Shown here: positions 1 to 64,000 of the stretch, in pieces
Layout: every line of letters starts with the position of its first letter
How positions within the stretch are numbered: the first letter of the stretch is position 1
NCBI GenBank assembly: GCA_041665505.1
Contig: JBAYIR010000001.1
Coordinates: 19,108 to 83,107 of the forward strand
DNA length: 64,000 bases
Source: Patescibacteria group bacterium
Lineage (GTDB): Bacteria > Patescibacteriota > Patescibacteriia > UBA1558 > GWA2-36-10
Direction of reading: 5' to 3'
Notes under the pieces: model-generated
Told to the model about the DNA's origin: nothing
Databases searched by the model: none
Seen by the model: only the letters and a program-made list of their open reading frames with translations
Translations under genes and position numbers: made by a program

Positions 1-596
1 CTCTGTATAAAATTGGCCCATGAAAATGGCAAGAAGCGACGAAGGATGCCTAGGACTGTGCTAACAAAAAATAATTCATCCCAAATGCCTAAACCATTTG
101 TACCGATAAACAAGCGAATAATATTTCCAATTCCTGGCTCTACAGTCCAGTTGAGATAAGCACCGGTGCTTTTGAGGTAATATGGTAATAGTAAATAAGA
201 TATTGTGGCAGTAATAAAAATCCAAGCTATTTCTTTGTGAGACCATTTGCGTCCATGATGGAAAGTGAAACGGACTAAATGATCTTTATAAATATAACGA
301 GAAACAAAATAGGGGATACTGACAGCTAAAGCTAATGTTGTACCCATCTGAAACATGTGGGCATAACTAGTATCAGTGGTAATTTGAGTAATAGCTAATA
401 AGGCTAAAGAAATATAAACTAATAATAGTTCTTTAATAAATTTTTTAGGGCAGTAATACAAACTTATTAAACCAAAAACTAATATCAAAAAGCCTAGTGG
501 TTTTATTTGTAGGGCAATTAAAATAATGCCGGCACTAGCTAGTAATGTCAGACAGATGATCTCAGCTGTATTTACTAAATATTTTTTGTGAAACAT
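1..596 (-). CDS. CPBP (CAAX protease/Abi) family intramembrane metalloprotease, 5' part only (C-terminus lies beyond the window start)
   Basis: Minus-strand ORF from the ATG at 594-596 runs in frame to position 1. The product is multi-TM and carries WDELFFV, an EExxFR-like CPBP motif 1. Confidence 0.55.
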   Translation of the reverse strand, partial: MFHKKYLVNTAEIICLTLLASAGIILIALQIKPLGFLILVFGLISLYYCPKKFIKELLLVYISLALLAITQITTDTSYAHMFQMGTTLALAVSIPYFVSRYIYKDHLVRFTFHHGRKWSHKEIAWIFITATISYLLLPYYLKSTGAYLNWTVEPGIGNIIRLFIGTNGLGIWDELFFVSTVLGILRRFLPFSWANFIQ

Positions 597-656
597 TAGC
601 TAAACTATTCTAATTTAGAATAGCAGTTACAGAAATTTTTATCAATATGCTATAAT

Positions 657-1928
657 TTGTGTATGAATATAACTTGGAAAAAACTTGGGCCATATCTGAT
701 AGTATTGGCCGCTATATTATGGGCGCTAGATGGTGTACTTCGTCGCTCTCTTTTTTCTTTGCCGCCGATTATTATAGTTTTTTATGAGCATTTAATTGGT
801 CTGCTTATTATCTCACCATTTTTGTTGAAGAATTTTAAAAAAATAAGTTTCAGCAAAAAAGAATGGGGAGCATTATTTCTAGTTAGTTTATTAAGCGGAG
901 TGCTAGGTACTTTATGGTTTACTACCGCTTTAGTTAAAGTTAATTTTATTTCTTTTTCAGTGGTGTTTTTATTACAAAAATTACAACCACTTTTTGCTAT
1001 GCTATTTGCGGTGATTTTTCTTAAAGAAAAAATTAGTAAGCAGTATATTGTTTGGGCATTTTTGGCACTACTGGCGGCTTATTTTGTAACTTTTAAAGAT
1101 GGTCTAGTAAATTTTGCGGCTGGACAAACTGCCTTAGCCGCTTTATTTGCCTTAGGAGCAGCTTTTGCTTGGGGTTCGTCTACAGCTTTTTCTCGTTTTG
1201 CCTTACTTAGAAAATCAAATACCTTGGTGACTGCTATGAGGTTTTTAATTACTACTATCTTAGCTTTTATTTTTGTGTTTATTTTTAGCCAAGAATCTAG
1301 TCTCGGAGCACCTAGCAGTAAAGAATACGGGCGGTTTTTAATTATTGCTCTGAGTACTGGTCTAGTGGCTCTATGGATTTATTATCGAGGTCTTAAAAAT
1401 ACTCAGGTTAAAGTAGCTACAATATTGGAACTTACTTTTCCATTTTTGGCAGTGATTATAGATATATTTTTATATAAAAATGTTTTAGCGCCTAGCCAAT
1501 ATATAGCAGCAGCAGTATTACTAGTAGCTATGTATATGGTCTCTCGTCTAAATACGGCTTTTGACAAAATATATAATACTAGAGTTATTGGTGGTGCTGG
1601 TAGAGGTAAGCGACTTGGTTTTCCCACCCTTAATTTTATTGTTCCAGATAATTTTGAGCATGCTTATGGTGTTTATTGTGGCTGGGTGATTGTAGGTGAT
1701 AAACAGTATCAAGCTGCTATGCATTATGGACCAATACCAACTTTTGCTGATAAGAGAAAATCATTGGAAGCACACCTTATTTCTGGTGAGCATTTACAAA
1801 ATATCCCAGATAAAATTTCTTTTCGTTTTGTGGCTAAGCTTCGGGACATAGAAAAATTTTCAGTTAAAGATAAATTAGTAGAGAATATTAATAGTGATAT
1901 CATTAGAGCCAAAGAAATTTTAAAATAA
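657..1928 (+). CDS. EamA/DMT-family transporter (about 290 aa, roughly 10 TM) fused to a C-terminal riboflavin kinase domain
   Basis: 423-aa continuous ORF. The N-terminal part is hydrophobic EamA-like. The C-terminal part reads GGAGRGKRLGFPTLNF...PIPTF...LEAHLI, matching the RibF kinase signature GRGxxLGFPTAN...PTF...LExHLxDF. There is no internal RBS at the junction. Confidence 0.6.
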   Translation: MCMNITWKKLGPYLIVLAAILWALDGVLRRSLFSLPPIIIVFYEHLIGLLIISPFLLKNFKKISFSKKEWGALFLVSLLSGVLGTLWFTTALVKVNFISFSVVFLLQKLQPLFAMLFAVIFLKEKISKQYIVWAFLALLAAYFVTFKDGLVNFAAGQTALAALFALGAAFAWGSSTAFSRFALLRKSNTLVTAMRFLITTILAFIFVFIFSQESSLGAPSSKEYGRFLIIALSTGLVALWIYYRGLKNTQVKVATILELTFPFLAVIIDIFLYKNVLAPSQYIAAAVLLVAMYMVSRLNTAFDKIYNTRVIGGAGRGKRLGFPTLNFIVPDNFEHAYGVYCGWVIVGDKQYQAAMHYGPIPTFADKRKSLEAHLISGEHLQNIPDKISFRFVAKLRDIEKFSVKDKLVENINSDIIRAKEILK

Positions 1929-2014
1929 TCATTTTTTTATTTGTTTTCAAATACCACCTGATGCTAAAACTTCAAGTGGTATTTTTATTATTTATATAAA
2001 TAGCCCTTTAGTGC

Positions 2015-2043
2015 TTGATTTTTTTGTTTCCTAGTCGTAAACT
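2015..2043 (+). promoter_or_regulatory. Sigma70-like promoter TTGATT-17-TAAACT driving the GC-rich radical SAM gene
   Basis: Direct motif read in AT-rich DNA, followed by AAGGAAAGAGAGG Shine-Dalgarno and ATG at 2107. Confidence 0.45.
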
Positions 2044-2106
2044 CATAAGGTTAGTCGTTATTTGTCAACCGAAGGAACTGAAACTGAAGGAAAGAGAGGA
2101 CTAGTC

Positions 2107-3633
2107 ATGTTGATAGTAGGAATCGAACCCAAAGCTCCTGGACTGCATATGTTTACGCAAGTGTACACGCCGCGGGCGGGTCTACCGAGGTTACTCCCCC
2201 GAGCTCAGGAACTCGGACATCAGTGCGTCATCTTCTGTGAAGAGTTGCGTCAATCGCAGCTCGATTGGACTCTGGTCTCCAAGGCGGATTTGATCTTGGT
2301 CTCGTCAACCACCTCGACTGCGCCACGCGCTTACCAGCTCGTGGCCAAGGCCAAAAGGCTGAATCCGCGGGCGACTATACTTGGTGGAGGACCTCATTTC
2401 ACTTTCGAGTGTCAGGAGGCGCTGGAGAGTGGTATTGATTTCGTCTTCCGTCATTGGGCAGACAGCAGTTTCTTTGAGTGGCTGGAGTGGTATCAGTCAC
2501 TTGAGGATACTCAGGTGATTAGCGGTGACGATTTGCGTCGCCTGTCAGAAATTGGCGGTTTGGCCTTCATGACGGGCAATCAAGTCCACAAGACGGCTAT
2601 GCCCAGGCAGGTTGACCCTGATTCATGGGCCACGCCTGATTTCCGCTTGGTGACTGGCTACAAGCCAAGAACTCTGACAATGATCACCAGTGAAGGATGT
2701 GATCACAAGTGTGAGTTCTGCTCGGAGTGGACCATGCACGGTGGAAAGTACCGTGTTCGTTCAGCTGAGAGAGTCTTGGCAGACCTTGTTTTTTACCGAA
2801 GAATCTATGGGAGGATTCCGATTTTCTTCGGAGATGACAACTTGGCTGCTGACCAGAAAGACAGCACTGGTCAGGTGACTGTTTCTGGTGTTGATCGTTT
2901 GACACAGCTGTGTCAGATGATCATTGATCATGGTTTGCAGGGTTCATATTCTGGTCAGGTTCGTCTGGCCTTGGCTGACCATCCGGGGGTCTTGGCTTTG
3001 ATGAGCCGAGCGGGCTTTAATCGAGCCTGTATTGGCTATGAATCGATAAACCCCGACAATGCCCAAGCTACGGGCAACAAGCTGGAGTTTGCTCGCATGG
3101 GTGAACAGACAGCTATGTTTCACAAGCATGGTATTGCTGTCCATGCGATGTGGATCATGGGTTTTGATCCTGATACTTTGGCCACCATCGCTGAAACAGT
3201 GAAGGCGGCCATCAACTGGCGGATTGAGACCAACCAATTTATGGTTTTGGTGCCAATTCCTGGTTCACCACTGAGGAAACGTCTAGAAAGAGAGGGGAGA
3301 ATCATTCATTCGGCGGGTTGGGATAAATACGACGGACACCATGTCGTATTCTACCCCAAACTGATGAAGTCTTGGGAACTCCAGGCAGCAGTGATGCTCA
3401 GAGCTATGCCCAAGGTCTACAACCTGGGACAAACCTTGGGCATTTACCTGTCTAGCAATTTCCGTACCTTGGTGAGATGGATTAACCGTCGGGCGCCTCA
3501 TCCTGGTATTGAGTTTCAGAGTCATACCATCACTCTGGTCTTGCGAGTGGTGGGACGTAACATGGTTAGGCGGGTTGGTAAACCCGCTAGAGACTACTTC
3601 GAGGAACTGAGGAGGTCGCCTACCAACAGGTAG
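2107..3633 (+). CDS. B12-binding-domain radical SAM protein (class B rSAM), compositionally foreign (~55% GC)
   Basis: N-terminal B12-binding-like region (ILVSSTTSTAPRAY...ILGGGPHFT) and a radical SAM CxxxCxxC box (SEGCDHKCEFCSE). A strong SD lies 8 nt before the ATG at 2107. The ORF track's TTG start at 2062 lacks an SD. Confidence 0.75.
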   Translation: MLIVGIEPKAPGLHMFTQVYTPRAGLPRLLPRAQELGHQCVIFCEELRQSQLDWTLVSKADLILVSSTTSTAPRAYQLVAKAKRLNPRATILGGGPHFTFECQEALESGIDFVFRHWADSSFFEWLEWYQSLEDTQVISGDDLRRLSEIGGLAFMTGNQVHKTAMPRQVDPDSWATPDFRLVTGYKPRTLTMITSEGCDHKCEFCSEWTMHGGKYRVRSAERVLADLVFYRRIYGRIPIFFGDDNLAADQKDSTGQVTVSGVDRLTQLCQMIIDHGLQGSYSGQVRLALADHPGVLALMSRAGFNRACIGYESINPDNAQATGNKLEFARMGEQTAMFHKHGIAVHAMWIMGFDPDTLATIAETVKAAINWRIETNQFMVLVPIPGSPLRKRLEREGRIIHSAGWDKYDGHHVVFYPKLMKSWELQAAVMLRAMPKVYNLGQTLGIYLSSNFRTLVRWINRRAPHPGIEFQSHTITLVLRVVGRNMVRRVGKPARDYFEELRRSPTNR

Positions 3634-3643
3634 GACCAGAGAG

Positions 3644-3690
3644 CCCGTTGTCCTCGCGCCAAGCGCGAGGACAACGGGTGTTTTTATTTT
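3644..3690 (+). terminator. Rho-independent terminator with a perfect 16-bp GC stem plus T-run
   Basis: cccgttgtcctcgcgc-caa-gcgcgaggacaacggg followed by tgtttttatttt. Confidence 0.7.
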
Positions 3691-3713
3691 CGGCAATTTG
3701 TTATAATATAGTC

Positions 3714-4106
3714 ATGCTTTCTAAAAAGTATAAACAACAAATTATATTTTTACTTTTAGCCGCTTTATGGGGTTATTTGATTTTTTATCTTTCGGATATA
3801 CCAGATTTAGCTACTAATTTACCACCTAAATATGATTTTATTTTACGCAAGTTAGCTCATAGCTTTGTTTTTTTAGTATTAACTTATTTGGTAGCTGCCA
3901 GTTTGGATAGATCAGAGCGTCATTATTTACTTTTTGTGATTGTAGCAGCTATTACTTATGCTTTGATAGATGAGATTCATCAAACTTTTGTCAGTGGTCG
4001 GGTGGGCAGTGGTCGTGATATATTGATAGATTCAATTGGTGTATATTTTGGTGTTTGGCTTTATAAAATTCGGCCACCTAAAAAATTATTTAAATTTATA
4101 AAATAA
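3714..4106 (+). CDS. VanZ-like family membrane protein
   Basis: LRKLAHSFVFLVL...DEIHQTFVSGR...DILIDSIG matches the VanZ signature. The start is taken as MLSKKYK; the ORF-track start at 3648 overlaps the terminator. Confidence 0.6.
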   Translation: MLSKKYKQQIIFLLLAALWGYLIFYLSDIPDLATNLPPKYDFILRKLAHSFVFLVLTYLVAASLDRSERHYLLFVIVAAITYALIDEIHQTFVSGRVGSGRDILIDSIGVYFGVWLYKIRPPKKLFKFIK

Positions 4107-4108
4107 AA

Positions 4109-4150
4109 TCCACCCAGCCCTTCGCGAAGGGCTGGGTGGATAAAATTTTT
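4109..4150. terminator. Bidirectional terminator between convergent genes
   Basis: tccacccagccc-ttcgcgaa-gggctgggtgga, a perfect 12-bp stem flanked by A/T runs. Confidence 0.6.
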
Positions 4151-4151
4151 A

Positions 4152-4499
4152 TTATTTCTTCAATTCAGCAACAATTTTTTGGAAAGCGGCTGGATCTTGT
4201 TCAGCTAGTTGAGACAATACTTTTCTGTCCAACTCACAGTTTTTGACTTTCATAGCGTGTATAAAAGCAGAATATTTCCAATCCAATTGGTGCAGAGCAG
4301 CATTAAGCTTGGTTTGCCATAATCTACGATTAACTCTTTTTTTATTGCGTCTATCACGCATAGCATGTGTACCAGCATGGAGCACAGCTTCTTTGGCTTG
4401 TTTTATTTTATTCTTACGACCCCAAGTATATCCTTTAGTTTTAGCTAGAAGATTTTTCCTTCTTTTGACATGGGTAGTGCCTCTTTTTACTCTTGGCAT
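4152..4499 (-). CDS. rplT: 50S ribosomal protein L20
   Basis: MPRVKRGTTHVKRRKNLLAKTKGY... is a typical L20 N-terminus. It sits in the infC-rpmI-rplT arrangement. Confidence 0.9.
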   Translation of the reverse strand: MPRVKRGTTHVKRRKNLLAKTKGYTWGRKNKIKQAKEAVLHAGTHAMRDRRNKKRVNRRLWQTKLNAALHQLDWKYSAFIHAMKVKNCELDRKVLSQLAEQDPAAFQKIVAELKK

Positions 4500-4521
4500 A
4501 ATATTTTAGTTTCTTTATAAA

Positions 4522-4716
4522 TTATAGATAAGGTAATAGTTTTTTGACTGCTTTGACATTAACAGGTGATATTTCTTTATCACGTTTTTTGTTTTTAGTA
4601 ACCTTGGAAGATTCTCTAGAATTAAAATGATCTTGTCCACCAGTGCGGATAAGGATTTTCTTTTTGCTAGTTATCTTAACTCTTTTGCTGAGTATTTTTT
4701 TGGTTTTCAATTTCAT
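4522..4716 (-). CDS. rpmI: 50S ribosomal protein L35
   Basis: 64-aa Lys/Arg-rich MKLKTKK... lies between infC and rplT. Confidence 0.85.
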   Translation of the reverse strand: MKLKTKKILSKRVKITSKKKILIRTGGQDHFNSRESSKVTKNKKRDKEISPVNVKAVKKLLPYL

Positions 4717-4728
4717 AGTCTTATGGAA

Positions 4729-5211
4729 TTATTTTTTATTGATCAATACACTTAATATAGCACCTTGTTGTTGTATGTCTTTGTCAACATTATATTCGCC
4801 GTCTAAGTCGGCTACAAATTGTTTTATTACTTCTTTAGCTTTTTCTTTGAAAGTAATAGCTTTTTCACGGCCTTTTAATCTCAATTCTATTTTGACGTCA
4901 TGGCCTTTGGATAAAAATTTTTGTACTTGTTTTTGTTTTACCAACATGTCATGTTGACCAATCTTTAAAGACAATCTAATGCCTTTGGTCTCTAGTTGTT
5001 TGACTTTTTGTTGGCTGCGACTTTGTTGGTATTGGAATTTGCCGTGGTCAATAATTTTACATACTGGCGGTTGGGCTAGGGGAGAGACCTCCACTAAATC
5101 CAAACCTTTTTCAATGGCCAAACTGAGCGCTTGGGCAATTGGCATAACACCTAATTGTTCGTCTTCTGGTCCAATTACTCTAACTTCTACTGCCCGGATT
5201 TGTCTATTCAT
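4729..5211 (-). CDS. infC: Translation initiation factor IF-3 (true start probably a non-AUG codon further upstream)
   Basis: IRAVEVRVIGPEDEQLGVM...GLDLVEVSP...PVCKIIDHGKFQYQ is the IF3 N- and C-domain signature. The ORF begins right at the conserved core, which suggests an upstream AUU/AUA start. Confidence 0.85.
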   Translation of the reverse strand: MNRQIRAVEVRVIGPEDEQLGVMPIAQALSLAIEKGLDLVEVSPLAQPPVCKIIDHGKFQYQQSRSQQKVKQLETKGIRLSLKIGQHDMLVKQKQVQKFLSKGHDVKIELRLKGREKAITFKEKAKEVIKQFVADLDGEYNVDKDIQQQGAILSVLINKK

Positions 5212-5319
5212 CCAATATTTTTTGGCAACGAAGTTTGTTTTGTTTCTTTTGCTGTTTCTAATAAATTTGTTTTAACTTCTAAAATGGAGTTTTAGCAGTC
5301 CTTTAGGGGCTTTTAAAAC

Positions 5320-5707
5320 TGGTGGAGATGAGGGGTATCACACCCCTGTCTGGCAAATGTCCTAATACACTTCTACAAGCTTATTCAATTTTGTGGTTTA
5401 AATTGTTGGCTCTAAAATTGACAAAAAACCAACAACCGAGCTAGTTTTTTTGTTTCAAAATACTTGTACTAACTCCAGGTATTTCTAGCCTGAAAAATAT
5501 GGCGCCTCTAGTCAAGCTCAGGCGGCTTAGCCTAGAAACGGTCGAGGCACAATTTAGGCCAAGACTGGTGCAAAGCTAGGAACTTTGAAAAGTTCTTTTA
5601 CTTTGGCAAAAGTGTTTTCTGCACTTATTTTAGTGTAATTTTTTACGAGATCACGAACTCAACTTGCTATATATCACTTCATCTGACGTCAAATAAAAAA
5701 CATCCCC
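5320..5707 (-). ncRNA. ssrA: tmRNA (SsrA)
   Basis: Minus-strand 5' end is GGGGAUG...UUUGACG. The 3' end has GGAC, a T-arm, CAUCUCC-A-CCA, and an acceptor stem with a G3:U70 wobble (Ala identity). A candidate tag ORF (AENTF...FAPVLA*) ends in TAA. The gene sits 4 nt downstream of the smpB stop. Confidence 0.65.
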
Positions 5708-5711
5708 TTAA

Positions 5712-6164
5712 TTAAAAATTTTTCAATTTTCTTAAAATGTTTCTATTGATATCCTTTCTTTTGATATCTTCTCGTTTGTCAAATTTCCTTTTTCCTTTAA
5801 CTAAAGCAATTTTTACCTTAATTAACCTTCGCGTAGTATACACTGAAACAGGCATTATTGTCAAGCCCTTCTCCTTGGTTTTACTGGATAAATATAGTAT
5901 TTCTTTTTTAGTTAAAAGTAATTTGCGGTTGGCATCTGAATCGTAGTTTTTCATACTTTGTAGAGAAGCTTTGGCATAAATAGGAATATGTACCTTTTTG
6001 ATGTAGGCTTGACCATTTTTAATAGAAATAAAAGCGCCTTTAAGACTAATATGTCTAGTTTTAATAGATTTCACTTCAGCCCCAGTCAAAACTAAACCAG
6101 CCTCAAACTCTTCTAAGTTTTGGAAATTATGATTAAGCTGTTTGTTTATGGCGATTGTAGGCAT
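5712..6164 (-). CDS. smpB: SsrA-binding protein SmpB
   Basis: IAINKQ..NY...EAG..L.G.EVKS...ISLKGA...YIKK..I is conserved SmpB sequence, and the gene is adjacent to the tmRNA. Confidence 0.85.
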   Translation of the reverse strand: MPTIAINKQLNHNFQNLEEFEAGLVLTGAEVKSIKTRHISLKGAFISIKNGQAYIKKVHIPIYAKASLQSMKNYDSDANRKLLLTKKEILYLSSKTKEKGLTIMPVSVYTTRRLIKVKIALVKGKRKFDKREDIKRKDINRNILRKLKNF

Positions 6165-6357
6165 AAGTTTTCTTTTTTCTACGGGGTAACTATATGATAT
6201 TTTAACTGCTTTGACAAGAATAAAGCTTCATAGTAATTGAATATTGTTTAATAAATCTATCTTTATAGTTTTTTGAGGGGTTTTTTGTTTGTTTTAATTT
6301 TGCTATAATATAATTATAGGGTTTTTTAATATTTATATAATAATTAATAAAAAAATT

Positions 6358-6582
6358 ATGTTTGGATTAATTTTAGTAATTTTGGGTGTCTTGGTCTTAT
6401 TTGAAAAGATGGGCATTATTCAAGGAGATTTTTGGGGATTCTTTTGGCCAATTATTTTGATTGTTTTAGGTCTTAACATGATCAAAAAAGATAGTGGTAG
6501 TATGTCTTGCTGCGGGTTTTTGAGTCATAAAAAACAAAAGAGTCATCAGGAAGATCATCATAAAGTAGTTGACGAACAATAA
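6358..6582 (+). CDS. Small membrane protein (2 TM), hypothetical
   Basis: ORF with two hydrophobic helices and a C-terminal His/charged tail. Confidence 0.4.
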   Translation: MFGLILVILGVLVLFEKMGIIQGDFWGFFWPIILIVLGLNMIKKDSGSMSCCGFLSHKKQKSHQEDHHKVVDEQ

Positions 6583-6624
6583 TTTTATCCAAGATAGATT
6601 AATCTCTGGCTGGCAATTTTTTAG

Positions 6625-7014
6625 ATGAATAGAATAATAGATAATAAAGATAGTCAGGTCTCTATAAAGCGGTCCAAGTTTTTGGGCTTTGCTTTTTATG
6701 TAGATAATGAAAAAAAAGTGTCTGAAATCTTACAAAGTTTTGAAGGTAAATATAAAGGAGCAGTCCATACAGTCTATGCTTATAGACTTAAAGAAAGCGG
6801 GGTGCTCAGAGAAAAATTTGATAATGACAAAGAGCCAGTCGGTTCAGCTGGGCAGCCTATTCTTTATTTATTGCAAAAAAAAGACATAATGAATTGTTTG
6901 ATAGTGGTAGTTCGCTACTTTGGCGGAGTTTTATTGGGGACAGGGGGGCTAGTCAGAGCTTACACTACTGCCGCCCAAGGTACTTTGGAGGATAATGTAA
7001 AAACAGATGTTTAG
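6625..7014 (+). CDS. IMPACT/YigZ (UPF0029) family protein
   Basis: KRSKFLGFAF...AVHTVYAYRL...GSAGQPIL..L......N.LIVVVRYFGGVLLGTGGLVRAY carries the YigZ N-domain motifs. Confidence 0.7.
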   Translation: MNRIIDNKDSQVSIKRSKFLGFAFYVDNEKKVSEILQSFEGKYKGAVHTVYAYRLKESGVLREKFDNDKEPVGSAGQPILYLLQKKDIMNCLIVVVRYFGGVLLGTGGLVRAYTTAAQGTLEDNVKTDV

Positions 7015-7576
7015 TAAAATAGAGAAAAAAAATATCAATATATCAGGTCAAAATTACGAATATACTCTTCGTCGTAGAGCCAGAGTAAAATATATCCGTT
7101 TAGCTATTGAGGCTGATGGTAGTATTGTTTTGACTGCACCTAGTGCTTATCCGGTATTTTTGCTTAAAAATTTTTTAGCTAGTCGTATCAACTGGATAGT
7201 CAGGGGCATTGAAAAGAGAAAATCCAATCCCAGTATTTTGGGTATCTGGCATTCGGCTACTGAGATCAAACATTATAAAAAACAAGCTAGGTTCTTGGTA
7301 GAGGAGAGGTTGAAATATTTTAATGAATATTATAATTTTAAATATAATAAGATAGCTATTCGCAATCAAAAGAGTCGTTGGGGCAGTTGTTCGTCTTCAA
7401 AAAATTTAAATTTTAATTATCGTTTAGCGATTTTACCACTAGAATTAGCTGACTATATTATTGTCCATGAGCTTTGCCATCTAAAGGAAATGAATCATTC
7501 ACGGCACTTTTGGGCTTTGGTAGAAAAGACCATTCCTGATTATAAAGTTAGGCAGAAAAAAATAAAGAAAATTTAG
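7007..7576 (+). CDS. YgjP-like metal-dependent hydrolase (DUF45/M48-like, HExxH)
   Basis: The C-terminal IIVHELCHLKEMNHSRHFW is the DUF45 zinc-motif region. Confidence 0.65.
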   Translation: MFSKIEKKNINISGQNYEYTLRRRARVKYIRLAIEADGSIVLTAPSAYPVFLLKNFLASRINWIVRGIEKRKSNPSILGIWHSATEIKHYKKQARFLVEERLKYFNEYYNFKYNKIAIRNQKSRWGSCSSSKNLNFNYRLAILPLELADYIIVHELCHLKEMNHSRHFWALVEKTIPDYKVRQKKIKKI

Positions 7577-7654
7577 CTAATGTTAGCTAATTTTTTTGAT
7601 TATTAATGATTTGAAAAAAGGCCTTGATTCTGCTAGAATTAGAAGTACAAAAGC

Positions 7655-8431
7655 ATGGAAGAAAAATATCAAAAAATCATAGCCGCAGCCAGAGCTGGTG
7701 GCCAAGTTTTAAAGCACTATTTTGGGCAAGAATTAGAAGTGACTGAAAAAACAATGCCGTCTGATTTTGTAACTATAGCTGATTTGGAAGCCGAAGCTGC
7801 AGTTTTGAAAATACTCAAAGAAAATTTTCCAGATTATAATATTATTTCGGAGGAATCAGACGATATAGCCAATGGCTCGGAATATACTTTTATTATTGAT
7901 CCAATGGATGGAACAAATAATTTTATTTTAGGTTTGGCCAATTTTTCTTGTACTATTGCTTTGATGAAAAATAAAGAAGTAATTTTTTCGGTAGTTTACA
8001 ATCCTATTATTGATAAGCTCTACTATGCTATCAAAGGTCAAGGAGCTTTTTTGAATGATAAAAAAATAAATGTAAACTCTGAAACAGATTTACGTAGAGC
8101 TAGTATTTCATTTATAGCCAAGTACAATCACGATGAAAATTTTAGATTAAAAATAATTGAAAATTTAAAAACGTCCAATATTATAAAAAGATATATGGAA
8201 AATTGGTCACCACTTTTGGATTTTTCCATGCTAGCGGCTGGTAAAATAGAAGTAGTCATCAGTTCAGATTCAGAACTGCATGATATTTTAGCTGGTAAAT
8301 TAATAGCTAAAGAAGCAGGAGCAATTATTTTGTCTTTGGACGGTAATTTAGAAACAGATGATAGAAATACTAGTTTTATTTGTGCCAACAATAAAGTTAT
8401 AGCTAATAAAATATTAGAAATTATTAAATAA
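7655..8431 (+). CDS. Inositol monophosphatase family protein (SuhB-like)
   Basis: EESD...IDPMDGTNNF and ...VVY.P... are IMPase motifs. Confidence 0.75.
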   Translation: MEEKYQKIIAAARAGGQVLKHYFGQELEVTEKTMPSDFVTIADLEAEAAVLKILKENFPDYNIISEESDDIANGSEYTFIIDPMDGTNNFILGLANFSCTIALMKNKEVIFSVVYNPIIDKLYYAIKGQGAFLNDKKINVNSETDLRRASISFIAKYNHDENFRLKIIENLKTSNIIKRYMENWSPLLDFSMLAAGKIEVVISSDSELHDILAGKLIAKEAGAIILSLDGNLETDDRNTSFICANNKVIANKILEIIK

Positions 8432-8432
8432 A

Positions 8433-8861
8433 ATGTTTTGTTTTTTTTGTGATATTCAAAAAGAAGATGAAAGAAAAGTAATAGATAGTCAATATTTTAC
8501 TTCTCGTTTTTCTGAAGTACCAGTAGCAGCTGGACATTGTGAAATATTTAGTAAAGAGCATAAAGAAGATTTGTTTCAATTATCTAGTGATGAGTGGAAT
8601 AATTTGTATGAAATAATAAAAGCAGTCAAACAAAAAATAGAAGAAAAATATCAGCCCAATGGCTATAATATTGGCTTCAATGTTGGCTTGGCCGGCGGGC
8701 AGAGTCAAAAACATATTCATCTTCATGTAATACCCCGTTATCTTGGCGATGTAGAGAATCCTCGCGGGGGAGTAAGAAATGTAATACCAGACAAAGCTGA
8801 TTATTATAAATATATTTTAGAAAAATTTCCAGAAAGAAAGAAGTATATAAAAGAAAATTAA
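8433..8861 (+). CDS. HIT-family (histidine triad) hydrolase
   Basis: QKHIHLHVIPR is the HxHxHxx motif. Confidence 0.75.
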   Translation: MFCFFCDIQKEDERKVIDSQYFTSRFSEVPVAAGHCEIFSKEHKEDLFQLSSDEWNNLYEIIKAVKQKIEEKYQPNGYNIGFNVGLAGGQSQKHIHLHVIPRYLGDVENPRGGVRNVIPDKADYYKYILEKFPERKKYIKEN

Positions 8862-8872
8862 ATAATAAACTT

Positions 8873-9415
8873 ATGGCTAGTGAAGAAAAAAAAGCTGGAG
8901 GGCTAGATAATAATCAAGAAGAAAAATACGTTCGCCCTAGTTGGGATGAATATTTTATGGAAATGGCTAGGACTGCTTCCAAACGCGCTACTTGCAGTAG
9001 AGGGCGTAGTGGTTCAATCGCTGTCAAAGATAATCAACTGCTGGTGACTGGCTATGTGGGAGCACCTAAAGGCTTTCCAGACTGTGATGAAGTAGGACAT
9101 TTGATTAAAAAAACTGATCATGGTGATGGGACTATCAGTAGCCATTGTGTCCGGACTATTCACGCTGAGCAGAACTTGATAACTCAAGCAGCCAAAAGAG
9201 GAGTTTCTTTAGATGGAGCAACTATTTATTGTCGGATGGTACCTTGCCATGTTTGTTGTATGTTGCTAGTCAATTGTGGTATCAAAAGGGTAGTAGCGGA
9301 AAGACATTATCATCAAGGTGGCGTGGATATTTTGAAACAAGCCGGCATACAACTAGATGTTTTGTATGAAGATGAAGTCCAAGCTTATGAAGGTATGACT
9401 GAGAAAAAAGAATAA
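8873..9415 (+). CDS. dCMP deaminase (ComEB/cytidine-deoxycytidylate deaminase family)
   Basis: HAEQN...PCHVCC zinc-binding motifs, and the gene lies in a thymidylate pathway context. Confidence 0.8.
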   Translation: MASEEKKAGGLDNNQEEKYVRPSWDEYFMEMARTASKRATCSRGRSGSIAVKDNQLLVTGYVGAPKGFPDCDEVGHLIKKTDHGDGTISSHCVRTIHAEQNLITQAAKRGVSLDGATIYCRMVPCHVCCMLLVNCGIKRVVAERHYHQGGVDILKQAGIQLDVLYEDEVQAYEGMTEKKE

Positions 9416-9416
9416 T

Positions 9417-9995
9417 ATGATAAAAAAAGCTAAAAATCTTAAGCGAGATCAAAAAGGTAAAATAATTTTGGGTTTTACTGGACTGCCAGCTTGTGGTAAA
9501 GGTACGGCAGCCAAATATTTAGCCGCCAAATATGGAGCCGGTACTTTTCGTTTTTCTACTTCTATGAGAGATTTGCTAGATCGTTTGTATTTACCACAAT
9601 CTAGAGAAAATATGAGCGCCATTTCTCGTATTACTCGTCAAGAATTTGGCCAAGATTTGTATGCCAAAGTTATGGCCGGCGATGTGGGTAAAGCAAAATA
9701 TGATATAGTAGTTGTAGATGGTATACGTAGATTGGATGATGTTAAAGAATTAAAAAAACTAGCTAGCTTTAAATTAGTAGCTATTGAAGTGGATATGAAA
9801 ACTCGTTGGCAGAGACTTAGAATGAGAGGAGAAAATCCAGATGACGCTACTAAGACCTGGAAAGAATTTCAGAAAGATCATAAATTGGAAACCGAGCTTA
9901 CTATCCCACCAGTGATGAAGCAAGCAGATTTTTTTATTAATAATAATGGGTCTTTAAAGGATTTTTATAAACAACTTGATAAATTGGTAAAATAA
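9417..9995 (+). CDS. P-loop nucleotide/nucleoside monophosphate kinase-like protein (dNMP kinase/AAA-family); substrate unknown
   Basis: Walker [13 protein letters not shown]. It is a small (192 aa) P-loop NTPase embedded between dCMP deaminase and thyA. Confidence 0.5.
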
Positions 9996-10002
9996 TAAGT
10001 AT

Positions 10003-10899
10003 ATGAAGCAGTATTTAGAGCTACTTCAAAAAATAATGGATGAAGGAGTGGACAAAAGTGATAGAACTGGTGTTGGCACCAGGAGTGTTTTTGGTGCTCA
10101 AGCTAGATTTGATTTGTCCGAAGGCTTTCCGCTTCTTACTACCAAGAAAATGTTTTTGAAAGGAATTATTCATGAGCTTATTTGGTTTGTTAGAGGTGAC
10201 ACTAATATTAAATATTTGGTGGACAATGGTGTTAAAATCTGGAATGAGTGGCCTTACCAAAAATATCTTGAAGCAAATTCTTTGACTGAAAAATTTCCTA
10301 AATACAGCCCAGAGTGGGAAGAAAAGATGCAGGAGTTTATAGACAATATCAAAAATGATGAAGAGTTCGCCAAGAAGTGGGGTAATCTCGGGCCAGTTTA
10401 TGGTAAACAGTGGAGGGACTTTGGCGGAGTGGATCAACTTAAAGACGTGATAGAAAGATTGAAAACTAATCCCAATGATAGGCGTATGATAGTGTCAGCC
10501 TGGAATCCACCAGAAATTCCCCAGATGGCTTTGCCACCTTGTCACCTGCTTTATCAATTTTATGTAGCTCAAGGCAAATTATCTCTACAGATGTATCAAA
10601 GAAGCTGTGATACTTTTTTGGGAGTGCCGTTTAATATTGCTTCCTATTCACTGCTACTGATGATGGTCGCTCAGGTAGTTGGACTGGAGGCCGGAACATT
10701 TGTGCATGTCTACGGCGATCTTCATATTTATAGTAATCATTTTGATCAGGTCAAAGAGCAATTATCACGTCAGCCAAGAAAATTGCCACAAATGTTAATA
10801 AATCAGAGTATTAAAAATATTGAAGATTTTAAATTTGAAGATTTTGTTTTGGAAGGTTATGACCCTCATCCTACAATTAAAGCACCAATTGCTGTATAA
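10003..10899 (+). CDS. thyA: Thymidylate synthase
   Basis: RTGVGT.S.FG...F......FPL.TTKK...I.HEL.WF..G.TN and the active-site PPCH..YQFYV. Confidence 0.9.
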
Positions 10900-10902
10900 A
10901 AT

Positions 10903-11352
10903 ATGAATAAATCAATAAAAAATAATTTGATAATAGAATTACATGTCCCAGATTTGGATATTGTAAAATCATTTTATTCTAAATTAGGTTTTGATATTAC
11001 AATGTATGATAAATCAAATGAAAAGGAGTTAGGTTATTTAACAATGACCAGAAACGATGAATTAGGAAATACAATGTTAAATTTTTACGGTGGGGATGAT
11101 AGAATATATAATCAAGCATATTTTAAGCAATTTTCCAAAGATACAAAAAGAGCTTATGCTACTGAAATAACTATTTGTGTTAAAGATATAGATAATATTT
11201 ATGATTTAGCTACTACTCACCTTAAAAAATTTGTGGTAAGAGAATTACAAGAAAAAGAGGATCATGGACATAAATGGAAAGATTTTAGGATGGAAGATCC
11301 TTTTGGATTTTATTTAAGATTTACAGAATTATTAGATTGGGGACAAAAATAA
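10903..11352 (+). CDS. VOC/glyoxalase-bleomycin resistance fold protein, hypothetical
   Basis: ELHVPDLDIVKSFYSKLGF is a typical VOC N-terminal beta-alpha-beta start. The gene is inserted between thyA and folA. Confidence 0.4.
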   Translation: MNKSIKNNLIIELHVPDLDIVKSFYSKLGFDITMYDKSNEKELGYLTMTRNDELGNTMLNFYGGDDRIYNQAYFKQFSKDTKRAYATEITICVKDIDNIYDLATTHLKKFVVRELQEKEDHGHKWKDFRMEDPFGFYLRFTELLDWGQK

Positions 11353-11356
11353 TATT

Positions 11357-11845
11357 ATGAATAAACCAATAATTAGTTTAATAGCCGCCATAGCTAGTGA
11401 TCGTGGTATAGGATATCAAAATAAATTGCTTATCCATTTGCCACCCGACTTGAAGCATTTTAAAGAAGTTACTTCTAGACATATGGTCATAATGGGCCAG
11501 ACTACTTATCAATCTATGGGCAAAGCATTACCCAATAGAGAAAATATAGTTTTAACCAAAGATCAAAATTTTATGGTGGCTGATGCTAAAGTAATGTATT
11601 CTATTGAAGAAGCACTGGAATATGCTAATAATTCTATAGAAGAAGAAATATTTTTTATAGGTGGAGCATCTATTTATGCTCAGTCTATAAAGTATGCGGA
11701 TAAATTATATTTGACTTTGATTGACGCTACTTATCCAGCTGATACTTACTTTCCAGATTATAGCGAATTTAAAAATATAATATCAGAGTCAGATGTCCAG
11801 GAATACAATGGTGTTAAATTTAAATACTTAGAATTAACTAAATGA
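11357..11845 (+). CDS. folA: Dihydrofolate reductase
   Basis: ISLIAA.A..RGIG..N.L....P.DL.HFK..T....VIMG..T..S....LP.R.NIVL. Confidence 0.85.
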   Translation: MNKPIISLIAAIASDRGIGYQNKLLIHLPPDLKHFKEVTSRHMVIMGQTTYQSMGKALPNRENIVLTKDQNFMVADAKVMYSIEEALEYANNSIEEEIFFIGGASIYAQSIKYADKLYLTLIDATYPADTYFPDYSEFKNIISESDVQEYNGVKFKYLELTK

Positions 11846-12264
11846 TTATAAAAGCAAAAAAATTATATATAGATGCGCAGTTGCCACAGATGATGAAAGA
11901 AGGCGATGCAGCCATGGATTTTTATAGTTATAAAGATTATGAATTAAGTCCAGGAGAAAAAGTCATAGTGGAGACCGGAGTGGCTATAGCTATACCGCGT
12001 GGCTATTGGGGTAATGTCAGAGACAGGAGCGGCTTAGCCGCCAAACATAGTCTTCATACTATGGGGGGTGTTTTTGATTCTAATTATCGTGGTGAAGTGC
12101 AGATTGTTTTAATCAATTTAAGCCAAGAAATTTATAATATAAAAAAAGGTGACCGAATTTGTCAGATGATTATAGAGCGTCACGAAGATTTAGAAGTGGT
12201 AGAAGTAGAACAGTTAGACGAGACAAATAGAGGTGAGGAGCGTTTTGCTTCTAGTGGGTATTAA
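11842..12264 (+). CDS. dut: dUTP diphosphatase
   Basis: The RSGLA.KH......GV.DS.YRGE and GDRI.Q motifs. The gene overlaps the folA stop by 4 nt. Confidence 0.85.
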   Translation: MIIKAKKLYIDAQLPQMMKEGDAAMDFYSYKDYELSPGEKVIVETGVAIAIPRGYWGNVRDRSGLAAKHSLHTMGGVFDSNYRGEVQIVLINLSQEIYNIKKGDRICQMIIERHEDLEVVEVEQLDETNRGEERFASSGY

Positions 12265-12280
12265 ATAATATTACTCGTAT

Positions 12281-12329
12281 CCTGAGACGACCGCTCCCCG
12301 CTAGCGCGGACAGTCGCGTCTGGCTCAGG
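12281..12329 (+). terminator. GC-rich imperfect palindrome between dut and tmk (terminator or attenuator-like hairpin; no clear T-run)
   Basis: cctgagacgaccgctccccgctagcgcggacagtcgcgtctggctcagg. Confidence 0.35.
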
Positions 12330-12344
12330 TTACTCAATATAAAT

Positions 12345-13022
12345 ATGGCTAAAGGAAAATTCATAGTTATAGAAGGAGGAGATGGATCGGGGAAAACTAC
12401 CCAGTTTAATCTCCTTAAAGAAAAATTACTAGCTGATGGTCATCAGCTAGAGACTGTTGATTTTCCTCAATACGGCCAGCCATCAGCAGTCTTGGTAGAA
12501 AAATATCTTAATGGTGATTTTGGTAGCGCCAAAGAAGTAGGTGCTTATCGAGCTAGTATTTTCTACGCTGTTGATAGGTATGAGGCTTCTTTTCGGATGA
12601 AAGAATGGCTAAGTGAAGGAAAAATTGTTTTGGCCAATCGCTATGCCACTTCCAATATGGTCCATCAAGCTGGCAAAATAAAAGATACTCTAGAGCGGGA
12701 TAAATTTTTAAATTGGCTAGATGAATTGGAATTTGGCATTTTTGATATTCCAAGACCAGACCTAGTATTTTTTATGAATATTTCGGCTGATATTTCCCAA
12801 AATTTAGCCCTTCAGAAAAATGCTCGGCACGATAATATTAAATCAAAAAATGATATTCATGAAAATGATTTGGGACATTTAGAAGACGCTTTAGAGGCTG
12901 GTAACTATGTGGCCAAAAAATATAACTGGGAAATAATAAATTGTGATGATGGTAGTGGACAAATGAGAAGTATTGATGATATTCACAATGAGGTTTGTAA
13001 TAAAATCAAAAAATATATATAG
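12345..13022 (+). CDS. tmk: Thymidylate kinase
   Basis: FIVIEGGDGSGKTTQ P-loop with DRY and lid motifs. Confidence 0.9.
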   Translation: MAKGKFIVIEGGDGSGKTTQFNLLKEKLLADGHQLETVDFPQYGQPSAVLVEKYLNGDFGSAKEVGAYRASIFYAVDRYEASFRMKEWLSEGKIVLANRYATSNMVHQAGKIKDTLERDKFLNWLDELEFGIFDIPRPDLVFFMNISADISQNLALQKNARHDNIKSKNDIHENDLGHLEDALEAGNYVAKKYNWEIINCDDGSGQMRSIDDIHNEVCNKIKKYI

Positions 13023-13029
13023 TTAAGCT

Positions 13030-14541
13030 ATGGCTAAATACGAAACAATTATAGGCTTAGAAATTCATTTACAACTCAAGACCAAGAGTAAGATGTTTTG
13101 CAGTTGTTCTAATGATTCAGAAGGCCAAGAACCAAATACTTTAGTTTGTCCTATTTGCTTGGGACATCCAGGGACATTGCCTAGCGTCAATAAAGAAGCT
13201 ATCAAGCTGGCTATGATGATGTCTTTGGCCTTGAATTGTAAAATAAATAAGCAATCAAAGTTTGATAGAAAAAATTATTTTTATCCAGATTTGCCCAAAG
13301 GCTATCAAATATCTCAATTTGACGAACCATTAGCTCATGACGGACATTTGGTAATTGAAGTAGATAATCAGACTTGGAGTATTGGTATAGAAAGATTACA
13401 TTTAGAAGAAGATGCCGCCAAAAATATTCATAAAGGCGATAAGACTTTGGTAGATTTTAATCGGGGTGGTACACCGCTAGCTGAGATTGTGACCAAACCA
13501 GATTTTAAAAGTCCCAAAGAGACCAAAGAATTTTTACAACAACTCAGGCTGATTGCTCGTTATCTAGATGTTTCTGAGGCGGACATGGAAAAAGGTCATT
13601 TGAGATGTGATGCCAATATATCACTAAGACCTTTAGGTGACCATGATCTTTATCCTAAAACAGAAATAAAAAACCTCAATTCATTTAAGGCTGTGGAAAA
13701 AGCTTTGATGTTTGAAGAAAAAAGACAAGCCAAACTTTGGGATGATAAGCAGGCTCCGCAAGTGACAGAGACTCGCGGCTGGGATGAAGATAAAGAGGAA
13801 ACAGTACTACAGCGCACCAAAGAAGGCTCATCTGATTATAGATATTTTCCAGAACCAGATTTGCCGCCAATTATTATTTCAGAAAAATTGATGCAAACTG
13901 TAGTTTCTACCATGGTAGAGCTACCATACAATAAAAAAGATAGATTTGTTAAAGAATATAATCTTAAAACAGAGGATGCTTGGGTTTTGGTCAATCAAAG
14001 AGTCTGGGCCAATTATTTTGAAGAAGTGATGTCTGATCTCAGGGCTTGGCTTTTTAAAGCCGAAGGCCTTTCTGAAGATAGTGATGAAGCTAGCCAACTG
14101 TGGGCAGGTAAAAAAGAAAAATTATCAAAGTTAACTTTTAATTGGATAAGTAGTGAATTGTTTGCTTTGATTGATAATAATTTTGATATTAAAAATCTTA
14201 AAATTAGCGCTGAAAATATGGCAGAGTTTATTAGTTTGATTTATAAGCAAACTATCAATAGCTCCGCTGGTCAAGTAATACTGAAAGAAATGTTTAATGG
14301 GGCCGATGATGATCCTAGCCATATTGCCGAAAGACTAAATTTGGCTCAAATTGATGATGATAGTAGTTTAGAGGATATAGCTATCGAGGTAGTGATGTCT
14401 AATCCAGAGCAAGTGGCAGAATATAAAGCTGGTAAAATTGCAGTATTAAAGTTTTTGGTGGGACAATTTATGAAAGAGAGTAAAGGCAAAGCCAATCCAC
14501 AAAAGGCAGAAGAAATTTTGAAAAAGAAATTAAAGGATTAA
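13030..14541 (+). CDS. gatB: Asp-tRNA(Asn)/Glu-tRNA(Gln) amidotransferase subunit B
   Basis: YE.IIGLEIH.QL.T.SK.FC.C...........CP.CLG.PG.LP. Confidence 0.9.
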   Translation: MAKYETIIGLEIHLQLKTKSKMFCSCSNDSEGQEPNTLVCPICLGHPGTLPSVNKEAIKLAMMMSLALNCKINKQSKFDRKNYFYPDLPKGYQISQFDEPLAHDGHLVIEVDNQTWSIGIERLHLEEDAAKNIHKGDKTLVDFNRGGTPLAEIVTKPDFKSPKETKEFLQQLRLIARYLDVSEADMEKGHLRCDANISLRPLGDHDLYPKTEIKNLNSFKAVEKALMFEEKRQAKLWDDKQAPQVTETRGWDEDKEETVLQRTKEGSSDYRYFPEPDLPPIIISEKLMQTVVSTMVELPYNKKDRFVKEYNLKTEDAWVLVNQRVWANYFEEVMSDLRAWLFKAEGLSEDSDEASQLWAGKKEKLSKLTFNWISSELFALIDNNFDIKNLKISAENMAEFISLIYKQTINSSAGQVILKEMFNGADDDPSHIAERLNLAQIDDDSSLEDIAIEVVMSNPEQVAEYKAGKIAVLKFLVGQFMKESKGKANPQKAEEILKKKLKD

Positions 14542-14544
14542 AAA

Positions 14545-16092
14545 ATGCCAAGAAGAGAAGTTTGGCGTAAAAATTTTGAAATTTATAGGATGCCGATCAT
14601 CATAACTGGTCCAGCAGTTTTTAGTGCTTTGTCTGATCAGAAAAAAGTAATAGGTAAAAATATTTTAAAAGATTTTTTACTAGTAGGTCAGGCTTATGAT
14701 TTAGTGGGTGCCTACATACCTCTTAAACAGTTAAGGGAATTTATTGAAGCTATTTTACATACTATAAAAACAAAGCCAAATTTTATATTTCATCTACAAA
14801 GAGATGGTCTAAAAGATGTGTCTGAACTTTTTAAATTTGTTAGAAAAAATAGAAGAACGGATTTTGGTAAAATGAGTAGTATAGAGTTGGTATATTTTCA
14901 TAATAAATTACAGAGCTATTTTTATAAAGCGCAGGGCAGACTTACTCTAACAACTTGGTTTGTAGATTCGGATGGGGAGGATTTGACCAAGTTTTTATGG
15001 GGGATGGTAGAGAATAAAATAAAAGAAAGTAATTTGAATTTAAATCCAGCTGAGGTTTTTTCAATACTTACCACTCCAGATAAAGCTAGTATGTCCTTGA
15101 AAGAAGAGATAGAAGCTTTAAGAATTTTATTACTTATAAAAGCTGATAAAAGTGCTAGAAAATTATTTAGCCATAAAGATCCAAAATATATAGAAAATAA
15201 TCTTGATAGAATAGAAAGTAAATTAAAAAATAAAATAATTAGCCATTATAAAAAATGGCTCTGGGTGCCTTATACTTATATTGGTCCTGCTTATGAGCTG
15301 GATTATTATTTGACAATGTGGTCAGGTTTACTCCGTCAAAAAGTAAATGTCAATAAAAATTTAAAAATACTTGAATCTCAGATTAGAAATGATAGAAAAT
15401 TACGTTTTAATTTTATTAAAAAATTACAACTTAATACTAAAGAAAAGAAATATTTTGATATTGCAGCAGATATTATTTATTTAAAATCATATCGGAAAGA
15501 TGCTTGGTTTTATTACTGCTATCTTTTGGAGTTTTTCCATAAAGAGCTAGCTAAACGATTAAATTTATCTTTACAGCAAGTAAGAATGATGACGCCAGAT
15601 GAATTAAATATAGCTATAAGAAAGGGTAGTTTTGATTCCAATATTTTAAATCAAAGATTTATAAAAAGCGCTTATATTTTTAGAGGTTTAAAATCAAAAG
15701 TTTATGCTGGACGTGAAGCTGAAAAATTTTTGCTTAGTCAAAATATAGAAAAAGAGAAAGTTGTAAAATTAGATATGTTAAAGGGTACTTCAGCTTACCC
15801 TGGCCATGCTAGATCTTATGTAAAGATAGTAAATTTACCAGAAGAGATGCATAAAATGAAGCAGGGGGATATTATGGTAGCCAGAACTACTTTTCCATCA
15901 CTAGTACCAGCTATGAAAAAGGCTGCTGCTATTGTCACCAATGATGGAGGAATAACTTGTCATGCCGCTATAGTTGCTAGAGAATTAAAAATACCTTGTG
16001 TAGTAGGCACTAAGATAGCTACTAAAATTTTGAAAGACGGAGATAAAGTAGATGTAGATGCTGCTAAGGGTATAGTAAAGAAATTAAAATAG
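14545..16092 (+). CDS. Protein with a C-terminal PEP-utilizing-enzyme mobile (phosphohistidine) domain; the N-terminal ~420 aa have no recognisable family
   Basis: The C-terminus reads GDIMVARTTFPSLVPAMKKAAAIVTNDGGITCHAAIVARELKIPCVVG, matching the GGxTSHAAIxAREhGIPxVVG motif. No ATP-grasp domain is present. Confidence 0.6.
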   Translation: MPRREVWRKNFEIYRMPIIITGPAVFSALSDQKKVIGKNILKDFLLVGQAYDLVGAYIPLKQLREFIEAILHTIKTKPNFIFHLQRDGLKDVSELFKFVRKNRRTDFGKMSSIELVYFHNKLQSYFYKAQGRLTLTTWFVDSDGEDLTKFLWGMVENKIKESNLNLNPAEVFSILTTPDKASMSLKEEIEALRILLLIKADKSARKLFSHKDPKYIENNLDRIESKLKNKIISHYKKWLWVPYTYIGPAYELDYYLTMWSGLLRQKVNVNKNLKILESQIRNDRKLRFNFIKKLQLNTKEKKYFDIAADIIYLKSYRKDAWFYYCYLLEFFHKELAKRLNLSLQQVRMMTPDELNIAIRKGSFDSNILNQRFIKSAYIFRGLKSKVYAGREAEKFLLSQNIEKEKVVKLDMLKGTSAYPGHARSYVKIVNLPEEMHKMKQGDIMVARTTFPSLVPAMKKAAAIVTNDGGITCHAAIVARELKIPCVVGTKIATKILKDGDKVDVDAAKGIVKKLK

Positions 16093-16106
16093 ATTATTTA
16101 TTTTTA

Positions 16107-16135
16107 GCCGGCCGCGTCAGACGCGGCCGGCTTTA
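16107..16135 (+). terminator. Rho-independent terminator
   Basis: gccggccgcgtc-a-gacgcggccggc, a perfect 12-bp stem followed by ttta. Confidence 0.6.
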
Positions 16136-16166
16136 ATGTCAGTCCAAATTTTTGCAATGTAGTGGA

Positions 16167-16195
16167 TTGACAAAAAATGTTGAATAGAGTATTAA
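16167..16195 (+). promoter_or_regulatory. Sigma70-like promoter TTGACA-17-TATTAA for GC-rich cassette B
   Basis: Direct motif read, followed by an AAGGAGA Shine-Dalgarno at 16233-16239. Confidence 0.45.
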
Positions 16196-16245
16196 TAAAT
16201 AGATTTGTTCCCATCACTGTTTCACCCTGGACAAGGAGACCTGAG

Positions 16246-16698
16246 TTGGAGACTGACAGCAAAAAAGCCAAGAAACCCCTGGTCGAACTCGACATATCGG
16301 TCAGGTATGGCCGCCTGACTGAAAAGCCGGCGCCGACTTATCAGGGCCAGGCGGTCGGCGAGGTTCTCAAGGACTTGCTCACCTCAGGGCCTATTTCGCG
16401 GACTTCTTCTGACATCAGTGTCAGTGTTGACTTCGGTCACAAGATGGTCCATCTGGTCCGTATGCGACTGCTTCGTTCGTCCAGCTTCGTCGGCGCATTC
16501 GGCGTCATCACGGTGGTACTTCGTCCCTTGGCCGTTGGTTTCTGCCATGGCCACGACCAGACCTTCCAGTTTTGCCCGGATGATCGTCTGATTGGCCAGC
16601 GTGGGCAGATCATCAAGCTGACGCTGGGTTACCCCGAATTCAAAAGCGAGACCTGGCACAGGGAGAAGCAGTCACAGGAAGTCAAGCAAGCTTCCTAG
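16246..16698 (+). CDS. Hypothetical protein (~150 aa) of GC-rich cassette B (~58% GC). The TTG start is inferred from the SD, and the coding strand is not fully certain.
   Basis: The ORF frame is continuous with the ORF-track ORF 16177..16698. AAGGAGA lies 6 nt upstream of a TTG. No family was recognised. A 91-aa antisense ORF (16384..16659) also exists. Confidence 0.35.
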   Translation: METDSKKAKKPLVELDISVRYGRLTEKPAPTYQGQAVGEVLKDLLTSGPISRTSSDISVSVDFGHKMVHLVRMRLLRSSSFVGAFGVITVVLRPLAVGFCHGHDQTFQFCPDDRLIGQRGQIIKLTLGYPEFKSETWHREKQSQEVKQAS

Positions 16699-16760
16699 AT
16701 TTCCGAGTCCATCGGAAATCAAAAGAGCCCCCGCCTAGTGCAGGGGCTCTTTTCCTATTT
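16698..16760. terminator. Two tandem hairpins forming a bidirectional terminator between cassette B and miaA
   Basis: gatttccg-agtccat-cggaaatc is followed by agagcccc-gcctagtgc-aggggctct and then tttcctatttttt. Confidence 0.55.
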
Positions 16761-17498
16761 TTTCAAAAATTTATTTAAAAGTTTTTTTCTTTCTCGGGTG
16801 TTTTTATTCCAATGTATTTTAATACCTTGGCTCTCCATCCGCCTGAACCAAGTCATTTGTCTTTTGGCATAGTGGCGAGTATTTTGCTTTATTTTTTCAA
16901 TAGCGTCTTCCAAACTAATTTTTTTATCAAGATATTCTATAATTTCCTTGTAGCCAATACCATTTAAAGCAATCAATTTTTTATTGGGATATTTTTTGTA
17001 TAATCTTTTGGTCTCAGTTATAGAGCCATCACTAATCATTTTTTCTACTCGCTTGTTTATTTTTTGATATAATTTGTCTCTATCAGGGGAAAGTCCAAAT
17101 ACTAAAGAGTTATAAGGACAGTCACGCAATTTTGGCTCTTTAGGATTCAAATCATAATTTTGCAAGATGGAAGAAATATATAGTCCGGTACCACCAGCGA
17201 TAATAGGTAATTTATTTTTGGTTAATATTTTGTCTATTATTTTAAAAGCATCTTTTTGCCAGTTATATAAATTGTATTTCTCATTTGGCTTTACAATATC
17301 AAGCAGATAGTGGGGGATGCCTTGTCTTTCTTGCTTAGTAATTTTATTGCTAGCAATATTTAAACCTTTATAAATTTGACGTGAATCGGCTGATATAATT
17401 TCACCATTAAAATTTTTGGCAATTTTAACAGCTAAAGCAGATTTACCAGCTGCGGTCGGTCCTAAAACTACTATTATTTTTTGTTTGGTATTTCGCAT
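16755..17498 (-). CDS. miaA: tRNA dimethylallyltransferase
   Basis: IIVVLGPTAAGKSALAV..A....GEIISADSRQIY......A..K....E...IPH.LLD. Confidence 0.85.
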   Translation of the reverse strand: MRNTKQKIIVVLGPTAAGKSALAVKIAKNFNGEIISADSRQIYKGLNIASNKITKQERQGIPHYLLDIVKPNEKYNLYNWQKDAFKIIDKILTKNKLPIIAGGTGLYISSILQNYDLNPKEPKLRDCPYNSLVFGLSPDRDKLYQKINKRVEKMISDGSITETKRLYKKYPNKKLIALNGIGYKEIIEYLDKKISLEDAIEKIKQNTRHYAKRQMTWFRRMESQGIKIHWNKNTRERKKLLNKFLKK

Positions 17499-17522
17499 TT
17501 ATACTTATGTAAGTCTAAGCAG

Positions 17523-18827
17523 TTATTTTTTTACAATTTTGGCTTTGACTCCCCAATCTAGGGCCTCTGTTATTTCTACTTGATAAAAATTACCAATTTT
17601 TAGAGCTATTTTATTTTCAATATAAGCTGGTAAATAATTTGATAGTTTACCAATGTTGATAAATTTATTTTTTTCTTTATTGACTGTATCAATTAAAACT
17701 TCACGTTTTTGGCCAACTAGATTTTTGTTAAAGTTTAAAGACTGAGTGGTCAATTGGTCGTTCATTTCTTGCCAGCGTTTCTTTTTGATAGATTTTGCTA
17801 CATCATCTTTATACATTTTAGCAGCAATAGTACCAGTGCGGGAAGAGTATTGAGAAATGTACATTAAATTATAATTTAAGTCTTTGACCAATTTTTTGGT
17901 CATTTGAAAATCTTTGTCTGTTTCGCCACAAAATCCGACAATGATATCGGTAGACAAAGTAATATTAGGCAGGGACTTTTTTATTTTTTTGATGAGTTTT
18001 TTATAAGACGCTATGCTGTAGTGTCTATTCATTTTTTTAAGCACTTGATCAGAACCACATTGGACAGGTAGATGTAAATAGTCATTCAGATTTTTACATT
18101 TAGCCATAACGCTAATCAACTCATCACTCATATCATAAGGATGGCTGGTTAAAAATTTTAACCAAAAATGTTTAGACAGGCCGTCTATTTTTTTTAGTAA
18201 GCTAGGGAAGTTAATTTCCTGTCCTTTTTTATCTAAACCATAGCTATTAACGTTTTGTCCCAAGAGTACTATTTCTTTGTAGCCTTTGCTTAGCAAGTCT
18301 TTAACTTCATTTATAATATGTTCTGAGGGGCGAGATGTTTCACGACCTCTAGTATATGGTACAGCACAATAAGAACAAAATTTGTTGCAGCCAGTCATAA
18401 TTGGTACATAAGCCCGGTAGCTTGATCCGTAGCTAGGGGAGATATCAAAAAAATCTGGTAAAGCCAATTTTTCTTCAGGATGGATAGCGGCTAAATCACG
18501 ACCCAAATTTTTTAAATTTTTTATATCAATAAAAAGATCAAACTGATGGGCCAATTTTTTTTGATCGGACTCCAAAACGCAGCCAGATAATATAGTAATT
18601 AGTGGTCTGGTTTCTTTGGTCAATTGCCAGTTATGTATTTTGCTGTGGATTCTATCTACCGCAGCCTGTTTAACAGAGCAAGCTATAATAGCAATTAGAT
18701 CAGCGTCCATTTCATTTTTAGTTTCCTGGTAACCAAGCTTTTTTAAAACAGTCGCTAGTCTTTCACTATCAGAATAGTTCATCTGACAGCCAAATACAAT
18801 GAGGTAAAATTTTTTCTTTTTTATCAT
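17523..18827 (-). CDS. miaB: tRNA-i6A37 methylthiotransferase (radical SAM MTTase with TRAM domain)
   Basis: N-terminal MTTase domain, a radical SAM CNKFCSYC box, and a C-terminal TRAM domain. The gene is adjacent to miaA. Confidence 0.85.
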   Translation of the reverse strand: MIKKKKFYLIVFGCQMNYSDSERLATVLKKLGYQETKNEMDADLIAIIACSVKQAAVDRIHSKIHNWQLTKETRPLITILSGCVLESDQKKLAHQFDLFIDIKNLKNLGRDLAAIHPEEKLALPDFFDISPSYGSSYRAYVPIMTGCNKFCSYCAVPYTRGRETSRPSEHIINEVKDLLSKGYKEIVLLGQNVNSYGLDKKGQEINFPSLLKKIDGLSKHFWLKFLTSHPYDMSDELISVMAKCKNLNDYLHLPVQCGSDQVLKKMNRHYSIASYKKLIKKIKKSLPNITLSTDIIVGFCGETDKDFQMTKKLVKDLNYNLMYISQYSSRTGTIAAKMYKDDVAKSIKKKRWQEMNDQLTTQSLNFNKNLVGQKREVLIDTVNKEKNKFINIGKLSNYLPAYIENKIALKIGNFYQVEITEALDWGVKAKIVKK

Positions 18828-18865
18828 TAGGGCTATTGTAAGTGTTTTTTATGATTTGGTCAAAA

Positions 18866-18891
18866 GCGGCTCGCGCTTTGGCGCGAGCCGC
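18866..18891 (-). terminator. Rho-independent terminator for gene 18901..20163
   Basis: gcggctcgcgc-tttg-gcgcgagccgc, with a T-run on the minus strand. Confidence 0.55.
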
Positions 18892-18900
18892 TACTTGGCT

Positions 18901-20163
18901 TTATTGATTAGTGTTTAGAGAGGCTGAAGGAGCTGGGAGTAGGCTATTTTGTTCAGTTTTTATTTGTCTTTGTTGATCTTGAATTTGTTTTCTTAGTATG
19001 GGATTATTTTGTAGATTTTGTTCTAAAGTTTTTAATTTAACTGGGTCAGTAGTTTTTTGTATTTTTTCTTTTACTCCTTCAGACTGGATTTCTAAAAGAT
19101 TTTTGATTCTCTCTTTATTTTCAGAGCTGTCTAAACTTTCCAAAAATTGGATATTAGCTGGGTGACTTCTAAGTTTGTCTTCAAACTGGTCTAAAAATTT
19201 TTTTTGACCAGCTGGGTCTAGACTTTGAAATTTTTTCCGTAAAGTATCGGAATAATTATTGAATATATTATTAGCTTTTTCTTTAAATGCTGGTGAGAGC
19301 TGTTCGCTGTCTTTGAGGTTACTGATAAATTTTTCTTTATTTACATCAGAAGTTTTGATATTTTTAATGTATTTTTCTAATTTTTCCTTATCTTGGCTAT
19401 TAATATTTTCTAATTTTTCTGATAATTTTTCTTCGGCCCGGACTTTAGCAGCCTCTACTTTAATTTTGACATCTTCTGGCAAAGTATCGCTTAATTCTTC
19501 CAAAGTAGCAATATTTTTTAATTGTTTAAATTTACTACCAACATCATTGTTGTCTACAGCTTTTTCTAGACGGGCTTGGATTTTTTCTTTGTCATTATTA
19601 TACCAGCGAAGAGCTTCTTCTTTTTTTATAGTTTCTAGTTTATCCAATTGGCTTTCGGAAATTTTGTTTCTTAATTTTTCAGTAACACTAGAGAGTATTT
19701 GCTGATGTTTTATTTGGTTAGCGTCAAATTTTTCTAGTAGTTTTTCTCTGAGCTCTGGGTTATTTTCCAAACGGGCATTAATTTTTTGTTTAGTTTCCTC
19801 ATATTTTTTAAGAGCCTCGGCGACTCGACTAGCAGCATCCGTAGTATTAGTTTCAGCTAATTGTTTGGCTTCTAGTAGTCTCCGGCTAGATATTTTTTCT
19901 AATTTTTCAATTTTCTTTTCTTTGTCAAAAGTAAAAAAGAGTTCAGTATTTTCTTTAAAAATTTGCCAATTATATTTGAACTGCCCAGGTACAGCATCTG
20001 GTTCTTCTATATTCAAGCTTTTGGCGTTTATTTCGTCAGTTTCAAATTCTATTAAAACATTAGCTAATTGTTCGGTATTTGTTTCTTGAGCTTGGACAAA
20101 ATGGAATGAAAAAACCAATAAAAAACTCATTATAGCTAGGCTAAATAGTTTTAATAATTTCAT
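18901..20163 (-). CDS. Secreted, Lys/Glu-rich, predicted alpha-helical/coiled-coil protein; hypothetical
   Basis: N-terminal signal peptide (MKLLKLFSLAIMSFLLVFSFHFVQA), then about 390 aa of low-complexity charged sequence. Confidence 0.5.
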   Translation of the reverse strand: MKLLKLFSLAIMSFLLVFSFHFVQAQETNTEQLANVLIEFETDEINAKSLNIEEPDAVPGQFKYNWQIFKENTELFFTFDKEKKIEKLEKISSRRLLEAKQLAETNTTDAASRVAEALKKYEETKQKINARLENNPELREKLLEKFDANQIKHQQILSSVTEKLRNKISESQLDKLETIKKEEALRWYNNDKEKIQARLEKAVDNNDVGSKFKQLKNIATLEELSDTLPEDVKIKVEAAKVRAEEKLSEKLENINSQDKEKLEKYIKNIKTSDVNKEKFISNLKDSEQLSPAFKEKANNIFNNYSDTLRKKFQSLDPAGQKKFLDQFEDKLRSHPANIQFLESLDSSENKERIKNLLEIQSEGVKEKIQKTTDPVKLKTLEQNLQNNPILRKQIQDQQRQIKTEQNSLLPAPSASLNTNQ

Positions 20164-20213
20164 ATTTATCTAATTAATTATTAACTAGAATTATTATAGC
20201 ATTTTATATAATT

Positions 20214-21632
20214 TTATAAAACTTCATTGTCATGAGAGTGGGATTCTCTAGAACCAGCGTTGGTGATGCGTATAAATTCAGCGTTTTTCTTTAGTTCTTC
20301 AATAGTATGGGCATTACCATAGCTCATACCAGATTTGAGTCCGCCGATATATTGGTTTAATATATTTTCTACTGGGCCACTATAGGGGACACGAGCCTCA
20401 ACGCCTTCGGGAGTGATATCTTTTATTTTTTCTTTGGCATCTGGGCGTGATAAGGCGGCAGTTAAGCTAGCCATACCGCGAGATATTTTATATTGACGAC
20501 CATGATAAGTAATTGGTAAGCCAGGACTTTCTTTGGTGCCAGATAATTGGCCACCCATCATAACAGTGTCTGCTCCAGCAGCCAAAGCTTTTACTAAATC
20601 GCCAGATTGTTTGATGCCGCCGTCAGCTATAATTGGGATATTATATTCTTTGGTCACTTGATAGACATTCATAACCGCGCTGAGTTGAGGGACGCCAAAA
20701 CCAGTGGTGATGCGGGTAGTACAAATTGAACCAGGGCCAACACCGACTTTAACAGCACTGACGCCAGCTTTTATTAAATCTAGAGCGGCTTGTCCAGTGG
20801 CAATATTTCCGCCGATTATTTCTATATTTGGCCACTTAGCTTTGATAGCACTAATAGCATTTATAGCATTACTACTATGACCGTGGGCAATATCCAACAC
20901 CAAGACGTCTACATCGGCTTTGATTAAGGCTTCAGCTCTTTCCATATAATCTGCTCGGACGCCAATAGCGGCACCAACTAGTAGACGCCCTTTACTATCT
21001 TTACTAGCCCCGACGTTATTATAATTTTTGATAATATCTTTGGCAGTAATAAGGCCTTTTATTTTAAATTCATTATCTACTAAAGGTAATTTTTCAATGC
21101 GATTTTCTCGCATTAGTTTTTTGGCCTCTTCAGGACTGATATCATGAGGAGCAGTAATAAGTTTTGTCTGAGGAGTCATCAAATCTTTGACCAAGATATT
21201 TTCATCTTTTATAAAAGTAATATCACGAGGAGTGAGTATTCCTAGTAATTTTTGGCTATTATCAGTCACCAAAAAACTTTTGCAATTATATTCTCTTATT
21301 TTTTCTTTGACCTCAGCTAGAGTATTGTCAGGGGAGACAATAAAAGGATTATCAATCACAATATTTTGTTTTCTTTTGACTTTGGCTACTTCTTTGGCTT
21401 GAGTGGCTATATCACAAAAACGGTGGATAATACCAATACCACCAGCTAAGGACATAGCAATAGCCATTTCACTTTCCGTGACAGTATCCATATTGGAAGA
21501 AACAATAGGAATTTTGAGGGATATATTTTTAGTCAGCCTAGTTGATATGTTTACATTTTGGCGAGAGACGATGTTTGATCTTTGTGGTACCAATAAAACA
21601 TCATCATAAGTCAGGGCTGTTTTAATTTCCAT
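20214..21632 (-). CDS. guaB: IMP dehydrogenase
   Basis: TIM-barrel catalytic loop [11 protein letters not shown], a CBS pair, and ...GGI....D..KAL..GA. Confidence 0.9.
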
Positions 21633-21809
21633 AAGTTTCGGGCTTAATTATAAGTTTTTAAACATAGCTATACTACTATTGGGGATAAAAAACCCCAGAC
21701 TTATTAGGCCTCGGGACCCTTTTTCACTAAAGTCACAAAGGTTAGTTTTACCCAAGCTGTTTGAGCTTATTTCAAGCGCTTAAAGCATTAATTAGTATAG
21801 CCTTTTTGT

Positions 21810-21860
21810 AAAAAAAGTCAAAAAACTTCGCCTCCAACTTTATTCAAGCTGGAGGCGGGG
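21810..21860 (-). terminator. Rho-independent terminator for GC-rich cassette C
   Basis: cgcctcca-actttattcaagc-tggaggcg, with a T-run on the minus strand. Confidence 0.55.
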
Positions 21861-21867
21861 AGCATGG

Positions 21868-22905
21868 TCACATGCGTTTGGGCAGTTTGAGTTCTATACC
21901 GCCCTCTGGCATGCCACCACCACTGCAACAGTTGGAAGCAGGGATGATCAAGAGCTGGCCTCGATGACCTTGTCCTTTTTGTTCGAAGGGACGCGATTCA
22001 TTTACTTGCCACACCGTTGCATTTGTTGGTTTTTCGCTACGTAGCCAGCTGAGAGCTGGAAAGCCATCTCCACATTTCCAGTTAGCGAAATGTTCGGCTA
22101 TGCTGGTTTCATCAAAATAGAGTGCCGGATCTTGAATGTGCAGAGAGATATGACGCATGTGATTTGGTCTGAACTTGTCACTGCTAGTGCCTTCCCGCCA
22201 GCAGGGTTGACCACGAAAAGCTCTAGCCGGGTAGACTTTTGCGTATCCGTTGTCAGGATGGAAAACAATCACCCAGTTGGTTGACAATATCTTCGTGCCG
22301 TCATCACTGACAGCTACTGCCTGGTTGAAGTCCTTTTCAGCCTTACTGCGAGTAGCTGCAATTTTTTGATCCATGAGTTGGCACATGATATCTCGCGACT
22401 GCTGCCACTTGTTACCACTGCGGTACCAGCTACCATAAAGGCAGTAGAGCAAGCCATGGGGCCAGAAGCCTTCACTGATGCCATCATTTCTCTGATTGAA
22501 TGTCAGGAACATCCGATCGTCTTCCTTACCGCTGACAATTATCAAACAACATGCCGTTCCTACATATAGTTTGACGTCACGGAGTCGGTGCATTATAGCC
22601 AGCAGTGGTTCTAGTTTTTCAAGCCATTCCATCATACTATTAGATTCCACTTTAGGGTCAAAGGGGAACCACATTGGATCAGCACAGTCGAGTAGCAATT
22701 TTCTCATATCATGCTCTTCGACTACGTCACAGAGCAAGGTAGATCCCAGATATTTGGACCACATCTCATGATCTGGGTGAGGGGATTGCCGCTCTTGTTT
22801 AAGCCAATCAGCGATATCGCGACGGCGAAACAGGTTGTCTTCAGCAAAGCGATTGAGCACGAAATCCTTACGGATTTCAGACAGGGGTTTAGTGAAAAGA
22901 GCCAT
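21868..22905 (-). CDS. Hypothetical 345-aa protein of cassette C (~48% GC, Cys/Trp-rich); no family recognised
   Basis: An AGGAGG SD sits 8 nt upstream of ATG (MALFTKPLSEIRK...). This is shorter than the ORF-track ORF, whose first Met lacks an SD. The promoter TTGACA-N18-TGATTAAAT lies at 22965-22996. Confidence 0.6.
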   Translation of the reverse strand: MALFTKPLSEIRKDFVLNRFAEDNLFRRRDIADWLKQERQSPHPDHEMWSKYLGSTLLCDVVEEHDMRKLLLDCADPMWFPFDPKVESNSMMEWLEKLEPLLAIMHRLRDVKLYVGTACCLIIVSGKEDDRMFLTFNQRNDGISEGFWPHGLLYCLYGSWYRSGNKWQQSRDIMCQLMDQKIAATRSKAEKDFNQAVAVSDDGTKILSTNWVIVFHPDNGYAKVYPARAFRGQPCWREGTSSDKFRPNHMRHISLHIQDPALYFDETSIAEHFANWKCGDGFPALSWLRSEKPTNATVWQVNESRPFEQKGQGHRGQLLIIPASNCCSGGGMPEGGIELKLPKRM

Positions 22906-22964
22906 GGGTATCAACCTCCTAAAGTTGGTGCAGTAGTTGTCTAAACTACCGCACATACCCACAG

Positions 22965-22996
22965 TCATTTAATCAGAATATTACATTATTTGTCAA
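22965..22996 (-). promoter_or_regulatory. Sigma70-like promoter (TTGACA plus an extended -10 TGATTAAAT) for cassette C
   Basis: Direct motif read on the minus strand. Confidence 0.4.
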
Positions 22997-23033
22997 ATAA
23001 AAAACACCGAGTTGATTTCGGCGTTTTTTAAGA

Positions 23034-24161
23034 TTATTCTATAATAATATGATCTTTGAGTTTTGGTGTTGTCTTGACCCAAAAAGGTGAAAATTTTATT
23101 TCTATTTTTTCAGGATTATATTTTTTAAAATATTCTCTTAAGCCTTCTTCATTTAGGCCTATTAGATTTGATTTGTCTATATCCCATTTATTTTCACTAG
23201 AGCTAACAGTAATAGTAGTTTTTGCTTCTAGTATGGCTTCTTGTTTTTCCAAATTTATTTCTGAAATACTATAGCTTATTTTTTCGGTATCAAAATTTAA
23301 TAAAACTTGTCCACCTTCCAATTCTTTAGCAAATTTTTCTTTGGCTATTTTCATCAAAGCTTCTTGATCAAAAATTAAGCCATGAACTATGATTTTTTGG
23401 GTGACTTTAGTTTCTTCACTAAGCTCTCCCACTTGGCTACTACTGATAGTTTCAAATTCAAATTTTAGTCTACTTTTGTCTATAGCTAAATTTTCTCCGA
23501 TTAATTCATTGATTTTGGCTAGACTCTGTTTTTCAGCTTCTAATCTAATTTTTTCTTTGGCAGCGTCTATAGTGGCTTGGTTAACAGTAAAAGTAGGCAC
23601 ACTTTGTAAACTCATGCCTTCGCTAGTTTCGCCATATATTTTATCTTGTAAGCCTTCCCACAGGCCAGGGATTATAAAAGTAGTGGAGCTAGTTATAAAT
23701 TCTTCACCTAAACCGTCAGCTTCGGCCCAAACTTTGACTTCTCCGCCAGCCGGCACAGTGATATTTTCACTGAGTCTAAATAGTTTATTATCAGGAGTAA
23801 GTAGGCGAGTAGTTTTGATCAGCGCTTGAGACTGGGAATAATTATTGTGGATAGTTACATAACCACCAGCCTTGTCACTACTAACTGCTTCTTGGCTACT
23901 AGGCACACTAGCGCTCAGTTCTAATTCAGTACTTATAATTTTACCTAGTATGGCGTCAGCTGATAGTTCAGGACTGTTTTCAGCTTGCATTTGCACCAAA
24001 ACAGCTGCTTCTTTTGTTTCTAGACTGCTGTATATTTTGATGTGCACTCTAGCCAAAGCAAAGTGTGTTACTACAAATATGGCGATGATAGTCAAAAAAA
24101 GAAAAAAGCTTACTAATCGGGAATAGATGTTGTTTGGCTTTCTGTTTATTGTTTGATTCAT
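23034..24161 (-). CDS. Membrane-anchored hypothetical protein (N-terminal TM, large extracytoplasmic domain)
   Basis: 375-aa ORF with an N-terminal hydrophobic helix. No motif recognised. Confidence 0.5.
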   Translation of the reverse strand: MNQTINRKPNNIYSRLVSFFLFLTIIAIFVVTHFALARVHIKIYSSLETKEAAVLVQMQAENSPELSADAILGKIISTELELSASVPSSQEAVSSDKAGGYVTIHNNYSQSQALIKTTRLLTPDNKLFRLSENITVPAGGEVKVWAEADGLGEEFITSSTTFIIPGLWEGLQDKIYGETSEGMSLQSVPTFTVNQATIDAAKEKIRLEAEKQSLAKINELIGENLAIDKSRLKFEFETISSSQVGELSEETKVTQKIIVHGLIFDQEALMKIAKEKFAKELEGGQVLLNFDTEKISYSISEINLEKQEAILEAKTTITVSSSENKWDIDKSNLIGLNEEGLREYFKKYNPEKIEIKFSPFWVKTTPKLKDHIIIE

Positions 24162-24250
24162 ATTTTGACACTTTTAAATATTAAGTGATTATTTATTTTA
24201 CCATTATATTATAGCAGAAATAGCTATTTAAAACCATTATATTATAGAGA

Positions 24251-27200
24251 TTATTTTTTTAATTGCCAACTGTCGGTGTCTAAAAATTCTATAATTTTAT
24301 TTTTTAGATTTTCATTTGGTAATACTTTGATATTTGTTTTTATTTTTCGGACTTTACCGTTGTTTATTTGCAGATAGACTGGGCTGAGGCCAGGGCTAGT
24401 TTCAAGAATAGCTTTTAGTTGATTCATTTTTTCTTTATCAAAATCTTGGGGTAGAATTAACCACAATTTATCTTTAGCTAGATTCTGAGCACTCAAATTA
24501 TCTAGAGTGGACTGGCTAATTAATTCTACTTTCTCGGCCAATATTTTTATTTGGCCATCTTTGTCTGAAACCTTGCCTTCTACTATCACTTTATTTTCAT
24601 CTTTCCATAATTGAAAAGTAAGATCTAATGTTTTTGGAAAAACTATTACTTCCACGCTAGCGGTTGAATCTTCTATCAATACAAAAAGCATAGCTTGGCC
24701 TTTATGGGTAGTAATTTTATGAATATTGGTTATGACACCAGCTACTTTTACATTTTCTCCTTCTTTTCTTTTTAATTTATCTAGAGTAGTAACATGTTCT
24801 TCTAGTATTTTAATATAGGATTTAAATGGATGATCGGAAATATATAGACCCATTAATTCTTTTTCCCAAGACAGCCTGTTTTCAATGCTAATGTCTGCGA
24901 ATTCATCTAACTTGAGAGATAGACTAGAGCTGGCCATTGGCAAATCAGCAAATAAATTGTTTTGACCACTTTTATGTTCGTTTTGAATTTTTTTGTTAAA
25001 TTCTAGGAGAGCATTAATATTACCCAGAGCTTGTCCGCGACTAATTAAAGAATCTAAAGCTCCAGCCTTAATTAAACTTTCTAGAGATTTTTTGTTTAAA
25101 TCTTTGTCTTTAATACGCAACAATAAATCTTCTGTTGATTTATAAGGGCCATTAGCTTTTCTCTCTCTGATAATTACTTTGGCAATATTATGACCAACAT
25201 TTTTAATAGCATTTAAACCAAAACGTATTTTGCCCATTTTATCTTTATCGTCTTTTTTTACTACAGCAAAATTAGAAAAACTTTCATTAACATCGGGGGC
25301 TAAGACATCAATACCCATTTTATGGCATTCTTTAATTTCAATAGTTACTCTATCAATGTTGTCTTGGTCAGCTGTCAGAAGAGCGGCCATAAAAGCTTCA
25401 GGAAAATTACTTTTCAAGTAGGCAGTTTGATAGGCAATCATAGCGTAGCAGGCAGCGTGAGATCTGTTGAAACCATAGCGAGCAAAAGGCACTATAAATT
25501 CCCAAATTTTAGCGGCGGTTTTTTTATCAATACCATTGTCTACCATACCAGAGATAAGTTTTTCTTCCTGCTCATCAAGTAGATTTTTTATTTTTTTACC
25601 AACCGCTTTTCTCAAGACATCCGCTTGGCCATAACTAAAGCCAGCTAAATCACGAGCAATACGCATGATTTGCTCTTGGTAAATAGCAATGCCATAAGTA
25701 TTTTTGAGGATTGGTTCCAATTTGGGGTGCAGATAGCTGACTTTTTTTTGACCGTGTTTGCCGGCAATAAAATCAGGAATAAACTCCATTGGACCAGGGC
25801 GATAGAGGGAGACCATAGCAATAATATCTTCCAACTCAGTCGGTTTGAGTTGTTTGAGGTATCTTTTCATACCACCAGACTCCAACTGAAAGACTCCAGT
25901 AGTATCACCAGCTTGAAATAGTTTAAAAGTTTTTTGGTCTTCTAGTGGTAGATTATCTAAATCTATTTTAATTCCTTTGGTGGCCTCTATTATCTCTATA
26001 GTTTTTTCTAAGATAGTTAGATTTTTTAATCCCAAAAAATCCATCTTTAGTAGTCCCAAATCTTCTACGGGGTGCATAGAATATTGAGAAACAATTGTTT
26101 TATCATCACCGGAGGCATATTGGAGTGGGGTATAGTTGGTCAGTGGTTCTTTGGTGATTAAAACAGCACAAGCGTGAGTAGAAGAGTGGCGAGCTAGACC
26201 TTCCAATTTTTTGGCCATATCTAGTAAGCGTTGAGATTCAGGATCTTCTTCATATATTTTTTTCAGTTCATCTACATTGGCTAGAGCCTCTTCTAAAGAT
26301 GTAAACATCGGAATCATCTTGGCTATTTGATCACAATAACTATAGCTATAGCCTAAGACTCGGCCCACATCTCTAATAGCGGCTCGAGCAGCCATAGTAC
26401 CAAAAGTAATAATTTGAGCGACATGGTCTTTGCCGTATTTATCTTCAACATAGCGTATGACTTCTTCACGTCTGATATCAGCAAAATCAAGATCAATATC
26501 AGGCATTGAGACACGCTCCGGATTGAGAAATCTTTCAAATAGGAGATCATATTTTATAGGATCAATATTGGTGATATTGATAAGATAAGAAACTAGTGAC
26601 CCAGCAGCTGAACCACGACCTGGCCCGACGATAATACCTTGATTTTTAGACCAATTGACAAAATCTTGAACAATCAAAAAATAAGCAGCATAGCCAGTTT
26701 TTTGGATAATTGATAGTTCATAATTTAATCTTTCTTGGATATGCTGAGGAATATCTTTTTGGGCAAAACCATATCTTTTGGTGACGCCTTCTAGACATAG
26801 CCTTTGTAATTCATCATTGACATTGGTGCTACTTGGTAGTTCATATTCTGGTAATTGGATAACATCTAGCTCTATTTCTATCTGGCAACGGTTAGCTATT
26901 TTAGCGGTGTTATCAATAGCAACTCTCGCATCTTGACCAAATAGCTCTAAAACTTTAGCTTCATCGATCATAGAAAGATCTTCACCTAGATAGCTCATTC
27001 GTTTTTCTTCGTTTTGTTTTTGTTTGGTTTGAATACAAAGTAGCACATCTTGAGCTTGATCATCTTCAGCTTTAACGTAGTGGACATCATTGGTGATGAT
27101 TAGTGGTATATTGTGTTTTTTTGATAGTTTTTTGTATTCTTCGTTTACTATTTTTTGGGCGTCATTATTTAGATTTTGCATCTCCAAATAAAGATTATTG

Positions 27201-27691
27201 TATCCAAAAATATCCAAAAGTATTTTGATATTTTCTTCTACTTTGTTATCTTGGCCAGCTCTAATGTGTCTAGCTAGTGGCCCAGCCAGACAGGCAGTAC
27301 TGGCAATCAGACCTTGGCTATATTTTTTGAGAGTGGCCCAGTCTATACGAGGTTTATAATAAAAGCCTTCTAGATGGGCAATACTAGTAAGTTTTAAAAG
27401 ATTTTTGTAACCGGTATTATTTTCAGCCAACAGAATCAAATGGTATGGTTTTTCTTTAGCATTTTTTTCGCTAAGAGGACCCGGGGATACATAACACTCC
27501 ACACCAATAATAGCTTTGATATCAGCCTTTTTGCATTTTTGATAAAATTCTATAGCTCCATACATATTGCCGTGATCAGTCAAAGCCAAAGCAGTAGCCC
27601 CTTGTCTTTTAGCTTCAGCAATTAGCTGGTCAGGAGTGCCTAGTCCATCAAGTAGACTATAGTGAGAATGAGTATGGAGATGAATAAACAT
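24251..27691 (-). CDS. dnaE: DNA polymerase III alpha subunit
   Basis: PHP domain MFIHLHTHSHYSLLDG, a polymerase core and an OB fold; 1146 aa. Confidence 0.95.
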   Translation of the reverse strand: MFIHLHTHSHYSLLDGLGTPDQLIAEAKRQGATALALTDHGNMYGAIEFYQKCKKADIKAIIGVECYVSPGPLSEKNAKEKPYHLILLAENNTGYKNLLKLTSIAHLEGFYYKPRIDWATLKKYSQGLIASTACLAGPLARHIRAGQDNKVEENIKILLDIFGYNNLYLEMQNLNNDAQKIVNEEYKKLSKKHNIPLIITNDVHYVKAEDDQAQDVLLCIQTKQKQNEEKRMSYLGEDLSMIDEAKVLELFGQDARVAIDNTAKIANRCQIEIELDVIQLPEYELPSSTNVNDELQRLCLEGVTKRYGFAQKDIPQHIQERLNYELSIIQKTGYAAYFLIVQDFVNWSKNQGIIVGPGRGSAAGSLVSYLINITNIDPIKYDLLFERFLNPERVSMPDIDLDFADIRREEVIRYVEDKYGKDHVAQIITFGTMAARAAIRDVGRVLGYSYSYCDQIAKMIPMFTSLEEALANVDELKKIYEEDPESQRLLDMAKKLEGLARHSSTHACAVLITKEPLTNYTPLQYASGDDKTIVSQYSMHPVEDLGLLKMDFLGLKNLTILEKTIEIIEATKGIKIDLDNLPLEDQKTFKLFQAGDTTGVFQLESGGMKRYLKQLKPTELEDIIAMVSLYRPGPMEFIPDFIAGKHGQKKVSYLHPKLEPILKNTYGIAIYQEQIMRIARDLAGFSYGQADVLRKAVGKKIKNLLDEQEEKLISGMVDNGIDKKTAAKIWEFIVPFARYGFNRSHAACYAMIAYQTAYLKSNFPEAFMAALLTADQDNIDRVTIEIKECHKMGIDVLAPDVNESFSNFAVVKKDDKDKMGKIRFGLNAIKNVGHNIAKVIIRERKANGPYKSTEDLLLRIKDKDLNKKSLESLIKAGALDSLISRGQALGNINALLEFNKKIQNEHKSGQNNLFADLPMASSSLSLKLDEFADISIENRLSWEKELMGLYISDHPFKSYIKILEEHVTTLDKLKRKEGENVKVAGVITNIHKITTHKGQAMLFVLIEDSTASVEVIVFPKTLDLTFQLWKDENKVIVEGKVSDKDGQIKILAEKVELISQSTLDNLSAQNLAKDKLWLILPQDFDKEKMNQLKAILETSPGLSPVYLQINNGKVRKIKTNIKVLPNENLKNKIIEFLDTDSWQLKK

Positions 27692-27775
27692 TTTAAATAT
27701 TTTTTATAATAAAACCCGATAACAGCAGTTATTATTATTTACATGTATCGGGGTGTCCCAGACGGGTTTTTGTTT

Positions 27776-28072
27776 TTATTTTTTAGCGCTGGATTTTTTA
27801 GCGCTAGATCTTTTTTTGTTTACAGCCTCTAGTATTGATTGGGCGCTTTTGATAAATACTGTCAAAAAAGCTCCGGCGTTACTAGCTTTGTTTTTGAAAT
27901 TGCTGATTCCTTCGTCAATATTGTTGGCTATTTTTTGTATCGATCTAATGGTGTCATTTAGACCTTTGATAGTGCGGGCAGTTTGATAAAGTAACCAGGA
28001 AAAAAGTATAGCCACCAAAAGTACAGATGAGCCAAGCATAATATTTAATAAGTCTTTTGAAGTTTCTAACAT
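27776..28072 (-). CDS. Small membrane protein (DUF948-like), hypothetical
   Basis: N-terminal TM followed by a helical region. The overlapping + ORF 27753..27986 is judged spurious. Confidence 0.4.
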   Translation of the reverse strand: MLETSKDLLNIMLGSSVLLVAILFSWLLYQTARTIKGLNDTIRSIQKIANNIDEGISNFKNKASNAGAFLTVFIKSAQSILEAVNKKRSSAKKSSAKK

Positions 28073-28186
28073 TTTTTTATTTTATTTTTTAATTCGCTAT
28101 TATTATAACATAGCTAATCTTATCTTGCCAAATAATTGGCATTAATAGCCAAATATTGTATAATTAATACATATTAGATATTTGTT

Positions 28187-29047
28187 ATGGATGATTATAA
28201 ACCAATTAGCCAAAAGGAACTAGAAAGAGGATATTTTTTTGTTACTCATCGGCTCTTAATTAAAAAAATTATTTTTTTATTAAGTATTTTTATTTTAGTT
28301 GTTTTTTATGGATTTTTAATCTTTAGATCAATTAAATATTTTACTGGGCCTAGTTTTAGCAATTTGGCTTTAGAGATACAGCAAAATACTTTTGACTTCG
28401 CTAGCTATCATAACCAGCGTGTTCCTCAGAATATAATCTTAGGTCAGCCAGAGTTTATTTCACTTGGTGATAGGCGCTATAATATTGTAGCTTTAGTAGA
28501 GAATCCAAATAAAGATTGGGCAGTCAAAAGTATAGAGTATTATTTTGTTTCTCAAGGAGAGCCTAGTCCTAGTAAAACAACTTTTATAAATCCTGGTGAA
28601 AAAAGATTATTGACCTTGACAGCTTATGAGTCTAATAAAGCTATTAGAAGTCCCGAACTTGTGATTTCTAAGACGGAGTGGTACCGTGTAGATAATAGTT
28701 TTCCCCAGATAAATATTGATATTACTGATATTACATTTCAAGCTTCTAGTCGGGAGACTGTTGATGGAGTAGTTAGTGATTTACCGGCTAGGGTGCTATG
28801 GAGAGCTTATAATGATTCAGTCTACAATTTTTGGGAAGTAGATTGGCAAGTAGCTCTTTATAATAGTGATAAATTAGTAGCTATTAATGAACTTAAAACT
28901 AAAGATTTTTTGGCTTTGGAGAATAGAGATTTAGAAGCAGTTTGGTTGACCAAATTACCCAGAGTAACTAGAGCGGCTGTTTTTCCAATCATCAATAAGT
29001 TAGATTCAGCTATATTCAAAGATATTCACGTAACACCAAAATTTTAG
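28187..29047 (+). CDS. Membrane-anchored hypothetical protein
   Basis: 286-aa ORF with an N-terminal TM (IIFLLSIFILVVFYGFLIF). Confidence 0.45.
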   Translation: MDDYKPISQKELERGYFFVTHRLLIKKIIFLLSIFILVVFYGFLIFRSIKYFTGPSFSNLALEIQQNTFDFASYHNQRVPQNIILGQPEFISLGDRRYNIVALVENPNKDWAVKSIEYYFVSQGEPSPSKTTFINPGEKRLLTLTAYESNKAIRSPELVISKTEWYRVDNSFPQINIDITDITFQASSRETVDGVVSDLPARVLWRAYNDSVYNFWEVDWQVALYNSDKLVAINELKTKDFLALENRDLEAVWLTKLPRVTRAAVFPIINKLDSAIFKDIHVTPKF

Positions 29048-29061
29048 ATTAGATAAAAATT

Positions 29062-30156
29062 ATGATGAATTTTTTTGCCAAGTGGCAAAAAATAGACTGG
29101 CTTTTATTTTTTGCTGTAAGTATTTTACTGGTGCTAGGCATCAGTATTTTGTATAGTTTGAGTTTGAATACTGATGCTAGTAATTTTTTGATTTTTAAAA
29201 AACAGATATTTTTTGCTTTGTCTGGTCTGGCTCTTTTTTTCTTTTTTGCCAGCATCAATTATAATGTTTGGCTGACCTACGCCAAGCTTATTTTTATTTT
29301 ATTTACTATTATTTTGATAATAGTACTATTTTTTGGGCAAACTACTAAAGGTACTACTGGTTGGATAAGTTTAGGGTTTTTTAATGTGCAGCCAGTTGAG
29401 TTTGCTAAAATAGCTTTAATTATTGCCTTGGCTAGATATTTTTCTCACTATGCTGTTGAATTTTTTATGTTTAGGCACATTTTAAAATCAGGGCTACTGG
29501 CTTTATTTTTTGTTGCTTTAGTTATGCTACAACCAGATTTGGGATCGGCTTTGGTACTTTTAGGTACTTGGATTATAGTTTTGCTTTTTACTGGGATTAG
29601 TAAAAAACATTTTTGGTGGCTGACTGGGGGTTTTTTAGTGACAGTAGTTTTGGCTTGGTTTTTTGTTTTACAACCTTATCAACAATCTAGAATATTAACT
29701 TTTATAGACCCAGGACGTGATCCACAAGGAGACGGTTATAATGTAATTCAGTCTATGGTCGCGGTTGGTTCAGGACAGGTTTTTGGTCGTGGTTTAGCTT
29801 TGGGTTCGCAAAGTAGTTTGAGGTTTTTACCTGAGCCCGGTACAGATTTTATTTTTGCCGTCATTGCCGAAGACCTTGGTTTAGTAGGGGTAACTTTGGT
29901 TTTAGGCTTGTTTACCTTTATATTTTATAGATTGTTTTTGACTATGCGCAAAAGTCAAGATGATTTTGGCACTTACCTAATACTTGGTACGGCCGCTATG
30001 CTACTAGTGCAAACTTTCATAAATATTGGTATGAATATGGGCATTTCACCAGTCACTGGTATTCCATTGCCCTTAGTATCAGCTGGAGGTAGCTCCATGT
30101 GGGCTATTATGATTGCTTTGGGTATTTCACAAAGTGTACATATGAGGAGTAATTAG
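29062..30156 (+). CDS. SEDS-family peptidoglycan glycosyltransferase (FtsW/RodA)
   Basis: GDGYN..QS..A.GSG...G.GL.......LPE..TDFIF......LG..G. Confidence 0.85.
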   Translation: MMNFFAKWQKIDWLLFFAVSILLVLGISILYSLSLNTDASNFLIFKKQIFFALSGLALFFFFASINYNVWLTYAKLIFILFTIILIIVLFFGQTTKGTTGWISLGFFNVQPVEFAKIALIIALARYFSHYAVEFFMFRHILKSGLLALFFVALVMLQPDLGSALVLLGTWIIVLLFTGISKKHFWWLTGGFLVTVVLAWFFVLQPYQQSRILTFIDPGRDPQGDGYNVIQSMVAVGSGQVFGRGLALGSQSSLRFLPEPGTDFIFAVIAEDLGLVGVTLVLGLFTFIFYRLFLTMRKSQDDFGTYLILGTAAMLLVQTFINIGMNMGISPVTGIPLPLVSAGGSSMWAIMIALGISQSVHMRSN

Positions 30157-30279
30157 TATGCTTGACTTTATTGATATTTTATGATTAAATAGACGCATTG
30201 AATTTTTAATTTCACCTTTATTAAATCCTAGCAATAGGATTTTGTGGGGCAAAATATTTAACGGAGTTAATCTAAAAGT

Positions 30280-30948
30280 ATGGCAGAATTTATATTAGAG
30301 GCAAAAGAACGTCAAGTTGATAAGCAAAGTCAACTGACAGACATTAGAACCAGCAGCCGAGTACCTGGTATTATTTATGGTTTTTCTCAAGAACCAGTAT
30401 CAATAGAGGCAGACTATCAAAAGTTACTAAAAATATTAAAGGAAGCTGGCACTAGTAATATTGTGACTATCAAAGTGTCTGGTAAGGAAATCAGAGCTAT
30501 TGTCCGTGAATTTCAGCAAAATCCAGTTTCTGACCGGATTACTCATGTTGATTTTATGGCTATTGATGATAAAAAACCATTGATGACCAAAGTCCCTTTA
30601 GAATTTATTGGTATATCAAAATTGGTGCGTGAACAAGGTGCTCAGCTCAATAAAAAAATAAACACGGTTAATGTTAAATGTTTACCAGCTGACTTACCAA
30701 GTAAAATAGAAGTTGATATTAGTATCTTGACTGAGATTGGTCAAAAATTGTTGATCAGGGACTTAAAAAAGATTAATGAAAAAGTGCTTATCACCAATGA
30801 TCATAATGATCCAGTCGCTAATATTACTATGCCTAAATTAGCTCAGATGAAGGAAGGTGCGGTTGCCAAAACAGCTACTGAGGCTGAAACTCCAGCTGAG
30901 GCTGAAACTCCAGCTGAAGGCGCAAGCAAAGCAGAAGAAAAAAAATAA
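30280..30948 (+). CDS. rplY: 50S ribosomal protein L25/general stress protein Ctc
   Basis: L25 N-domain (R...G....R..G.IP.I.YG) and a Ctc-type C-domain. The acidic tail carries an EAETPA repeat. Confidence 0.8.
   Translation: MAEFILEAKERQVDKQSQLTDIRTSSRVPGIIYGFSQEPVSIEADYQKLLKILKEAGTSNIVTIKVSGKEIRAIVREFQQNPVSDRITHVDFMAIDDKKPLMTKVPLEFIGISKLVREQGAQLNKKINTVNVKCLPADLPSKIEVDISILTEIGQKLLIRDLKKINEKVLITNDHNDPVANITMPKLAQMKEGAVAKTATEAETPAEAETPAEGASKAEEKK
30880..30915 (+). repeat. Perfect 18-bp tandem duplication (gaggctgaaactccagct x2) inside the rplY 3' end
   Basis: Direct read. It encodes EAETPA-EAETPA. Confidence 0.8.
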
Positions 30949-30981
30949 TTTAATTTACGGGGTAAATATTTCAGGGTTTGA

Positions 30982-32001
30982 ATGATAAATCATAAGACCA
31001 GAATATATATCATAATAACTGTCATTTTTGTGGCAGTTATTTTGCTGGGAATTGGAATTTTTAATTTTATTTCTTACAACAAAAAAATAATACCACAAAA
31101 TATAAATAATAATATAAAAGAAGAGATTATTTATAGGCATATTCTTAATGGTTCGTCAGTAGAGGGCCCAGAGCAAAAATTTTTTGCTGTAGGTATTATG
31201 TTTGATAATGCTTATGATGCTAGACCGCAATACGGACTGGACAGGGCCGATATAGTGTATGAGGCTTTAGCCGAGGGTAATATTACTAGATTGTTGGGTA
31301 TTTTTGATAGCCGACAAAATATAGACAAAATTGGGCCAGTTAGATCAGCTCGGCCATATTTTATGGATTTTGCTAGTGAGTATGGCGGTGTTTATATGCA
31401 CGTTGGTGGCTCACCAGATGCTTTGTCAGAGGCTAGTAATTATAGTTTTTATAATATTGATCAGATTGGAGCTGGAGAAACGTATTTTTGGCGAGATAAT
31501 AATTTGGACTCGCCACATAATGTTTTTACTTCATCTTCAAATTGGCTAAGAGTAGGGGATATCAAAGAAATTAAAGATATTAATCCCAGTGTGACTTGGA
31601 ATTTTGTAGAGGCAATAGCTACTTCGACTGTTGATTTTTCCGTAGATTATAATGGTGTTTATAAAGTAGATTGGAAATACAATAATAAGTTATCTACTTA
31701 TCTTCGTTTTCAAGGTGGGGATAAATTTATTTATAATACTGGTGAGCAGGCTAGAGCAGACAATATTATTGTTTTGGTTATAAGTTCTAAGATTGTTGAT
31801 GACAAAGAGAGGAGAGAGATGAAAACTCAAATTGGAGGCCAGGTATTTATTTTTAATAAATTAGGTCAGCAGTCAGGTAATTGGGAAGTGGTAAATGGTC
31901 GGACTAGATTTTTTGATGCTGAAAAAAATGAGCTAAAACTAGTAGCTGGTCAGACTTGGGTGCAGATTATTCCTGATGAGTCGATGTTGCTTATTGAGTA
32001 A
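30982..32001 (+). CDS. DUF3048 (YerB-like) domain protein with an N-terminal TM anchor
   Basis: FAVGIMFDNAYDARPQYGLDRADIVYEALAEGNITRLLGIF....IGPVRSARPYF matches the DUF3048 core. Confidence 0.6.
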   Translation: MINHKTRIYIIITVIFVAVILLGIGIFNFISYNKKIIPQNINNNIKEEIIYRHILNGSSVEGPEQKFFAVGIMFDNAYDARPQYGLDRADIVYEALAEGNITRLLGIFDSRQNIDKIGPVRSARPYFMDFASEYGGVYMHVGGSPDALSEASNYSFYNIDQIGAGETYFWRDNNLDSPHNVFTSSSNWLRVGDIKEIKDINPSVTWNFVEAIATSTVDFSVDYNGVYKVDWKYNNKLSTYLRFQGGDKFIYNTGEQARADNIIVLVISSKIVDDKERREMKTQIGGQVFIFNKLGQQSGNWEVVNGRTRFFDAEKNELKLVAGQTWVQIIPDESMLLIE

Positions 32002-32851
32002 TTTTAGCTACTCTAATATTAGCAGCTAAATCTTTGATAAAAGTTATTTTAGCTTGAGGGAGATTATTTATAATCTCTTTTTTGATTGCTTCTTTTTGGC
32101 TAGGGTCAATTTCTAGTAAGACTAGATATTTTTTGTTTAGGTGCTTTGGCAACTGGCTTAAAAGTTTTTTATAATGATCTAAACCATCTAAACCAGAGAG
32201 CAAAGCAATCCGCGGTTCTTTTTTTATAGAAGGCTCTTTCATTTGTTGAGGATTAAGATAGGGGAGATTAGCTATGATGATATCAAATTTACCAGTAATA
32301 CTAGTTAGTAGATTTGATTTTATAAAAGTTATTTTCTGTTTTAAACCTAGTTTGCGGGCATTGGTTCTAGCTGTAGCTAAAGCGCCAATAGAAATATCGC
32401 TAGCAGTATAAGTAGCAGAGTGTTTATTATTTTTGGCTATAGCTAAAATCAAAGCACCAGAACCAGTGCCAATATCTAAGATGTTTTGCTTTCCGCCAGC
32501 TGGCGAATTAGTATTTTTTAAAACCTCTTCTACTATCAATTCACTATCTGGGCGAGGAATAAGAGTATGAGAGCTAACTATAAATTTTAGGCCAAAAAAT
32601 TCTTTATGGCCTTTGAGTTTAGCTAGCGACCAATTAGCTAATCTTTTATTCAAAAGTTTTTTGAAAGTCAGAATATTGGATCTATTGATTTGTTTATCAG
32701 GATTTTTGTATATATAGTTTATATTTTTATGCAAAGCCAAAGCCATGAGCTGATCTAGCTCATCTATTTTTAATTTACTTTGATATTTTAAGACTAGCTC
32801 TTTGATAGTAGGCTGGAAATTTTTTTTAACTCTGTTTTGGCTGGGTGACAT
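31991..32851 (-). CDS. prmC: Release factor glutamine N5-methyltransferase
   Basis: ILDIGTGSGALILAIA SAM motif and a NLPY (NPPY-type) motif. The gene lies immediately downstream of prfA. Confidence 0.8.
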   Translation of the reverse strand: MSPSQNRVKKNFQPTIKELVLKYQSKLKIDELDQLMALALHKNINYIYKNPDKQINRSNILTFKKLLNKRLANWSLAKLKGHKEFFGLKFIVSSHTLIPRPDSELIVEEVLKNTNSPAGGKQNILDIGTGSGALILAIAKNNKHSATYTASDISIGALATARTNARKLGLKQKITFIKSNLLTSITGKFDIIIANLPYLNPQQMKEPSIKKEPRIALLSGLDGLDHYKKLLSQLPKHLNKKYLVLLEIDPSQKEAIKKEIINNLPQAKITFIKDLAANIRVAKITQ

Positions 32852-33903
32852 TATTTTTTTGTTTTAGCTGCTTGCCACAGAGGTTTGATTATAGGCATTA
32901 GGTCACCACCAAGTATTTTGTCTAGATTGTGTAAGGATAATTTTATACGATGGTCGGTCATCCTGTCTTGGGGGAAATTATAAGTACGGATTTTTTCTGA
33001 TCTATCACCACTGCCAATTTGGCTTTTTCTATCAGCCGCATTTTTGGCATTTTTGGTTTCTTCCATTTGAGCTAAAATACGAGAGCGTAAAATAGACATA
33101 GCTTTTTCTTTGTTTTGGCCTTGTGATTTTTCATCTTGGCAAGATACCACAGTGTTGGTTGGTAAGTGAGTAATCCGAACAGCTGAGTAAGTAGTATTGA
33201 CTGACTGGCCACCATTGCCTGAGGCACAAAAAGTATCAATACGTAGATCTTTGGCTTCTATTTGTAAATCAATTTCTTCAGCTTCTGGCATGACAGCTAC
33301 CGAAGCGGCACTAGTGTGTACGCGACCAGCTTTTTCTGTTTCTGGCACGCGTTGGACACGATGGACCCCACTTTCATATTTAAAATATTTATAAGCATTA
33401 TCACCATCAACCGAAGCAATTATTTCTTTGAAGCCGCCAATCTCTGTGCGGTTAGAAGACATTATTTTCATTTTAAAATTCATGTTTTCAGCAAAACGTG
33501 AGTACATGCGAAAGAGTTGAGCAGCAAAAAGAGCTGATTCATCGCCACCAGTGCCAGCTCTGATTTCCAAGATTATATTTTTTTTGTCATTGGGATCTTC
33601 GGGGTTTATGAGCTCTTCAATTTTTTCTTCATTAGTGGTTATTCTTTGTTCCAAGACATTTATTTCTTCTTCGGTCATTACAATCATCTCATCATTAGTT
33701 TCTGCTTTAACAGATTCTTTTAAACTTTCCAAATCATGTGAATCCTTGTCTATACTTTCAGCCAATGCCAAAATTTCCTTGAGGCTGCTGTATTTTTTGC
33801 CAAGGCGAGACATTTTAGTAGCATCAGAAACAACATCTGATTTTTGCATAGCTGTTTCTAGCTCAGCTACTTGGTTTTTGTATTCTTCAATGTTTATTTT
33901 CAT
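32851..33903 (-). CDS. prfA: Peptide chain release factor 1
   Basis: GGQ motif ([21 protein letters not shown]) and a PxT-region. Confidence 0.9.
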
Positions 33904-34026
33904 CTGTTTAGAAATTTATATTATTATTTTGTAGCATTATTCTATTATAACAAAAAAGCTCTGATAAATCTAAGAGAGCTTTTTATCCAAAGGTAGACCC
34001 CGCTCTATGGGGTCCATTTGGCTTAG

Positions 34027-34389
34027 TTATTTTTTTCTATCAGCGCTAGATTTGCTTTTGGCAGAAGGTTTTACTTGGCTGTTTTCTTTTATTTCAGCTT
34101 TGATTTTTTCTTTTTCCTTAGCAATTTTTCTTTCGCTGGCTTTAGCTTTTTTGACGGCTTTGCCTTTTCTAGTTTTAGCCACCTTTTCTTTTTGCTCAGC
34201 GATTTTTTTGAATCTATCTACACGACCAGCTGTATCTACTAATCTTTCTTTTCCAGTATAAAAAGGATGGCAGTTTGAGCAAATTTCTACATGGATTTCT
34301 TTGACAGTAGAACCTACTGTAAATGAATTGCCACAAGCGCAAACTACTTTAGCGTCAGCATGATAATTTGGATGGATATCTTTTTTCAT
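34027..34389 (-). CDS. rpmE: 50S ribosomal protein L31 with an ~50-aa Lys-rich C-terminal extension
   Basis: [10 protein letters not shown]...CACGNSF...[10 protein letters not shown] is the L31 core. It is followed by a KEK-rich tail. Confidence 0.85.
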
Positions 34390-34464
34390 ATGTTTTTTCT
34401 AATTTGGCATCTGGGATTTAATCCGAGATCAAAAATTAATACCCCAATAAAATAGCAGATTATC

Positions 34465-34518
34465 AAAAAAAAGTCAAGAATAAAGACAATACCCCGCCGC
34501 ACTTGATGCGCGGCGGGG
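34465..34518 (-). terminator. Rho-independent terminator ending the cassette D operon
   Basis: ccccgccgc-acttgat-gcgcggcgggg, with a T-run on the minus strand. Confidence 0.55.
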
Positions 34519-34551
34519 CTGAAATTTATCGTTGACCACATTGGTGGTGGT

Positions 34552-34821
34552 CTAGTCGATCCTGAAAACTTGTGCATATTCTTCGTTCGGTAGTATGGTC
34601 AACAATTCCATAGGAATCATGGAATCTATGGCCATGCCCTTCATACGAACAGGCACTTCCAGCTTGAAGCTGGTAACGAGGTTGTCCTTGCCCAGCCGCA
34701 TCTCAACTACCTGCGGTGGACCCAGCATAGTGCCTTCAGCACCAGCCGGCCAGGCCTTGAAGCTGACAGCCAGCCGTATCGGCTGGTGCCAGAATGGTTC
34801 TGTGATGGCTCGAACTAGCAT
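34552..34821 (-). CDS. Hypothetical 89-aa protein (cassette D, third gene)
   Basis: GAAAGGAAAG SD lies 5 nt upstream of ATG. GC-rich. No family recognised. Confidence 0.5.
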   Translation of the reverse strand: MLVRAITEPFWHQPIRLAVSFKAWPAGAEGTMLGPPQVVEMRLGKDNLVTSFKLEVPVRMKGMAIDSMIPMELLTILPNEEYAQVFRID

Positions 34822-34853
34822 CTTGGCTTTCCTTTCGTTTGCAGTGGCGGGGC

Positions 34854-35111
34854 TTAGTCATCAAAATCATCGTAGTACGGATTGACGAACATCAAGGGCC
34901 CCCCGAAAGAGGGGCACAGTTCGATCCGTTCGACCTTTATTCCCTGAAGCTGTTCCCACGGTGTTTGACGGGGCCGAGCCTCCTCCTGAGCCTCGAGTTC
35001 CTTCACGCGCCTCACGATGCATTGGCCCAAGATGTTTGCGATCTGCAATCGCATTGCATTCAGCTCATCAACTTCGGTTTCGGTAACATGTTTTGCTCCT
35101 TGATCCGGCAT
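34854..35111 (-). CDS. Hypothetical 85-aa acidic protein with a C-terminal YYDDFDD (cassette D, second gene)
   Basis: GGAAGGGG SD before the ATG. The start codon lies 24 nt after the upstream gene's stop. Confidence 0.5.
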   Translation of the reverse strand: MPDQGAKHVTETEVDELNAMRLQIANILGQCIVRRVKELEAQEEARPRQTPWEQLQGIKVERIELCPSFGGPLMFVNPYYDDFDD

Positions 35112-35136
35112 GTTTCACCCCTTCCGTTTTCGGCAA

Positions 35137-35562
35137 CTAGGCCGGGTCAAACAATTCGACTAGTCCCTCGATCGTGGCTACAAGAGTTTGGAGTCCAGCT
35201 AGAGTGAACATCAGGATTGCAGCCAGGAAACAGCCAAAGGGTAGAGCTAGACCAAACCAGCTCACGCCAATTAGCAGTTCCAGGACGGAGAAGGCGTCTT
35301 TGCTCTGGTCGAGCCTGGAGATAGCGAGAAAAGTCCCACCGGCAACTGACAGAAGTGGCCACCAGGAGTAGTCCAGAGTCATCATCCATCCGGACGTGCT
35401 TATCAGCACCACGGCGATGACTTGCCGGCGTTTGAACATGGGGTGTGAGAAACTGAGTCCCGCGATCATCAGGCTCAGACCCGCCACAACACTATTGTCG
35501 TGGAACATAGCCACAAACAGCATGGCAATGCCAGCTAGGACACTCAGTAGGGCGTTTTTCAT
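35137..35562 (-). CDS. Hypothetical 4-TM membrane protein (cassette D, first gene)
   Basis: GGAAGAAAGGGAAAG SD lies before the ATG (MKNALLSVLAG...). There are four hydrophobic helices. Confidence 0.55.
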   Translation of the reverse strand: MKNALLSVLAGIAMLFVAMFHDNSVVAGLSLMIAGLSFSHPMFKRRQVIAVVLISTSGWMMTLDYSWWPLLSVAGGTFLAISRLDQSKDAFSVLELLIGVSWFGLALPFGCFLAAILMFTLAGLQTLVATIEGLVELFDPA

Positions 35563-35902
35563 GGTCTTTCCCTTTCTTCCTTGGGGGATCACTGGCTTTA
35601 GCCAGACTTTGCTAGGCGTTTTTAGCACACAAGGCTCTATCTACTATGGGCTTTGACCCAATTTACAAATGAATTGTACAGTGACTTTAACAATTAAATA
35701 TAATCTGATTATCAGCCTTTTGTCAATTACTGGCTTAAAGGGCTTGATTTATTTAAATTTTTATGTTAAAGTATTGCTGCTTAATTAATCACAAGTATTT
35801 TCATTGATTATTTGATTAACCTTCCCCAAATAAAAAAAGGGGCATTCAAATAGGAAAATACGGGTAAGCCCGCTTGTAGCGAGGCTAAAGAAAGGAAAAA
35901 AT

Positions 35903-36583
35903 ATGAAATTACCAACACTAGAAGAGTTGTTGAAAAAGGGTGTTCATTTTGGTCACCAGACTTCAAAAAGATATCCAAAAGCCAATGCGTATATTCACAC
36001 CCAACGCAATGGCGTGCATATCATTGATTTGCAAAAAACTGTTAAAGCTTTGGAAGAAGCTTTAGCCTTTGTGGATAAAACTGTAAAAGCTGGCGGCCTT
36101 ATTTTATTTGTCGGATCAAAAAAACAAGCCAAGACTATTGTCAAAGAAGCAGCCGAGAGTTGTGGTATGCCTTATATAGTTGGTCGTTGGTTAGGTGGTA
36201 CTTTTACCAATTTTGAAAATATCGTCAAATTGACTAGAAAACTAGAAAGATTGGAAAGAGAAGAAGAAGATGGTACTTGGGAAATGTATACCAAAAAAGA
36301 GCAAGTTACTTTCAAAAAAGAACTTGATAAACTTATGGAAAACGTTGGCGGTATCAAAAATATGAAAAGTTTACCTAAAGCAATTTTTGTGGTGGATTTG
36401 AAAAAAGAAGGTACTGCTGTCTCAGAAGCCAATAAAATGGGCATCCCAGTTATTGCTTTGGCTGATACCAATGTCAATCCAGAGTTGGCTACTTATCCTA
36501 TCCCAGCCAATGATGATGCTATAAAATCTATTGAAGTAATTACTGATTTGATAGCTGACGCGGTTAGAGGCGCACGTAATTAA
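35903..36583 (+). CDS. rpsB: 30S ribosomal protein S2
   Basis: LL..GVHFGHQT.....KM..YI...RNG.HIIDL.KT. Confidence 0.9.
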   Translation: MKLPTLEELLKKGVHFGHQTSKRYPKANAYIHTQRNGVHIIDLQKTVKALEEALAFVDKTVKAGGLILFVGSKKQAKTIVKEAAESCGMPYIVGRWLGGTFTNFENIVKLTRKLERLEREEEDGTWEMYTKKEQVTFKKELDKLMENVGGIKNMKSLPKAIFVVDLKKEGTAVSEANKMGIPVIALADTNVNPELATYPIPANDDAIKSIEVITDLIADAVRGARN

Positions 36584-36605
36584 TTATATTTAAACTAAAA
36601 TAAAA

Positions 36606-37379
36606 ATGTCATTAGAATTGATAAAAGAAATAAGACAAATTACTGGTGGTGGTATTGTTGATGTCAAGCAAGCTTTAGATGAAGCCAGCGGTGATAGAGA
36701 AAAAGCCATTGAGATTTTGAGAAAAAAAGGCCAAAAAATTGCTGCCAAAAAATCAGCCAGAGAAGTAAAAGAAGGTGTGATTGCTTTTGAGCGTCAAGCT
36801 AATAAAGTAGCCATAGTTGCTTTAGCTTGTGAAACAGACTTTGTGGCTAAAAATCAAGATTTTCAAAAGGCTGTCCAAGAATTGGCTGCTAAGCTGCTAA
36901 TTGTCGGTAAAGAAGAATTTGAATCTTGGGCTACTAAATATATTCAAGATGAATTGATTGTTAAAATTGGTGAAAATTTACAATTAGCTAGCTTTGATAT
37001 TTTTAGTGGTGAAGTAGTTGGTACTTATCTACACTCCAATAAAAAAGTAGCCGCTGTGGTAGTGCTAAAAGGTGGCAGTGAAGACTTGGCCAAAGATATT
37101 GCTATGCACACTGCGGCTATGGCTCCTAAATATCTCAAGTCAGACGAAGTACCAAGTGCTGAACTAGAGAAAGAAAAAGAAATTTACGCTGAGCAATTAA
37201 AGCAAGAAGGCAAACCAGAAGAAATGCTAACCAAAATTTTGGAAGGCAAAGTCAAAAAATATTACAGTGAAGTTTGTCTTTTGCATCAGCTTTATATCAA
37301 AGATGATAAAAAATCTATTGAAAAACTTTTGGAAGAAAATAAAGCTAGTATAGAAAATTTTGGATATTACTCATTATAA
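36606..37379 (+). CDS. tsf: Elongation factor Ts
   Basis: N-terminal UBA-like (IKE.R..TG.G..D.K.AL.E..GD...A.E.LR.KG) and a dimerisation core. The gene follows rpsB. Confidence 0.85.
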   Translation: MSLELIKEIRQITGGGIVDVKQALDEASGDREKAIEILRKKGQKIAAKKSAREVKEGVIAFERQANKVAIVALACETDFVAKNQDFQKAVQELAAKLLIVGKEEFESWATKYIQDELIVKIGENLQLASFDIFSGEVVGTYLHSNKKVAAVVVLKGGSEDLAKDIAMHTAAMAPKYLKSDEVPSAELEKEKEIYAEQLKQEGKPEEMLTKILEGKVKKYYSEVCLLHQLYIKDDKKSIEKLLEENKASIENFGYYSL

Positions 37380-37393
37380 ATCAAAATAAATCA

Positions 37394-37417
37394 AAGCCCC
37401 CGTTTAGGGGGTTTTTG
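37394..37417 (+). terminator. Rho-independent terminator
   Basis: agccccc-gttta-gggggt followed by ttttg. Confidence 0.55.
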
Positions 37418-37486
37418 AAATCTTGCCAATCTGATGGCAATTTGACATAATAAAGGTAAGTTTTTAAGTAGCTAATTTATAAGTGA

Positions 37487-38224
37487 ATGAAAAATAAACG
37501 TATTGTTATAAAGCTCTCAGGAGAAGTATTTGAAATTGGTGACCGTCCTCTTGCTTCCACTCGGGATCTCCCGGAAGCTAATCTTGATTTTTCAGCCATT
37601 AAAAAGCTGGCTACTAGTTTGAAAAAATTAATCAAAGCGGGTTATCAAGTGGGCGTGGTAGTGGGAGCAGGCAATATTTTTAGGGCCCGAATGGTCAAAG
37701 GAGAGGAGATTGATAGAGTGGCGGCTGATCATATGGGTATGATGGCTACTTCTATCAATGCTTTAGCTTTGCAGTCAAGTTTAGAAAAGATTGGCCAAGA
37801 GGCTAGAGTATTATCTGCTTTTTCTATTCCAGCGGTGATGGAAGATTATGTCTATAAAAGAGCTATTAATCATTTGGAAAAGAAAAGAGTGGTTATTTTT
37901 GCTGGTGGGACTGGTAATCCTTATTTTACGACTGACACTACTTTGGTACTCAGAGCTTTAGAAGTGGGAGCTCAAGAGATATATAAGGCTAGTAATGTCT
38001 TGGGAGTTTATGATAGTAATCCAGATGCCAATCCCAAAGCCAAGTTGTATAAAACATTAAGCTATAGTGAAGCTTTGAAGAGAGATCTTAAAGTGATGGA
38101 TGCTACAGCTTTTGCCTTAGCTCGGGATAATAAAATAAATTTGACTGTTTTTAAATATAGCCCTGAGAACATCATCAAAGCAGTGCTACAAAATAATATT
38201 GGTACCAAAGTTAGTAATAGTTAG
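37487..38224 (+). CDS. pyrH: UMP kinase
   Basis: R...KLSGE and G.GN..RG... are amino-acid-kinase-family motifs. The gene follows tsf. Confidence 0.85.
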   Translation: MKNKRIVIKLSGEVFEIGDRPLASTRDLPEANLDFSAIKKLATSLKKLIKAGYQVGVVVGAGNIFRARMVKGEEIDRVAADHMGMMATSINALALQSSLEKIGQEARVLSAFSIPAVMEDYVYKRAINHLEKKRVVIFAGGTGNPYFTTDTTLVLRALEVGAQEIYKASNVLGVYDSNPDANPKAKLYKTLSYSEALKRDLKVMDATAFALARDNKINLTVFKYSPENIIKAVLQNNIGTKVSNS

Positions 38225-38260
38225 GTTTTAGGTTTTTATTTTTACTATAATTTTAAACAA

Positions 38261-39139
38261 ATGCAAGTTGTTAGAGTACAATTTCATAAATTAGATAAAG
38301 AATATTTTTTCTTACCAGAATTTAGTGCCGACCCAGACGCTGTAGTTGAAGTTGGCGATAGTGTAGTGGTTGCTACTTCTTTGGGTCAGGATGTGGGCAG
38401 AGTGACTGCTTGGGACAAGTGGCAAGCTCCAAAACTGGAAGTCAAAGATAGCGATGAAAAAAATAGTGCGGATATTGTCCAGGATAAAATCAGCGATATC
38501 AAGCCAATGCTCCGACCTCTTAGTGAAGATGATTTGGAAAAGCTGAGAGGACAAAAAAAAGAAATGGTAAAAATTTTTGTGGATTGCAAAAAATTGATAC
38601 AGAAGCACAATCTTAAGGCTATGAAATTGGTGGATATGGCTGAGTCTTTTGATAATCAAAGAATGACTTTTTATTTTATTGCCGATTCGCGAGTTGATTT
38701 TAGAGATTTGGTCAAAGATTTAGTCAAAAATTATCACAAAAAAATTCGTCTGCAACAAGTCGGTGTGCGTGACGCAGTCAAAGTAAATGGTGATTTGGGT
38801 CCTTGCGGAGTGCCTTTGTGTTGTAAGTCTTGGCTCAATACTATTGGTAGCGTCAGTCCAGACAGTATCAAAAATCAAGAACTGAGCCACCGGGGAGCTG
38901 ACAGATTGACCGGACCATGTGGACGCTTAAAATGCTGTCTGCGTTTTGAAGAAGAGGCTTATAAATATCAGCGTGATCATATGCCCAAAGAAGGGGATAT
39001 TATAAAAACTGGAGCTGGTCCAGCTAAAGTAGTAGCTGTTCATCCTATTAAAGCTACAGTGGAATTAAATATTGATGGTAATATAGTAGAATATCCTTAT
39101 TTAGAAGGCCGACTTTGTGAAATAAAAACAGCCGAGTAA
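38261..39139 (+). CDS. PSP1 C-terminal domain protein (YaaT/RicT-like)
   Basis: KIRLQQVGVRD...GPCGVPLCCKSWL...GPCGRLKCCLRFEE are paired CC motifs typical of PSP1/YaaT. Confidence 0.6.
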   Translation: MQVVRVQFHKLDKEYFFLPEFSADPDAVVEVGDSVVVATSLGQDVGRVTAWDKWQAPKLEVKDSDEKNSADIVQDKISDIKPMLRPLSEDDLEKLRGQKKEMVKIFVDCKKLIQKHNLKAMKLVDMAESFDNQRMTFYFIADSRVDFRDLVKDLVKNYHKKIRLQQVGVRDAVKVNGDLGPCGVPLCCKSWLNTIGSVSPDSIKNQELSHRGADRLTGPCGRLKCCLRFEEEAYKYQRDHMPKEGDIIKTGAGPAKVVAVHPIKATVELNIDGNIVEYPYLEGRLCEIKTAE

Positions 39140-39164
39140 ATTTATATAGCTATTAATAACTAAC

Positions 39165-39191
39165 AGCTCTTCGCTTGGAGCTGTTTTTTTG
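39165..39191 (+). terminator. Rho-independent terminator
   Basis: cagctc-ttcgcttg-gagctg followed by ttttttt. Confidence 0.55.
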
Positions 39192-39229
39192 CTATAATAC
39201 ATTTATATAATAAAAAATAAATAAAAATT

Positions 39230-40270
39230 ATGAAAAAGGCAAATCCCGCAAAGCGGGACTCCGCTACGCGGAGGAAAAAAATAAGAGTAGCTATCAATGG
39301 TTTTGGTCGTATTGGCCGAGCGGCTTTTAAAATAATGTTGGATAATAAAAAATATGAAGTAGTAGCTATCAATGATTTAGCACCAGTAGAGACTCTGGCT
39401 TATTTATTAAAACACGATACTGTCTATGGACTCTACCATAAAAAAGTTAGTCACAGTGGCTTAAATATTGTAGTTAGCGGTAAAAAATATCTTATTACCA
39501 GTCAGGCTGAACCAAAAAAATTACCTTGGAAAAAAATGAGAGTAGATGTGGTTTTGGAATGTACTGGTCGTTTTGTCAAAGATGGAATGTCTCGCGATCA
39601 TATCAGAGCTGGCGCTAAAAAAGTAATTATATCTGCTCCAGCTAAGGGTGGAGGAGTAGATACTTTTCTTTTGGGAGTCAATCAAGATAGTTACAAAAAT
39701 CAAGACGTCATATCCAATGCCAGTTGCACTACCAATTGTATTGCGCCAGTCGCTCAAGTATTAGTGTCCAAGTTTGGAGTAGCCAAGGCTATGATGACTA
39801 CTATTCATTCCTATACAGCTGATCAAGTTTTGGTAGACGGTCCACATAAAGATTTTCGTCGGGGCAGAAGTGCGGCTGAAAATATTATTCCTACTTCTAC
39901 GGGAGCAGCAGTGGCGACAGCTCAGGTCATACCAGAGCTAGAAGGATTGTTTGACGGCTTAGCTGTGCGTGTACCAACTCCAGTTGGCTCTTTGTCTGAT
40001 TTTACCTTTGTGCTCAAAAAAGATGTAACAGTCCAGCAAGTAAATAATGCTTTAATTGCTGCTAGCAAGAGTAAGCGGTATCAGGGTATTTTGGGAGTAA
40101 CTGATGAGCCAGTAGTTTCTTCAGATTTTATTGGGGACGCTCGTTCATCAATTGTAGATTTGTCACTGACCAAAGTAGTTGGTGGTAATATGGTCAAAAT
40201 TATTGCTTGGTATGATAATGAATGGGGCTATTCCGCTAGATTGGTAGAAATGATTGATAGAGTAGCATAA
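39230..40270 (+). CDS. gap: Glyceraldehyde-3-phosphate dehydrogenase (type I) with a 17-aa basic N-terminal leader of uncertain reality
   Basis: INGFGRIGR Rossmann motif and the active-site SCTTNC. Confidence 0.85.
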   Translation: MKKANPAKRDSATRRKKIRVAINGFGRIGRAAFKIMLDNKKYEVVAINDLAPVETLAYLLKHDTVYGLYHKKVSHSGLNIVVSGKKYLITSQAEPKKLPWKKMRVDVVLECTGRFVKDGMSRDHIRAGAKKVIISAPAKGGGVDTFLLGVNQDSYKNQDVISNASCTTNCIAPVAQVLVSKFGVAKAMMTTIHSYTADQVLVDGPHKDFRRGRSAAENIIPTSTGAAVATAQVIPELEGLFDGLAVRVPTPVGSLSDFTFVLKKDVTVQQVNNALIAASKSKRYQGILGVTDEPVVSSDFIGDARSSIVDLSLTKVVGGNMVKIIAWYDNEWGYSARLVEMIDRVA

Positions 40271-40370
40271 TTTTTATATTCAAACTAAGAGACGTTCCTA
40301 GCGGGGCGTCTTTTCATGTATTAGACAAAAATTATCTTTGTGTTACAATGGAATAATTGAGGCAAATAGT

Positions 40371-41753
40371 ATGAATATTCGTTTATATAATAGTTTGAGT
40401 AAAACCAAGGAGGAATTTAAGCCCATCAAAAAGAAAGAGGTGGGTCTTTATACTTGTGGCCCAACTGTTTATGACTATCCGCATATTGGCAATTTAATGC
40501 CTTATATTGTTTGGGATGTTTTGAAAAAAGTGTTAAAAGTGGATGGTTATAAAGTCAAACATATCATGAATATTACAGATGTTGGACATTTAACTTCAGA
40601 TGCTGATCAGGGAGAAGATAAATTGGTCAAAGCCAGTCGTGAGTCTGGTCAAAATGCTTGGCAGATTGCAGAATTTTTTATCAAAGTTTTTCGTAATAAT
40701 CTATCCAGCTTAAATATTGATGAGCCAAGCAAATTTATCCGAGCGACTGAAAGTATCAAAGAACAAATAGAATTTGTGCGTTTGTTGGATCAAAAAGGCT
40801 ATTTATATAAGATTTCAGATGGTATGTATTTTGATACATCCAAGATAGCTGATTATGGTCGTTTGGCTAATTTGGCCAATGTTGAACTACAAGAAGGTGC
40901 CCGGGTAGAAAAAAATGAGGAAAAAAGGAATCCAAGTGATTTTGCGGTTTGGAAATTTTCTCCAGAAGACAGAACTAGAGATATGGAATGGGAATCTCCT
41001 TGGGGTCTTGGTTTTCCAGGCTGGCATTTGGAGTGTTCAGTGATGAGTCGTTTGGAGCTAGGGGATACTTTTGATATTCATACTGGTGGCATGGATCATT
41101 TGACCGTCCATCATCCCAATGAAATGGCACAATCACAGGCTGTGACTGGTAAATTGCAAGCCAATTATTGGTTACATAATGCTTTTATTAAATATGAAGG
41201 TGGGAAAATGTCCAAGTCTAATGGCACTTTTATTACTTTAGAAGAATTAAGGGCCAAGGGTTTTTCACCAATGTCATATCGATTTCTTATTTTACAAAAT
41301 CATTACCGTAAGCCACTTAATTTTTCTTTAGAATCATTACAAGCTGCTCAAAATGGTTTGGCTGCTATTGTCCGAGCTATAGCTTTTTATCCTAAAGCCA
41401 AAGGCGGCTGTAAAGAATTGGAAGCAGAATTTTATGAGGCTGTTAGTGATGATTTAAACACCTCAAAAGCTTTGGCAGTAGTGCAGAAAGTAATTGAAGC
41501 TGATTGTAAAGACAATGCCAAGCTAGCCACTATTTTGAAGATGGATGAGGTTTTGGGTTTGCGTTTGGAAGGTTTAGTAAAAAATGCTTTGGATATTACT
41601 GGGGAGGCAGTAGTCATTTTAGAAGAAAGAATTAAAGCCAGAGATAATAAAGATTGGCCGTCAGCTGATAGATTGAGAAACAAATTAACGGCTCTAGGAG
41701 TAGAAGTACAGGATACTCCAGATGGACAAAGAGCTATTCAAATAAAATTTTAA
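40371..41753 (+). CDS. cysS: Cysteine--tRNA ligase
   Basis: HIGN (HIGH) and KMSKS motifs. The start is taken at MNIRLYN, which has an upstream TGAGG SD. Confidence 0.9.
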   Translation: MNIRLYNSLSKTKEEFKPIKKKEVGLYTCGPTVYDYPHIGNLMPYIVWDVLKKVLKVDGYKVKHIMNITDVGHLTSDADQGEDKLVKASRESGQNAWQIAEFFIKVFRNNLSSLNIDEPSKFIRATESIKEQIEFVRLLDQKGYLYKISDGMYFDTSKIADYGRLANLANVELQEGARVEKNEEKRNPSDFAVWKFSPEDRTRDMEWESPWGLGFPGWHLECSVMSRLELGDTFDIHTGGMDHLTVHHPNEMAQSQAVTGKLQANYWLHNAFIKYEGGKMSKSNGTFITLEELRAKGFSPMSYRFLILQNHYRKPLNFSLESLQAAQNGLAAIVRAIAFYPKAKGGCKELEAEFYEAVSDDLNTSKALAVVQKVIEADCKDNAKLATILKMDEVLGLRLEGLVKNALDITGEAVVILEERIKARDNKDWPSADRLRNKLTALGVEVQDTPDGQRAIQIKF

Positions 41754-41851
41754 TTAGTGTCTAGTATAGTAAATAAGTATGCGGATACTGATAGTATTCC
41801 GCATTTTTTTCTTTATTTATATAAAAATGTTTGTTATAATGCTCTATATAT

Positions 41852-42934
41852 ATGAAAAATGAATCAAAAATAATTATAATTAAAGTGGGTACTAATATGC
41901 TCACGGCCAATGGTGATAAATTGAATCGTAGTCTTATTTTAGAATTGGTTAAACAGTTAGTCAGTTTACATAATAAAGGATATAAGCCAGTACTCGTAAC
42001 TTCTGGAGCTGTAGCAGCTGGCAGAGAAGTGCTCAAATTATCAAATGGTATAGAAAGAATTACACAACGTCAAATTTATGCTGCTGTTGGTCAGGCCCGT
42101 CTGATGCATGAGTATGAAAAAATTTTTCAAAAACATGGAATACTTGTCGGTCAAGCACTATTAACCAGAGAAGATTTTTCAGATAGAATTAGATATGACA
42201 ATGCCCTCCATACTTTAAATGGCTTATTAGATAATGGTGCTATTCCAATTATCAATGAGAATGATGTGGTAACTATACAAGAGCTTTCTTTTGGAGATAA
42301 TGATGTATTAGCCGCCGCTACTGCTATTGCTTTAAATGCAGATAAACTGTTGTTATTAACCAATCAAGACGGAGTGATGACAGCCAACCCAGAAAAAAAT
42401 AAAGAAGCAGCTAAATTAATTCATGAAGTTAGGGATATAAACGAAATTTTTTCTGTTATTTCTGATAATTCTAGTTCTAGCCATGGTGTTGGGGGGATGT
42501 ATTCAAAAGTTAATGCCGCACAGCTAGCAGCTAATGCTGGAATTCCCACTTGGATTGCCAATGGTTTGCAGCCAGAAAATATTGGGGCAATTATAGAAGG
42601 CAAAAAGACAGGCACTAATCTTATTGCTAGACCAAATAAACTGTCTGAAAGAGAGCGCTGGATTCTATGTGCCAAAAATGCGGCTGCTGGTATTATTATA
42701 GATGATGGAGCGGCTCAAGCATTACGTCAAAATAAAAGTCTTTTGATGGTCGGAGTAAAAAAGATTAAAGGATCTTTTGACGCCAGAGAAATTGTTGAGG
42801 TGTTAGATCAATTTGAGCACATTGTTGCCTATGGCATAGTCAACTATTCTTCCAATGAATTAACTCAAGCGCTTGATTTTCCTCAATCATTAAAAAAAGA
42901 AGTAATTCACGTAAATAATTTACATTTAGCATGA
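41852..42934 (+). CDS. proB: Glutamate 5-kinase with a C-terminal PUA domain
   Basis: IIKVGTN.L...G.L........L..Q...L...G...V.V.SGAVA.G. Confidence 0.85.
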   Translation: MKNESKIIIIKVGTNMLTANGDKLNRSLILELVKQLVSLHNKGYKPVLVTSGAVAAGREVLKLSNGIERITQRQIYAAVGQARLMHEYEKIFQKHGILVGQALLTREDFSDRIRYDNALHTLNGLLDNGAIPIINENDVVTIQELSFGDNDVLAAATAIALNADKLLLLTNQDGVMTANPEKNKEAAKLIHEVRDINEIFSVISDNSSSSHGVGGMYSKVNAAQLAANAGIPTWIANGLQPENIGAIIEGKKTGTNLIARPNKLSERERWILCAKNAAAGIIIDDGAAQALRQNKSLLMVGVKKIKGSFDAREIVEVLDQFEHIVAYGIVNYSSNELTQALDFPQSLKKEVIHVNNLHLA

Positions 42935-43743
42935 GAAAATATAATATCACAATTATTGGTTGTGGAAACATGGGCACCGTTATTATGGAGCGTTTACTTA
43001 GCGCTGGCTATGTTACAAAAAAAACACTCACTATAGTTGATAATAATCCTTTGACTTTGGCTAAGCTAAAAAAAACTGGAATAAAAGTGGAAAATGATTT
43101 AGTCAAAGCAGTGGCTAAAGCAGAAATAATTTTTTTGGCCGTCAAACCCCAACAATATCAGCTGATAGCTAATGATTTAAAAGCTAAATTAAGAGCCGGT
43201 CAGATAGTAATTTCAATAATGGCTGGCGTTACATACAAAGCTTTGGCTAAGCGTTTGTCACACAAAAATATTGTCCGGACTATGCCCAACTTAGCAGCTA
43301 AAATAGGGGAAAGTATTAGCGTCTGGTACACACCAGAAGAATTTGTCAAAAAAAATAAAAAAACTATTGAAAATTTATTATCTGTAATTGGTGATTCACT
43401 ACAAGTAAAAAATGAAGCTATGCTTGATAAAACGACGGCCATCAGTGGTAGTGGTCCAGCTTATTTTTTCTATATAGCAGAATTATTGGAGCAACAAGCT
43501 TGTGATTTTGGCTTCACAGCTGAAGAAGCAAATAAATTAGTAAGTCAGACTTTTTATGGTGCCGCACAACTTTTAGATAATGATATTCGATCATCTAAAG
43601 ACCTTAGACAAGCAGTAACATCAAAAAACGGCACAACAGAGGCAGCTCTAAAAAAATTGGGTCCGCAGTTTGTAAAGATTTGGAAAGGTGCTATAAATGC
43701 TGCCTATCAAAGGGCAAAAGTAATTTCAAAAGAATATGAATAA
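42931..43743 (+). CDS. proC: Pyrroline-5-carboxylate reductase
   Basis: I.IIG.GNMG N-terminal Rossmann fold and a C-terminal P5CR dimerisation region. The gene overlaps proB by 4 nt. Confidence 0.85.
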   Translation: MRKYNITIIGCGNMGTVIMERLLSAGYVTKKTLTIVDNNPLTLAKLKKTGIKVENDLVKAVAKAEIIFLAVKPQQYQLIANDLKAKLRAGQIVISIMAGVTYKALAKRLSHKNIVRTMPNLAAKIGESISVWYTPEEFVKKNKKTIENLLSVIGDSLQVKNEAMLDKTTAISGSGPAYFFYIAELLEQQACDFGFTAEEANKLVSQTFYGAAQLLDNDIRSSKDLRQAVTSKNGTTEAALKKLGPQFVKIWKGAINAAYQRAKVISKEYE

Positions 43744-44995
43744 ATCAATATTACAAATAGGAAAACAAGCCCAACTGGCTTCACGTCAATTTTCTCAGAC
43801 TTCAAATATAAATAAAAATGCCGTATTGAAGACATTGGCAAAGTTAATTCAAATTAAAGAAGCGGAAATTCTAAAAGCCAATCGCCAAGATGTAATGCGA
43901 CAAGGTGAAAGGCATCCTATGACTGATCGTCTGATGCTAAATAAAGAGCGTTTAAAAGAAATTAGACGAAGTCTTTTGGCTGTAGCACAGTTGCCAGACC
44001 CAGTTGGTGAAGTAGTAGAAACTAGCAAAGAAGCCAACGGCCTAAATATCTCTAGAGTCAGAGTACCTATTGGAGTACTAGGGGTGATTTATGAATCAAG
44101 ACCAAATGTAACAGTAGAAATATCCAGTTTGGCTTTAAAAGCTGGTAATGTTGTTATTCTAAAAGGAGGGAAAGAAGCAAATTCTACTAACCAAGTATTG
44201 GTAAATTTAATTCAAGGCGCTTTGACAAAACATGGTTTTTCAAAATTTACTGTCCAATTACTAGATGCTTCGCAAAGGTCTCTGGTGATAGAGCTTCTTC
44301 GCTTAAATAAATATGTTGACGTTTTAATACCACGTGGCAGTAGAAGATTAATTGATTTTGTGCGTGATAATGCTAGTGTACCAGTTATTGAAACTGGTGC
44401 TGGAGTTTGTCATACATATGTAGAAAAATCAGCTGCTATTATAAAGTCTGCCAAAATTATTGAAAATGCTAAGACTCAACGTCCCACTGTTTGCAATGCT
44501 TTAGATACTTTGGTGTTAGATCAAGCTATCACTCAAAAATTTTTACCAGTAGTAGCCCAGCGACTGAAAAAATACAAAGTAATTATCAGAGCTGATATGC
44601 TCAGTCATAAAGTTTTAGAGAAGTGTTATCCAAAGGACTTATTGAAAAAAGCCATAGAAAAAGATTTTGGTAAAGAATTTCTTGGATTGGAAATGTCAAT
44701 AAAAACTGTAAAAAATTTTACAGAAGCTTTTGAGTTTATTCAAAATCATACTTCCGGACATTCAGAAGCAATTTTAACAAAAAATAAAAAAATTGGAGAA
44801 CAATTTTTGAAAACAATTGATGCCGCCGCTGTGTATGTAAATACTTCCACTCGCTATACTGACGGCTTTCAATTTGGTCTGGGGGCAGAAGTGGGTATTT
44901 CTACTCAAAAATTACACGCTCGAGGACCAATTGGTTTGAGAGAATTAACTAGCGTTAAATGGGTAGTGCACAGTAATTGGAAAATTAGAATTTGA
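43736..44995 (+). CDS. proA: Gamma-glutamyl phosphate reductase
   Basis: Aldehyde dehydrogenase fold with VIYESRPNVTV..S.LALK.GN.VILKGG. Confidence 0.85.
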   Translation: MNKSILQIGKQAQLASRQFSQTSNINKNAVLKTLAKLIQIKEAEILKANRQDVMRQGERHPMTDRLMLNKERLKEIRRSLLAVAQLPDPVGEVVETSKEANGLNISRVRVPIGVLGVIYESRPNVTVEISSLALKAGNVVILKGGKEANSTNQVLVNLIQGALTKHGFSKFTVQLLDASQRSLVIELLRLNKYVDVLIPRGSRRLIDFVRDNASVPVIETGAGVCHTYVEKSAAIIKSAKIIENAKTQRPTVCNALDTLVLDQAITQKFLPVVAQRLKKYKVIIRADMLSHKVLEKCYPKDLLKKAIEKDFGKEFLGLEMSIKTVKNFTEAFEFIQNHTSGHSEAILTKNKKIGEQFLKTIDAAAVYVNTSTRYTDGFQFGLGAEVGISTQKLHARGPIGLRELTSVKWVVHSNWKIRI

Positions 44996-45117
44996 TTACT
45001 ATATAATTTATTTTAAGCTGTTTCAAATAATTTAAAATATCATTTCTCTAAATAGGGGAGTGATTTTTAGATTATTATTTTTTAGTAAGTATTATTTCAT
45101 TTATATAAGCCGTCGCT

Positions 45118-45146
45118 TGACACTACGCCGTCTATTAATTATACTC
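45118..45146 (+). promoter_or_regulatory. Sigma70-like promoter TTGACA-17-TATACT for cassette E, with a ~120-nt structured leader
   Basis: Direct motif read. The leader contains the hairpin gacaggc-tttat-gcttgtc. Confidence 0.45.
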
Positions 45147-45266
45147 TTATTGTTACTATGTGTTTTTTTGACAGTTTAATATGTCTAAGTGTTTTGCTCT
45201 ATGAGCAAAAGGTGACAGGCTTTATGCTTGTCTCTAAACCGTCCCTTCAACCTAGGAAAGGAGGAT

Positions 45267-46715
45267 GTGCACGTTTCGCCATATCCTAGTCCATCGGCTT
45301 CACACGCTTCACCAAAACAAACTAGGATGCTTGGTGCATCCAGAATGGAGCTGCAGATGATTACCCGTCAGGACAACCCTAGCATGTCTGCTCAGGCAGA
45401 CGTTATCGTCATTGGTGGGGGCGCCAACGGTGCTCTTATCACCTTTGAGCTCGCCAAGCGTGGCTACCAAGTCATCACCCTGGAAAAGGGTGCACTTGGT
45501 AACGGATCCAGCAGTCGTTCCGCGGCTTGTATCCGCGCTCAGTTCGGCGATCCTCGTAACGTCCTCGGCATGGTGTATGCCGAGTGGTTCTTCGAGAACT
45601 TCTACTCGATCTTGGGTGTTCCCGAAGAGGAGCAGAATGAGTGGCTGTTTGAGCAAAACGGCTACCTGTTCCTCTATGAGGATCCTGGTCAGATCGAAGA
45701 TTCTGCCAAGAGCAAGGCTTCTGCCAAGGCATGGCTCGAGGCACTGAAAGCTGCTCACATGCAACAGAAGCTTGGTTTGCCGGTTGAGATTCTCGATCCC
45801 TCTACTGTCCACGCCCGCTACCCGCACATCAACCCTGAACTTTTGATCGGCGCGACCTTCTGCCCCACCGACGGTTTCCTCAACCACGACCTCATCTACC
45901 TCAGGGGATTCGAGATGGCCCAGCGGCACTACGGTGCCCAGGTCTTCACGAACACCGAGGTGATCGGCGCTACTCGTGCCAAAGACGGCACGATCACTAC
46001 TCTGCACACCACAAGTGGTGACTTCTCGGCCAAGTGGATTGTCAACGCGACCAATGCGTGGGCGCCACGGCTGAGCAAGTTGCTGGGCGGCATGGAACTG
46101 CCCATCACACCCTTTAAGCGGTATTTGTACTGGGTACAGCCGCACTCGTCCGTGTTTTCGGACGATAGTTGGAAGAAACTACCCTTCACCATCTTCGGGA
46201 TGGGTCCGGACAGAGGATCCTACTGTCGGCCGCATCACAACGAGTTGATGTACGGTTGGGCTCACGAAGCTGAACCTGAACCGCAGTTCAGCGACGAAGA
46301 CCAGGACAGGATCGGTGCTGGTTTCCATCCCGATTCGGCAAGTGGCGACCGAGACTACTGGCTGGAGTTCCGTCTCAACGTCAACGACTTCTCGGAGTTG
46401 TTGGCCAACACTGGTCGGGCTCGGGCAACTGCCGGGTACTACGGCCAGACGCCGGATCATCAGCCAATCATCGATGTGGATACGCAAGTGTCCAACCTGA
46501 TCCATGCGGTCGGATTCTCTGGCCACGGCTTGATGATGTCTCCGGTGACTGCTCAGGTGGTCGCCGCCCTCGTCGATGGCCGGGGCGAGATCGTGAACAG
46601 GCAGATTTGTCTGCCACCGATGTTCAGGCCCGAGATGACCAAGCTCATGCTCGATTGCAGTCACTTCTCGGCCACGAGGGACTTCTACGCTCAGAAGGAA
46701 GGAGCTTACATCTAG
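45267..46715 (+). CDS. FAD-dependent oxidoreductase, DAO family (glycine/sarcosine/D-amino-acid oxidase-like); GC-rich (~58%)
   Basis: DVIVIGGGANGALITFELAKRGYQVITLEKG is a GxGxxG Rossmann motif, and the C-terminus has a GFSGHGLM motif. A GTG at 45267 lies 4 nt after AGGAGG. Alternative starts are 45228 (ORF track) and the ATG at about 45357. Confidence 0.75.
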   Translation: MHVSPYPSPSASHASPKQTRMLGASRMELQMITRQDNPSMSAQADVIVIGGGANGALITFELAKRGYQVITLEKGALGNGSSSRSAACIRAQFGDPRNVLGMVYAEWFFENFYSILGVPEEEQNEWLFEQNGYLFLYEDPGQIEDSAKSKASAKAWLEALKAAHMQQKLGLPVEILDPSTVHARYPHINPELLIGATFCPTDGFLNHDLIYLRGFEMAQRHYGAQVFTNTEVIGATRAKDGTITTLHTTSGDFSAKWIVNATNAWAPRLSKLLGGMELPITPFKRYLYWVQPHSSVFSDDSWKKLPFTIFGMGPDRGSYCRPHHNELMYGWAHEAEPEPQFSDEDQDRIGAGFHPDSASGDRDYWLEFRLNVNDFSELLANTGRARATAGYYGQTPDHQPIIDVDTQVSNLIHAVGFSGHGLMMSPVTAQVVAALVDGRGEIVNRQICLPPMFRPEMTKLMLDCSHFSATRDFYAQKEGAYI

Positions 46716-46742
46716 ACATGTGTTCATTACAGTTTCGGACCA

Positions 46743-46808
46743 GGGGGTCTACAGCACATAAGCGATTGTTTACAATCGTGTGTCTGTAGCCCCCTGAATT
46801 TTTTTATT
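46743..46808 (+). terminator. Long imperfect palindrome plus T-run, acting as a terminator
   Basis: cagggggtctacagcaca...cgattgt-tt-acaatcg...tgtgtctgtagccccctg followed by aattttttta. Confidence 0.5.
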
Positions 46809-46848
46809 CTAAATATTATACTATATTGATTATTTACGAGGCTTTGTA

Positions 46849-46877
46849 TTGACAAATTGTATTTTTTACGATAATTT
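46849..46877 (+). promoter_or_regulatory. Sigma70-like promoter (TTGACA ... GATAAT) for the small cassette E gene
   Basis: Direct motif read. An AGGAGG SD lies at 46927-46932. Confidence 0.45.
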
Positions 46878-46941
46878 TTATATTACGTTCCAAAATTGGG
46901 GCGTTTGCTAGGAAACAGTGCATTTAGCAGGAGGCAATTCA

Positions 46942-47271
46942 ATGCAGGCCGACAAAATTATCGGTGAGACCACCCGTGTGTTCCCTCGACTGCGCTGCGT
47001 GGCTATCAAGCTGGCACCGAACGACACGGTTCTCAGGGAGGGGATGACCGTTTCCTTCCATCGCGAGGCTAGCGATATGGGAGCTTTGGGCTTCCATGAC
47101 AGCACCCACAAGATCACCTCGATCGAGGTCAACCGGACGCCGGTGGCTGAGGCAACTCATCAGGATGGTATCTGTGCTGTTTGGATCGGTGGTTCGGTAG
47201 ATGATTTGCCGCCTCGTCGCTGCATCGTCTCGGTCATCAACGACCGGGCACCTGATCAGCCCACGACTTGA
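46942..47271 (+). CDS. Hypothetical 109-aa protein, partner of the FAD oxidoreductase
   Basis: AGGAGG lies 9 nt before ATG (MQADKIIGETTRV...). GC-rich. No family recognised. Confidence 0.55.
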   Translation: MQADKIIGETTRVFPRLRCVAIKLAPNDTVLREGMTVSFHREASDMGALGFHDSTHKITSIEVNRTPVAEATHQDGICAVWIGGSVDDLPPRRCIVSVINDRAPDQPTT

Positions 47272-47296
47272 CAAGTTGTTCGAGTCGTGGTAAGAT
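47268..47296 (+). promoter_or_regulatory. Putative tRNA-operon promoter TTGACA-17-TAAGAT
   Basis: Direct motif read. It overlaps the hairpin cacgact-N14-agtcgtg at the end of the preceding CDS. Confidence 0.4.
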
Positions 47297-47312
47297 AATC
47301 TTTCGATTTGGT

Positions 47313-47389
47313 GCGCCGTTAGCTCAATTGGTTAGAGCACTAGGCTTACAAGCTAGAGGTTGAGGGTTCAAGTCCCTCACGGCGTACCA
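47313..47389 (+). tRNA. tRNA-Val(TAC)
   Basis: Manual cloverleaf. Acceptor GCGCCGT/ACGGCGT (G1:U72), D-arm TAGCTCAATTGGTTAGAGC, anticodon loop CTTACAA, T-arm GAGGGTTCAAGTCCCTC, and an encoded CCA. Confidence 0.75.
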
Positions 47390-47400
47390 CACAATTTGGT

Positions 47401-47476
47401 GGGGTTATAGCTCAATTGGCAGAGCATCAGACTCAAAATCTGAATGTTAGGAGTTCAAATCTCCTTAACCCCACCA
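47401..47476 (+). tRNA. tRNA with anticodon CAA and a short (5-nt) variable arm. The overall sequence resembles tRNA-Trp(CCA) with C35 changed to A.
   Basis: Manual cloverleaf. Acceptor GGGGTTA/TAACCCC, anticodon stem TCAGA/TCTGA, loop CTCAAAA, variable arm ATGTT, T-arm AGGAGTTCAAATCTCCT, discriminator A, encoded CCA. Confidence 0.65.
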
Positions 47477-47494
47477 CTGTTCTTCTCTACAGAA

Positions 47495-47570
47495 CCCTAT
47501 ATAGCTCAACTGGACAGAGCCCCTGGATTTCTTCTCAGGAGCCGTGGAGGTTCGAATCCTCCTATAGGAG
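47495..47570 (+). tRNA. Non-canonical tRNA-like gene (Arg-TCT-like layout) with an 8-nt anticodon loop, a 6-nt variable region, a C1:A72 mismatch and no encoded CCA; possibly a pseudo- or recoding tRNA
   Basis: A canonical D-arm (TAGCTCAACTGGACAGAGC) and T-arm (GGAGGTTCGAATCCTCC) are present. The anticodon stem CCTGG/TCAGG encloses ATTTCTTC. Confidence 0.4.
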
Positions 47571-47576
47571 TTCTGG

Positions 47577-47614
47577 GGGCCCGCGTTGCACAAACGCGGG
47601 CCCTAAAGTTTTTT
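47577..47614 (+). terminator. Rho-independent terminator after the tRNA cluster
   Basis: gggcccgcg-ttgcacaaa-cgcgggccc followed by taaagtttttt. Confidence 0.65.
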
Positions 47615-47663
47615 ATGCTATAATATAGGTATACTAATTTGAATATTTATCGCTTTAAATGAT

Positions 47664-48401
47664 ATGCAAGTCAACAAAAAACAAATAGAATTTTTGCTCA
47701 AGTTAAAAAAGAAAAAATATCGTGATGAACACCAAAAATTTTTGTTTGAAAACCCCAAAGTAATTTGGGAAGAATTTTCCAATCCTTTATTGGATTCTGT
47801 TTATGTGACGGATAATTTTTATAAAGAAAATGAAGATCGGATGGTTTTTAAAAACATCTATCGTCTTTCCGAAAAAGATTTGGGCAAAATATCCAATCAA
47901 GTGAATCCTCTTGGTATGGTAGCACTGTTTAATATGCCTCAGGCCAAAAAATTTATTTTTAAATCAAAAAACGTTTTGCTTTTAGATGGTATTTCCGATC
48001 CAGGCAACATGGGTACTATTATTCGCACGGCTGATTGGTTTGGTTTCAATCATGTATTTTTGGGCAATAATTGTGTAGAAATTTATAATCCCAAAGTAGT
48101 AGCAGCTAGTATGGGTTCTATTTTCAATGTTAGTTTAAATGCCGATGTTAATTTAAAATCATTAATCAATGACCTCAAAGAAGAAGGCTATCAGATTGTA
48201 GTGACTGATTTGATGGGTGATGAATCTGATATAGATAGGCGGGCTAATATCGCTCTAGTGATTGGCAATGAAGCCAAGGGAGTAGATAGAAAATTAATTG
48301 AGTTGGCTGATAAGCGTTTTAAGATTATGAAGTCTGGTAAGGCTGAATCACTTAATGCTGCTGTAGCCGCTGGTATAGTGATGAATAAAATAAAATTTTA
48401 A
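47664..48401 (+). CDS. SpoU/TrmH-family RNA 2'-O-methyltransferase
   Basis: LLLDGISDPGNMGTIIRTADWFG......G.......PKVV.ASMGS are SPOUT motifs. Confidence 0.75.
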   Translation: MQVNKKQIEFLLKLKKKKYRDEHQKFLFENPKVIWEEFSNPLLDSVYVTDNFYKENEDRMVFKNIYRLSEKDLGKISNQVNPLGMVALFNMPQAKKFIFKSKNVLLLDGISDPGNMGTIIRTADWFGFNHVFLGNNCVEIYNPKVVAASMGSIFNVSLNADVNLKSLINDLKEEGYQIVVTDLMGDESDIDRRANIALVIGNEAKGVDRKLIELADKRFKIMKSGKAESLNAAVAAGIVMNKIKF

Positions 48402-48406
48402 TTAAA

Positions 48407-48440
48407 AGAAAGGGATTTATCAAGCCCTTTCTTTTTTTAT
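48407..48440 (+). terminator. Rho-independent terminator
   Basis: agaaaggg-atttatcaa-gccctttct followed by ttttttt. Confidence 0.55.
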
Positions 48441-48542
48441 TTACCCCACTTCGCTAAAGCTAGACAGGGCAGGACGACACAGATAATAAGTCTGGTCATT
48501 TATGCAAACAATGAGGTGTTGTTAGTGTTAATCTTGTTTTCC

Positions 48543-48571
48543 TTGACAAAAAGTGCCATTATAAGTATATT
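48543..48571 (+). promoter_or_regulatory. Sigma70-like promoter TTGACA-17-TATATT
   Basis: Direct motif read upstream of gene 48617. Confidence 0.45.
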
Positions 48572-48616
48572 ATCTATAGACGGCTTAGAGTTTTTGACGG
48601 CCGCTAGTAATTATTT

Positions 48617-50002
48617 ATGGATTTATCAAGCCTAATTTTATTTTTTGTATATATAGTAAATCTTTGTTTACTGGTTTTTGTCTTTTTTCATAAGGATAGA
48701 CAAAGATCGTGGCCATTTTTTTGGATGCTATTATTATTGGTGCTGTGGCAGAGTACGGAATTATTGAATATTTTTTACTTTATTCATCAAGATAAAAGCA
48801 TTTTACTTTTAGCTGTCCAAGCCGGCCTTTTGCCAGCTTTGTATTTAGCGCCAGCTTTTGTTAAGTTGGTTTTTTCTTTATTTGGGAAATGGCAACATGT
48901 AGGGAATTGGCGCAAGTTTTTATGGTATTTGCCAGCTATTATTATGTCAGGCTTTGTATTTACACCTTACAATTTAGCAGAGGTCATAGTCAGAGATAGT
49001 AGACTTTATTATATAGCGGGGCCAGTTTATTGGTTTTTTGCTGCTTATTTTGTCTTGTTGATGGCTTATGGTTTGTATATTTTGGCCAAAAATAGAAGGA
49101 CCGCTGGACCGATTGTGCGTCGGCAAATCGCTTATATTTTTGTAGCTACAGCTTTGGTGTCTATTAGCGGCTTATTATTTAATATTTTATTACCAATTTT
49201 ATCTAAACATAATTTTTATTATCTAGGAGTAAATAGTACTATATTTTTCACAGTAATACTGACTTATGCTTTGTTTAGACATAGATTTTTTGATTTGCGT
49301 ATTTCTTTTTATCAAACTCTTATCAATTTGTTCAAATTATTTATTACCGGTTTCATTTATTATATTTTTTATTTTTTATTACACGATTTGATAAAAGTAG
49401 ATTTTAATAATATACAAAATGTAATATTTTTACTTTTACTATTTGGTCTTAGCGCACCATTTATATTCAATGCAGTTCATAAATTTTTATTAGCTCTATT
49501 TATCACTCCTGAGCATGATATCAGAGTATCTAGTGATAAAATCGCAGAGATACTGCGCTCTAGTCGTGATTTGGATATTTTGCTGTCCAGATTATCCAAA
49601 GAAATAAATAAGGTAATTGGCTATAAAGAATTATTTATTTATCTTTCCAAGAAAAAAGATTTAGATACATTCTACCAGGTTTTTCCTATGGGGGAGAGGC
49701 TACTTAATAAAGCGGATAGCGAGCTTATTAAATATTTGGCTCAAAAGAAGACAATAGCCAATCGAGCGGAGATAGAGTATTTTTTTGTAGACAAGATGTT
49801 GATTACTGAGATGGAGACTATGCATGTAGATATAGCTTTACCGATTTTTTATAATAAACAGCTCTTGGGTATTTTGATGATTGATAATGATGGTGAACTC
49901 TTGTCCATTCAAGAATTGCAGTTTCTCAAAGAATTAAATAAGTATTTAGATATTGCTGTCGGCAGTTTGCTATTGTATCAGCAGGATTTAGCAGGTAAAT
50001 AA
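48617..50002 (+). CDS. HisKA_7TM-type 7TM receptor module fused to a C-terminal GAF domain (no kinase domain)
   Basis: The N-terminal 7 TM region ends in the conserved YALFRHRFFDLRI, matching the 7TM region of the kinase at 57436. The C-terminal ~150 aa are GAF-like. Confidence 0.55.
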   Translation: MDLSSLILFFVYIVNLCLLVFVFFHKDRQRSWPFFWMLLLLVLWQSTELLNIFYFIHQDKSILLLAVQAGLLPALYLAPAFVKLVFSLFGKWQHVGNWRKFLWYLPAIIMSGFVFTPYNLAEVIVRDSRLYYIAGPVYWFFAAYFVLLMAYGLYILAKNRRTAGPIVRRQIAYIFVATALVSISGLLFNILLPILSKHNFYYLGVNSTIFFTVILTYALFRHRFFDLRISFYQTLINLFKLFITGFIYYIFYFLLHDLIKVDFNNIQNVIFLLLLFGLSAPFIFNAVHKFLLALFITPEHDIRVSSDKIAEILRSSRDLDILLSRLSKEINKVIGYKELFIYLSKKKDLDTFYQVFPMGERLLNKADSELIKYLAQKKTIANRAEIEYFFVDKMLITEMETMHVDIALPIFYNKQLLGILMIDNDGELLSIQELQFLKELNKYLDIAVGSLLLYQQDLAGK

Positions 50003-50012
50003 TCATAAAATT

Positions 50013-50702
50013 ATGAGTGTTCAAAACATTTTACTTTTATTAGCGGGACTTATCAATTTAACAATGAGTATTTTGGTTTTCTCCCGAGGTGTCAAGCATA
50101 ATAAAATAAATTTTTATTTTTCTCTTTTGACTTTTTTTAATTTTTTATGGGCACTTAATCTTATTGTAATAAATTTAGGAATTAATTATGAGCTTACTAG
50201 ATTTATGGCTAGTTTGGTATATCCAGTAGCCTTGATGATAGTGGTCATTTTGTTTTATTTTATAATACATTTTCCTTATAAATTGCTTGAAATACCAAAA
50301 ATTTATAAATTGTTTATTAACTTGTCGATATTATTTTATAGTATATTTTGTATTTTTTTCTATCAAATTTTTGTTTGGAAAGTTTCTCTAGGTCCTAAAG
50401 TTATAATTTATTATGAATTTATATCTTATTCCATTTATACTTTTATACTTATTATTTTAATGTTGGCTGGCATAGTAATATTATTTTTAAAATTAAAAAA
50501 AGCTGAAGCAGCTTTTAAACAGCAACTATGCTTAGTATTATTAGCGGTGATTATTGGTACGGTCATGGGCAGTTATTCCAATTTGTTTTTAATGTATTTC
50601 CATAATCTTGATTATAACCACTTTGGTCCTTTATTTACTTTGGTTATAAATTTTATAGCCTTTTATCTAATTTTTTTAAAAGGCAAAATAAACAATAAAT
50701 AA
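50013..50702 (+). CDS. Stand-alone HisKA_7TM-like 7TM membrane protein (paralogue 1)
   Basis: The N-terminal ~45 aa are near-identical to gene 50707. The product is multi-TM with no cytoplasmic domain. Confidence 0.55.
   Translation: MSVQNILLLLAGLINLTMSILVFSRGVKHNKINFYFSLLTFFNFLWALNLIVINLGINYELTRFMASLVYPVALMIVVILFYFIIHFPYKLLEIPKIYKLFINLSILFYSIFCIFFYQIFVWKVSLGPKVIIYYEFISYSIYTFILIILMLAGIVILFLKLKKAEAAFKQQLCLVLLAVIIGTVMGSYSNLFLMYFHNLDYNHFGPLFTLVINFIAFYLIFLKGKINNK
50040..50160 (+). repeat. About 120-bp direct repeat (roughly 85% identical copy at 50745..50865) marking the tandem duplicated 5' ends of the 7TM paralogues
   Basis: Direct sequence comparison of the two gene starts. Confidence 0.6.
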
Positions 50703-50706
50703 ACAT

Positions 50707-51405
50707 ATGACAATCACAACACTAGGCTTACAAAACTTTACTTTATTGCTGGCTGGGCTGATTAATTTGACAATGAGCATTTTGGTTTTTTCTCGCGGAG
50801 TAAAGCACAATAAAATAAACCTTTATTTTTCTCTACTGACTTTTTTTAATTTTTTGTGGGCGTTTGCTCTACTACTAGCTAATATTTTTTCTAACAACGC
50901 CTTAGCGGAAATATCTTATAGAACATCATATCTCGCTGCAGTTGGTATAGCTGTCTCCTTGTTTTATTTCTCATTATATTTCCCTTACAAGATAAAGAAT
51001 TTAAAGTTGTATAATAACGTATTAGTTCTAATTTTTTCAGCAATTATTTTAGTATTTATATATTCTAAGTGGCATATAATTTTTTTTGAGAGGGGACTAA
51101 ATTTATCTAATTGGTTAATTGATTATTATAAACCTTTTTATGTAGTTTATAGTTTATTTTTTCTATCATTAGTTATCTCAGCTATATGTTTTTTAGTAAG
51201 CAGATTATATAATTTGGAAAGCTGGCTAAAGAGGAGAATAAAAATTTTATTAATTACTATTATAGTAGGTCTGGTTTTTGGTGTTTATTTTGATTTAATA
51301 CTTTGTTATTTTGGAAACTTTAACTATATTTGGTTTGGTCCAATATTTACTGCTTTTATGAATATATATGTTTTTTATCTTATATTCCACAACAAAGAAA
51401 AATAA
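50707..51405 (+). CDS. Stand-alone HisKA_7TM-like 7TM membrane protein (paralogue 2)
   Basis: LLLAGLINLTMSILVFSRGVKHNKINxYFSLLTFFNFLWA is shared with gene 50013. Confidence 0.55.
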   Translation: MTITTLGLQNFTLLLAGLINLTMSILVFSRGVKHNKINLYFSLLTFFNFLWAFALLLANIFSNNALAEISYRTSYLAAVGIAVSLFYFSLYFPYKIKNLKLYNNVLVLIFSAIILVFIYSKWHIIFFERGLNLSNWLIDYYKPFYVVYSLFFLSLVISAICFLVSRLYNLESWLKRRIKILLITIIVGLVFGVYFDLILCYFGNFNYIWFGPIFTAFMNIYVFYLIFHNKEK

Positions 51406-51408
51406 TTT

Positions 51409-52395
51409 ATGAGTAAGCAAAATAAAAAGATATTTTTGATTTTAGCTGGTGGTACCTGTATTTTAAATGATCATGGTCGTATTTTAGCAGTGCAATCAGA
51501 AGCAGATATTAATGATTGGCTGGCTCAAATGCCAGAGTTAAATATCTTGGCAAATATTGAGCCAATTTTTGTCAGTGGGGAAGATGATTTGTTAGAGCCA
51601 GCAATATGGCAGAAAATAGTAGAAAAAATTTCTGAAAAAGATAGTGAAGCAGATGGTTTTGTAGTAGTTTCCAAAATAGATCAGTTGGTCAATATTTCTT
51701 TGGCATTGAGTTTTGCTTTACAAAATTTTAAAAAAACTATAGTTACTACAGCTTCTCAAGTCAGCGGCACTAGTTTTATTGATAAAAAAGAAGTACTCAG
51801 TGGTTTAAAAAATAAATATGGTGGTCTGAGTTTGCGAGCTAATTTGATAAACGCTATTCAAATAGCTCAGCAACCCTTACCAGCTCCAGCTATTATATTT
51901 GGCACCCGTTTGATACCAGCTACTAGAGCTGTGGCTGATTTGGCTAATGATATAAATGTTTTTTCTAGCATTGATAATAATTATTGGGGCAAGGTAGACT
52001 TTGGTATAAATGTAAAATCTGGTCTAAATTATAATAAGCAAGCTAGTAAAATATATACCAATAAATTAGCTAATATTTTAATTATAGAAGATATTCCAGG
52101 TTTGCCATGGTTTTTTGATAAAAAAGTTTTGTCTGCTTATCATGGTATTTTTATTAAAATAAATCCTTATCAAACTTTAGAAAAATCTAAACAGGATCAA
52201 ATCATTAAATGGAAACTGCCAGTATTTTTATATAATTATCACTTAACTTCTCCAGTCAAAGGAGCAATTAATTTATCAAATTGTACAAAAAATACAGCTA
52301 TTATAAAGGCTATGTGGGCTTTAGGCGAAGACTTCAAAGAAAAAAGTTTGGAAAATATCATGACGCAAAATATTATTGGTGAATTTTTAAATTAA
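51409..52395 (+). CDS. L-asparaginase/GatD-like family protein (divergent)
   Basis: The N-terminal IFLILAGGTCIL resembles the asparaginase TGGTIAG nucleophile motif. Size and layout fit a type I asparaginase. Confidence 0.4.
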   Translation: MSKQNKKIFLILAGGTCILNDHGRILAVQSEADINDWLAQMPELNILANIEPIFVSGEDDLLEPAIWQKIVEKISEKDSEADGFVVVSKIDQLVNISLALSFALQNFKKTIVTTASQVSGTSFIDKKEVLSGLKNKYGGLSLRANLINAIQIAQQPLPAPAIIFGTRLIPATRAVADLANDINVFSSIDNNYWGKVDFGINVKSGLNYNKQASKIYTNKLANILIIEDIPGLPWFFDKKVLSAYHGIFIKINPYQTLEKSKQDQIIKWKLPVFLYNYHLTSPVKGAINLSNCTKNTAIIKAMWALGEDFKEKSLENIMTQNIIGEFLN

Positions 52396-52399
52396 ATGT

Positions 52400-52972
52400 A
52401 TGAAAATTTATTTTTATAGTAATCAATATTTGAACAATCAAAAGGCTAAAGACATTGTGCTTTATCTTAAAAAAGCTGGAGCAGAAGTGCTTAGCAATTT
52501 AGGTTCAACTGCCTCAGGGGGCTTAGATGGCAGATTTTTGGACAAGGTTGATGCTTTTGTTTTTCAGGGGGAGAGTTTGGACACTAAAGCTAGCTATTTG
52601 ATAGCCTTAGTTTTGGCTCAGAACAAAGAGGTTTTATGTCTTTTACCCCAAGGAGCTAAATTGGATCCATCACTTAAAGATTTGGAGTCTGATAGTAAAC
52701 TAGCGCAAAAAATTCATATTGAATTATATGATGAGGCCAATTTAAAAGAAAAGGTTTTGGCCTTTTTGAAGATTATCGATAATGGTAGTATTAGAAATCT
52801 GTTTAATATCAAATATACTTTGCGCATATCTGGTAAAATTGCTGATTATTTAAATTGGAAAGCAGATAACAAAAATGTCAACAAAGCAGATTGGATAAGG
52901 GATCAGATACAGGAGATAATGCAAGATGATAGTGCTTATCAAGAATTTTTGAAAAAGAAGTTTAATACTTAG
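52400..52972 (+). CDS. Hypothetical protein
   Basis: 190-aa ORF with no recognised motif. Confidence 0.4.
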   Translation: MKIYFYSNQYLNNQKAKDIVLYLKKAGAEVLSNLGSTASGGLDGRFLDKVDAFVFQGESLDTKASYLIALVLAQNKEVLCLLPQGAKLDPSLKDLESDSKLAQKIHIELYDEANLKEKVLAFLKIIDNGSIRNLFNIKYTLRISGKIADYLNWKADNKNVNKADWIRDQIQEIMQDDSAYQEFLKKKFNT

Positions 52973-52995
52973 TTGGAGGGTATTCGAATTTTTGG

Positions 52996-54732
52996 TTGTT
53001 TACCACTAGCCATTATGGTAAAATTAATATAAATATGACCATTGTAGAAAAGTATAAAAGTATCGTCAAAGAATTTGGCTCTCACACAGCCTTGGCTTAC
53101 TTGTCAGATGATCATTATAAAAAAATAAGTTATAACAACCTTAATGCCTATCGTAGGCGTCTAGCGGATAAATGGCATAATTTTGGTTGGCTTAAAGGAG
53201 AAAAATTAGCTCTGATGTTGCCAAATTCTCCAGAGTGGATTATTAGTGATTTAGCCGCCGCTACATTAGGAATAGTAGTAGTACCAATTCATACTACCTA
53301 TAATAGTGAGTATATCAAAAAAGTTATAAGGCATTCAGACAGTAAATATTTGCTTATTCATCGGGAATATTTTGATAAGCACAGAGCGATCATAGAAGAA
53401 TTTAATTTATCTATGATTATGGTAGTAGGAGGTAGCCAAGATTTAGTCGGCCAAAATTTGCAAGCTTGGCCAATACTAGATGAAGATAAAAAATTATCTA
53501 TGTTGCCTCATGATATTTCTGGAGACGATGTCCATACTATTGTCTATACCTCTGGGACTACTGGAGATCCAAAAGGAGTTATGCTGACTCATAAAAATAT
53601 TATATTTGATGTAGAAGCAGCTAAACGTAATGTAGATATTGATTATAGAGATAGATTTTTTTCTTTTCTCCCGTTATCTCATGCTTTTGAGAGAACAGCT
53701 GGCTATTACGCGCCTATTTTTAGCGGTTCTAGTATATATTTTGCTCGTAGCAAAGAGAGTATTATAGATGATATTAAAAAAGCTAGACCCACAATGATAA
53801 ATAGTGTGCCACGTATTTTTGAAAAAATTTATGGTAGAGTTTTTGACAAGGTAGATACGGCTAGTGATTTTAGGAGAAAAATATTTTTTAAGGGTTTGCA
53901 GCTATCTGTTTTAAAGAAAAAACAAAGTTTAGGATTTTTTAAATATATTCTTTGGATAACCTTGGATATTATTGTACTTAAAAAAATTAGAGCAGTTTTA
54001 GGAGGTAGGCTTCGCATGGCAATATCAGGAGGAGCATCTTTGGATCTAAAAATGCTGAAATTTTTTGAAAATCTAGGTATTAAAATAATAGAAGGCTATG
54101 GTATGAGTGAGGCCTCACCAATTATAGCTGTTAATAGGCCTAATAATTCTAGACCAGGTACTGTCGGGCACGCTTTAGATTGTAATGAAGTAACTATTGG
54201 AGCAAATAAAGAAATACTAGTTCGTGGTACCAATGTGATGAAAGGTTATTATAAGGCTGATAATTTAACCAAAGAGCTTATAGATGATAATAATTGGCTA
54301 CATACTGGAGATCTAGGTTTTATAGATAGAGATGGTTTTATATCTATTATAGGTAGAGCCAAGGATGTCATAGTACTTTCCACTGGTAAAAATATTTTTC
54401 CTGAGGCCATAGAAAATATATTAAATGAAAGCAGATATATTAGCCAAAGTATGGTTTATGGTGATAATCAAAAACATATTTCAGCTCTAATAGTACCAAA
54501 TTTTGAACAATTAAAAGAATGGTGTATTGCACATAGTATAAAGTTTAATTTAGAGGACCTTAAAATAATTGATTTTTATAAGGATAAAATTAATCAAAGA
54601 TTAAAAGAACATGCTAAGGTGGAACAAATTAATAATTTTAAATTATTATCTGAAGAATTTAGTCAGGAAAATGGATTTTTAACACCAACACTAAAATTAA
54701 AGAGGTATAAAATATTAAAGAAATATAATTAA
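52996..54732 (+). CDS. Long-chain fatty acid--CoA ligase (AMP-binding superfamily)
   Basis: AMP-binding motif IVYTSGTTGDPKGVMLTH, with GYG.SE, D.GW..TGD. and R.KD.I. Confidence 0.8.
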   Translation: MFTTSHYGKININMTIVEKYKSIVKEFGSHTALAYLSDDHYKKISYNNLNAYRRRLADKWHNFGWLKGEKLALMLPNSPEWIISDLAAATLGIVVVPIHTTYNSEYIKKVIRHSDSKYLLIHREYFDKHRAIIEEFNLSMIMVVGGSQDLVGQNLQAWPILDEDKKLSMLPHDISGDDVHTIVYTSGTTGDPKGVMLTHKNIIFDVEAAKRNVDIDYRDRFFSFLPLSHAFERTAGYYAPIFSGSSIYFARSKESIIDDIKKARPTMINSVPRIFEKIYGRVFDKVDTASDFRRKIFFKGLQLSVLKKKQSLGFFKYILWITLDIIVLKKIRAVLGGRLRMAISGGASLDLKMLKFFENLGIKIIEGYGMSEASPIIAVNRPNNSRPGTVGHALDCNEVTIGANKEILVRGTNVMKGYYKADNLTKELIDDNNWLHTGDLGFIDRDGFISIIGRAKDVIVLSTGKNIFPEAIENILNESRYISQSMVYGDNQKHISALIVPNFEQLKEWCIAHSIKFNLEDLKIIDFYKDKINQRLKEHAKVEQINNFKLLSEEFSQENGFLTPTLKLKRYKILKKYN

Positions 54733-54743
54733 TAAATTTTATT

Positions 54744-55286
54744 ATGGAAAATATAAAAGATTTACATATAGATAATGTCGAATATAAACTTTCTAATATG
54801 AAAGTAATTTTATTCTCATTTTTATTCTCTTCACTATCTTTAGCAACTATTTGGGTTACTCACCAATTTGGTTTAGCAGGTCCAGTTTTTTTACCTATGC
54901 ATTTTTTTATTTTAATAGCAGCCTTATCTTTTGGGTGGAGGGTAGGTTTATTGACGGGTATTTTGGTCCCTATAATGAGTTATTTTCAGTCTGGTATGCC
55001 AATTTTACCAATTTTACCAAGAATAATTTTAGAAGTAACAGCTTATGGATTCTTTGTGGGTATTTTTAGAGAGAAACTAAAATTTAATATGATAATATCA
55101 TTGTTATTGGCAATGATTATTGGTAGAATATTTTCTGGTCTCGGAGGGTTAGTTTTCAATGGGATTAGCTTTTTTGGCCACATTTTTAGTATTATAAAAG
55201 TCGGTTTTTTAGGGATCATATTACAATTTTTATTAGTTATACCTATAAGTAAATTTATTTTAAAATGGATGCATTTAAAAAATTAG
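54744..55286 (+). CDS. Putative ECF-transporter S component or small polytopic membrane protein
   Basis: 180 aa with about 5-6 TM. No solute-specific motif recognised. Confidence 0.35.
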   Translation: MENIKDLHIDNVEYKLSNMKVILFSFLFSSLSLATIWVTHQFGLAGPVFLPMHFFILIAALSFGWRVGLLTGILVPIMSYFQSGMPILPILPRIILEVTAYGFFVGIFREKLKFNMIISLLLAMIIGRIFSGLGGLVFNGISFFGHIFSIIKVGFLGIILQFLLVIPISKFILKWMHLKN

Positions 55287-55678
55287 AAAAAAATTTATTG
55301 GAAGGCTACAGCCTAATAGTTATTAAGGATGATAAGGAAATTTTTAAGTCCAAAGATCATGGCATAAAAGCCCTTTTTCAGTTATTAGACAAAGATAAAG
55401 ATATTTTAAAACACACTATAGTTTTAGATAAAAGAGTTGGGAGAGCTGCTGCGCTGTTGTTGATTAAAGGTGATATAAAAAAATTAATAACTCTTAAATT
55501 GAGTAAATCAGCTAAGCAGTCTTTAAAGGAAAATAATATATTATTTGAGGCACAGGAAATAGTGGATAATATAATGAGTAAAGATGGCTCTAAGATTTGT
55601 AGATTAGAAGAATTATCACAGGATAGAGAAGCTAATGATTTTTTTGAAATTTTAAAAATTAAAAAAATATTTGAATAG
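55265..55678 (+). CDS. Hypothetical protein (possibly DUF1893/TM1506-like)
   Basis: 137-aa soluble ORF that overlaps the previous gene's end. Confidence 0.35.
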   Translation: MDAFKKLEKNLLEGYSLIVIKDDKEIFKSKDHGIKALFQLLDKDKDILKHTIVLDKRVGRAAALLLIKGDIKKLITLKLSKSAKQSLKENNILFEAQEIVDNIMSKDGSKICRLEELSQDREANDFFEILKIKKIFE

Positions 55679-55683
55679 ATAAA

Positions 55684-56298
55684 ATGTTTTATAGTTTAAT
55701 AAAAATTTTATTTGCGCCTATTATAAAATTTTTTTGGCTTGGGGAGATTAAAGGTATTAATAATATTCCCACAAAAAAATCGGTTATTTTGTGTGCCAAC
55801 CATACTAGTTATTTAGATTTTTTACTTTTAGCAAGTGTATTGTCAAAAAAAGTTTATTTTTTAGCTGCAGAAGTTTTTTTTAAGAGTAAAATATGGTATC
55901 CTTTGGTAAAATTTACTGGTCAAATTAGAGTCGATAGAAATGCAGAAGATAAAAGTAAAACTTATATAGGAGTAGATAATATTTTAAATAGGCATGATAC
56001 CCTATGTCTATTCCCGGAGGGGACGAGATCGAGATCTGGTAAGTTACAAAAAGGGTATAATGGGGCTGTAAAATTTGCTTATAAATATAAAGTGCCAATA
56101 GTACCTATAGGCATATTAGGCGCATTCGAAGCTTGGCCACCTCAAAAAAAAATACCAAAAATAAAAAAGATTAATCTAGTATTCGGTGAACCGTATAGAG
56201 TTATCACAGATTCATTTGAGTATGAAACTAGTATATTAATGAATAAAATAGCTAAATTATCAAATCAGAATTATAAATCAAATGATAAAATATTATAA
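55684..56298 (+). CDS. plsC: 1-acyl-sn-glycerol-3-phosphate acyltransferase
   Basis: CANHTSYLD (HxxxxD) and FPEGTRS motifs. Confidence 0.8.
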   Translation: MFYSLIKILFAPIIKFFWLGEIKGINNIPTKKSVILCANHTSYLDFLLLASVLSKKVYFLAAEVFFKSKIWYPLVKFTGQIRVDRNAEDKSKTYIGVDNILNRHDTLCLFPEGTRSRSGKLQKGYNGAVKFAYKYKVPIVPIGILGAFEAWPPQKKIPKIKKINLVFGEPYRVITDSFEYETSILMNKIAKLSNQNYKSNDKIL

Positions 56299-57430
56299 AA
56301 ATGCAAATAATAAAATTCAAGAGATAGTGGACACATCCTTAAATTTGATGAATTTAAGGCATGGGTCTAAAGTTTTTATAAAACCTAATTTTTCTGGCAG
56401 GCCTCCTATATTACTAGGAGAGAACACATCTCTAGATGTATTAGAAGCAATAGTTAAGAATCTCGTAAGTAAAGATTGCGAAATTATTATTGGGCACTAT
56501 GCTTTACTGTCACTTGATAAAAAGAAATTTCCATTCGAAAAAATGATAGAGATGGGAGGTTATGATATTTTAAAAAAATATAATAAAGTTAAGTTTTTGA
56601 ATTTGGAAGAGGAGGAACATAAAACTGAACGCATTAATGAATTTACTATATTTATACCGAAAATATTAGATAAAGTTGACTATATTATAAATGTTCCAAA
56701 AGCTAAAACTCACATGGAAACACAAGTTAGCCTTTCCATAAAGAATTTAATGGGGTTGATTGATGGGCATAGTAGGAAATTATTTCATAAATTTTTTCTT
56801 AATGAATTATTGGGCTATTTAGGAGTTTTTATAAAACCAAGCATTAATATTGTTGATGGTATAACTTCTATGGAAGGAAATGGACCACATGAAGGTACAA
56901 ATATAGATTCAAATTTTATATGTGTTGGTGATGATTTAGTGGAATTAGATTCTTTTTTAGCACATATGATGGGTTTTAATTTTAATGATGTAACACATAT
57001 AAAAAAAGCTCAAGAGTTAGGTGTTGGTAATTATGCGTCAAGAGATATAATAGACAAATATCAGAAAGAAATTAAAGATTTTAAGAAACCTGATACTTAT
57101 ATGAAACTTGGTAGGCAATTATATTTTTGGCCGACAACTAGTTGTTCATTATGCCATGAAGTAATGAGAGATATGAAGAAAAAATTAAAGAAAGATTTTA
57201 TTTTTGGTTTAAAATTTTATTATTATGCTATTTTTTCTAAGAAAAGAATAAATATTATTATCGGCCGATGTGAAAATATGGAATATTTTAAAAATGATAT
57301 AAATGTCTGTATAGGTATATGTACGAAATGGTTTGCCGAAGAAAATAATATTGAATTTTTAATGGGTTGTCCTCCTTCAGCAGATAAAGTAATCGATTTT
57401 GTTTTTAAAAAATTTAGAGATAGTAAATAA
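56282..57430 (+). CDS. DUF362-domain protein with C-terminal Cys clusters (possible Fe-S)
   Basis: The N-terminal VFIKPNFSG... is DUF362-like. The C-terminal region has CSLCHE and CIGICTKW. Confidence 0.45.
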   Translation: MIKYYKNANNKIQEIVDTSLNLMNLRHGSKVFIKPNFSGRPPILLGENTSLDVLEAIVKNLVSKDCEIIIGHYALLSLDKKKFPFEKMIEMGGYDILKKYNKVKFLNLEEEEHKTERINEFTIFIPKILDKVDYIINVPKAKTHMETQVSLSIKNLMGLIDGHSRKLFHKFFLNELLGYLGVFIKPSINIVDGITSMEGNGPHEGTNIDSNFICVGDDLVELDSFLAHMMGFNFNDVTHIKKAQELGVGNYASRDIIDKYQKEIKDFKKPDTYMKLGRQLYFWPTTSCSLCHEVMRDMKKKLKKDFIFGLKFYYYAIFSKKRINIIIGRCENMEYFKNDINVCIGICTKWFAEENNIEFLMGCPPSADKVIDFVFKKFRDSK

Positions 57431-57435
57431 CTTTT

Positions 57436-60255
57436 ATGAATAGTTTCACGATATCTACATTAATTACAGCATCAGTCTCTTTAATTTTTGGTGTTTTTGT
57501 TATTTATCGTAATAATAAGTCTTTAGAAAATAGGTTCTGGAGCCTTGTATGCTTTGGTGTTTTTGTTTGGCAATTAGGTCTTTTTTTAGAATTGTTGTCT
57601 AAAGATGAATCTCAAGCTTTATTTTGGAATAAATTTTTAAATGTTGGTGCTATATTAATACCTATTTTTTATTATAATTTTGTTTTAATTTTATTAAATA
57701 AATTAAAAAATGGTAAAAAATTATTGAATTTTGGTTACATTTTGGCTTTATTTTTTTTATGTTTTAATTTATTCACAAGTTTATTTGTAAAAGGTGTCCC
57801 GCCGGCTTTTAATTTTAAATATTGGGTAGAGCCTGGTATTTTGTACTATCCGTATTTTGTATATTTTGCTTTATATTTTATATTTAGTTTTCATAAATTA
57901 ATTTTAGCTCTTAGAGAATATAAATTTTTAAAAAAACAACAAATAAAATATGTTTTATTATCAGGTCTTTTTGGCGTAGGGGGTGGCGTAACGGTCTTTT
58001 TCCCGCAATTTTTTGGTATATACCCAACTGGTAATTACTTCGTTATATTATATTTAATTTTAGTTACATATGCTATGGCAAAATATCGTTTTATGAATAT
58101 AAGACTTATTTTAACCCGTAGTATTTTATACGCTATATTAGTTGGTACAGTAGCTAGTTTTTTTGCTTTGTCAGTCTTAGTCATTGGTAATGCTATCGGC
58201 GGTAATACTCAAACTAGTAAAATAATTACATATATTGTTACTTCATTTATAGTAGTAGTATTTCTTGACCCAGTAAAACGCACTTGGGCCAAAGTTACAG
58301 ACAAAGTTTTTTATAGAGGAAAGATTGACTATCAAGAAGTGTTTAGAGAAGTTGGTAATGTAGTGGCTAGAGAAATTGATTTGTATAAATTATTAGCTGG
58401 TGCCAGCTCTTTGCTGGCCGATAAATTAAAGATAAAACAGGTAGCATTCTTCGTACCAAACGATAAACAAGAGTTTTATCTTTTTGTTAGTTCAGATCAA
58501 GAAAAGCAGAAGTTTTCTTTGTCAAAAGATTTTGTTACTTATCTAGAAAAAAATAGAAAAATTTTGATTATTGACGAAGTAATCAGAGATTTAGGTAATC
58601 TAGATGAAAAATCTGAGCAATATCAAACAGCGGATTATTTTATCAAAGAAGCAGAAGCTCATAAAGCAGAAATGATTGTGCCAATAGTAGAAAATGATAA
58701 TATTACAGCTATTATATTATTTGATGCTAAGCAGTCAGGTGATCTCTACGGGCAGGATGATATCAATTTTTTGGAAGTTTTTGTTCCTCAAGTCGCTACC
58801 GCTATTGAAAAATCCAAGCTTTATGAAGAAGTAGAAGCCTTCAATAAAGAGCTCCAGCAAAAAGTAGATGAAAAAACCAAGAGTCTCAAAGAGGTCAATG
58901 TTGCTTTGCAGGCTAGAAATAAATTTTTGACCACTATCCAAGTGGTGACCAATATGATCAGTCGTACTTTGGACTTGAAAAAAATCAATCAAATGATTGC
59001 CGACAGCATAGCTACAGAGCTCGGTTATGTGGGTGGTATGCTAAGTTTTGTAGATAGAGAGAATAAATATTTAAAAGTAGGGGCAATTACTAATAACGAT
59101 CACACTAGGCAAGCTTTTCATATTCTCTCCAAAGAGCCGAGAGATTATCAGACCAAGTTGGAAGAAAATTATAATTTGAGCGCTCAGACTTTTTTAACTG
59201 GTAAAATAAATTTTTCTGATAAGCTATCAGACTTTTTAGCTCCACCAGTGGGTAAAGCAGAAATAGACAAAATTCAAGAAATATTGGGCATAAAGACTAT
59301 AGTCGGTGTGCCAGTATTTTCTGAAGCTAGAATCATTGGGCTTATCCAATATTATTTGCCAATTAAAAGAGATAAAATTTCTTCATTGGATATTGAGATT
59401 ATGACAGCTTTGACCAATCAAGTTGGCTTAGTATCTCGTAATCTAAAACTTTATAATACTCTCCAGGAGGCCAATGCTGATTTACAAGATGCTAATACCA
59501 GACTGAGAGAATTGGATAAAGCTAAATCAGAATTTTTGTCCATTGCTTCTCATCAATTGCGTACACCAATTTCAGCTATCAAAGGTTATTTATCTATGAT
59601 GATTGATGGAGATTTTGGGCCATTACCAAAAAATATTAATGATGTAATAAAAAACCTTTTTGAAAGTGCCGCTCGCTTGGCTAGGCTCATTAATATTTTC
59701 TTAAATGTCAGTCGTATCGAATCTGGTCGGTTGAAGCTAGAGAAAAAACCAATTCAAATAAATGAATTGATAGATAGTGTCATAATAGAGCTTATCAATC
59801 AAGCTAAACAAAAAAAAGTAAGTTTGGAATACAAAAAAAAGAAAACAGTTCCACCACTTATTATGGCTGACGCTGATAAACTCAGAGAAGTAGTGCTTAA
59901 TCTAGTAGATAATGCTATTAAATATACTCCAGAGGGCTCTATTGTTGTAACAGTAGAAGCTGATAATGATGAATTAAACTTCAAAGTGACAGACACCGGT
60001 ATTGGTATCAAGAAAGAAGAGGTAAAAACTTTGTTTAGAAAATTTGTTAGAGGTTCTGGTGTAGCTCAGATTCATACTGGTGGATCAGGTCTAGGACTTT
60101 TCATTGCCCAAAAGATTATCAAAGAGCATGATGGCCAAGTCTGGGCTGAAAGTGAAGGTAGTGGCAAAGGCTCAGTTTTTCAATTTACATTGCCAGTTTA
60201 CAAGGAAAATGGAGCACCAATTTATAAGGAAGAAACAAAAATAACTAAGAAATAG
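57436..60255 (+). CDS. Sensor histidine kinase: HisKA_7TM membrane domain, two GAF-like regions, HisKA and HATPase_c. It is an orphan, with no adjacent response regulator.
   Basis: H-box SIASHQLRTPISAIKGY, and N/G boxes LVDNAIKYTP...DTGIGI...GGSGLGLFIA. Confidence 0.85.
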   Translation: MNSFTISTLITASVSLIFGVFVIYRNNKSLENRFWSLVCFGVFVWQLGLFLELLSKDESQALFWNKFLNVGAILIPIFYYNFVLILLNKLKNGKKLLNFGYILALFFLCFNLFTSLFVKGVPPAFNFKYWVEPGILYYPYFVYFALYFIFSFHKLILALREYKFLKKQQIKYVLLSGLFGVGGGVTVFFPQFFGIYPTGNYFVILYLILVTYAMAKYRFMNIRLILTRSILYAILVGTVASFFALSVLVIGNAIGGNTQTSKIITYIVTSFIVVVFLDPVKRTWAKVTDKVFYRGKIDYQEVFREVGNVVAREIDLYKLLAGASSLLADKLKIKQVAFFVPNDKQEFYLFVSSDQEKQKFSLSKDFVTYLEKNRKILIIDEVIRDLGNLDEKSEQYQTADYFIKEAEAHKAEMIVPIVENDNITAIILFDAKQSGDLYGQDDINFLEVFVPQVATAIEKSKLYEEVEAFNKELQQKVDEKTKSLKEVNVALQARNKFLTTIQVVTNMISRTLDLKKINQMIADSIATELGYVGGMLSFVDRENKYLKVGAITNNDHTRQAFHILSKEPRDYQTKLEENYNLSAQTFLTGKINFSDKLSDFLAPPVGKAEIDKIQEILGIKTIVGVPVFSEARIIGLIQYYLPIKRDKISSLDIEIMTALTNQVGLVSRNLKLYNTLQEANADLQDANTRLRELDKAKSEFLSIASHQLRTPISAIKGYLSMMIDGDFGPLPKNINDVIKNLFESAARLARLINIFLNVSRIESGRLKLEKKPIQINELIDSVIIELINQAKQKKVSLEYKKKKTVPPLIMADADKLREVVLNLVDNAIKYTPEGSIVVTVEADNDELNFKVTDTGIGIKKEEVKTLFRKFVRGSGVAQIHTGGSGLGLFIAQKIIKEHDGQVWAESEGSGKGSVFQFTLPVYKENGAPIYKEETKITKK

Positions 60256-60429
60256 TATATTTAGATATTTCTTTGTGAGCTAGTATCAACACTAATTAAA
60301 TTTTATGATATGGGTTATGAAAATTTAGAAGCAACTCCAACCTTGGAACAGCAATTCAGAAATAGAGAAAAAATAGAATTACCAGGCGGGGAAATTGAAT
60401 AAAATACTTAATGCAATAGGACAATAATT

Positions 60430-60912
60430 ATGAAATTAAAAGTAACGTCAGAAATTATAAAAAAGTATAAGGGAAAGCCATTGATTGTGCCTGTTTATGC
60501 TTCAAGGAGAAAATTATTTTATACAGTAGATGATTTAAAATCGCCTAAAAATTTTCAATATTATTTAGGAGAAGTGAATGATCATGAAGCATATATTTCT
60601 GATGAGGGTATAAATTTCATAAAAGAAATTATAGGATTTGGCGAGCTAGCTTGTGTTTTGTATGAGGAAAAGTGGCGTCCGGATGAATATGGTGATATAG
60701 AAGATATTCAAAACTGGCTTGTATGGTGGGAAAAAGAAGCTAAAGAATATATAGGTGGCTCAGATGGCAACATTAATAATATGAAAGTTGATAAGATTAG
60801 CAGAATATTTAAGAAAATATTATTAAGGATCTATAATTTTATTACATTGCCATTAGCTTTTTTTATAGTGTTGAAAAATCTACGTAAGCGAGATAAAGAG
60901 GACGATGATTAA
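60430..60912 (+). CDS. Hypothetical protein with a C-terminal TM helix
   Basis: 160-aa ORF with no recognised motif. Confidence 0.4.
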   Translation: MKLKVTSEIIKKYKGKPLIVPVYASRRKLFYTVDDLKSPKNFQYYLGEVNDHEAYISDEGINFIKEIIGFGELACVLYEEKWRPDEYGDIEDIQNWLVWWEKEAKEYIGGSDGNINNMKVDKISRIFKKILLRIYNFITLPLAFFIVLKNLRKRDKEDDD

Positions 60913-61025
60913 CTTCTGGAGCATGTGTTGTGCTAACCTCGACTCGTTATTTTCGGCGAGAAGGAGTATTGTAAAGAAAAATAGCTCACCATTCTATAGC
61001 TTTGTAAATAACCTAACATAGAGTC

Positions 61026-62489
61026 ATGTCAAAAATCACAGAAATATTTAAACAACGACCACGATGGATTATCCATTCTTTACTGATATCTTTATTTTGG
61101 GTAATTTTTTTGTGGAATTTTTGGCATAAGGATATCCAAGCTCTGGGCATCAATACTTTTATTTTCTTGAGTTTAGTATTGCTATTTTTAAATAGCGTCC
61201 TGCTAGAAAAAAGATTATTGGCCAAAAATAATTTGACTTGGCTCATACCTCTAGTATTTATTGTGATGAGTTTTGCTATTTATGATAATCCATTTATCAA
61301 AACTTTTGATATGCTTATTTTGCCAGTCTTGGCTACTATTTTTATCAATTATTCTTTACTCCCAGATAGCCAAAAGAAATATTGGGACATCCGATTATTA
61401 TTTACTTTATTTTTTAGACTTTTTGCTCCATTTACCAAGCTCAGAAAATCAGCCCAAGCGCATGACCAGATGCTAAAAATTAGTAATCGGCCAGCTGATA
61501 TTTTGAAGAAAATAATTTTGGGCTTAGCCGCCTTTATTCTGCTGGCCATAGCTATAATAATTCCTTTATTGTCCTCAGCTGATCCAGAATTTTCTAAAAG
61601 ATTGGGTCATGTTTATCAGTGGTCAACTAGTGTAGTTTCCAGCACTTTGTTGATGAAAATAATATTTTTCTATATATTATCACTGTTTTTGTATGCTATA
61701 TTTTTGGCTTGGCAAGAGCCAATAAAAATTAAAGACAATGAAGCCTCTGGCAAAAAAATAGATTCTATAGTTTCTGGCATAGTCATTGGTGGCACTTTAT
61801 TGCTTTATTTATTATTTTTATGGCTACAATTGCAAAGGTTGTGGTCTAATACTTTACCCAATGATTTCAAAGCAGTTGAAATATTGGTCAAGAGTGGTTT
61901 TTGGCAATTGATTTTATTATCAATTATAAATATTATTGTATTATTTTTTAGCTACAAAAAAACTAATCGCTTGGTGCAGGGCATTTTGACATTTTTTACC
62001 ATAGCTTCACTGCTACTGCTAGTCTCAGCTGGGCATCGTATGTTTCTCTATGTGGGTTTTTATGGCTTGAGTTATGAAAAGTTTTTTGCCAGCTATGTGG
62101 TACTTTATTGCGCTATACTTTTTATTTATTTGATTATTACCATAGCTACACAGTCTAGGTTAAATATTATCAAATTTGTTTTGTTTTTATTTTTATGGAT
62201 GTATGGAGTGATTAATATTTTACCGGTGGAGCAAATTATTTTGAGATCCAATATAGCCTTAGCCAAAAATGAGCACTCTCGCATTAATCTCAGTGAATCT
62301 AGGATATTATCGTCAGATGTCTTATCTTATGTAGAGAAAAATAGAGAAAAGTATTTTATGACAGTAAATCCTGATGATGACAAAGAAGTAATTTGGGACA
62401 AATGGATTCTAGCCAAACAAAATATTGTTAAAAATAAGCAGTGGTATGAATTAAATTTGACTAATATATTATACAAAATTGGTAAATAG
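61026..62489 (+). CDS. Polytopic membrane protein, hypothetical (about 10 TM)
   Basis: 487-aa hydrophobic ORF. Confidence 0.5.
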   Translation: MSKITEIFKQRPRWIIHSLLISLFWVIFLWNFWHKDIQALGINTFIFLSLVLLFLNSVLLEKRLLAKNNLTWLIPLVFIVMSFAIYDNPFIKTFDMLILPVLATIFINYSLLPDSQKKYWDIRLLFTLFFRLFAPFTKLRKSAQAHDQMLKISNRPADILKKIILGLAAFILLAIAIIIPLLSSADPEFSKRLGHVYQWSTSVVSSTLLMKIIFFYILSLFLYAIFLAWQEPIKIKDNEASGKKIDSIVSGIVIGGTLLLYLLFLWLQLQRLWSNTLPNDFKAVEILVKSGFWQLILLSIINIIVLFFSYKKTNRLVQGILTFFTIASLLLLVSAGHRMFLYVGFYGLSYEKFFASYVVLYCAILFIYLIITIATQSRLNIIKFVLFLFLWMYGVINILPVEQIILRSNIALAKNEHSRINLSESRILSSDVLSYVEKNREKYFMTVNPDDDKEVIWDKWILAKQNIVKNKQWYELNLTNILYKIGK

Positions 62490-62550
62490 ATTGTTTAATT
62501 TTAGCTGAAATGTTATTATATAATTATATAAAATATTAATTTTAAAAAGT

Positions 62551-64000
62551 ATGAACAACATTAATTGGTCTCTGAGAGTTGTCACCACAACCGCATTTTT
62601 TTTATTTGTTGCTTTTGTGGCTCACTTGGCACAAGCAGAGGAGTACATCACAGATCCTAGTGATTTACCAGATGAAAATGCCTATAAGGCAGTGGTTTTG
62701 ATTAATTCATTTTCTTCTTTTGATGGTGAGAATTTATACCAATATGCCTCTGGTTCGGGCATTATCATTTCTAGCGATGGTGTGATTTTGACTAATCATC
62801 ACGTAGTGACACTAGAAGATGAATTCAATGAGGGTGAATACAAATCTGTTTATCAGATTTGTTTGTCTAGTAGTATTGATCAAGCACCAGATTGTCATTA
62901 TGCAGCCAAATTGTTGGCCAAAGATAAAGATCAAGATTTAGCCTTGTTGAAAATAGAACCAATCACTGGACTCAGTACACAAACAAATAATTTTAAATAT
63001 CTAAATTTAGCCTCCGTTGACAACACAGAGGTCAATGATACAGCTATTGTCATGGGTTATCCAGGTATTGGTGGTGGCACTATTACTATTACCAGAGGTA
63101 TTATCAGTGGTAAAGAAGAAAAATTTAATAAAAAATGGATAAAGACTGATGCCGTGCTTTCTTTTGGTAGTTCCGGTGGAGCGGCCATTGATAGCCAAGG
63201 TAATGTTATTGGTTTGGTCAATGCTTCTCATTCAGATTATGTCAGTAGTTTAGGCTATCTGATAAATATAGCGTCCATAAATACTTGGATAAATAGCAAT
63301 AAAAATCTAGGTGGTCAGCAAAATTCTTATTTGGAAGATTTGAAAAGTTTTAGCAAATTCCAGAAAAATTTAGAAAATACTAATAATTTTTCCAATGATT
63401 ATTTTAGTATCACCAAACCAGCTGATTGGGAGTTTACTTATAATCATGAAGCGGAAATAAATATAGATAATCCCAGCGATGACGAGGGTGGCTATGTCAT
63501 AGTCAAGATGTTTAAATATCCTTATAATATTTCTTTGGAAACAGCTGTCAATTCATTGAAGGATTCTTTTGTTAAGAATGGATTATTAACTGTGATTAAT
63601 TTTACGACAGTGGAGAATACTTTGATTAATAATCAAGCAGCCAAAAAAATAATTTTAAGTCATACCAATGATACAGAGACGCTTTATTATTTGGTTAATA
63701 AAAATTATCTAATAGAAGTAGATTATGATTATGGTGTTAATGAAAAAGATGAAGATTTAATCAGAGGCGTTATAAATAGTCTGACATTAGTAAATAATAA
63801 TAAAACGCTGGAGAAATTGAGCCAATATACTAATACTTCGCCACAATTTAGTATTAAAGCCGATGGAGATTGGCATATTTTGAGTAAAGATATAAAAAAA
63901 GAGCCGGTAGTTATTTATAATGAAAAAATACCAGAAGCTTATATTTCTATCAGTGTGGCGAAAGGTGATGAAAACACCAAAAATTATAATAATCAGCAAT
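62551..64000 (+). CDS. Secreted trypsin-like (S1) serine protease, 3'-truncated by the window end
   Basis: Signal peptide, catalytic His (LTNHHVV), Asp (DLALLK) and Ser (GSSGGA). The ORF has no stop before position 64000 and is absent from the ORF track. Confidence 0.65.
   Translation, partial: MNNINWSLRVVTTTAFFLFVAFVAHLAQAEEYITDPSDLPDENAYKAVVLINSFSSFDGENLYQYASGSGIIISSDGVILTNHHVVTLEDEFNEGEYKSVYQICLSSSIDQAPDCHYAAKLLAKDKDQDLALLKIEPITGLSTQTNNFKYLNLASVDNTEVNDTAIVMGYPGIGGGTITITRGIISGKEEKFNKKWIKTDAVLSFGSSGGAAIDSQGNVIGLVNASHSDYVSSLGYLINIASINTWINSNKNLGGQQNSYLEDLKSFSKFQKNLENTNNFSNDYFSITKPADWEFTYNHEAEINIDNPSDDEGGYVIVKMFKYPYNISLETAVNSLKDSFVKNGLLTVINFTTVENTLINNQAAKKIILSHTNDTETLYYLVNKNYLIEVDYDYGVNEKDEDLIRGVINSLTLVNNNKTLEKLSQYTNTSPQFSIKADGDWHILSKDIKKEPVVIYNEKIPEAYISISVAKGDENTKNYNNQQ

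Follow-up and report, generated by a model that had tools for sequence, protein, structure and literature searches.

Radical SAM enzymes with the 'class I' architecture combine a five-strand Rossmann fold with a barrel (PMC12931638). In the class B, class I structures of QCMT/MgmA (9ccb), TsrM (6wte), TokK (7kdx), CysS (9n1b) and OxsB (5ul4), an N-terminal five-strand Rossmann domain is followed by a partial TIM barrel bearing the CxxxCxxC motif and by a helical C-terminal domain. AprD4 (6fd2, a radical SAM 1,2-diol dehydratase) and ArsL carry a related Rossmann-like domain, yet they bind no cobalamin; the substrate of AprD4 is an aminoglycoside, and its gene sits within a gene cluster (PMC12931638). 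In Patescibacteria MAGs, islands and transferred genes have been described by the hundred (PMC12455944), and an amelioration model of compositional islands has been given by Lawrence and Ochman (1997, as cited in PMC12455944).

The gene considered here (rSAM) lies in a stretch of 64,000 nucleotides, which was analysed as a whole and is referred to as the window (Table 1). It is an open reading frame without internal stops, and its product has the same domain order as the five class I enzymes above. The ATG at 2107 is taken as the start, and not the upstream TTG at 2062, because all orthologues begin with MLIVGIEP. From the box CDHKCEFC the sequence-only reading of this DNA had proposed a class B radical SAM enzyme, and the domain matches, the motif and the fold all agree with that assignment. 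The protein matches the Pfam families B12-binding (PF02310; E 1.6e-11, 44.5 bits against a cutoff of 32.1) and Radical_SAM (PF04055; E 1.7e-10, 41.8 bits against a cutoff of 29.5). In the AlphaFold model (pLDDT 95.8, pTM 0.93), the N-terminal domain has five strands (E2-7, E39-44, E62-66, E90-94 and E112-114) with five helices between them, and it precedes the barrel as in class B enzymes of class I. The CxxxCxxC box lies in a partial TIM barrel modelled with pLDDT > 90, as in the radical SAM superfamily.

Table 1. Features of the rSAM locus; positions refer to the window or, where stated, to residues of the rSAM protein
Feature	Position	Strand	Description	Evidence
Promoter	2015..2043	+	sigma-70-type; -35 TTGATT 2015-2020, 17-nt spacer, -10 TAAACT 2038-2043	conservation
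Gene-specific element	2048..2068	+	AGGTTAGTCGTTATTTGTCAA; consensus AAGTTAATyGTTrTTTGTCAA, 20-21 nt	conserved in 9/9 loci
Ribosome-binding site	2094..2099	+	GAGAGG, 7 nt ahead of rSAM ATG	purine-rich GAGG aligned in orthologues
rSAM CDS	2107..3633	+	508 aa, class-B-type radical SAM	Pfam, NCBIfam, alignments, AlphaFold, Foldseek
Rossmann-like B12-binding domain	residues ~1-130		N-terminal	
Radical SAM partial barrel	residues ~190-400		with C198/C202/C205	
Basic helical domain	residues ~420-505		C-terminal	
Intrinsic terminator	3643..3690	+	G+C-rich 16-17-bp stem, 3-nt loop, T run	predicted fold, -38.7 kcal/mol
vanZ	3699..4106	+	130 aa, native GC 0.298	Pfam VanZ, E 1.3e-14; NCBIfam vanZ_1

The top Foldseek matches in the PDB are 9ccb, AprD4, OxsB, CysS, TsrM and TokK (E ~1e-19 to 1e-14). 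The TM-scores against the class B, class I structures are about 0.6-0.68, but the identity is merely 12-17%. AprD4 is the sole PDB match by sequence (E 0.001); by fold it is the second-best match and has the highest TM-score (0.68, rmsd 5.0 over 488 columns; identity 16%), and the two proteins have the layout of Rossmann-like domain and barrel in common. Unlike the class I enzymes, the rSAM gene lies outside a biosynthetic cluster, and its host has a reduced Patescibacteria genome.

Among 102 aligned homologues, the three cysteines of the box (residues 198-205) are invariant, as are G310 and E312. The loops after the third and fourth Rossmann strands (SSTTSTAPRAY and GGGPHFTF) are among the best-kept parts of the family, which suggests that a ligand is bound there. 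The amino-acid identity among orthologues is 59-71% although four-fold sites are near saturation; therefore, the gene appears to be under purifying selection. Judged from its sequence, it is an intact member of an uncharacterised subfamily of radical SAM proteins with class B architecture. This family is already annotated publicly under a generic name, without an assigned function. For example, two proteins named 'B12-binding domain-containing radical SAM protein' by NCBI (P0003 and P0009, from Patescibacteria/Parcubacteria) are orthologues with 61-68% identity to the rSAM protein, with the same length, motifs, promoter and 20-nucleotide element, and with no difference of substance.

The best NCBIfam matches are two non-methylating enzymes, BchE (TIGR02026; residues 47-432 aligned, 93.7 bits against a cutoff of 481) and HpnJ (TIGR03471; residues 59-421 aligned, 78.6 bits against a cutoff of 578), and the protein is a member of neither family. 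The same holds for the AprD4 equivalog (21 bits against a cutoff of 500) and for PhpK, HpnR and the ladderane radical SAM family (64, 35.6 and 46.3 bits against cutoffs of 600, 650 and 360, respectively). No bacteriochlorophyll or hopanoid genes are found near the rSAM gene at the loci examined. Some of the homologues are named BchE by their source databases.

The hexamers and the spacing of the promoter are kept in the orthologous loci, in three genomic contexts. The promoter falls below the 9-of-12 threshold, and a consensus scan of the upstream region gave nothing. Therefore, the claim that the gene has its own promoter is upheld by conservation and not by consensus strength. The gene-specific element begins 5 nt past the -10 box, at or near the predicted transcript start, and has been conserved in all nine loci although silent sites are almost saturated with changes. 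The window has a single copy of it, where chance would give 0.02, and within the loci examined its 12-nt core is found only ahead of rSAM orthologues. It may serve as an operator or as an element of the 5' end. When the leader was searched for a riboswitch or other structured RNA (cobalamin, SAM), neither the gathering nor the E-value threshold gave a credible match in Rfam; RNAalifold assigned zero pairs, and hence no consensus fold, to the aligned leaders, and the rSAM leader folds less stably than its shuffled versions (z +1.69).

Downstream, the perfect 16-bp stem that had been noticed before is found at 3644-3659 and 3663-3678, with a loop of 3 nt, and is followed by GTTTTTATTTT. A strong hairpin, different in sequence, stands 3' of every orthologue with readable downstream sequence; at locus L009 this stretch is masked by a run of N. 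With these predicted signals at its two ends, the rSAM gene forms a transcription unit by itself, served by a promoter and a terminator of its own. The next gene, vanZ, has an extended -10 box of its own, TGTTATAAT, at 3699-3707, and its ATG follows already at 3714, so that the mRNA probably has no leader. This gene is transcribed as a unit apart from rSAM, and its tie to the rSAM gene is one of synteny only: the two adjoin each other in the window and in loci L001, L005, L007, L009 and L097.

The closest homologues of the rSAM protein are named Patescibacteria or Parcubacteria, and a record that matches another gene of the window exactly bears the name 'Patescibacteria group bacterium', in agreement with the earlier impression of a CPR-like genome. 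Eight further loci of a small Patescibacteria clade carry the gene, with 59-71% identity. In the five loci just listed, the order rSAM, vanZ, rplT-rpmI-infC-smpB is the same as in the window, and the flanking proteins are 61-75% identical to those of the window; a recent event private to the window genome was therefore rejected. Between the orthologues, silent sites are near saturation. Apart from the record of the window itself, a search of 5.8 billion protein clusters gave no match above 71% identity. Next in line, at 44-51% identity, are relatives among which there are a Zixibacteria MAG and genomes with a GC content of 44-56%. A search of metagenome contigs with the single rSAM protein returned one locus, at 25% identity.

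In neighbour-joining trees, the only kind calculated, the Patescibacteria clade is monophyletic, consists of only nine clusters, and sits on a long stem within a radiation whose identified members are non-CPR. This placement among other taxa and the patchy distribution are as expected of a horizontally acquired gene, and they point to an acquisition from outside the CPR, long ago. Within the clade, the rSAM tree and the tree of the flanking genes disagree. The flank tree groups L001 with L005 (100% bootstrap, 85% identity), whereas their rSAM proteins are 64% identical and never sisters; the split that joins the window with L009 is supported (84%) by the rSAM tree alone. The vanZ gene, with its native GC, follows the flank tree. 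This conflict contradicts simple vertical descent. The within-clade rSAM tree is star-like, and L005 is farther from the outgroup (0.476 versus 0.515 identity); because of the star-like shape, part of the conflict may reflect rate variation. The counts of polarised amino-acid changes (GARP versus FYMINK) were too small to use. The unit of promoter, 20-nucleotide element and gene is found in three unrelated genomic contexts.

Neither integrase or transposase ORFs nor flanking repeats or insertion scars were found around positions 1850-3850, and there is no tRNA gene at the borders of the rSAM gene, the nearest tRNA genes lying at 47313-47570. Phage, plasmid and viral contigs gave no match above 30% identity. 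The gene resembles the compositional islands attributed to horizontal transfer in its GC and GC3 excess, patchy distribution and tree conflict; unlike such islands, it is a single gene without mobility genes, repeats or a tRNA target, and its position is conserved across species.

The GC content of the rSAM gene is 0.515 and its GC3 0.56, against 0.346 for the remaining window and a GC3 of about 0.2-0.3 in the neighbouring genes, so that its composition clearly deviates from that of the backbone. The step is sharp, from about 2040-2100 to about 3690. The contrast of about 55% with a 30% backbone, as first described, was thus real in kind, but its figures had been rounded outward (51.5% versus 34.6% as measured). 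In all nine loci of the clade, the GC of the gene exceeds that of its flanks by 4-17 points, the extremes of gene and flank GC being 0.384/0.348 and 0.552/0.378; the backbones of all nine carriers have 33-38% GC. The orthologues at L095, L094, L007 and L002 have a GC3 of 0.28-0.43 and are intact and conserved. As a control, distant, non-CPR homologues were taken from an alignment-based search of genome contigs; among the matches listed (at least about 80 homologues), the GC of the gene outside the clade is mostly within about 5 points of that of its flanks. The window contains a second GC-rich island, a DAO oxidoreductase gene, which is GC-rich in one relative too.

In the flanks, silent sites have lost nearly all memory of strong and weak bases, whereas the composition of the rSAM gene has not equilibrated as the amelioration model would have it. 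Given this near-erased memory, the present GC4 of 0.5-0.6 would require an ancestral GC4 of about 0.7 to >1. The GC excess therefore exceeds what simple decay predicts, and an account by simple decay is strained.

Several explanations of this composition may be weighed. An assembly artefact, in which a GC-rich fragment of another organism was joined into the contig, would produce the abrupt change at both gene ends; the same junctions, with the AT-rich promoter and leader on one side and vanZ on the other, recur, however, in independent ENA, JGI, NCBI and Logan assemblies, which makes this explanation hardly credible. The foreign origin claimed by the sequence-only reading is borne out by the composition and by the non-CPR roots of the family, but not as an import that is recent or confined to this genome. 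Transfer from a GC-rich donor into this genome alone, too late for the gene to have adjusted, would agree with the difference in GC, with the abrupt borders and with the presence of a promoter and a terminator belonging to the gene; such an event is nevertheless very improbable, considering the same-locus orthologues in five genomes with flanking proteins merely 61-75% identical, the near-saturated silent sites between orthologues, the lack of any closer match among the protein clusters, and borders free of integrase, flanking repeat and tRNA. Because related genomes carry the gene at the same spot, it is taken to be an old shared acquisition. The sequence-only reading had counted a close homologue in syntenic position and of native composition against a foreign origin; syntenic orthologues do exist, but their composition is non-native too. 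Alternatively, selection may hold the CDS G+C-rich, for example for mRNA stability or to avoid internal AT-rich signals, in which case the excess would say little about origin. This would explain why GC4 has stayed at 0.5-0.6 in five lineages despite the erased silent-site memory of the flanks, why the unit is AT-rich outside its coding sequence, with the GC step exactly at the ATG, and why the second island is GC-rich in a relative also. High GC is, however, evidently not required, because the four orthologues of low GC3 are intact and conserved, and non-CPR bacteria are still among the relatives between which the clade branches; we regard such selection as quite unlikely.

Repeated lateral replacement is a possibility to which we give some, though limited, weight. 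Here the unit of promoter, leader, gene and terminator would overwrite resident copies, passing among Patescibacteria or coming from an unsampled GC-richer pool, and would thereby keep the CDS GC-rich and scramble the tree. The conflict between the rSAM and flank trees over L001 and L005 and over the window and L009 is consistent with it, as are the recurrence of the unit, with the same promoter and 20-nucleotide element, in three unrelated contexts and a GC excess beyond what decay since the split of the lineages allows. On the other hand, no donor has been found, all nine carriers having AT-rich backbones, and no phage or plasmid carrier; the promoter and the leader are AT-rich like the hosts; the star-like tree and rate variation may explain part of the conflict; and the adjoining vanZ has native GC and follows the flank tree. 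The reading that we consider probable is that of an intact and maintained radical SAM enzyme of class B architecture, anciently acquired, shared at the same locus, and with a GC excess left over from its origin. An ancestor of this Patescibacteria group would have gained the gene, which related genomes keep at the same locus; the excess would be a remnant of that origin, decayed unequally among the lineages, and later exchange of the unit among Patescibacteria may have prolonged it.

The use of cobalamin by the rSAM protein is suggested by its domains. By analogy with its family, a [4Fe-4S] cluster on C198, C202 and C205 would cleave SAM reductively to give a 5'-deoxyadenosyl radical, the radical would remove a hydrogen from the substrate at an unactivated carbon, and methylcobalamin in the Rossmann domain would then supply a methyl group. 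Methylation is put forward here as the commonest chemistry of class B enzymes. Among about 55 genes scanned in the window, there are neither cobalamin synthesis genes nor an identifiable cobalamin transporter, and an ECF S-component at 54744-55286, checked as a possible cobalamin importer, matched no specific family. The cobalamin would have to be scavenged. A literature search on B12 use in CPR/Patescibacteria returned nothing relevant. The statement that the enzyme needs cobalamin, which had been made from the domain, proved too strong, because AprD4 and ArsL have a related domain and bind none. An enzyme of their kind, with a Rossmann-like domain that takes up no cobalamin and radical chemistry such as a SAM-only dehydration, rearrangement or cyclisation, would remove the B12 paradox of a reduced genome; the position of AprD4 as sole PDB sequence match, second-best fold and top TM-score, and the gene content of the window, agree with this. 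However, the PF02310 match exceeds the gathering score, the SSTTSTAPRAY and GGGPHFTF loops are strongly conserved, the structure that matches best by fold (9ccb) is that of a cobalamin enzyme, and 64 kb is a mere fraction of the genome; cobalamin independence is thus judged unlikely.

Clustering of the neighbourhoods at about 90 loci revealed no conserved partner gene, and the proposed tailoring role in an antibiotic, lipid or cofactor pathway finds no support. The largest neighbour cluster probably consists of paralogous B12-binding radical SAM genes; a member from L013, the only one scanned, is such a gene. Since no genome examined has the rSAM gene in company, a secondary metabolite is a less likely substrate than a common component of the cell, be it RNA, protein or an envelope molecule. 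A more far-reaching reading joins several of these points: either selection or recurrent exchange of the unit among Patescibacteria would actively maintain the high G+C of the CDS, the protein would be a true cobalamin methylase of a core component, these reduced symbionts would rely on a scavenged cobamide, the 20-nucleotide element would regulate the gene, and the other conserved GC-rich single-gene islands of the window would reflect the same process. Taken as a whole, it is doubtful indeed.

The genomes of Patescibacteria are very small, and these bacteria are believed to rely on other cells for the majority of their cofactors. If true, the use of cobalamin by an enzyme maintained in this group would bear on that dependence, and the gene would indicate, in addition, that some common component of the cell undergoes a radical modification not known so far. 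Moreover, the locus is a clean natural case of how long a foreign composition lasts under strong AT bias, since the same gene at the same site displays, from one related genome to another, all stages between +4 and +17 GC points. Neither the cofactor point nor the composition point changes the field, the gene family being already annotated generically.

The gene under study, a class-B-type radical SAM (rSAM) gene, has an open reading frame of 508 codons with no interruption. Mechanical gene calling opens the ORF at TTG 2062; the real start is ATG 2107, because every orthologue opens with MLIVGIEP. Pfam matches above the gathering scores are found for B12-binding (PF02310, residues 58-121, E 1.6e-11) and Radical_SAM (PF04055, residues 192-366, E 1.7e-10), and none of the three cysteines of the CDHKCEFC box (residues 198-205) varies across 102 aligned homologues. 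The AlphaFold2 model from this alignment (mean pLDDT 95.8, pTM 0.93) consists of a Rossmann domain with five strands and five helices, a partial barrel, and a C-terminal part that is long and helical. Its top Foldseek matches in the PDB are class B radical SAM enzymes, namely 9ccb (QCMT/MgmA), AprD4, OxsB, CysS, TsrM, and TokK (E 1e-19 to 1e-14, identity 12-17%), of which AprD4 alone is detectable by sequence search of the PDB (E 0.001). The NCBIfam scores are below the cutoffs for BchE (93.7 against 481 bits), HpnJ (78.6 against 578), and PhpK (64 against 600), and therefore the protein belongs to no curated equivalog. It adds a further member, so far uncharacterised, to a known enzyme class, and public annotation already names the orthologues 'B12-binding domain-containing radical SAM protein'.

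Features of the window (positions are window positions)
Feature	Position	Strand	Remarks
EamA-type transporter fused to riboflavin kinase domain	663-1928	+	421 aa
rSAM promoter	2015-2043		TTGATT, 17-nt spacer, TAAACT
Conserved 20-nt block	2048-2068		AAGTTAATyGTTrTTTGTCAA, directly 3' of promoter
Ribosome-binding site	7 nt 5' of ATG 2107		GAGAGG, read from sequence
rSAM gene	2107-3633	+	508 aa
Terminator stem	3644-3659 / 3663-3678		perfect 16 bp, T run, 3' of stop codon
vanZ extended -10 box	3699-3707		TGTTATAAT, ends 6 nt before vanZ ATG
tmRNA gene	5320-5707	-	Rfam 115 bits; no ARAGORN report
smpB	5712-6164	-	adjoins tmRNA gene
GC-rich island	16177-16698	+	GC 0.536, between PEP-utilizer and miaA
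MiaB-type methylthiotransferase	17523-18827	-	native radical SAM gene, GC 0.327
GC-rich island	21868-22968	-	GC 0.477, between guaB and an uncharacterised gene
GC-rich island	34400-35700		GC ~0.53, between rpmE and rpsB
Membrane-like ORF	35137-35628	-	163 aa, inside the 34.4-35.7 kb island
Second GC-rich island	45327-47271		DAO gene and 109-aa ORF (GC 0.579), directly after proB/proC/proA
DAO-family FAD oxidoreductase	45327-46715		462 aa, GC 0.567, GC3 0.70
HisKA_7TM, three tandem paralogues	48617-51405 and 57436-60255 (with the full kinase nearby)		7TM N-terminal region of histidine kinase only
ECF-transporter S-component	54744-55286		180 aa, substrate family not assignable; the only vitamin-importer candidate observed in the window

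The G+C content of the gene is 51.5% (GC3 0.56), as compared with 34.6% in the remainder of the window and a GC3 of 0.18-0.30 in the neighbour genes, and the step is sharp at both gene ends. The anomaly described in the sequence-only reading is real, but the contrast given there (55% against 30%) was overstated. An integrase, a flanking repeat, and a tRNA were looked for at the borders of the gene, and none was found. The MiaB-type gene, of ordinary GC, provides an internal contrast within the window. As a control, most of ~80 homologues from outside the Patescibacteria clade have a gene GC within ~5 points of that of their flanks.

GC of the rSAM gene and its flanks in the window and at the loci of eight close orthologues
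Locus	Gene GC	Flank GC
L095	0.384	0.348
L094	0.410	0.329
L007	0.442	0.355
L002	0.455	0.347
L001	0.505	0.355
Window	0.515	0.346
L005	0.519	0.356
L097	0.528	0.377
L009	0.552	0.378

A search covering 5.8 billion protein clusters returned the window's own protein and eight other clusters, with identities of 61-71%; two of these eight carry Patescibacteria or Parcubacteria names. Below this set there is a gap, after which come homologues at 45-51% identity and then, at 31-38%, a large group drawn from many anaerobic phyla. In a neighbour-joining tree the Patescibacteria clade is monophyletic with a long stem and lies inside the radiation of homologues; among its nearest relatives are a Zixibacteria MAG and genomes with 44-56% GC.

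Comparison of the DNA that surrounds the gene in each of the eight close relatives shows three contexts. In the window, L001, L005, L007, L009, and L097, the rSAM gene is followed by vanZ on the same strand and then by rplT, rpmI, and infC on the opposite strand, with smpB, also on the opposite strand, at the end wherever the contig extends far enough. In L002 a Memo/LigB gene lies upstream and grpB downstream, and in L094 and L095 pth lies upstream and pepA downstream. An assembly chimera is ruled out, because independent assemblies from four sources contain identical junctions. The EamA-riboflavin kinase gene lies immediately upstream of the rSAM unit in the window, and the fusion is conserved in L001, L005, and L097.

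On the simplest reading, an ancestor of the Patescibacteria group acquired the gene once, long ago, and the foreign composition was then lost at unequal speeds. A foreign origin, as proposed from the sequence alone, is thus borne out at depth, but not as a recent event, since the gene is shared at syntenic loci. A syntenic homologue of native composition had been named as evidence against that proposal; synteny was found, but the GC of the syntenic genes also deviates.

A consensus promoter scan upstream of the gene gave no match at the scan threshold. Upstream of the gene, all nine loci can be aligned even though coding silent sites are near saturation (4-fold-site identity 0.31-0.48, against an expected 0.25-0.30 at saturation); the promoter is conserved in the orthologous loci with the consensus cTTGAT, 17 nt, TA(A/G)A(N)T, and so is the 20-nt block. 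The 20-nt block occurs once in the window (0.02 expected by chance), and its core is found solely 5' of rSAM orthologues among 98 fetched loci. Promoter and block accompany the gene in each of the three contexts. Because the leader has no Rfam match, the block has no consensus fold in the orthologue alignment, and the leader is no more stably folded than shuffled sequence (z +1.69), the block is more likely a candidate protein-binding operator or unstructured 5'-end signal than a riboswitch. In L097 (~4035-4085) the leader is lengthened by an insert of ~50 nt, which lies between the block and the ribosome-binding site and carries a small hairpin.

A strong hairpin terminator, each of different sequence, is found in every orthologue with readable downstream sequence (the region in L009 is masked by an N run). 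To judge from its -10 box, vanZ is a separate unit, with an mRNA that is probably leaderless; the -10/ATG arrangement (window 3699-3716) is kept in L001, L009, and L005. The rSAM gene forms a self-contained unit: the conserved promoter, the hairpins, and the separate -10 box of vanZ bear out the earlier claim that it has its own promoter and terminator.

Two findings conflict with simple vertical descent. In VanZ+L20+IF3, L001 and L005 are 85% identical and are grouped at 100% bootstrap. In contrast, their rSAM proteins are 64% identical, as compared with 71% between L001 and L009 and 68% between L001 and the window; the recovered rSAM splits lack (L001, L005), and the window groups with L009 at 84%. 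L005 is somewhat faster-evolving (identity to the outgroup 0.476, against 0.515 for L001), but this is too small to account for the gap. Under a two-state strong/weak-base model of GC decay at 4-fold sites of the flanking genes, a rough estimate from 84-303 sites per pair with stationarity assumed, compositional memory between lineages amounts to 0.05-0.1 (the confidence intervals overlap 0), and to 0.23 for L001-L005. The present rSAM GC4 of 0.5-0.6 would require an ancestral GC4 of ~0.7 to above 1, were the flank process shared.

Two explanations could account for both the tree conflict and the GC excess: the unit (promoter, leader, gene, and terminator) may later have been exchanged among Patescibacteria, or AT-drift may be slowed in some way in the rSAM coding sequence. 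Exchange would fit the disagreement between rSAM and flank trees over L001 and L005, as well as a GC excess beyond the expectation of the decay model; however, no GC-rich donor is known, searches for a phage or plasmid carrier found none, and the promoter and leader are AT-rich, as in the hosts. As for slowed drift, intact orthologues with GC3 of 0.28-0.43 speak against a need for high GC.

Besides the rSAM gene, the window has at least four other GC-rich islands. The DAO oxidoreductase island, which adjoins tRNA-Val/Leu/Arg at 47313-47570, repeats the rSAM pattern. The DAO orthologue of a relative (locus L099) is 77% identical, occupies the equivalent position, after proC/proA/proS, and has a GC of 0.575 against 0.426 in its flank; the next relatives, at ~49% identity, include Chloroflexota/Ktedonobacteria. 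The islands at 16177-16698, 21868-22968, and 34400-35700 are discrete and set among housekeeping genes; they have no Pfam or NCBIfam match, and the last has no Rfam match. The two regions 48617-51405 and 57436-60255, with the HisKA_7TM paralogues and, near them, a full 939-aa 7TM-GAF-HisKA-HATPase kinase, are the window's most AT-rich part (GC 0.25-0.30).

The rSAM family has no conserved neighbour across ~90 loci; the neighbour cluster with most members is probably made up of B12-rSAM paralogues, and its single scanned member, from L013 (one of these loci), is of this kind. In Patescibacteria the neighbours are housekeeping genes; together with the lack of a conserved neighbour, this argues against a natural-product or cofactor pathway, the sort of tailoring role first proposed, and it fits a stand-alone enzyme acting on a common cell component.

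The standard class B mechanism is the favoured, though tentative, assignment, somewhat short of an even chance: SAM would be cleaved at the [4Fe-4S] cluster, the 5'-deoxyadenosyl radical would abstract a hydrogen, and a methyl group would pass from methylcobalamin. Other cobalamin-assisted radical chemistry is rather unlikely, and a similarly small probability is given to a cobalamin-free enzyme like AprD4, which, like ArsL, carries a related Rossmann-like domain yet binds no cobalamin (review, PMC12931638). Against a cobalamin-free enzyme, the strongly conserved Rossmann loops SSTTSTAPRAY and GGGPHFTF favour a predicted bound ligand. No cobalamin synthesis gene or identifiable cobalamin transporter is found among ~55 scanned genes of the 64-kb window. 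The cluster that contains the ECF S-component (54744-57430) also holds a TM1506/DUF1893 protein, an acyltransferase, and a DUF362 protein.

Three points are of some interest: the conserved 20-nt element, the keeping and regulation of a B12-type enzyme in reduced symbionts, and a foreign composition that lasts across species, accompanied by a gene tree in conflict with the flank tree.

Follow-up and report, generated by a model that had tools for sequence, protein, structure and literature searches.

Genomic islands and gene transfer, mostly among Patescibacteria, are documented for this phylum (PMC12455944). The small genomic islets described from these bacteria have an atypical composition, are absent from the nearest relative, reside in streamlined recipients and carry accessory genes of unknown function (PMC12455944). 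Islands in general are usually AT-richer than the host. Other compact units are known from bacteria and their phages, and each has features in common with the locus described here. Type II toxin-antitoxin systems are compact accessory operons, one product of which is small and acidic and has a tail left unmodelled in the monomer. In phage holin/antiholin cassettes a small multi-TM protein heads a short operon. Integron gene cassettes are short, promoter-proximal accessory units that form tandem arrays and often encode orphans.

Here we describe a three-gene cassette of a Patescibacteria bacterium, located between rpmE and rpsB in a window of 64 kb (the whole stretch of DNA that was analysed). 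This insulated operon is of foreign origin and was inserted into a spacer that tolerates insertions. It belongs with the known small genomic islets of Patescibacteria, as an orphan HGT operon. As in the islets, the composition is foreign and the unit is absent from the syntenic position in the closest reference genome; no mobility signature was found. Unlike the islets, it is 1.23 kb in size, lacks an integrase, a tRNA and repeats, is organised as an insulated promoter-operon-terminator unit and consists entirely of orphans. It is also GC-richer than its host, the opposite of the usual composition of islands. We are highly confident that the cassette is a real, horizontally acquired operon and that it is expressed, the expression being a prediction.

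The locus is carried by four other assemblies. Two copies, one on a 350-kb contig of an ENA assembly (L003) and one in a Logan assembly (L005), are 100% identical to the locus, and a third, in a JGI contig (L004), is 99.9% identical; these three come from different samples. The fourth, L001 (SRR22216448), represents a separate strain with 93.6% identity and the same rpsB-cassette junction. The source samples carry the identifiers JGI 3300037810, SRR6484324, SRR22216448 and ERZ27249449. The cassette is thus no assembly artefact, and with identical junctions in five assemblies a chimera is effectively excluded.

The region from 34461 to 35660 has a GC content of 52.3%, compared with 35.0% across the whole window. 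Three ORFs are encoded on the minus strand. The head of the operon is g1 (35137-35562), which encodes a polytopic membrane protein of 141 aa when translated from an ATG. It is followed by g2 (34854-35111), which encodes an acidic protein of 85 aa with a pI of 4.6, and by g3 (34552-34821), which encodes a protein of 89 aa. The ORFs do not overlap one another. The gaps between them had been put at 24-32 nt in the sequence-only reading, which is nearly right, the exact values being 25 and 32 nt. Purine-rich SD sites, one for each ORF, precede the start codons by 5-9 nt and can be read directly from the letters (GGAAGAAAGGGAAAGACC-ATG, CGGAAGGGGTGAAAC-ATG and CGAAAGGAAAGCCAAG-ATG). The JGI gene call for g1 is a protein of 163 aa that begins with a GTG at 35628. 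The ATG is preferred as the start because the GTG has no SD.

The unit would be transcribed from a near-consensus sigma-70 promoter, through a leader of about 125 nt and the three SD-bearing ORFs, to a strong intrinsic terminator. The promoter (minus strand, 35726->35697) consists of TTGACA, an 18-nt spacer and TATATT, matches the consensus at 11 of 12 positions and is kept in strain L001. The 5' leader (minus strand, 35563-35690) is AT-rich at first and becomes GC-rich from near 35650; its part from 35563 to 35628 is 97% identical to L001. A permissive Rfam scan of the leader returned nothing relevant, and its folding z-score of -1.3 indicates a structure that is not unusual. The terminator (minus strand, 34519->34491) has a perfect 12-bp stem with 10 GC pairs, a 5-nt loop and a T-rich tail. 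Just downstream of it lies the rpmE promoter (minus strand, 34477->34449), with TTGACT, a 17-nt spacer, TATTTT and an extended TG. On this side the cassette is flanked by rpmE (minus strand, 34027-34389), in the order rpmE-prfA-prmC, and on the other side by rpsB (plus strand, 35903-36583), in the order rpsB-tsf-pyrH on the plus strand. The cassette terminator would shield rpmE-prfA-prmC from read-through. The compact, GC-rich operon of three genes that had been proposed from the sequence, with a separate SD for every gene, an acidic 85-aa product and a GC hairpin as terminator, is therefore upheld.

GC-rich intergenic blocks of AT-rich genomes are often structured RNAs. In addition, GC-rich DNA gives long chance ORFs, and several overlapping ones are listed for this region. 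The cassette could on these grounds be read as a non-coding structured RNA with spurious GC-rich ORFs, or else as an assembly chimera. No RNA element was found in the cassette by Rfam at either gathering or permissive thresholds. The GC content of third codon positions is 0.59-0.63 in g1, g2 and g3 compared with 0.22-0.30 in host genes. When scored with a codon-usage table made from two Pfam-confirmed GC-rich genes of the window (those for the B12-binding radical-SAM and DAO proteins), the annotated frame is the best of six for each of the three ORFs. Between the two strains g1 differs by 35 substitutions (8% of nucleotides), with no indels and no stops. Changes are over-represented at third positions, and the annotated frame has the lowest omega and the only one below 1. 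In the N-terminus of g2, 14 substitutions and one in-frame indel of 3 nt separate the locus from L001, at an omega of 0.43. The codon-position pattern, the frame test, the distribution of substitutions and the in-frame indel all argue against a non-coding origin; together with the shared junctions they leave hardly any credence for either form of this explanation.

The overall omega of g1 is 0.355, compared with 0.085 for rpsB, and that of g2 is 0.36-0.48. The g1 gene is under purifying selection and so, at least partly, is g2. Since g3 has no diverged copy among the sequences found, its status as a gene rests on the frame test, its SD and its position in the operon. By segment, the dN/dS of g1 is 0.09 for residues 1-43, 0.56 for residues 44-90 and 0.14 for residues 91-141. 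The rapid evolution of g1 44-90 and of the g2 N-terminus (omega 0.43-0.56) would be expected of neutral passenger DNA, a young acquired fragment that is functionless in the host and whose ORFs are intact only by virtue of youth. The composition, which has not ameliorated, and the orphan status of the genes fit that explanation as well. However, at a dS of 0.17 the outer parts of g1 retain the low omega values given above and there are no stops or frameshifts, while the promoter, SDs and terminator are all intact. Patescibacteria genomes are streamlined, which also weighs against the persistence of functionless DNA. Passenger DNA is improbable on this evidence, and the preferred reading is that the three lineage-restricted proteins would be kept by purifying selection.

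The dS of g1 (0.17) in the comparison with L001 can be set against that of rpsB (0.12). The cassette was therefore already present in the common ancestor of the strains and has co-diverged with its flanks. The insertion would thus predate the divergence of the known strains of this lineage.

Syntenic sites were compared using RpsB as an anchor and one genome per species. The divergent order prmC-prfA-rpmE / rpsB-tsf is found again in about 20 Patescibacteria. In the closest of these reference genomes (L007, RpsB 74% identical) the synteny is shared but the cassette is missing, and the rpmE-rpsB spacer is an AT-rich sequence of 225 nt with 22% GC. Because this spacer is empty, the cassette represents an insertion of approximately 1.23 kb. 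Its extent is estimated as 34491-35722 from alignment to the empty site, in which the right flank (35722-35868) aligns fairly with a score of 86 and the left flank weakly with a score of 32. The survival of the rpmE promoter and the empty site of the relative agree with the earlier suggestion that the operon was inserted between rpmE and rpsB without disturbing either. Across 20 Patescibacteria the rpmE-rpsB spacer is between 107 and 3307 nt long, and in one of the compared genomes (L021, 37% GC) it holds another GC-rich ORF, of 213 aa. The range of lengths and this second insert indicate that the site takes insertions repeatedly. The cassette would have entered the divergent rpmE/rpsB promoter spacer after the split from the nearest sequenced relative.

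The region provides few of the usual signs of mobility. No integrase, transposase or tRNA is present within 10 kb either side of the cassette. Flanking direct or inverted repeats at the cassette and at the other islands of the window do not exceed those in shuffled sequences, and no clear case of a target-site duplication was found at the cassette. The cassette promoter and the rpmE promoter have in common the sequence TTGAC-N7-TGATAATC. The composite TTGAC-N6-8-TGATAATC has only two occurrences in the 64 kb, at both edges of the insert. The shared sequence may be the trace of a promoter duplication, although the local alignment alone is not significant (p ~0.07). Since a recombinase, a tRNA and a clear target-site duplication are all lacking, the probable route of insertion is recombination of taken-up DNA at the insertion-tolerant spacer. 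Several Patescibacteria among the fetched loci have 52-64% GC, which makes a donor within the phylum plausible, as a candidate only. The similarity to integron gene cassettes extends to the tandem array of a related unit (L006, described below). No integrase for such a system lies within the same 10 kb on either side, and unlike an integron cassette the unit has its own promoter, with 11 of 12 consensus positions, and a perfect-stem terminator with a T-tail in place of attC.

The sequence-only reading assigned none of the products to a recognised family, and this is borne out: g1, g2 and g3 gave nothing above threshold in Pfam, NCBIfam, PADLOC and PHROGs. The sole PADLOC match, of g3 to PDC-M63B, had an E-value of 0.036 and 11 bits. 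A k-mer-seeded search of 5.8 billion proteins returned g1 itself with the 89%-identical variant of L001, g3 itself only, and g2 itself with one relative (P0004). In NCBI, g2 corresponds to WCV71_00320 and g3 to WCV71_00315, both hypothetical proteins of a Patescibacteria MAG. When a g2 profile was compared exhaustively by HMMER with 1.84 billion representatives, the only matches were g2 itself and P0006, which was rejected as a homologue because it is a tandem-repeat protein with a score summed over seven repeats. The matches of g1 and g2 in PDB sequence searches were noise. No match was found in IMG/VR or PLSDB for any of the three proteins, nor in INPHARED for g2. As far as sequence comparison can tell, all three products are near-orphans.

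The hydropathy of g1 reveals six short hydrophobic segments that are arranged as three hairpins. The protein had been labelled as having four TM segments. That it is a membrane protein stands, but because of the six short segments in three hairpins the count is uncertain, possibly 4 to 6 from hydropathy. Internal repeats of g1 are not significant (z-scores 0.9-1.6). A match of g1 to the housekeeping family HdeD/DUF308 had been named as an outcome that would speak against a special module; it was looked for, and no Pfam match was found even at E<=1. The g1 product would be a small polytopic membrane protein in which the outer helices are constrained and the middle hairpin is fast-evolving.

A small multi-TM protein raises the question of whether the cassette is a remnant of a Patescibacteria phage, with a holin-like lysis or superinfection-exclusion function. 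Matches that point this way are those of g1 to the 'holin' family phrog_785 (E=0.008, 16.9 bits, sub-threshold) and of g2 to the 'putative holin' model NF046041 (E=0.019, 15.4 bits against a curated cut-off of 75). E-values are, however, commonly too favourable when a protein has TM segments, and g2 lacks hydrophobic character. Holins typically end in a charged tail, whereas g1 has a short, acidic C-terminus. Neither the cassette nor the 10 kb on each side of it contains an endolysin or any other phage gene, and the searches of viral sequences described above recovered no relatives of g1, g2 and g3 in IMG/VR and none of g2 in INPHARED. The cassette thus differs from holin/antiholin cassettes in having no endolysin, phage context, significant family match or viral relatives, and descent from such a phage is very improbable.

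The AF2 model of g2, made from a two-sequence alignment, has one long helix (residues 11-45, pLDDT >90) and a tail that is unmodelled. No RHH, HTH or AbrB fold is present in the model. The C-terminal peptide is conserved, with the pattern TPWEQLQGIKVERIEL.PS..GPLMFVNPYYDD.DD; in g2 the tail peptide is PLMFVNPYYDDFDD. We take g2 to be an acidic protein built around a single long helix, whose conserved C-terminal peptide would not fold by itself.

The relative P0004, 62-63% identical to g2, is the only independent relative of any component of the cassette. A metagenome scan located the relative also on the 88-kb contig Ga0172379_10000601 (L006). In both of its contigs (L002 and L006) the g2-like gene heads a separate GC-rich unit with its own promoter and terminator, and is followed by genes for two paralogous proteins of 69 and 68 aa that are 62% identical to each other. 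Both g1 and g3 are absent from this unit, g3 has no similarity to the partner proteins of L006, and tblastn with g1, g2 and g3 against all loci gave only the g2 relative in L006. Judging from this arrangement, g2 is a separable component. L002 and L004 are from one JGI sample, and the carriers of the two units therefore co-occur.

The divergence between g2 and its relative is unevenly distributed. Almost no change is seen in the C-terminal 36 residues, in contrast to the diverged N-terminal helix. Synonymous divergence follows the same pattern, with dS values of 0.20 and 0.90 for the C-terminal and N-terminal halves, respectively. The contrast points to sub-gene recombination or to extra constraint on the C-terminal segment. 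The low value of the C-terminal half could reflect recent recombination rather than constraint at the protein level.

On L006 the GC-rich units form a tandem run beside genes that Pfam assigns to a Dcm methylase, a HATPase_c_3 protein and a MerR/TipAS regulator. The variable region also includes a Fic protein, assigned by the sequence motif HPFFDGNGR alone. These defence-like neighbours concern the relative in L006 and not the cassette locus, and as guilt by association they are a weak indication of function.

The features of g2 and the company of its relative bear on whether the cassette is a toxin-antitoxin or abortive-infection-type module, in which g1 would be the effector and g2 the neutraliser, with a tail that is disordered until bound. 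Many antitoxins have a conserved region that is typically unmodelled as a monomer. Small and acidic (pI 4.6), with a conserved C-terminus unmodelled in the monomer, g2 resembles these, and it belongs to a compact accessory operon of foreign origin and has a relative in a variable region with restriction-modification-like genes and the motif-assigned Fic protein. On the other side, no toxin, antitoxin or defence family was matched in PADLOC, Pfam or NCBIfam, and g2 does not have an RHH, HTH or AbrB-like DNA-binding fold. The genes do not overlap, being 25-32 nt apart with independent SDs. The cassette is confined to one species, whereas toxin-antitoxin systems usually have a patchy, wide spread, and the g2 relative occurs without g1, so that the pair is not conserved across unrelated genomes. 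Unlike a type II system, the cassette has three genes rather than two and neither a recognisable toxin nor a DNA-binding antitoxin fold. A module of this kind is unlikely. The resemblance to toxin-antitoxin, holin-like or defence modules that the sequence-only reading had noted found no positive evidence, since nothing in PADLOC passed threshold and the holin matches are sub-threshold.

The third protein is the least well characterised. The AF2 model of g3, made from a single sequence, has four strands but is unreliable (pLDDT 51), and g3 is predicted with low confidence to be beta-rich. A Foldseek search of the PDB with this model gave a best E-value of 1.4, which is noise. A PDB sequence match of g3 to 'Tet4 Variant' (E=0.007) was discarded because it is the sum of three repeats, each with E >100.

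The trio co-occurs at one locus only, in one species-level lineage (L001, L003-L005 and the source genome). The suggestion of a recurring three-gene module is not supported in public data, because the one relative of g2 sits with different, unrelated partners. What the cassette would produce is a small polytopic membrane protein, an acidic helical protein with a conserved tail and a small, probably beta-rich protein. As the most likely mechanism, we propose that the products would form a small membrane-associated accessory complex. In it g2 may serve as a modular adaptor: its variable helix would bind partners specific to each cassette, and its conserved acidic tail would dock on a common target. 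Instead of a housekeeping role, the complex would have one in conflict, immunity or interaction at the cell envelope; this is suggested by the rapid evolution of the middle hairpin of g1, by the accessory character of the unit and by the genes that surround the g2 relative. The account as a whole, of a foreign operon that encodes a small membrane-associated complex with a role in conflict, immunity or the envelope, is slightly favoured over its negation. Taken separately, a function in conflict or immunity is tentative and somewhat doubtful.

The cassette is not the only unit of its kind in the window. At least five further GC-rich units are present, in each of which a consensus promoter lying in AT-rich DNA is combined with an SD, a GC-rich CDS and a GC hairpin terminator. 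They contain genes for a B12-binding radical-SAM protein (2062-3633), for orphans of 173 aa (16177-16698) and 366 aa (21868-22968), for a DAO oxidoreductase (45228-46715) and for an orphan of 109 aa (46942-47271), the last of which adjoins three tRNAs. An all-against-all comparison, from which L006 was left out by a cut-off on overall GC, found that no families are shared among the GC-rich ORFs that occur in the window and in related AT-rich loci.

These units allow a broader proposal. The cassette could be one of an unrecognised class of self-contained GC-rich units, each a promoter, one or more ORFs and a terminator, that spread between co-occurring lineages without a recombinase of their own, recombine at the sub-gene level and encode fast-evolving small proteins for symbiont-host or phage conflicts. 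In AT-rich Patescibacteria genomes such units would occur either singly in permissive spacers, of which the window and L021 give examples, or as tandem arrays like that of L006. Recombination within genes of such units is suggested by the dS of 0.2 in the C-terminal part of g2 as opposed to 0.9 elsewhere in the gene. The existence of this class is a speculative proposal, and we consider it rather unlikely.

Among Patescibacteria, where hypothetical proteins are common, the cassette at present counts as one further orphan HGT operon. Several insulated GC-rich cassettes within 64 kb nevertheless provide a testable case of the uptake and expression of foreign genes without the usual machinery of mobile elements. 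Should the three products work jointly at the membrane of this episymbiotic, genome-reduced bacterium, host interaction or phage defence would be candidate lineage-specific functions for them.

The motif TTGAC-N6-8-TGATAATC occurs twice in the 64 kb of the window, counting both strands, and the two copies sit at the edges of the insert, one per edge. Both lie on the minus strand, one in the rpmE promoter (34477->34449) and the other in the cassette promoter (35726->35697). The pairing may represent a diverged duplication of the promoter created by the insertion event; by itself, the local alignment is not significant (p about 0.07). The adjoining rpmE gene (34027-34389, minus strand) encodes a 120-aa L31 protein, RpmE. 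In tblastn searches against the rpmE regions of related Patescibacteria the alignment is limited to roughly the first 63-70 residues. The C-terminus of the window protein is a long Lys-rich extension.

Five further GC-rich units are present in the window, with 48-58% GC and a GC3 of 0.49-0.68 versus 35% GC for the genome, and each has a consensus promoter and a GC hairpin terminator of its own. On the plus strand they encode a B12-binding radical-SAM enzyme (2062-3633), a 173-aa orphan (16177-16698), a DAO-family FAD oxidoreductase (45228-46715) and a 109-aa orphan (46942-47271); a 366-aa orphan (21868-22968) is on the minus strand. Significant flanking direct repeats were found for none of the five. 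A tRNA-Val, tRNA-Leu and tRNA-Arg cluster (47313-47570, plus strand) lies directly downstream of the GC-rich island of the DAO-family gene and orphan. The window also carries a tmRNA gene (5320-5707, minus strand; Rfam, 115 bits).

The g2 gene, which encodes the 85-aa acidic protein of the cassette, has diverged unevenly from its relative in L002 (34854-35111 versus L002 141-401), with a dS of 0.90 in the N-terminal half and 0.20 in the C-terminal half. This contrast in the sequences suggests either an intragenic recombination breakpoint or a 3' half constrained at the nucleotide level; that half contains a 7-bp GC hairpin (34915->34898). The g2-like cassette of L002 is also found in L006 (contig Ga0172379_10000601, 88 kb), where short GC-rich promoter-ORF-terminator units are arranged in tandem in an AT-rich backbone (9300-14700). 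The run contains the g2-like gene and two paralogous proteins of 69 and 68 aa. Nearby are a Dcm methylase, a HATPase_c_3 protein and a MerR/TipAS protein (Pfam), along with putative Fic, MazG-like and PadR genes called solely by eye from sequence.

The rpsB-proximal spacer is 99% identical between the window strain and L001, a different strain with the same cassette, apart from 23 extra nucleotides in L001 (ATCTTTGACCCCCTTCTATAGGG; 783-805, after window position 35793). In another Patescibacteria genome, of 37% GC (CAZGYI010000019.1, 4738-5998), the rpmE/rpsB spacer holds a different ORF of 213 aa with 50-59% GC. The rpmE/rpsB spacer looks like an insertion hotspot, since among 20 genomes it is as short as 107 nt and as long as 3307 nt.

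Follow-up and report, generated by a model that had tools for sequence, protein, structure and literature searches.

The interval at positions 45118-47271 of the window (the whole 64,000-nt stretch of DNA from a Patescibacteria group bacterium that was analysed) encodes an FAD-dependent oxidoreductase followed by a 109-aa protein, which raises the question whether the two form a single system. An earlier note had read them as a two-component amino-acid or opine oxidase, in which a DAO-family enzyme and a dedicated small subunit sit on an island integrated at tRNA-Val. In favor of this reading, the genes are direct neighbors that share a strand, both are GC-rich within an AT-rich genome, and a tRNA cluster comes next. 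Our analysis shows that the interval is composed of two unrelated genes in two independent transcription units, rather than a two-part oxidase island. The overall explanation that we favor, with a probability of roughly 0.7, is that a flavoenzyme acting at the proline/pyrroline-5-carboxylate (P5C) node lies next to a separate unit consisting of a translation-type barrel protein and tRNAs. The main features, with conservation given for related loci designated by L numbers, are as follows.

45117..45145, + strand: oxidase promoter, sigma-70-type TTGACA-17-TATACT (11 of 12 consensus matches; same hexamers in L065)
45146..45356, + strand: oxidase 5' leader, delimited from the sequence and its alignment to L065
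45325..45341, + strand: 6-bp hairpin GGATGC-loop-GCATCC, ~15 nt upstream of the start codon
45357..46715, + strand: FAD-dependent amine oxidoreductase, 452 aa (Pfam DAO; 1Y56_B; linkage to pro genes)
46741..46806, + strand: intrinsic terminator of the oxidase gene, ~25-bp hairpin plus U-run (MFE -36.6 kcal/mol, z = -6.43)
46849..46875, + strand: promoter-like site of the small gene, TTGACA-15-GATAAT (from sequence; conserved in L005, L006, and L065)
46942..47271, + strand: gene for the 109-aa beta-barrel protein (dN/dS, HMMER relatives, AF2, Foldseek, synteny)

Since a strong terminator lies between them, the oxidase gene and the small gene are not one cassette. A hairpin homologous to this terminator is found 3' of the oxidase orthologue in L002 and L065. 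The first transcription unit would run from the promoter at 45117 through the leader and the coding sequence to the terminator at 46741-46806. The second would start at the promoter at ~46849 and comprise the 46942-47271 coding sequence, an internal promoter at 47268, and three tRNAs, ending at a terminator at 47576. Judging from the sequence, the small gene and the three tRNAs probably share one transcript, as no terminator is predicted between them. The small gene had been credited with a consensus promoter and a Shine-Dalgarno sequence. The latter stands (AGGAGG, 7 nt upstream of the ATG), but the promoter, although it has good hexamers, has a 15-nt spacer that departs from consensus and was missed by a scan for spacers of 16-18 nt.

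The assignment of the first gene to the DAO family was borne out. Its product matches Pfam PF01266 (DAO) over the entire profile (positions 1-353 of 353), with 196.6 bits for a cut-off of 27.9 and an E value of 1.1e-57, and the motif DVIVIGGGANG is present at 45399-45431 (GGGANG at 45414-45431). It is a DAO-superfamily FAD enzyme of the sarcosine-oxidase-like branch. The most likely start codon is ATG 45357, because this ATG and a GGAG are kept in L065 and 452-aa calls occur in the protein cluster; TTG 45228 and the ATG used by NCBI (45327, 462 aa) are less probable. With this start, the leader measures ~210 nt, rather than the ~120 nt proposed earlier. The idea that the leader is regulatory, possibly a riboswitch, did not hold up: a search for riboswitches and cis-regulatory RNAs in Rfam returned only tRNAs at E <= 1, and in folding the leader does not outperform shuffled sequence (z = -1.64). 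It contains a 30-codon upstream ORF (45265-45357) that is not conserved, the L065 leader having a 45-nt insertion and lacking the ATG of this ORF. As for the hairpin, which had been described as conserved-looking, its stem is indeed identical in L065 and L002, but the loops differ and there is no covariation.

What might the oxidase act on? Its top relative in the PDB is 1Y56_B (E 3e-35, 125 bits), ~55 bits above any other enzyme, the runners-up being glycine oxidase and MSOX with E values of ~1e-18. We take 1Y56_B to be the L-proline dehydrogenase (PDH1) beta subunit of Pyrococcus horikoshii. A structure of the L-proline dehydrogenase of this species has been reported (PMC4741190). The two proteins have the same FAD fold and share the motifs GSxxRxxxxIRxQF, AGYYxxTPD, and GFSGHG[LF]MM[SA]P, neither has a Cys at the position of the covalent flavin in MSOX, and the proline-centred gene context of the oxidase (see below) indicates the same substrate class. 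Nevertheless, with an identity of only ~30% across the aligned parts, this is a family-level resemblance, and the oxidase is ~70 residues longer, with an insertion at residues ~263-349 and a C-terminal extension. In addition, its hosts are mesophilic, ultra-small bacteria rather than hyperthermophilic archaea, and its gene sits within a proBCA/proS operon for biosynthesis, whereas the archaeal counterpart is found in a catabolic setting. Archaeal L-proline dehydrogenase functions with an alpha subunit; no gene for PDH alpha (NADH dehydrogenase-type flavoprotein), gamma, or delta adjoins the oxidase in the window, L001, L007, L008, L010, L037, or L065.

Other members of the superfamily are more distant. 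The oxidase reaches none of the NCBIfam equivalog cut-offs: scores versus cut-offs, in bits, are 117/257 for N-methyl-L-tryptophan oxidase (the best model), 85/480 for monomeric sarcosine oxidase, 76/251 for ThiO, 65/529 for SoxB, 40/600 for pipecolate oxidase, and 21/600 for D-proline dehydrogenase. Enzymes of the MSOX/SolA/PIPOX group, which oxidise secondary amines, are likewise single-polypeptide members of the DAO family. MSOX aligns over its full length (E ~1e-18 to ~2e-17, ~20% identity), but its FAD-linking cysteine, Cys315, aligns with a Gly of the oxidase in the motif AGYY. At the position of the Arg that binds the carboxylate in amino-acid oxidases, a role established in the MSOX literature, the aligned residue is conserved. 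Heterotetrameric sarcosine oxidase (SoxBDAG) and the opine oxidases (OoxAB/NoxAB) have their catalytic subunit in the same superfamily, but no SoxA, SoxD, SoxG, or OoxA-like gene is present here.

The genomic context points to proline. The oxidase gene closes a block of proline genes that is bordered on the right by the small gene-tRNA unit, and the flanks and content of this block are as follows.

40338..41753, + strand: cysteinyl-tRNA synthetase (CysRS), left backbone flank of the block (Pfam tRNA-synt_1e, E 2.4e-94)
41754..46815 (approximate boundaries), + strand: proB-proC-proA-oxidase block, ~5.1 kb, with its own regulatory sequences (alignments, tblastn gene order)
41852..42934, + strand: proB, glutamate 5-kinase with PUA domain (ORF; orthologues are AA_kinase + PUA; GC3 0.22)
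42931..43743, + strand: proC, pyrroline-5-carboxylate reductase (ORF; orthologues are F420_oxidored + P5CR_dimer; GC3 0.24)
43736..44995, + strand: proA, gamma-glutamyl phosphate reductase, 419 aa (Pfam Aldedh; GC3 0.21)
47664..48401, + strand: SpoU/TrmH-family RNA methyltransferase, right backbone flank (Pfam SpoU_methylase, E 3.3e-37)

In the ~10 lineages examined, all pro-linked orthologues of the oxidase lie inside or beside proB-proC-proA, with or without proS, and the 419-aa proA orthologues come after proC in all related loci. The order is proBCA-DAO in the window and L065, DAO-proBCA in L007 and L010, proBCA-proS-DAO in L008 and L054, the same with three tRNA-Pro genes downstream in L001-L004, and proB-proC-proS-DAO-proA in L019, L037, and L058, with a proS-DAO gap of 9 nt in L037. 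These pro-linked genes group together in a neighbor-joining tree. In related Patescibacteria-type genomes, the oxidase orthologue and the proline genes form a fixed association.

Two alternatives for the function of the oxidase have to be weighed against this linkage. It could be that the substrate is unrelated to proline (glycine as for ThiO, sarcosine, or D-amino acids) and that the pro genes are adjacent by hitch-hiking. The sub-threshold NCBIfam matches to N-methyltryptophan oxidase, monomeric sarcosine oxidase, and ThiO would fit, as would the ~35 Ktedonobacterales/Chloroflexia homologues (45-49% identity) that have no pro neighbors. We find this unlikely, considering that the pro linkage persists over at least four gene orders and many flanks, including a position within the operon, and that, among the relatives of solved structure, a proline dehydrogenase subunit leads by a wide bit-score margin. 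Alternatively, the oxidase might modify RNA in the manner of the FAD domain of MnmC, acting on tRNA-Pro, as could be suggested by weak NCBIfam matches to MnmC (41-45 bits) and by its gene adjoining proS and three tRNA-Pro genes in L001/L002. This is very improbable: these scores fall well under cut-offs of 174-540 bits, the methyltransferase domain is absent, the linkage to proB/proA/proC is steadier than that to proS or tRNA-Pro, and the Arg aligned with the carboxylate-binding residue is conserved.

We therefore favor a proline-type substrate. The oxidase branch, which includes sarcosine oxidase beta, MSOX, and archaeal PDH beta, oxidises secondary amino acids at their C-N bond. Most likely, a non-covalently bound FAD would take a hydride from L-proline or a close derivative, such as an N-alkyl-proline, giving P5C or proline as products, and the reduced flavin would then be re-oxidised by O2 or another acceptor. 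With such a substrate, the oxidase would share the proline/P5C node with ProC, ProA, and ProRS. It seems counter-productive for a proline-degrading activity to be co-transcribed with ProRS and the proline-synthesis genes, so the real substrate may instead be a precursor or an analogue.

Next to be considered is whether the two genes arrived together at the tRNA. Comparison with relatives shows that it is the block, and not the oxidase-small gene pair, that comes and goes. The ~5.1-kb block is present in the window and L065 and absent at the same site in L005/L006, L062, L063, and L066/L067, L005 being an equally close relative. Both L005 and L065 align with the 3' end of CysRS as far as its stop codon, beyond which L005 diverges, and homology with the oxidase-free L005 resumes ~20 nt upstream of the promoter-like site of the small gene. 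Versus the closest relative, the indel extends from ~41754 to ~46815; an insertion that separates CysRS from the small gene in the window lineage only, it takes in proBCA together with the oxidase, leaves out the small gene, and ends ~500 nt short of the tRNA. No direct repeats or att-like duplications were found at the block junctions beyond chance AT-rich or terminator T-runs, and no integrase or mobility gene is present among the neighbors (GAPDH, CysRS, proBCA, SpoU, and histidine kinase). The small gene-tRNA unit belongs to an older CysRS-small gene-tRNA-SpoU backbone. Indeed, this synteny occurs without the oxidase in five lineages (L005/L006, L062, L063, L064, and L066/L067), and a profile search detected no small protein at ~55 other oxidase loci. 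Together with the terminator and promoter between the genes and a predicted small-protein fold unlike that of oxidase subunits (see below), these findings make a two-component oxidase on a tRNA-Val island extremely improbable, the least probable of the readings that we considered.

The notion that the DNA is foreign fares better in part. Both genes have a foreign-looking composition, with a GC content of 0.57-0.58 and GC3 values of 0.66-0.70 in a window where GC is 0.35 and median GC3 0.26, and the block is presence/absence DNA among close relatives. On the other hand, orthologues of each gene are conserved separately in relatives. A conserved native pair, which the earlier note had set against a foreign origin, is thus found gene by gene, but as a pair the two genes were found only in the window and L065.

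The composition could also mean that the oxidase alone was recently gained, or replaced, from a GC-rich relative with the same proline module, its GC content being an undecayed relic. Its GC3 of 0.70 stands out against 0.21-0.24 in the adjacent proBCA, genomes with proBCA-proS-DAO and 61% GC exist (L008 and L054), and the L019 and L058 orthologues are near host composition, so the oxidase protein itself imposes no GC-rich codons. Horizontal gene transfer is frequent in Patescibacteria (PMC12455944), which also speaks for such an event. However, the dN of the oxidase follows those of ProA and ProB in four lineage comparisons, the tree topology is congruent, and the dS to L065 (0.47) equals that of the neighbors (0.37-0.56). 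Moreover, there is no surplus of third-position GC-to-AT changes. Since the window-L065 split, their share has been 0.41-0.58, whereas the process acting on the flanking genes would predict 0.69-0.82 (three outgroups, p = 3e-5 to 7e-3); the composition of the oxidase therefore seems to be stationary and not in decay. We consider a recent transfer of the oxidase possible but doubtful, and favor its co-inheritance with the proline genes.

It is a separate observation that both genes keep a GC3 of ~0.7 while that of the genome is ~0.25, and neither shows signs of decay.

The 109-aa protein has a history of its own. It could be argued that the ORF is no gene at all but a non-coding, GC-rich leader to the tRNA operon, open on both strands by chance. 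Both strands do contain an open frame in the window and in L005, and the protein has no sequence match in NCBIfam or the PDB and none in Pfam, including SoxD/SoxG-type and GTP_EFTU_D2 families, even at E <= 10. Yet dN/dS versus L005 is 0.35 in the sense frame and 1.26 for the antisense ORF, dN/dS versus L065 is 0.14, and 26 of the 49 substitutions are at codon position 3. An exhaustive HMMER search retrieved 14 relatives at the protein level, with identities down to 31%, in which Cys19, Cys78, and His52 are conserved and Cys94 mostly so. Considering also the ideal Shine-Dalgarno sequence and a confidently predicted fold, the non-gene reading is highly improbable. The small protein is a conserved, fast-evolving, translation-linked family that is currently without annotation.

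When the profile of this family was matched against the PDB, the top matches, all weak (E ~0.3), were domain IV of eIF5B. An AF2 model, which drew on seven sequences, has a pLDDT of 83.4 and a pTM of 0.76. When this model was submitted to Foldseek, the top matches were the C-terminal domain of U32 (PDB 4HE5/4HE6) and the barrels of EF-Tu, eIF5B, and aIF2-gamma, with a probability of 1.0, E values of 1e-4 to 1e-2, and TM scores of up to 0.81 on the target. The predicted fold is a beta-barrel of the EF-Tu domain II/eIF5B domain IV/U32-C type. It is alike in the domain II-type barrels of translational GTPases (EF-Tu domain II, IF2/eIF5B domain IV, and aIF2-gamma) and the C-terminal domain of U32 peptidase-family proteins, but the small protein is stand-alone, without a GTPase or catalytic domain, and has its own conserved Cys/His positions. 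Its gene neighbors are translational (CysRS, tRNAs, and the SpoU methylase). It evolves faster than its neighbors, with 82% identity versus 95-96% for CysRS and SpoU; SpoU itself is 96-97% identical in L005 and L065. Fold and context suggest that the small protein most likely binds RNA or the acceptor end of tRNA. It is no oxidase subunit.

The RNAs with which the small gene is associated are predicted as follows.

47268..47296, + strand: promoter-like site of the tRNA cluster, TTGACA-17-TAAGAT with TG extension, overlapping the stop codon of the small gene (conserved in L005, L065, and L067)
47313..47389, + strand: tRNA scaffold 1, anticodon TAC (Val) (tRNA prediction)
47401..47476, + strand: tRNA scaffold 2, anticodon CAA, class-I (Phe-type) body (tRNA prediction)
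47495..47570, + strand: tRNA scaffold 3, 8-nt anticodon loop (Rfam, only 42 bits)
47576..47613, + strand: intrinsic terminator closing the small gene-tRNA unit (12-bp stem with 9 GC pairs, T-run)

The tRNA-Val does adjoin the 109-aa ORF, as had been noted, starting 41 nt after its stop codon, and two further tRNAs come next. Scaffold 1 has a G31-G39 mismatch in the window, and its anticodon is CAT in L065 and CTT in L005, with a 4-nt loop in L067. Scaffold 2 lacks a long variable arm and has the anticodon GAA in L065 and L005 and CCA in L067. Scaffold 3 shows a conserved mismatch at pair 1-72, compensatory changes in the acceptor stem, and no encoded CCA; in L005, L006, and L065, ARAGORN gives it an anticodon of 4 nt. 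Across the three scaffolds, the anticodon loops, some of them non-canonical, vary among close relatives, those of scaffold 3 being 8 or 6 nt long.

While the loops vary, the acceptor, D, and T arms are kept, which would fit RNAs that are used via their acceptor end, with the stand-alone barrel as a partner. Conceivably, the 109-aa barrel and the three cloverleaf RNAs are one dedicated module that does something besides ordinary decoding, but we view this as a long shot, and such an explanation would also need to cover the maintained GC-rich codon usage of the small gene and the oxidase.

Taken together, these findings have consequences for annotation, as the 109-aa protein is no longer to be taken as an oxidase subunit, and for the metabolism of these organisms. 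Amino-acid biosynthesis is usually missing from Patescibacteria (CPR). A mobile proline module in which an uncharacterised PDH-like flavoenzyme is always present, often along with ProRS and tRNA-Pro, hints at an unrecognised proline/P5C step, for which candidate roles of the oxidase are the salvage of proline derivatives, a proline/P5C redox cycle re-oxidising NAD(P)H, or the removal of toxic proline analogues. If seen in more genomes, the steadily high GC3 and the varying anticodon loops would inform the evolution of composition and decoding in reduced genomes.

The interval that holds the gene for the DAO-family FAD flavoenzyme (the oxidase) and a 109-aa ORF (the small gene) is a junction, at which a mobile proline module ends and a conserved translation-related unit begins. 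The latter consists of a small protein, modeled as a β-barrel, and three odd tRNAs. The genome is ∼35% GC, and the gene order is GAPDH, CysRS, proB (glutamate 5-kinase), proC (pyrroline-5-carboxylate (P5C) reductase), proA (γ-glutamyl phosphate reductase), oxidase, small gene, three tRNA genes, SpoU-family methyltransferase, and 7TM histidine kinase. The features discussed below are as follows.

40338-41753, CysRS gene
∼41754-46815, ∼5.1 kb variable block
41852-44995, proB-proC-proA
45117-45145, oxidase promoter (TTGACA-17-TATACT)
45357-46715 (+), oxidase
46741-46806, oxidase terminator (∼25-bp hairpin and U-run, z = −6.4)
46939-47274 (−), 111-aa antisense ORF
46942-47271 (+), small gene
47268-47296, promoter-like site for the tRNAs, overlapping the stop codon of the small gene
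47313-47570 (+), three tRNA genes

In L065, one of the closest relatives, the backbone genes are 95% (CysRS) and 97% (SpoU) identical to those of the window, and the order CysRS-proBCA-oxidase-small gene-tRNAs-SpoU is the same. Two other close relatives, L005 and L006, with backbone identities of 95% (CysRS) and 96% (SpoU), display the order CysRS-small gene-tRNAs-SpoU. The more distant L066/L067, L063, and L062 show CysRS-small gene-(tRNA)-SpoU, with neither pro genes nor oxidase. Homology between L005 and the window ends directly after the CysRS stop codon and restarts ∼20 nt upstream of the small-gene promoter. Because L005/L006 and the distant relatives keep the backbone without it, the variable unit is the proB-proC-proA-oxidase block, and the small gene is part of the older CysRS-small gene-tRNA-SpoU backbone. 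In a profile search, the small-protein family turned up in the window, L065, and loci fetched through the small protein itself, and nowhere else; it is absent from ∼55 other oxidase loci, searched with 8 kb of flank. A pattern search based on a four-sequence alignment found only two metagenome loci, and the window's own lineage was not among the returns of a scan of species-representative genomes.

The reading in an earlier note, i.e. a DAO oxidase with a dedicated small partner forming an island integrated at a tRNA, is thus mostly wrong: the small gene occurs in relatives that have no oxidase, and the block stops short of the small-gene promoter rather than at the tRNAs. No repeats, integrase, or transposase were found at the junctions of the block. 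Att or target-site repeats were rejected, with none around the presumed cassette and none around the real indel junctions.

The features on which that reading was built do exist. The oxidase ORF matches the DAO family over its full length (Pfam E = 1.1e-57), with a GxGxxG motif at 45399-45431, and both ORFs are compositional outliers. The most likely start, as judged by conservation, is ATG 45357, which would yield a 452-aa protein. L065 (92% identical) keeps both this ATG and its GGAG but not ATG 45345, the N termini of homologues align at 45357, and the protein cluster of the oxidase also holds 452-aa gene calls. The deposited annotation (MFA6466304.1, 462 aa) starts at ATG 45327, inside a conserved hairpin; conservation in L065 and homologues favors 45357. 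Counted from the promoter, the leader is therefore ∼210 nt long with this start, not the ∼120 nt proposed earlier, and the idea of a riboswitch in it was rejected: Rfam at E ≤ 1 matched only tRNAs, and the fold is not better than that of shuffled sequence (z = −1.64). One 6-bp hairpin in the leader (45325-45341) recurs in L065 and in L002, a locus with an orthologue, but displays no covariation. The L065 leader carries a 45-nt insertion. We also rejected a 30-codon upstream ORF (45265-45357) coupled to the oxidase start, whose ATG is absent in L065, and a leader left over from the 3′ end of a donor proS (ProRS gene), for which neither tblastn nor alignment gave support. The oxidase terminator is conserved: in L002 and L065, too, it follows the orthologue.

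When compared with all PDB sequences, the oxidase best matches chain B of 1Y56 (E = 3e-35), the catalytic β subunit in the L-proline dehydrogenase complex of Pyrococcus horikoshii. Next come glycine oxidase and monomeric sarcosine oxidase (MSOX), at ∼1e-18. The oxidase and 1Y56_B have signature motifs in common, whereas the covalent-flavin cysteine of MSOX aligns with a glycine. No NCBIfam equivalog cut-off was reached. The structure of the P. horikoshii complex is cited in PMC4741190. The strongest evidence on the role of the oxidase is gene context. Pro genes adjoin or enclose the oxidase in every orthologue of at least 57% identity, and the same holds for a second group with identities of 44-48%. 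The arrangements are as follows.

L001-L004: proBCA-proS-oxidase, then tRNA-Pro(UGG, GGG, CGG)
L008 and L054: proBCA-proS-oxidase
L007 and L010: oxidase-proBCA
L019, L037, and L058: proB-proC-proS-oxidase-proA, with a 9-nt gap after proS in L037

In a neighbor-joining tree, the pro-linked oxidase genes form one group. Some 35 Ktedonobacterales/Chloroflexia homologues (45-49% identity) have no pro neighbors. Because of the pro-gene context and the relationship to 1Y56_B, the enzyme would act at the proline/P5C node, most likely in the FAD-dependent oxidation of L-proline or a proline derivative. Both substrate and electron acceptor are inferences, as is the physiological role, for which the candidates are catabolism, salvage, detoxification of an analogue, and redox cycling with ProC. 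The oxidase, as the fifth gene of the mobile proline module, encodes an uncharacterized enzyme that resembles the proline dehydrogenase β subunit. PADLOC defense-system models matched neither the oxidase, the small protein, SpoU, nor the other GC-rich ORFs.

The composition of the oxidase suggests a foreign origin, as had been proposed, but its history does not. GC3 is 0.70 in the oxidase and 0.66 in the small gene, against 0.21-0.29 in their neighbors. However, oxidase dN to the orthologues in L003, L007, L010, and L008 tracks that of ProA and ProB in each comparison, and the oxidase tree gives the same order as ProA/ProB identities. Against L065, where synonymous sites are unsaturated, dS is the same for the oxidase (0.47) as for its neighbors (0.37-0.56). 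Both genes have a GC3 near 0.7 in a genome of GC3 ∼0.25, yet by dS and dN their history is that of the genes around them.

For GC content, we compared the window oxidase and small gene with L065, L003, L007, L010, L005, and L063. Oxidase GC3 is 0.70 in the window and 0.69 in L065. Among third-position changes since the split of these two genomes, polarized by parsimony with three different outgroups, the GC-to-AT share in the oxidase is 0.41-0.58, whereas 0.69-0.82 would be expected from substitution in the flanking pro genes (p = 3e-5 to 7e-3); the known parsimony bias runs against such a low share. Because the oxidase has no GC-to-AT excess since the split, the high GC seems to have been maintained and does not look like a relic in decay. 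The small gene has elevated GC3 in three lineages of the conserved backbone. In L019 and L058, the composition of the oxidase orthologues is close to that of the host; GC-rich codons are thus not dictated by the protein itself. One candidate explanation is repeated replacement from GC-rich sister lineages with the same module, and such lineages exist (L008 and L054, 61% GC); the other is selection specific to the gene, or gene conversion.

GC3 has a bimodal distribution in the window: 55 of the 63 ORFs do not exceed 0.40, and the other eight, grouped in five islands, lie at 0.49-0.68. Four further islands (2062-3633 (+), 16177-16698 (+), 21868-22968 (−), and 34552-35628 (−); GC3 0.49-0.64) may share the GC-keeping cause of the oxidase. 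One encodes a B12-binding radical SAM protein, and the ORFs of the others matched nothing in Pfam or PADLOC. A mosaic composition seems to be a general trait of this group. In L001 (4232-5956) ProRS is GC-rich, with GC3 0.58 against 0.29 in proA, and in L062 (5355-7516) an arginine deiminase-family gene and ArgRS are 50-54% GC in surroundings of ∼33%. Downstream of proS-oxidase and three tRNA-Pro in L002 (3860-4650, equivalent to L001 ∼7780-8600) lies a GC-rich stretch of ∼750 nt with a promoter-like site, a terminator-like end, and only poor overlapping ORFs. It has no Rfam match at the gathering threshold, and either a structured RNA or a gene missed by annotation may lie here.

The small gene is preceded by an ideal Shine-Dalgarno sequence, as noted earlier, but its promoter is a promoter-like site with a 15-nt spacer (TTGACA-15-GATAAT) rather than a plain consensus. 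The first terminator predicted downstream of it lies at 47576. In the sense frame there is third-position bias, and dN/dS is 0.35 against L005 and 0.14 against L065, whereas the antisense ORF, which spans the whole gene and is also open in L005, has a dN/dS of 1.26; the small gene is therefore coding, and the antisense ORF is most likely a by-product of a GC-rich sense gene. The protein has no match in Pfam or NCBIfam and no significant PDB sequence match. Exhaustive HMMER searching delineated a small family whose members measure 98-144 aa and all have Cys19 and Cys78; four large Ig/cadherin-type repeat proteins (P0129, P0130, P0134, and P0135) were treated as spurious. AF2 modeling with two sequences was unusable (pLDDT 37), and with seven family members it reached a pLDDT of 83.4. 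In Foldseek, this model best matched the C-terminal domain of U32 peptidases (4HE5/4HE6) and domain II-type barrels from EF-Tu, eIF5B, and aIF2-γ. The top five PDB sequence matches of the family profile are all eIF5B domain IV, but with E about 0.3, and a BFVD fold search returned giant-virus translation factors only. The predicted fold is thus a translation-factor barrel. Because the gene sits among CysRS, tRNAs, and an RNA methyltransferase, our best guess is that the protein may bind RNA or tRNA acceptors.

Across L005, L065, L066/L067, and L063, the small protein evolves much faster than its neighbors. Its identity is 82% where CysRS and SpoU reach 95-96%, 63% where CysRS is at 80-85% and SpoU at 86%, and 33% where both are at 74-78%. 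Changes cluster in two patches, residues ∼40-50 and 81-88.

Folding and alignment showed that the three tRNA scaffolds are conserved across the window, L065 (8109-8365), L005/L006 (1411-1667 in L005), and L067 (921-1170), whereas their anticodon loops vary.

Scaffold 1: TAC with a mismatched closing pair in the window, CAT in L065, CTT in L005, 4-nt loop in L067
Scaffold 2 (class-I, Phe-type body): CAA in the window, GAA in L065 and L005, CCA in L067
Scaffold 3: 8-nt loop in the window, L065, and L005, 6-nt loop in L067

In scaffold 3, a 1-72 pair mismatch is kept through compensatory acceptor-stem changes, and no CCA is encoded. On these features, the three scaffolds do not look like ordinary housekeeping tRNAs. 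Viral contigs scanned for scaffold 1 gave no match. Neither DAO enzymes linked to proline operons nor odd CPR tRNAs were the subject of any paper in our literature search.

The oxidase adds a new member to a known superfamily, in a context that is itself new and consistent. What would surprise a specialist is the maintained GC-rich composition, together with the free-running anticodon loops.
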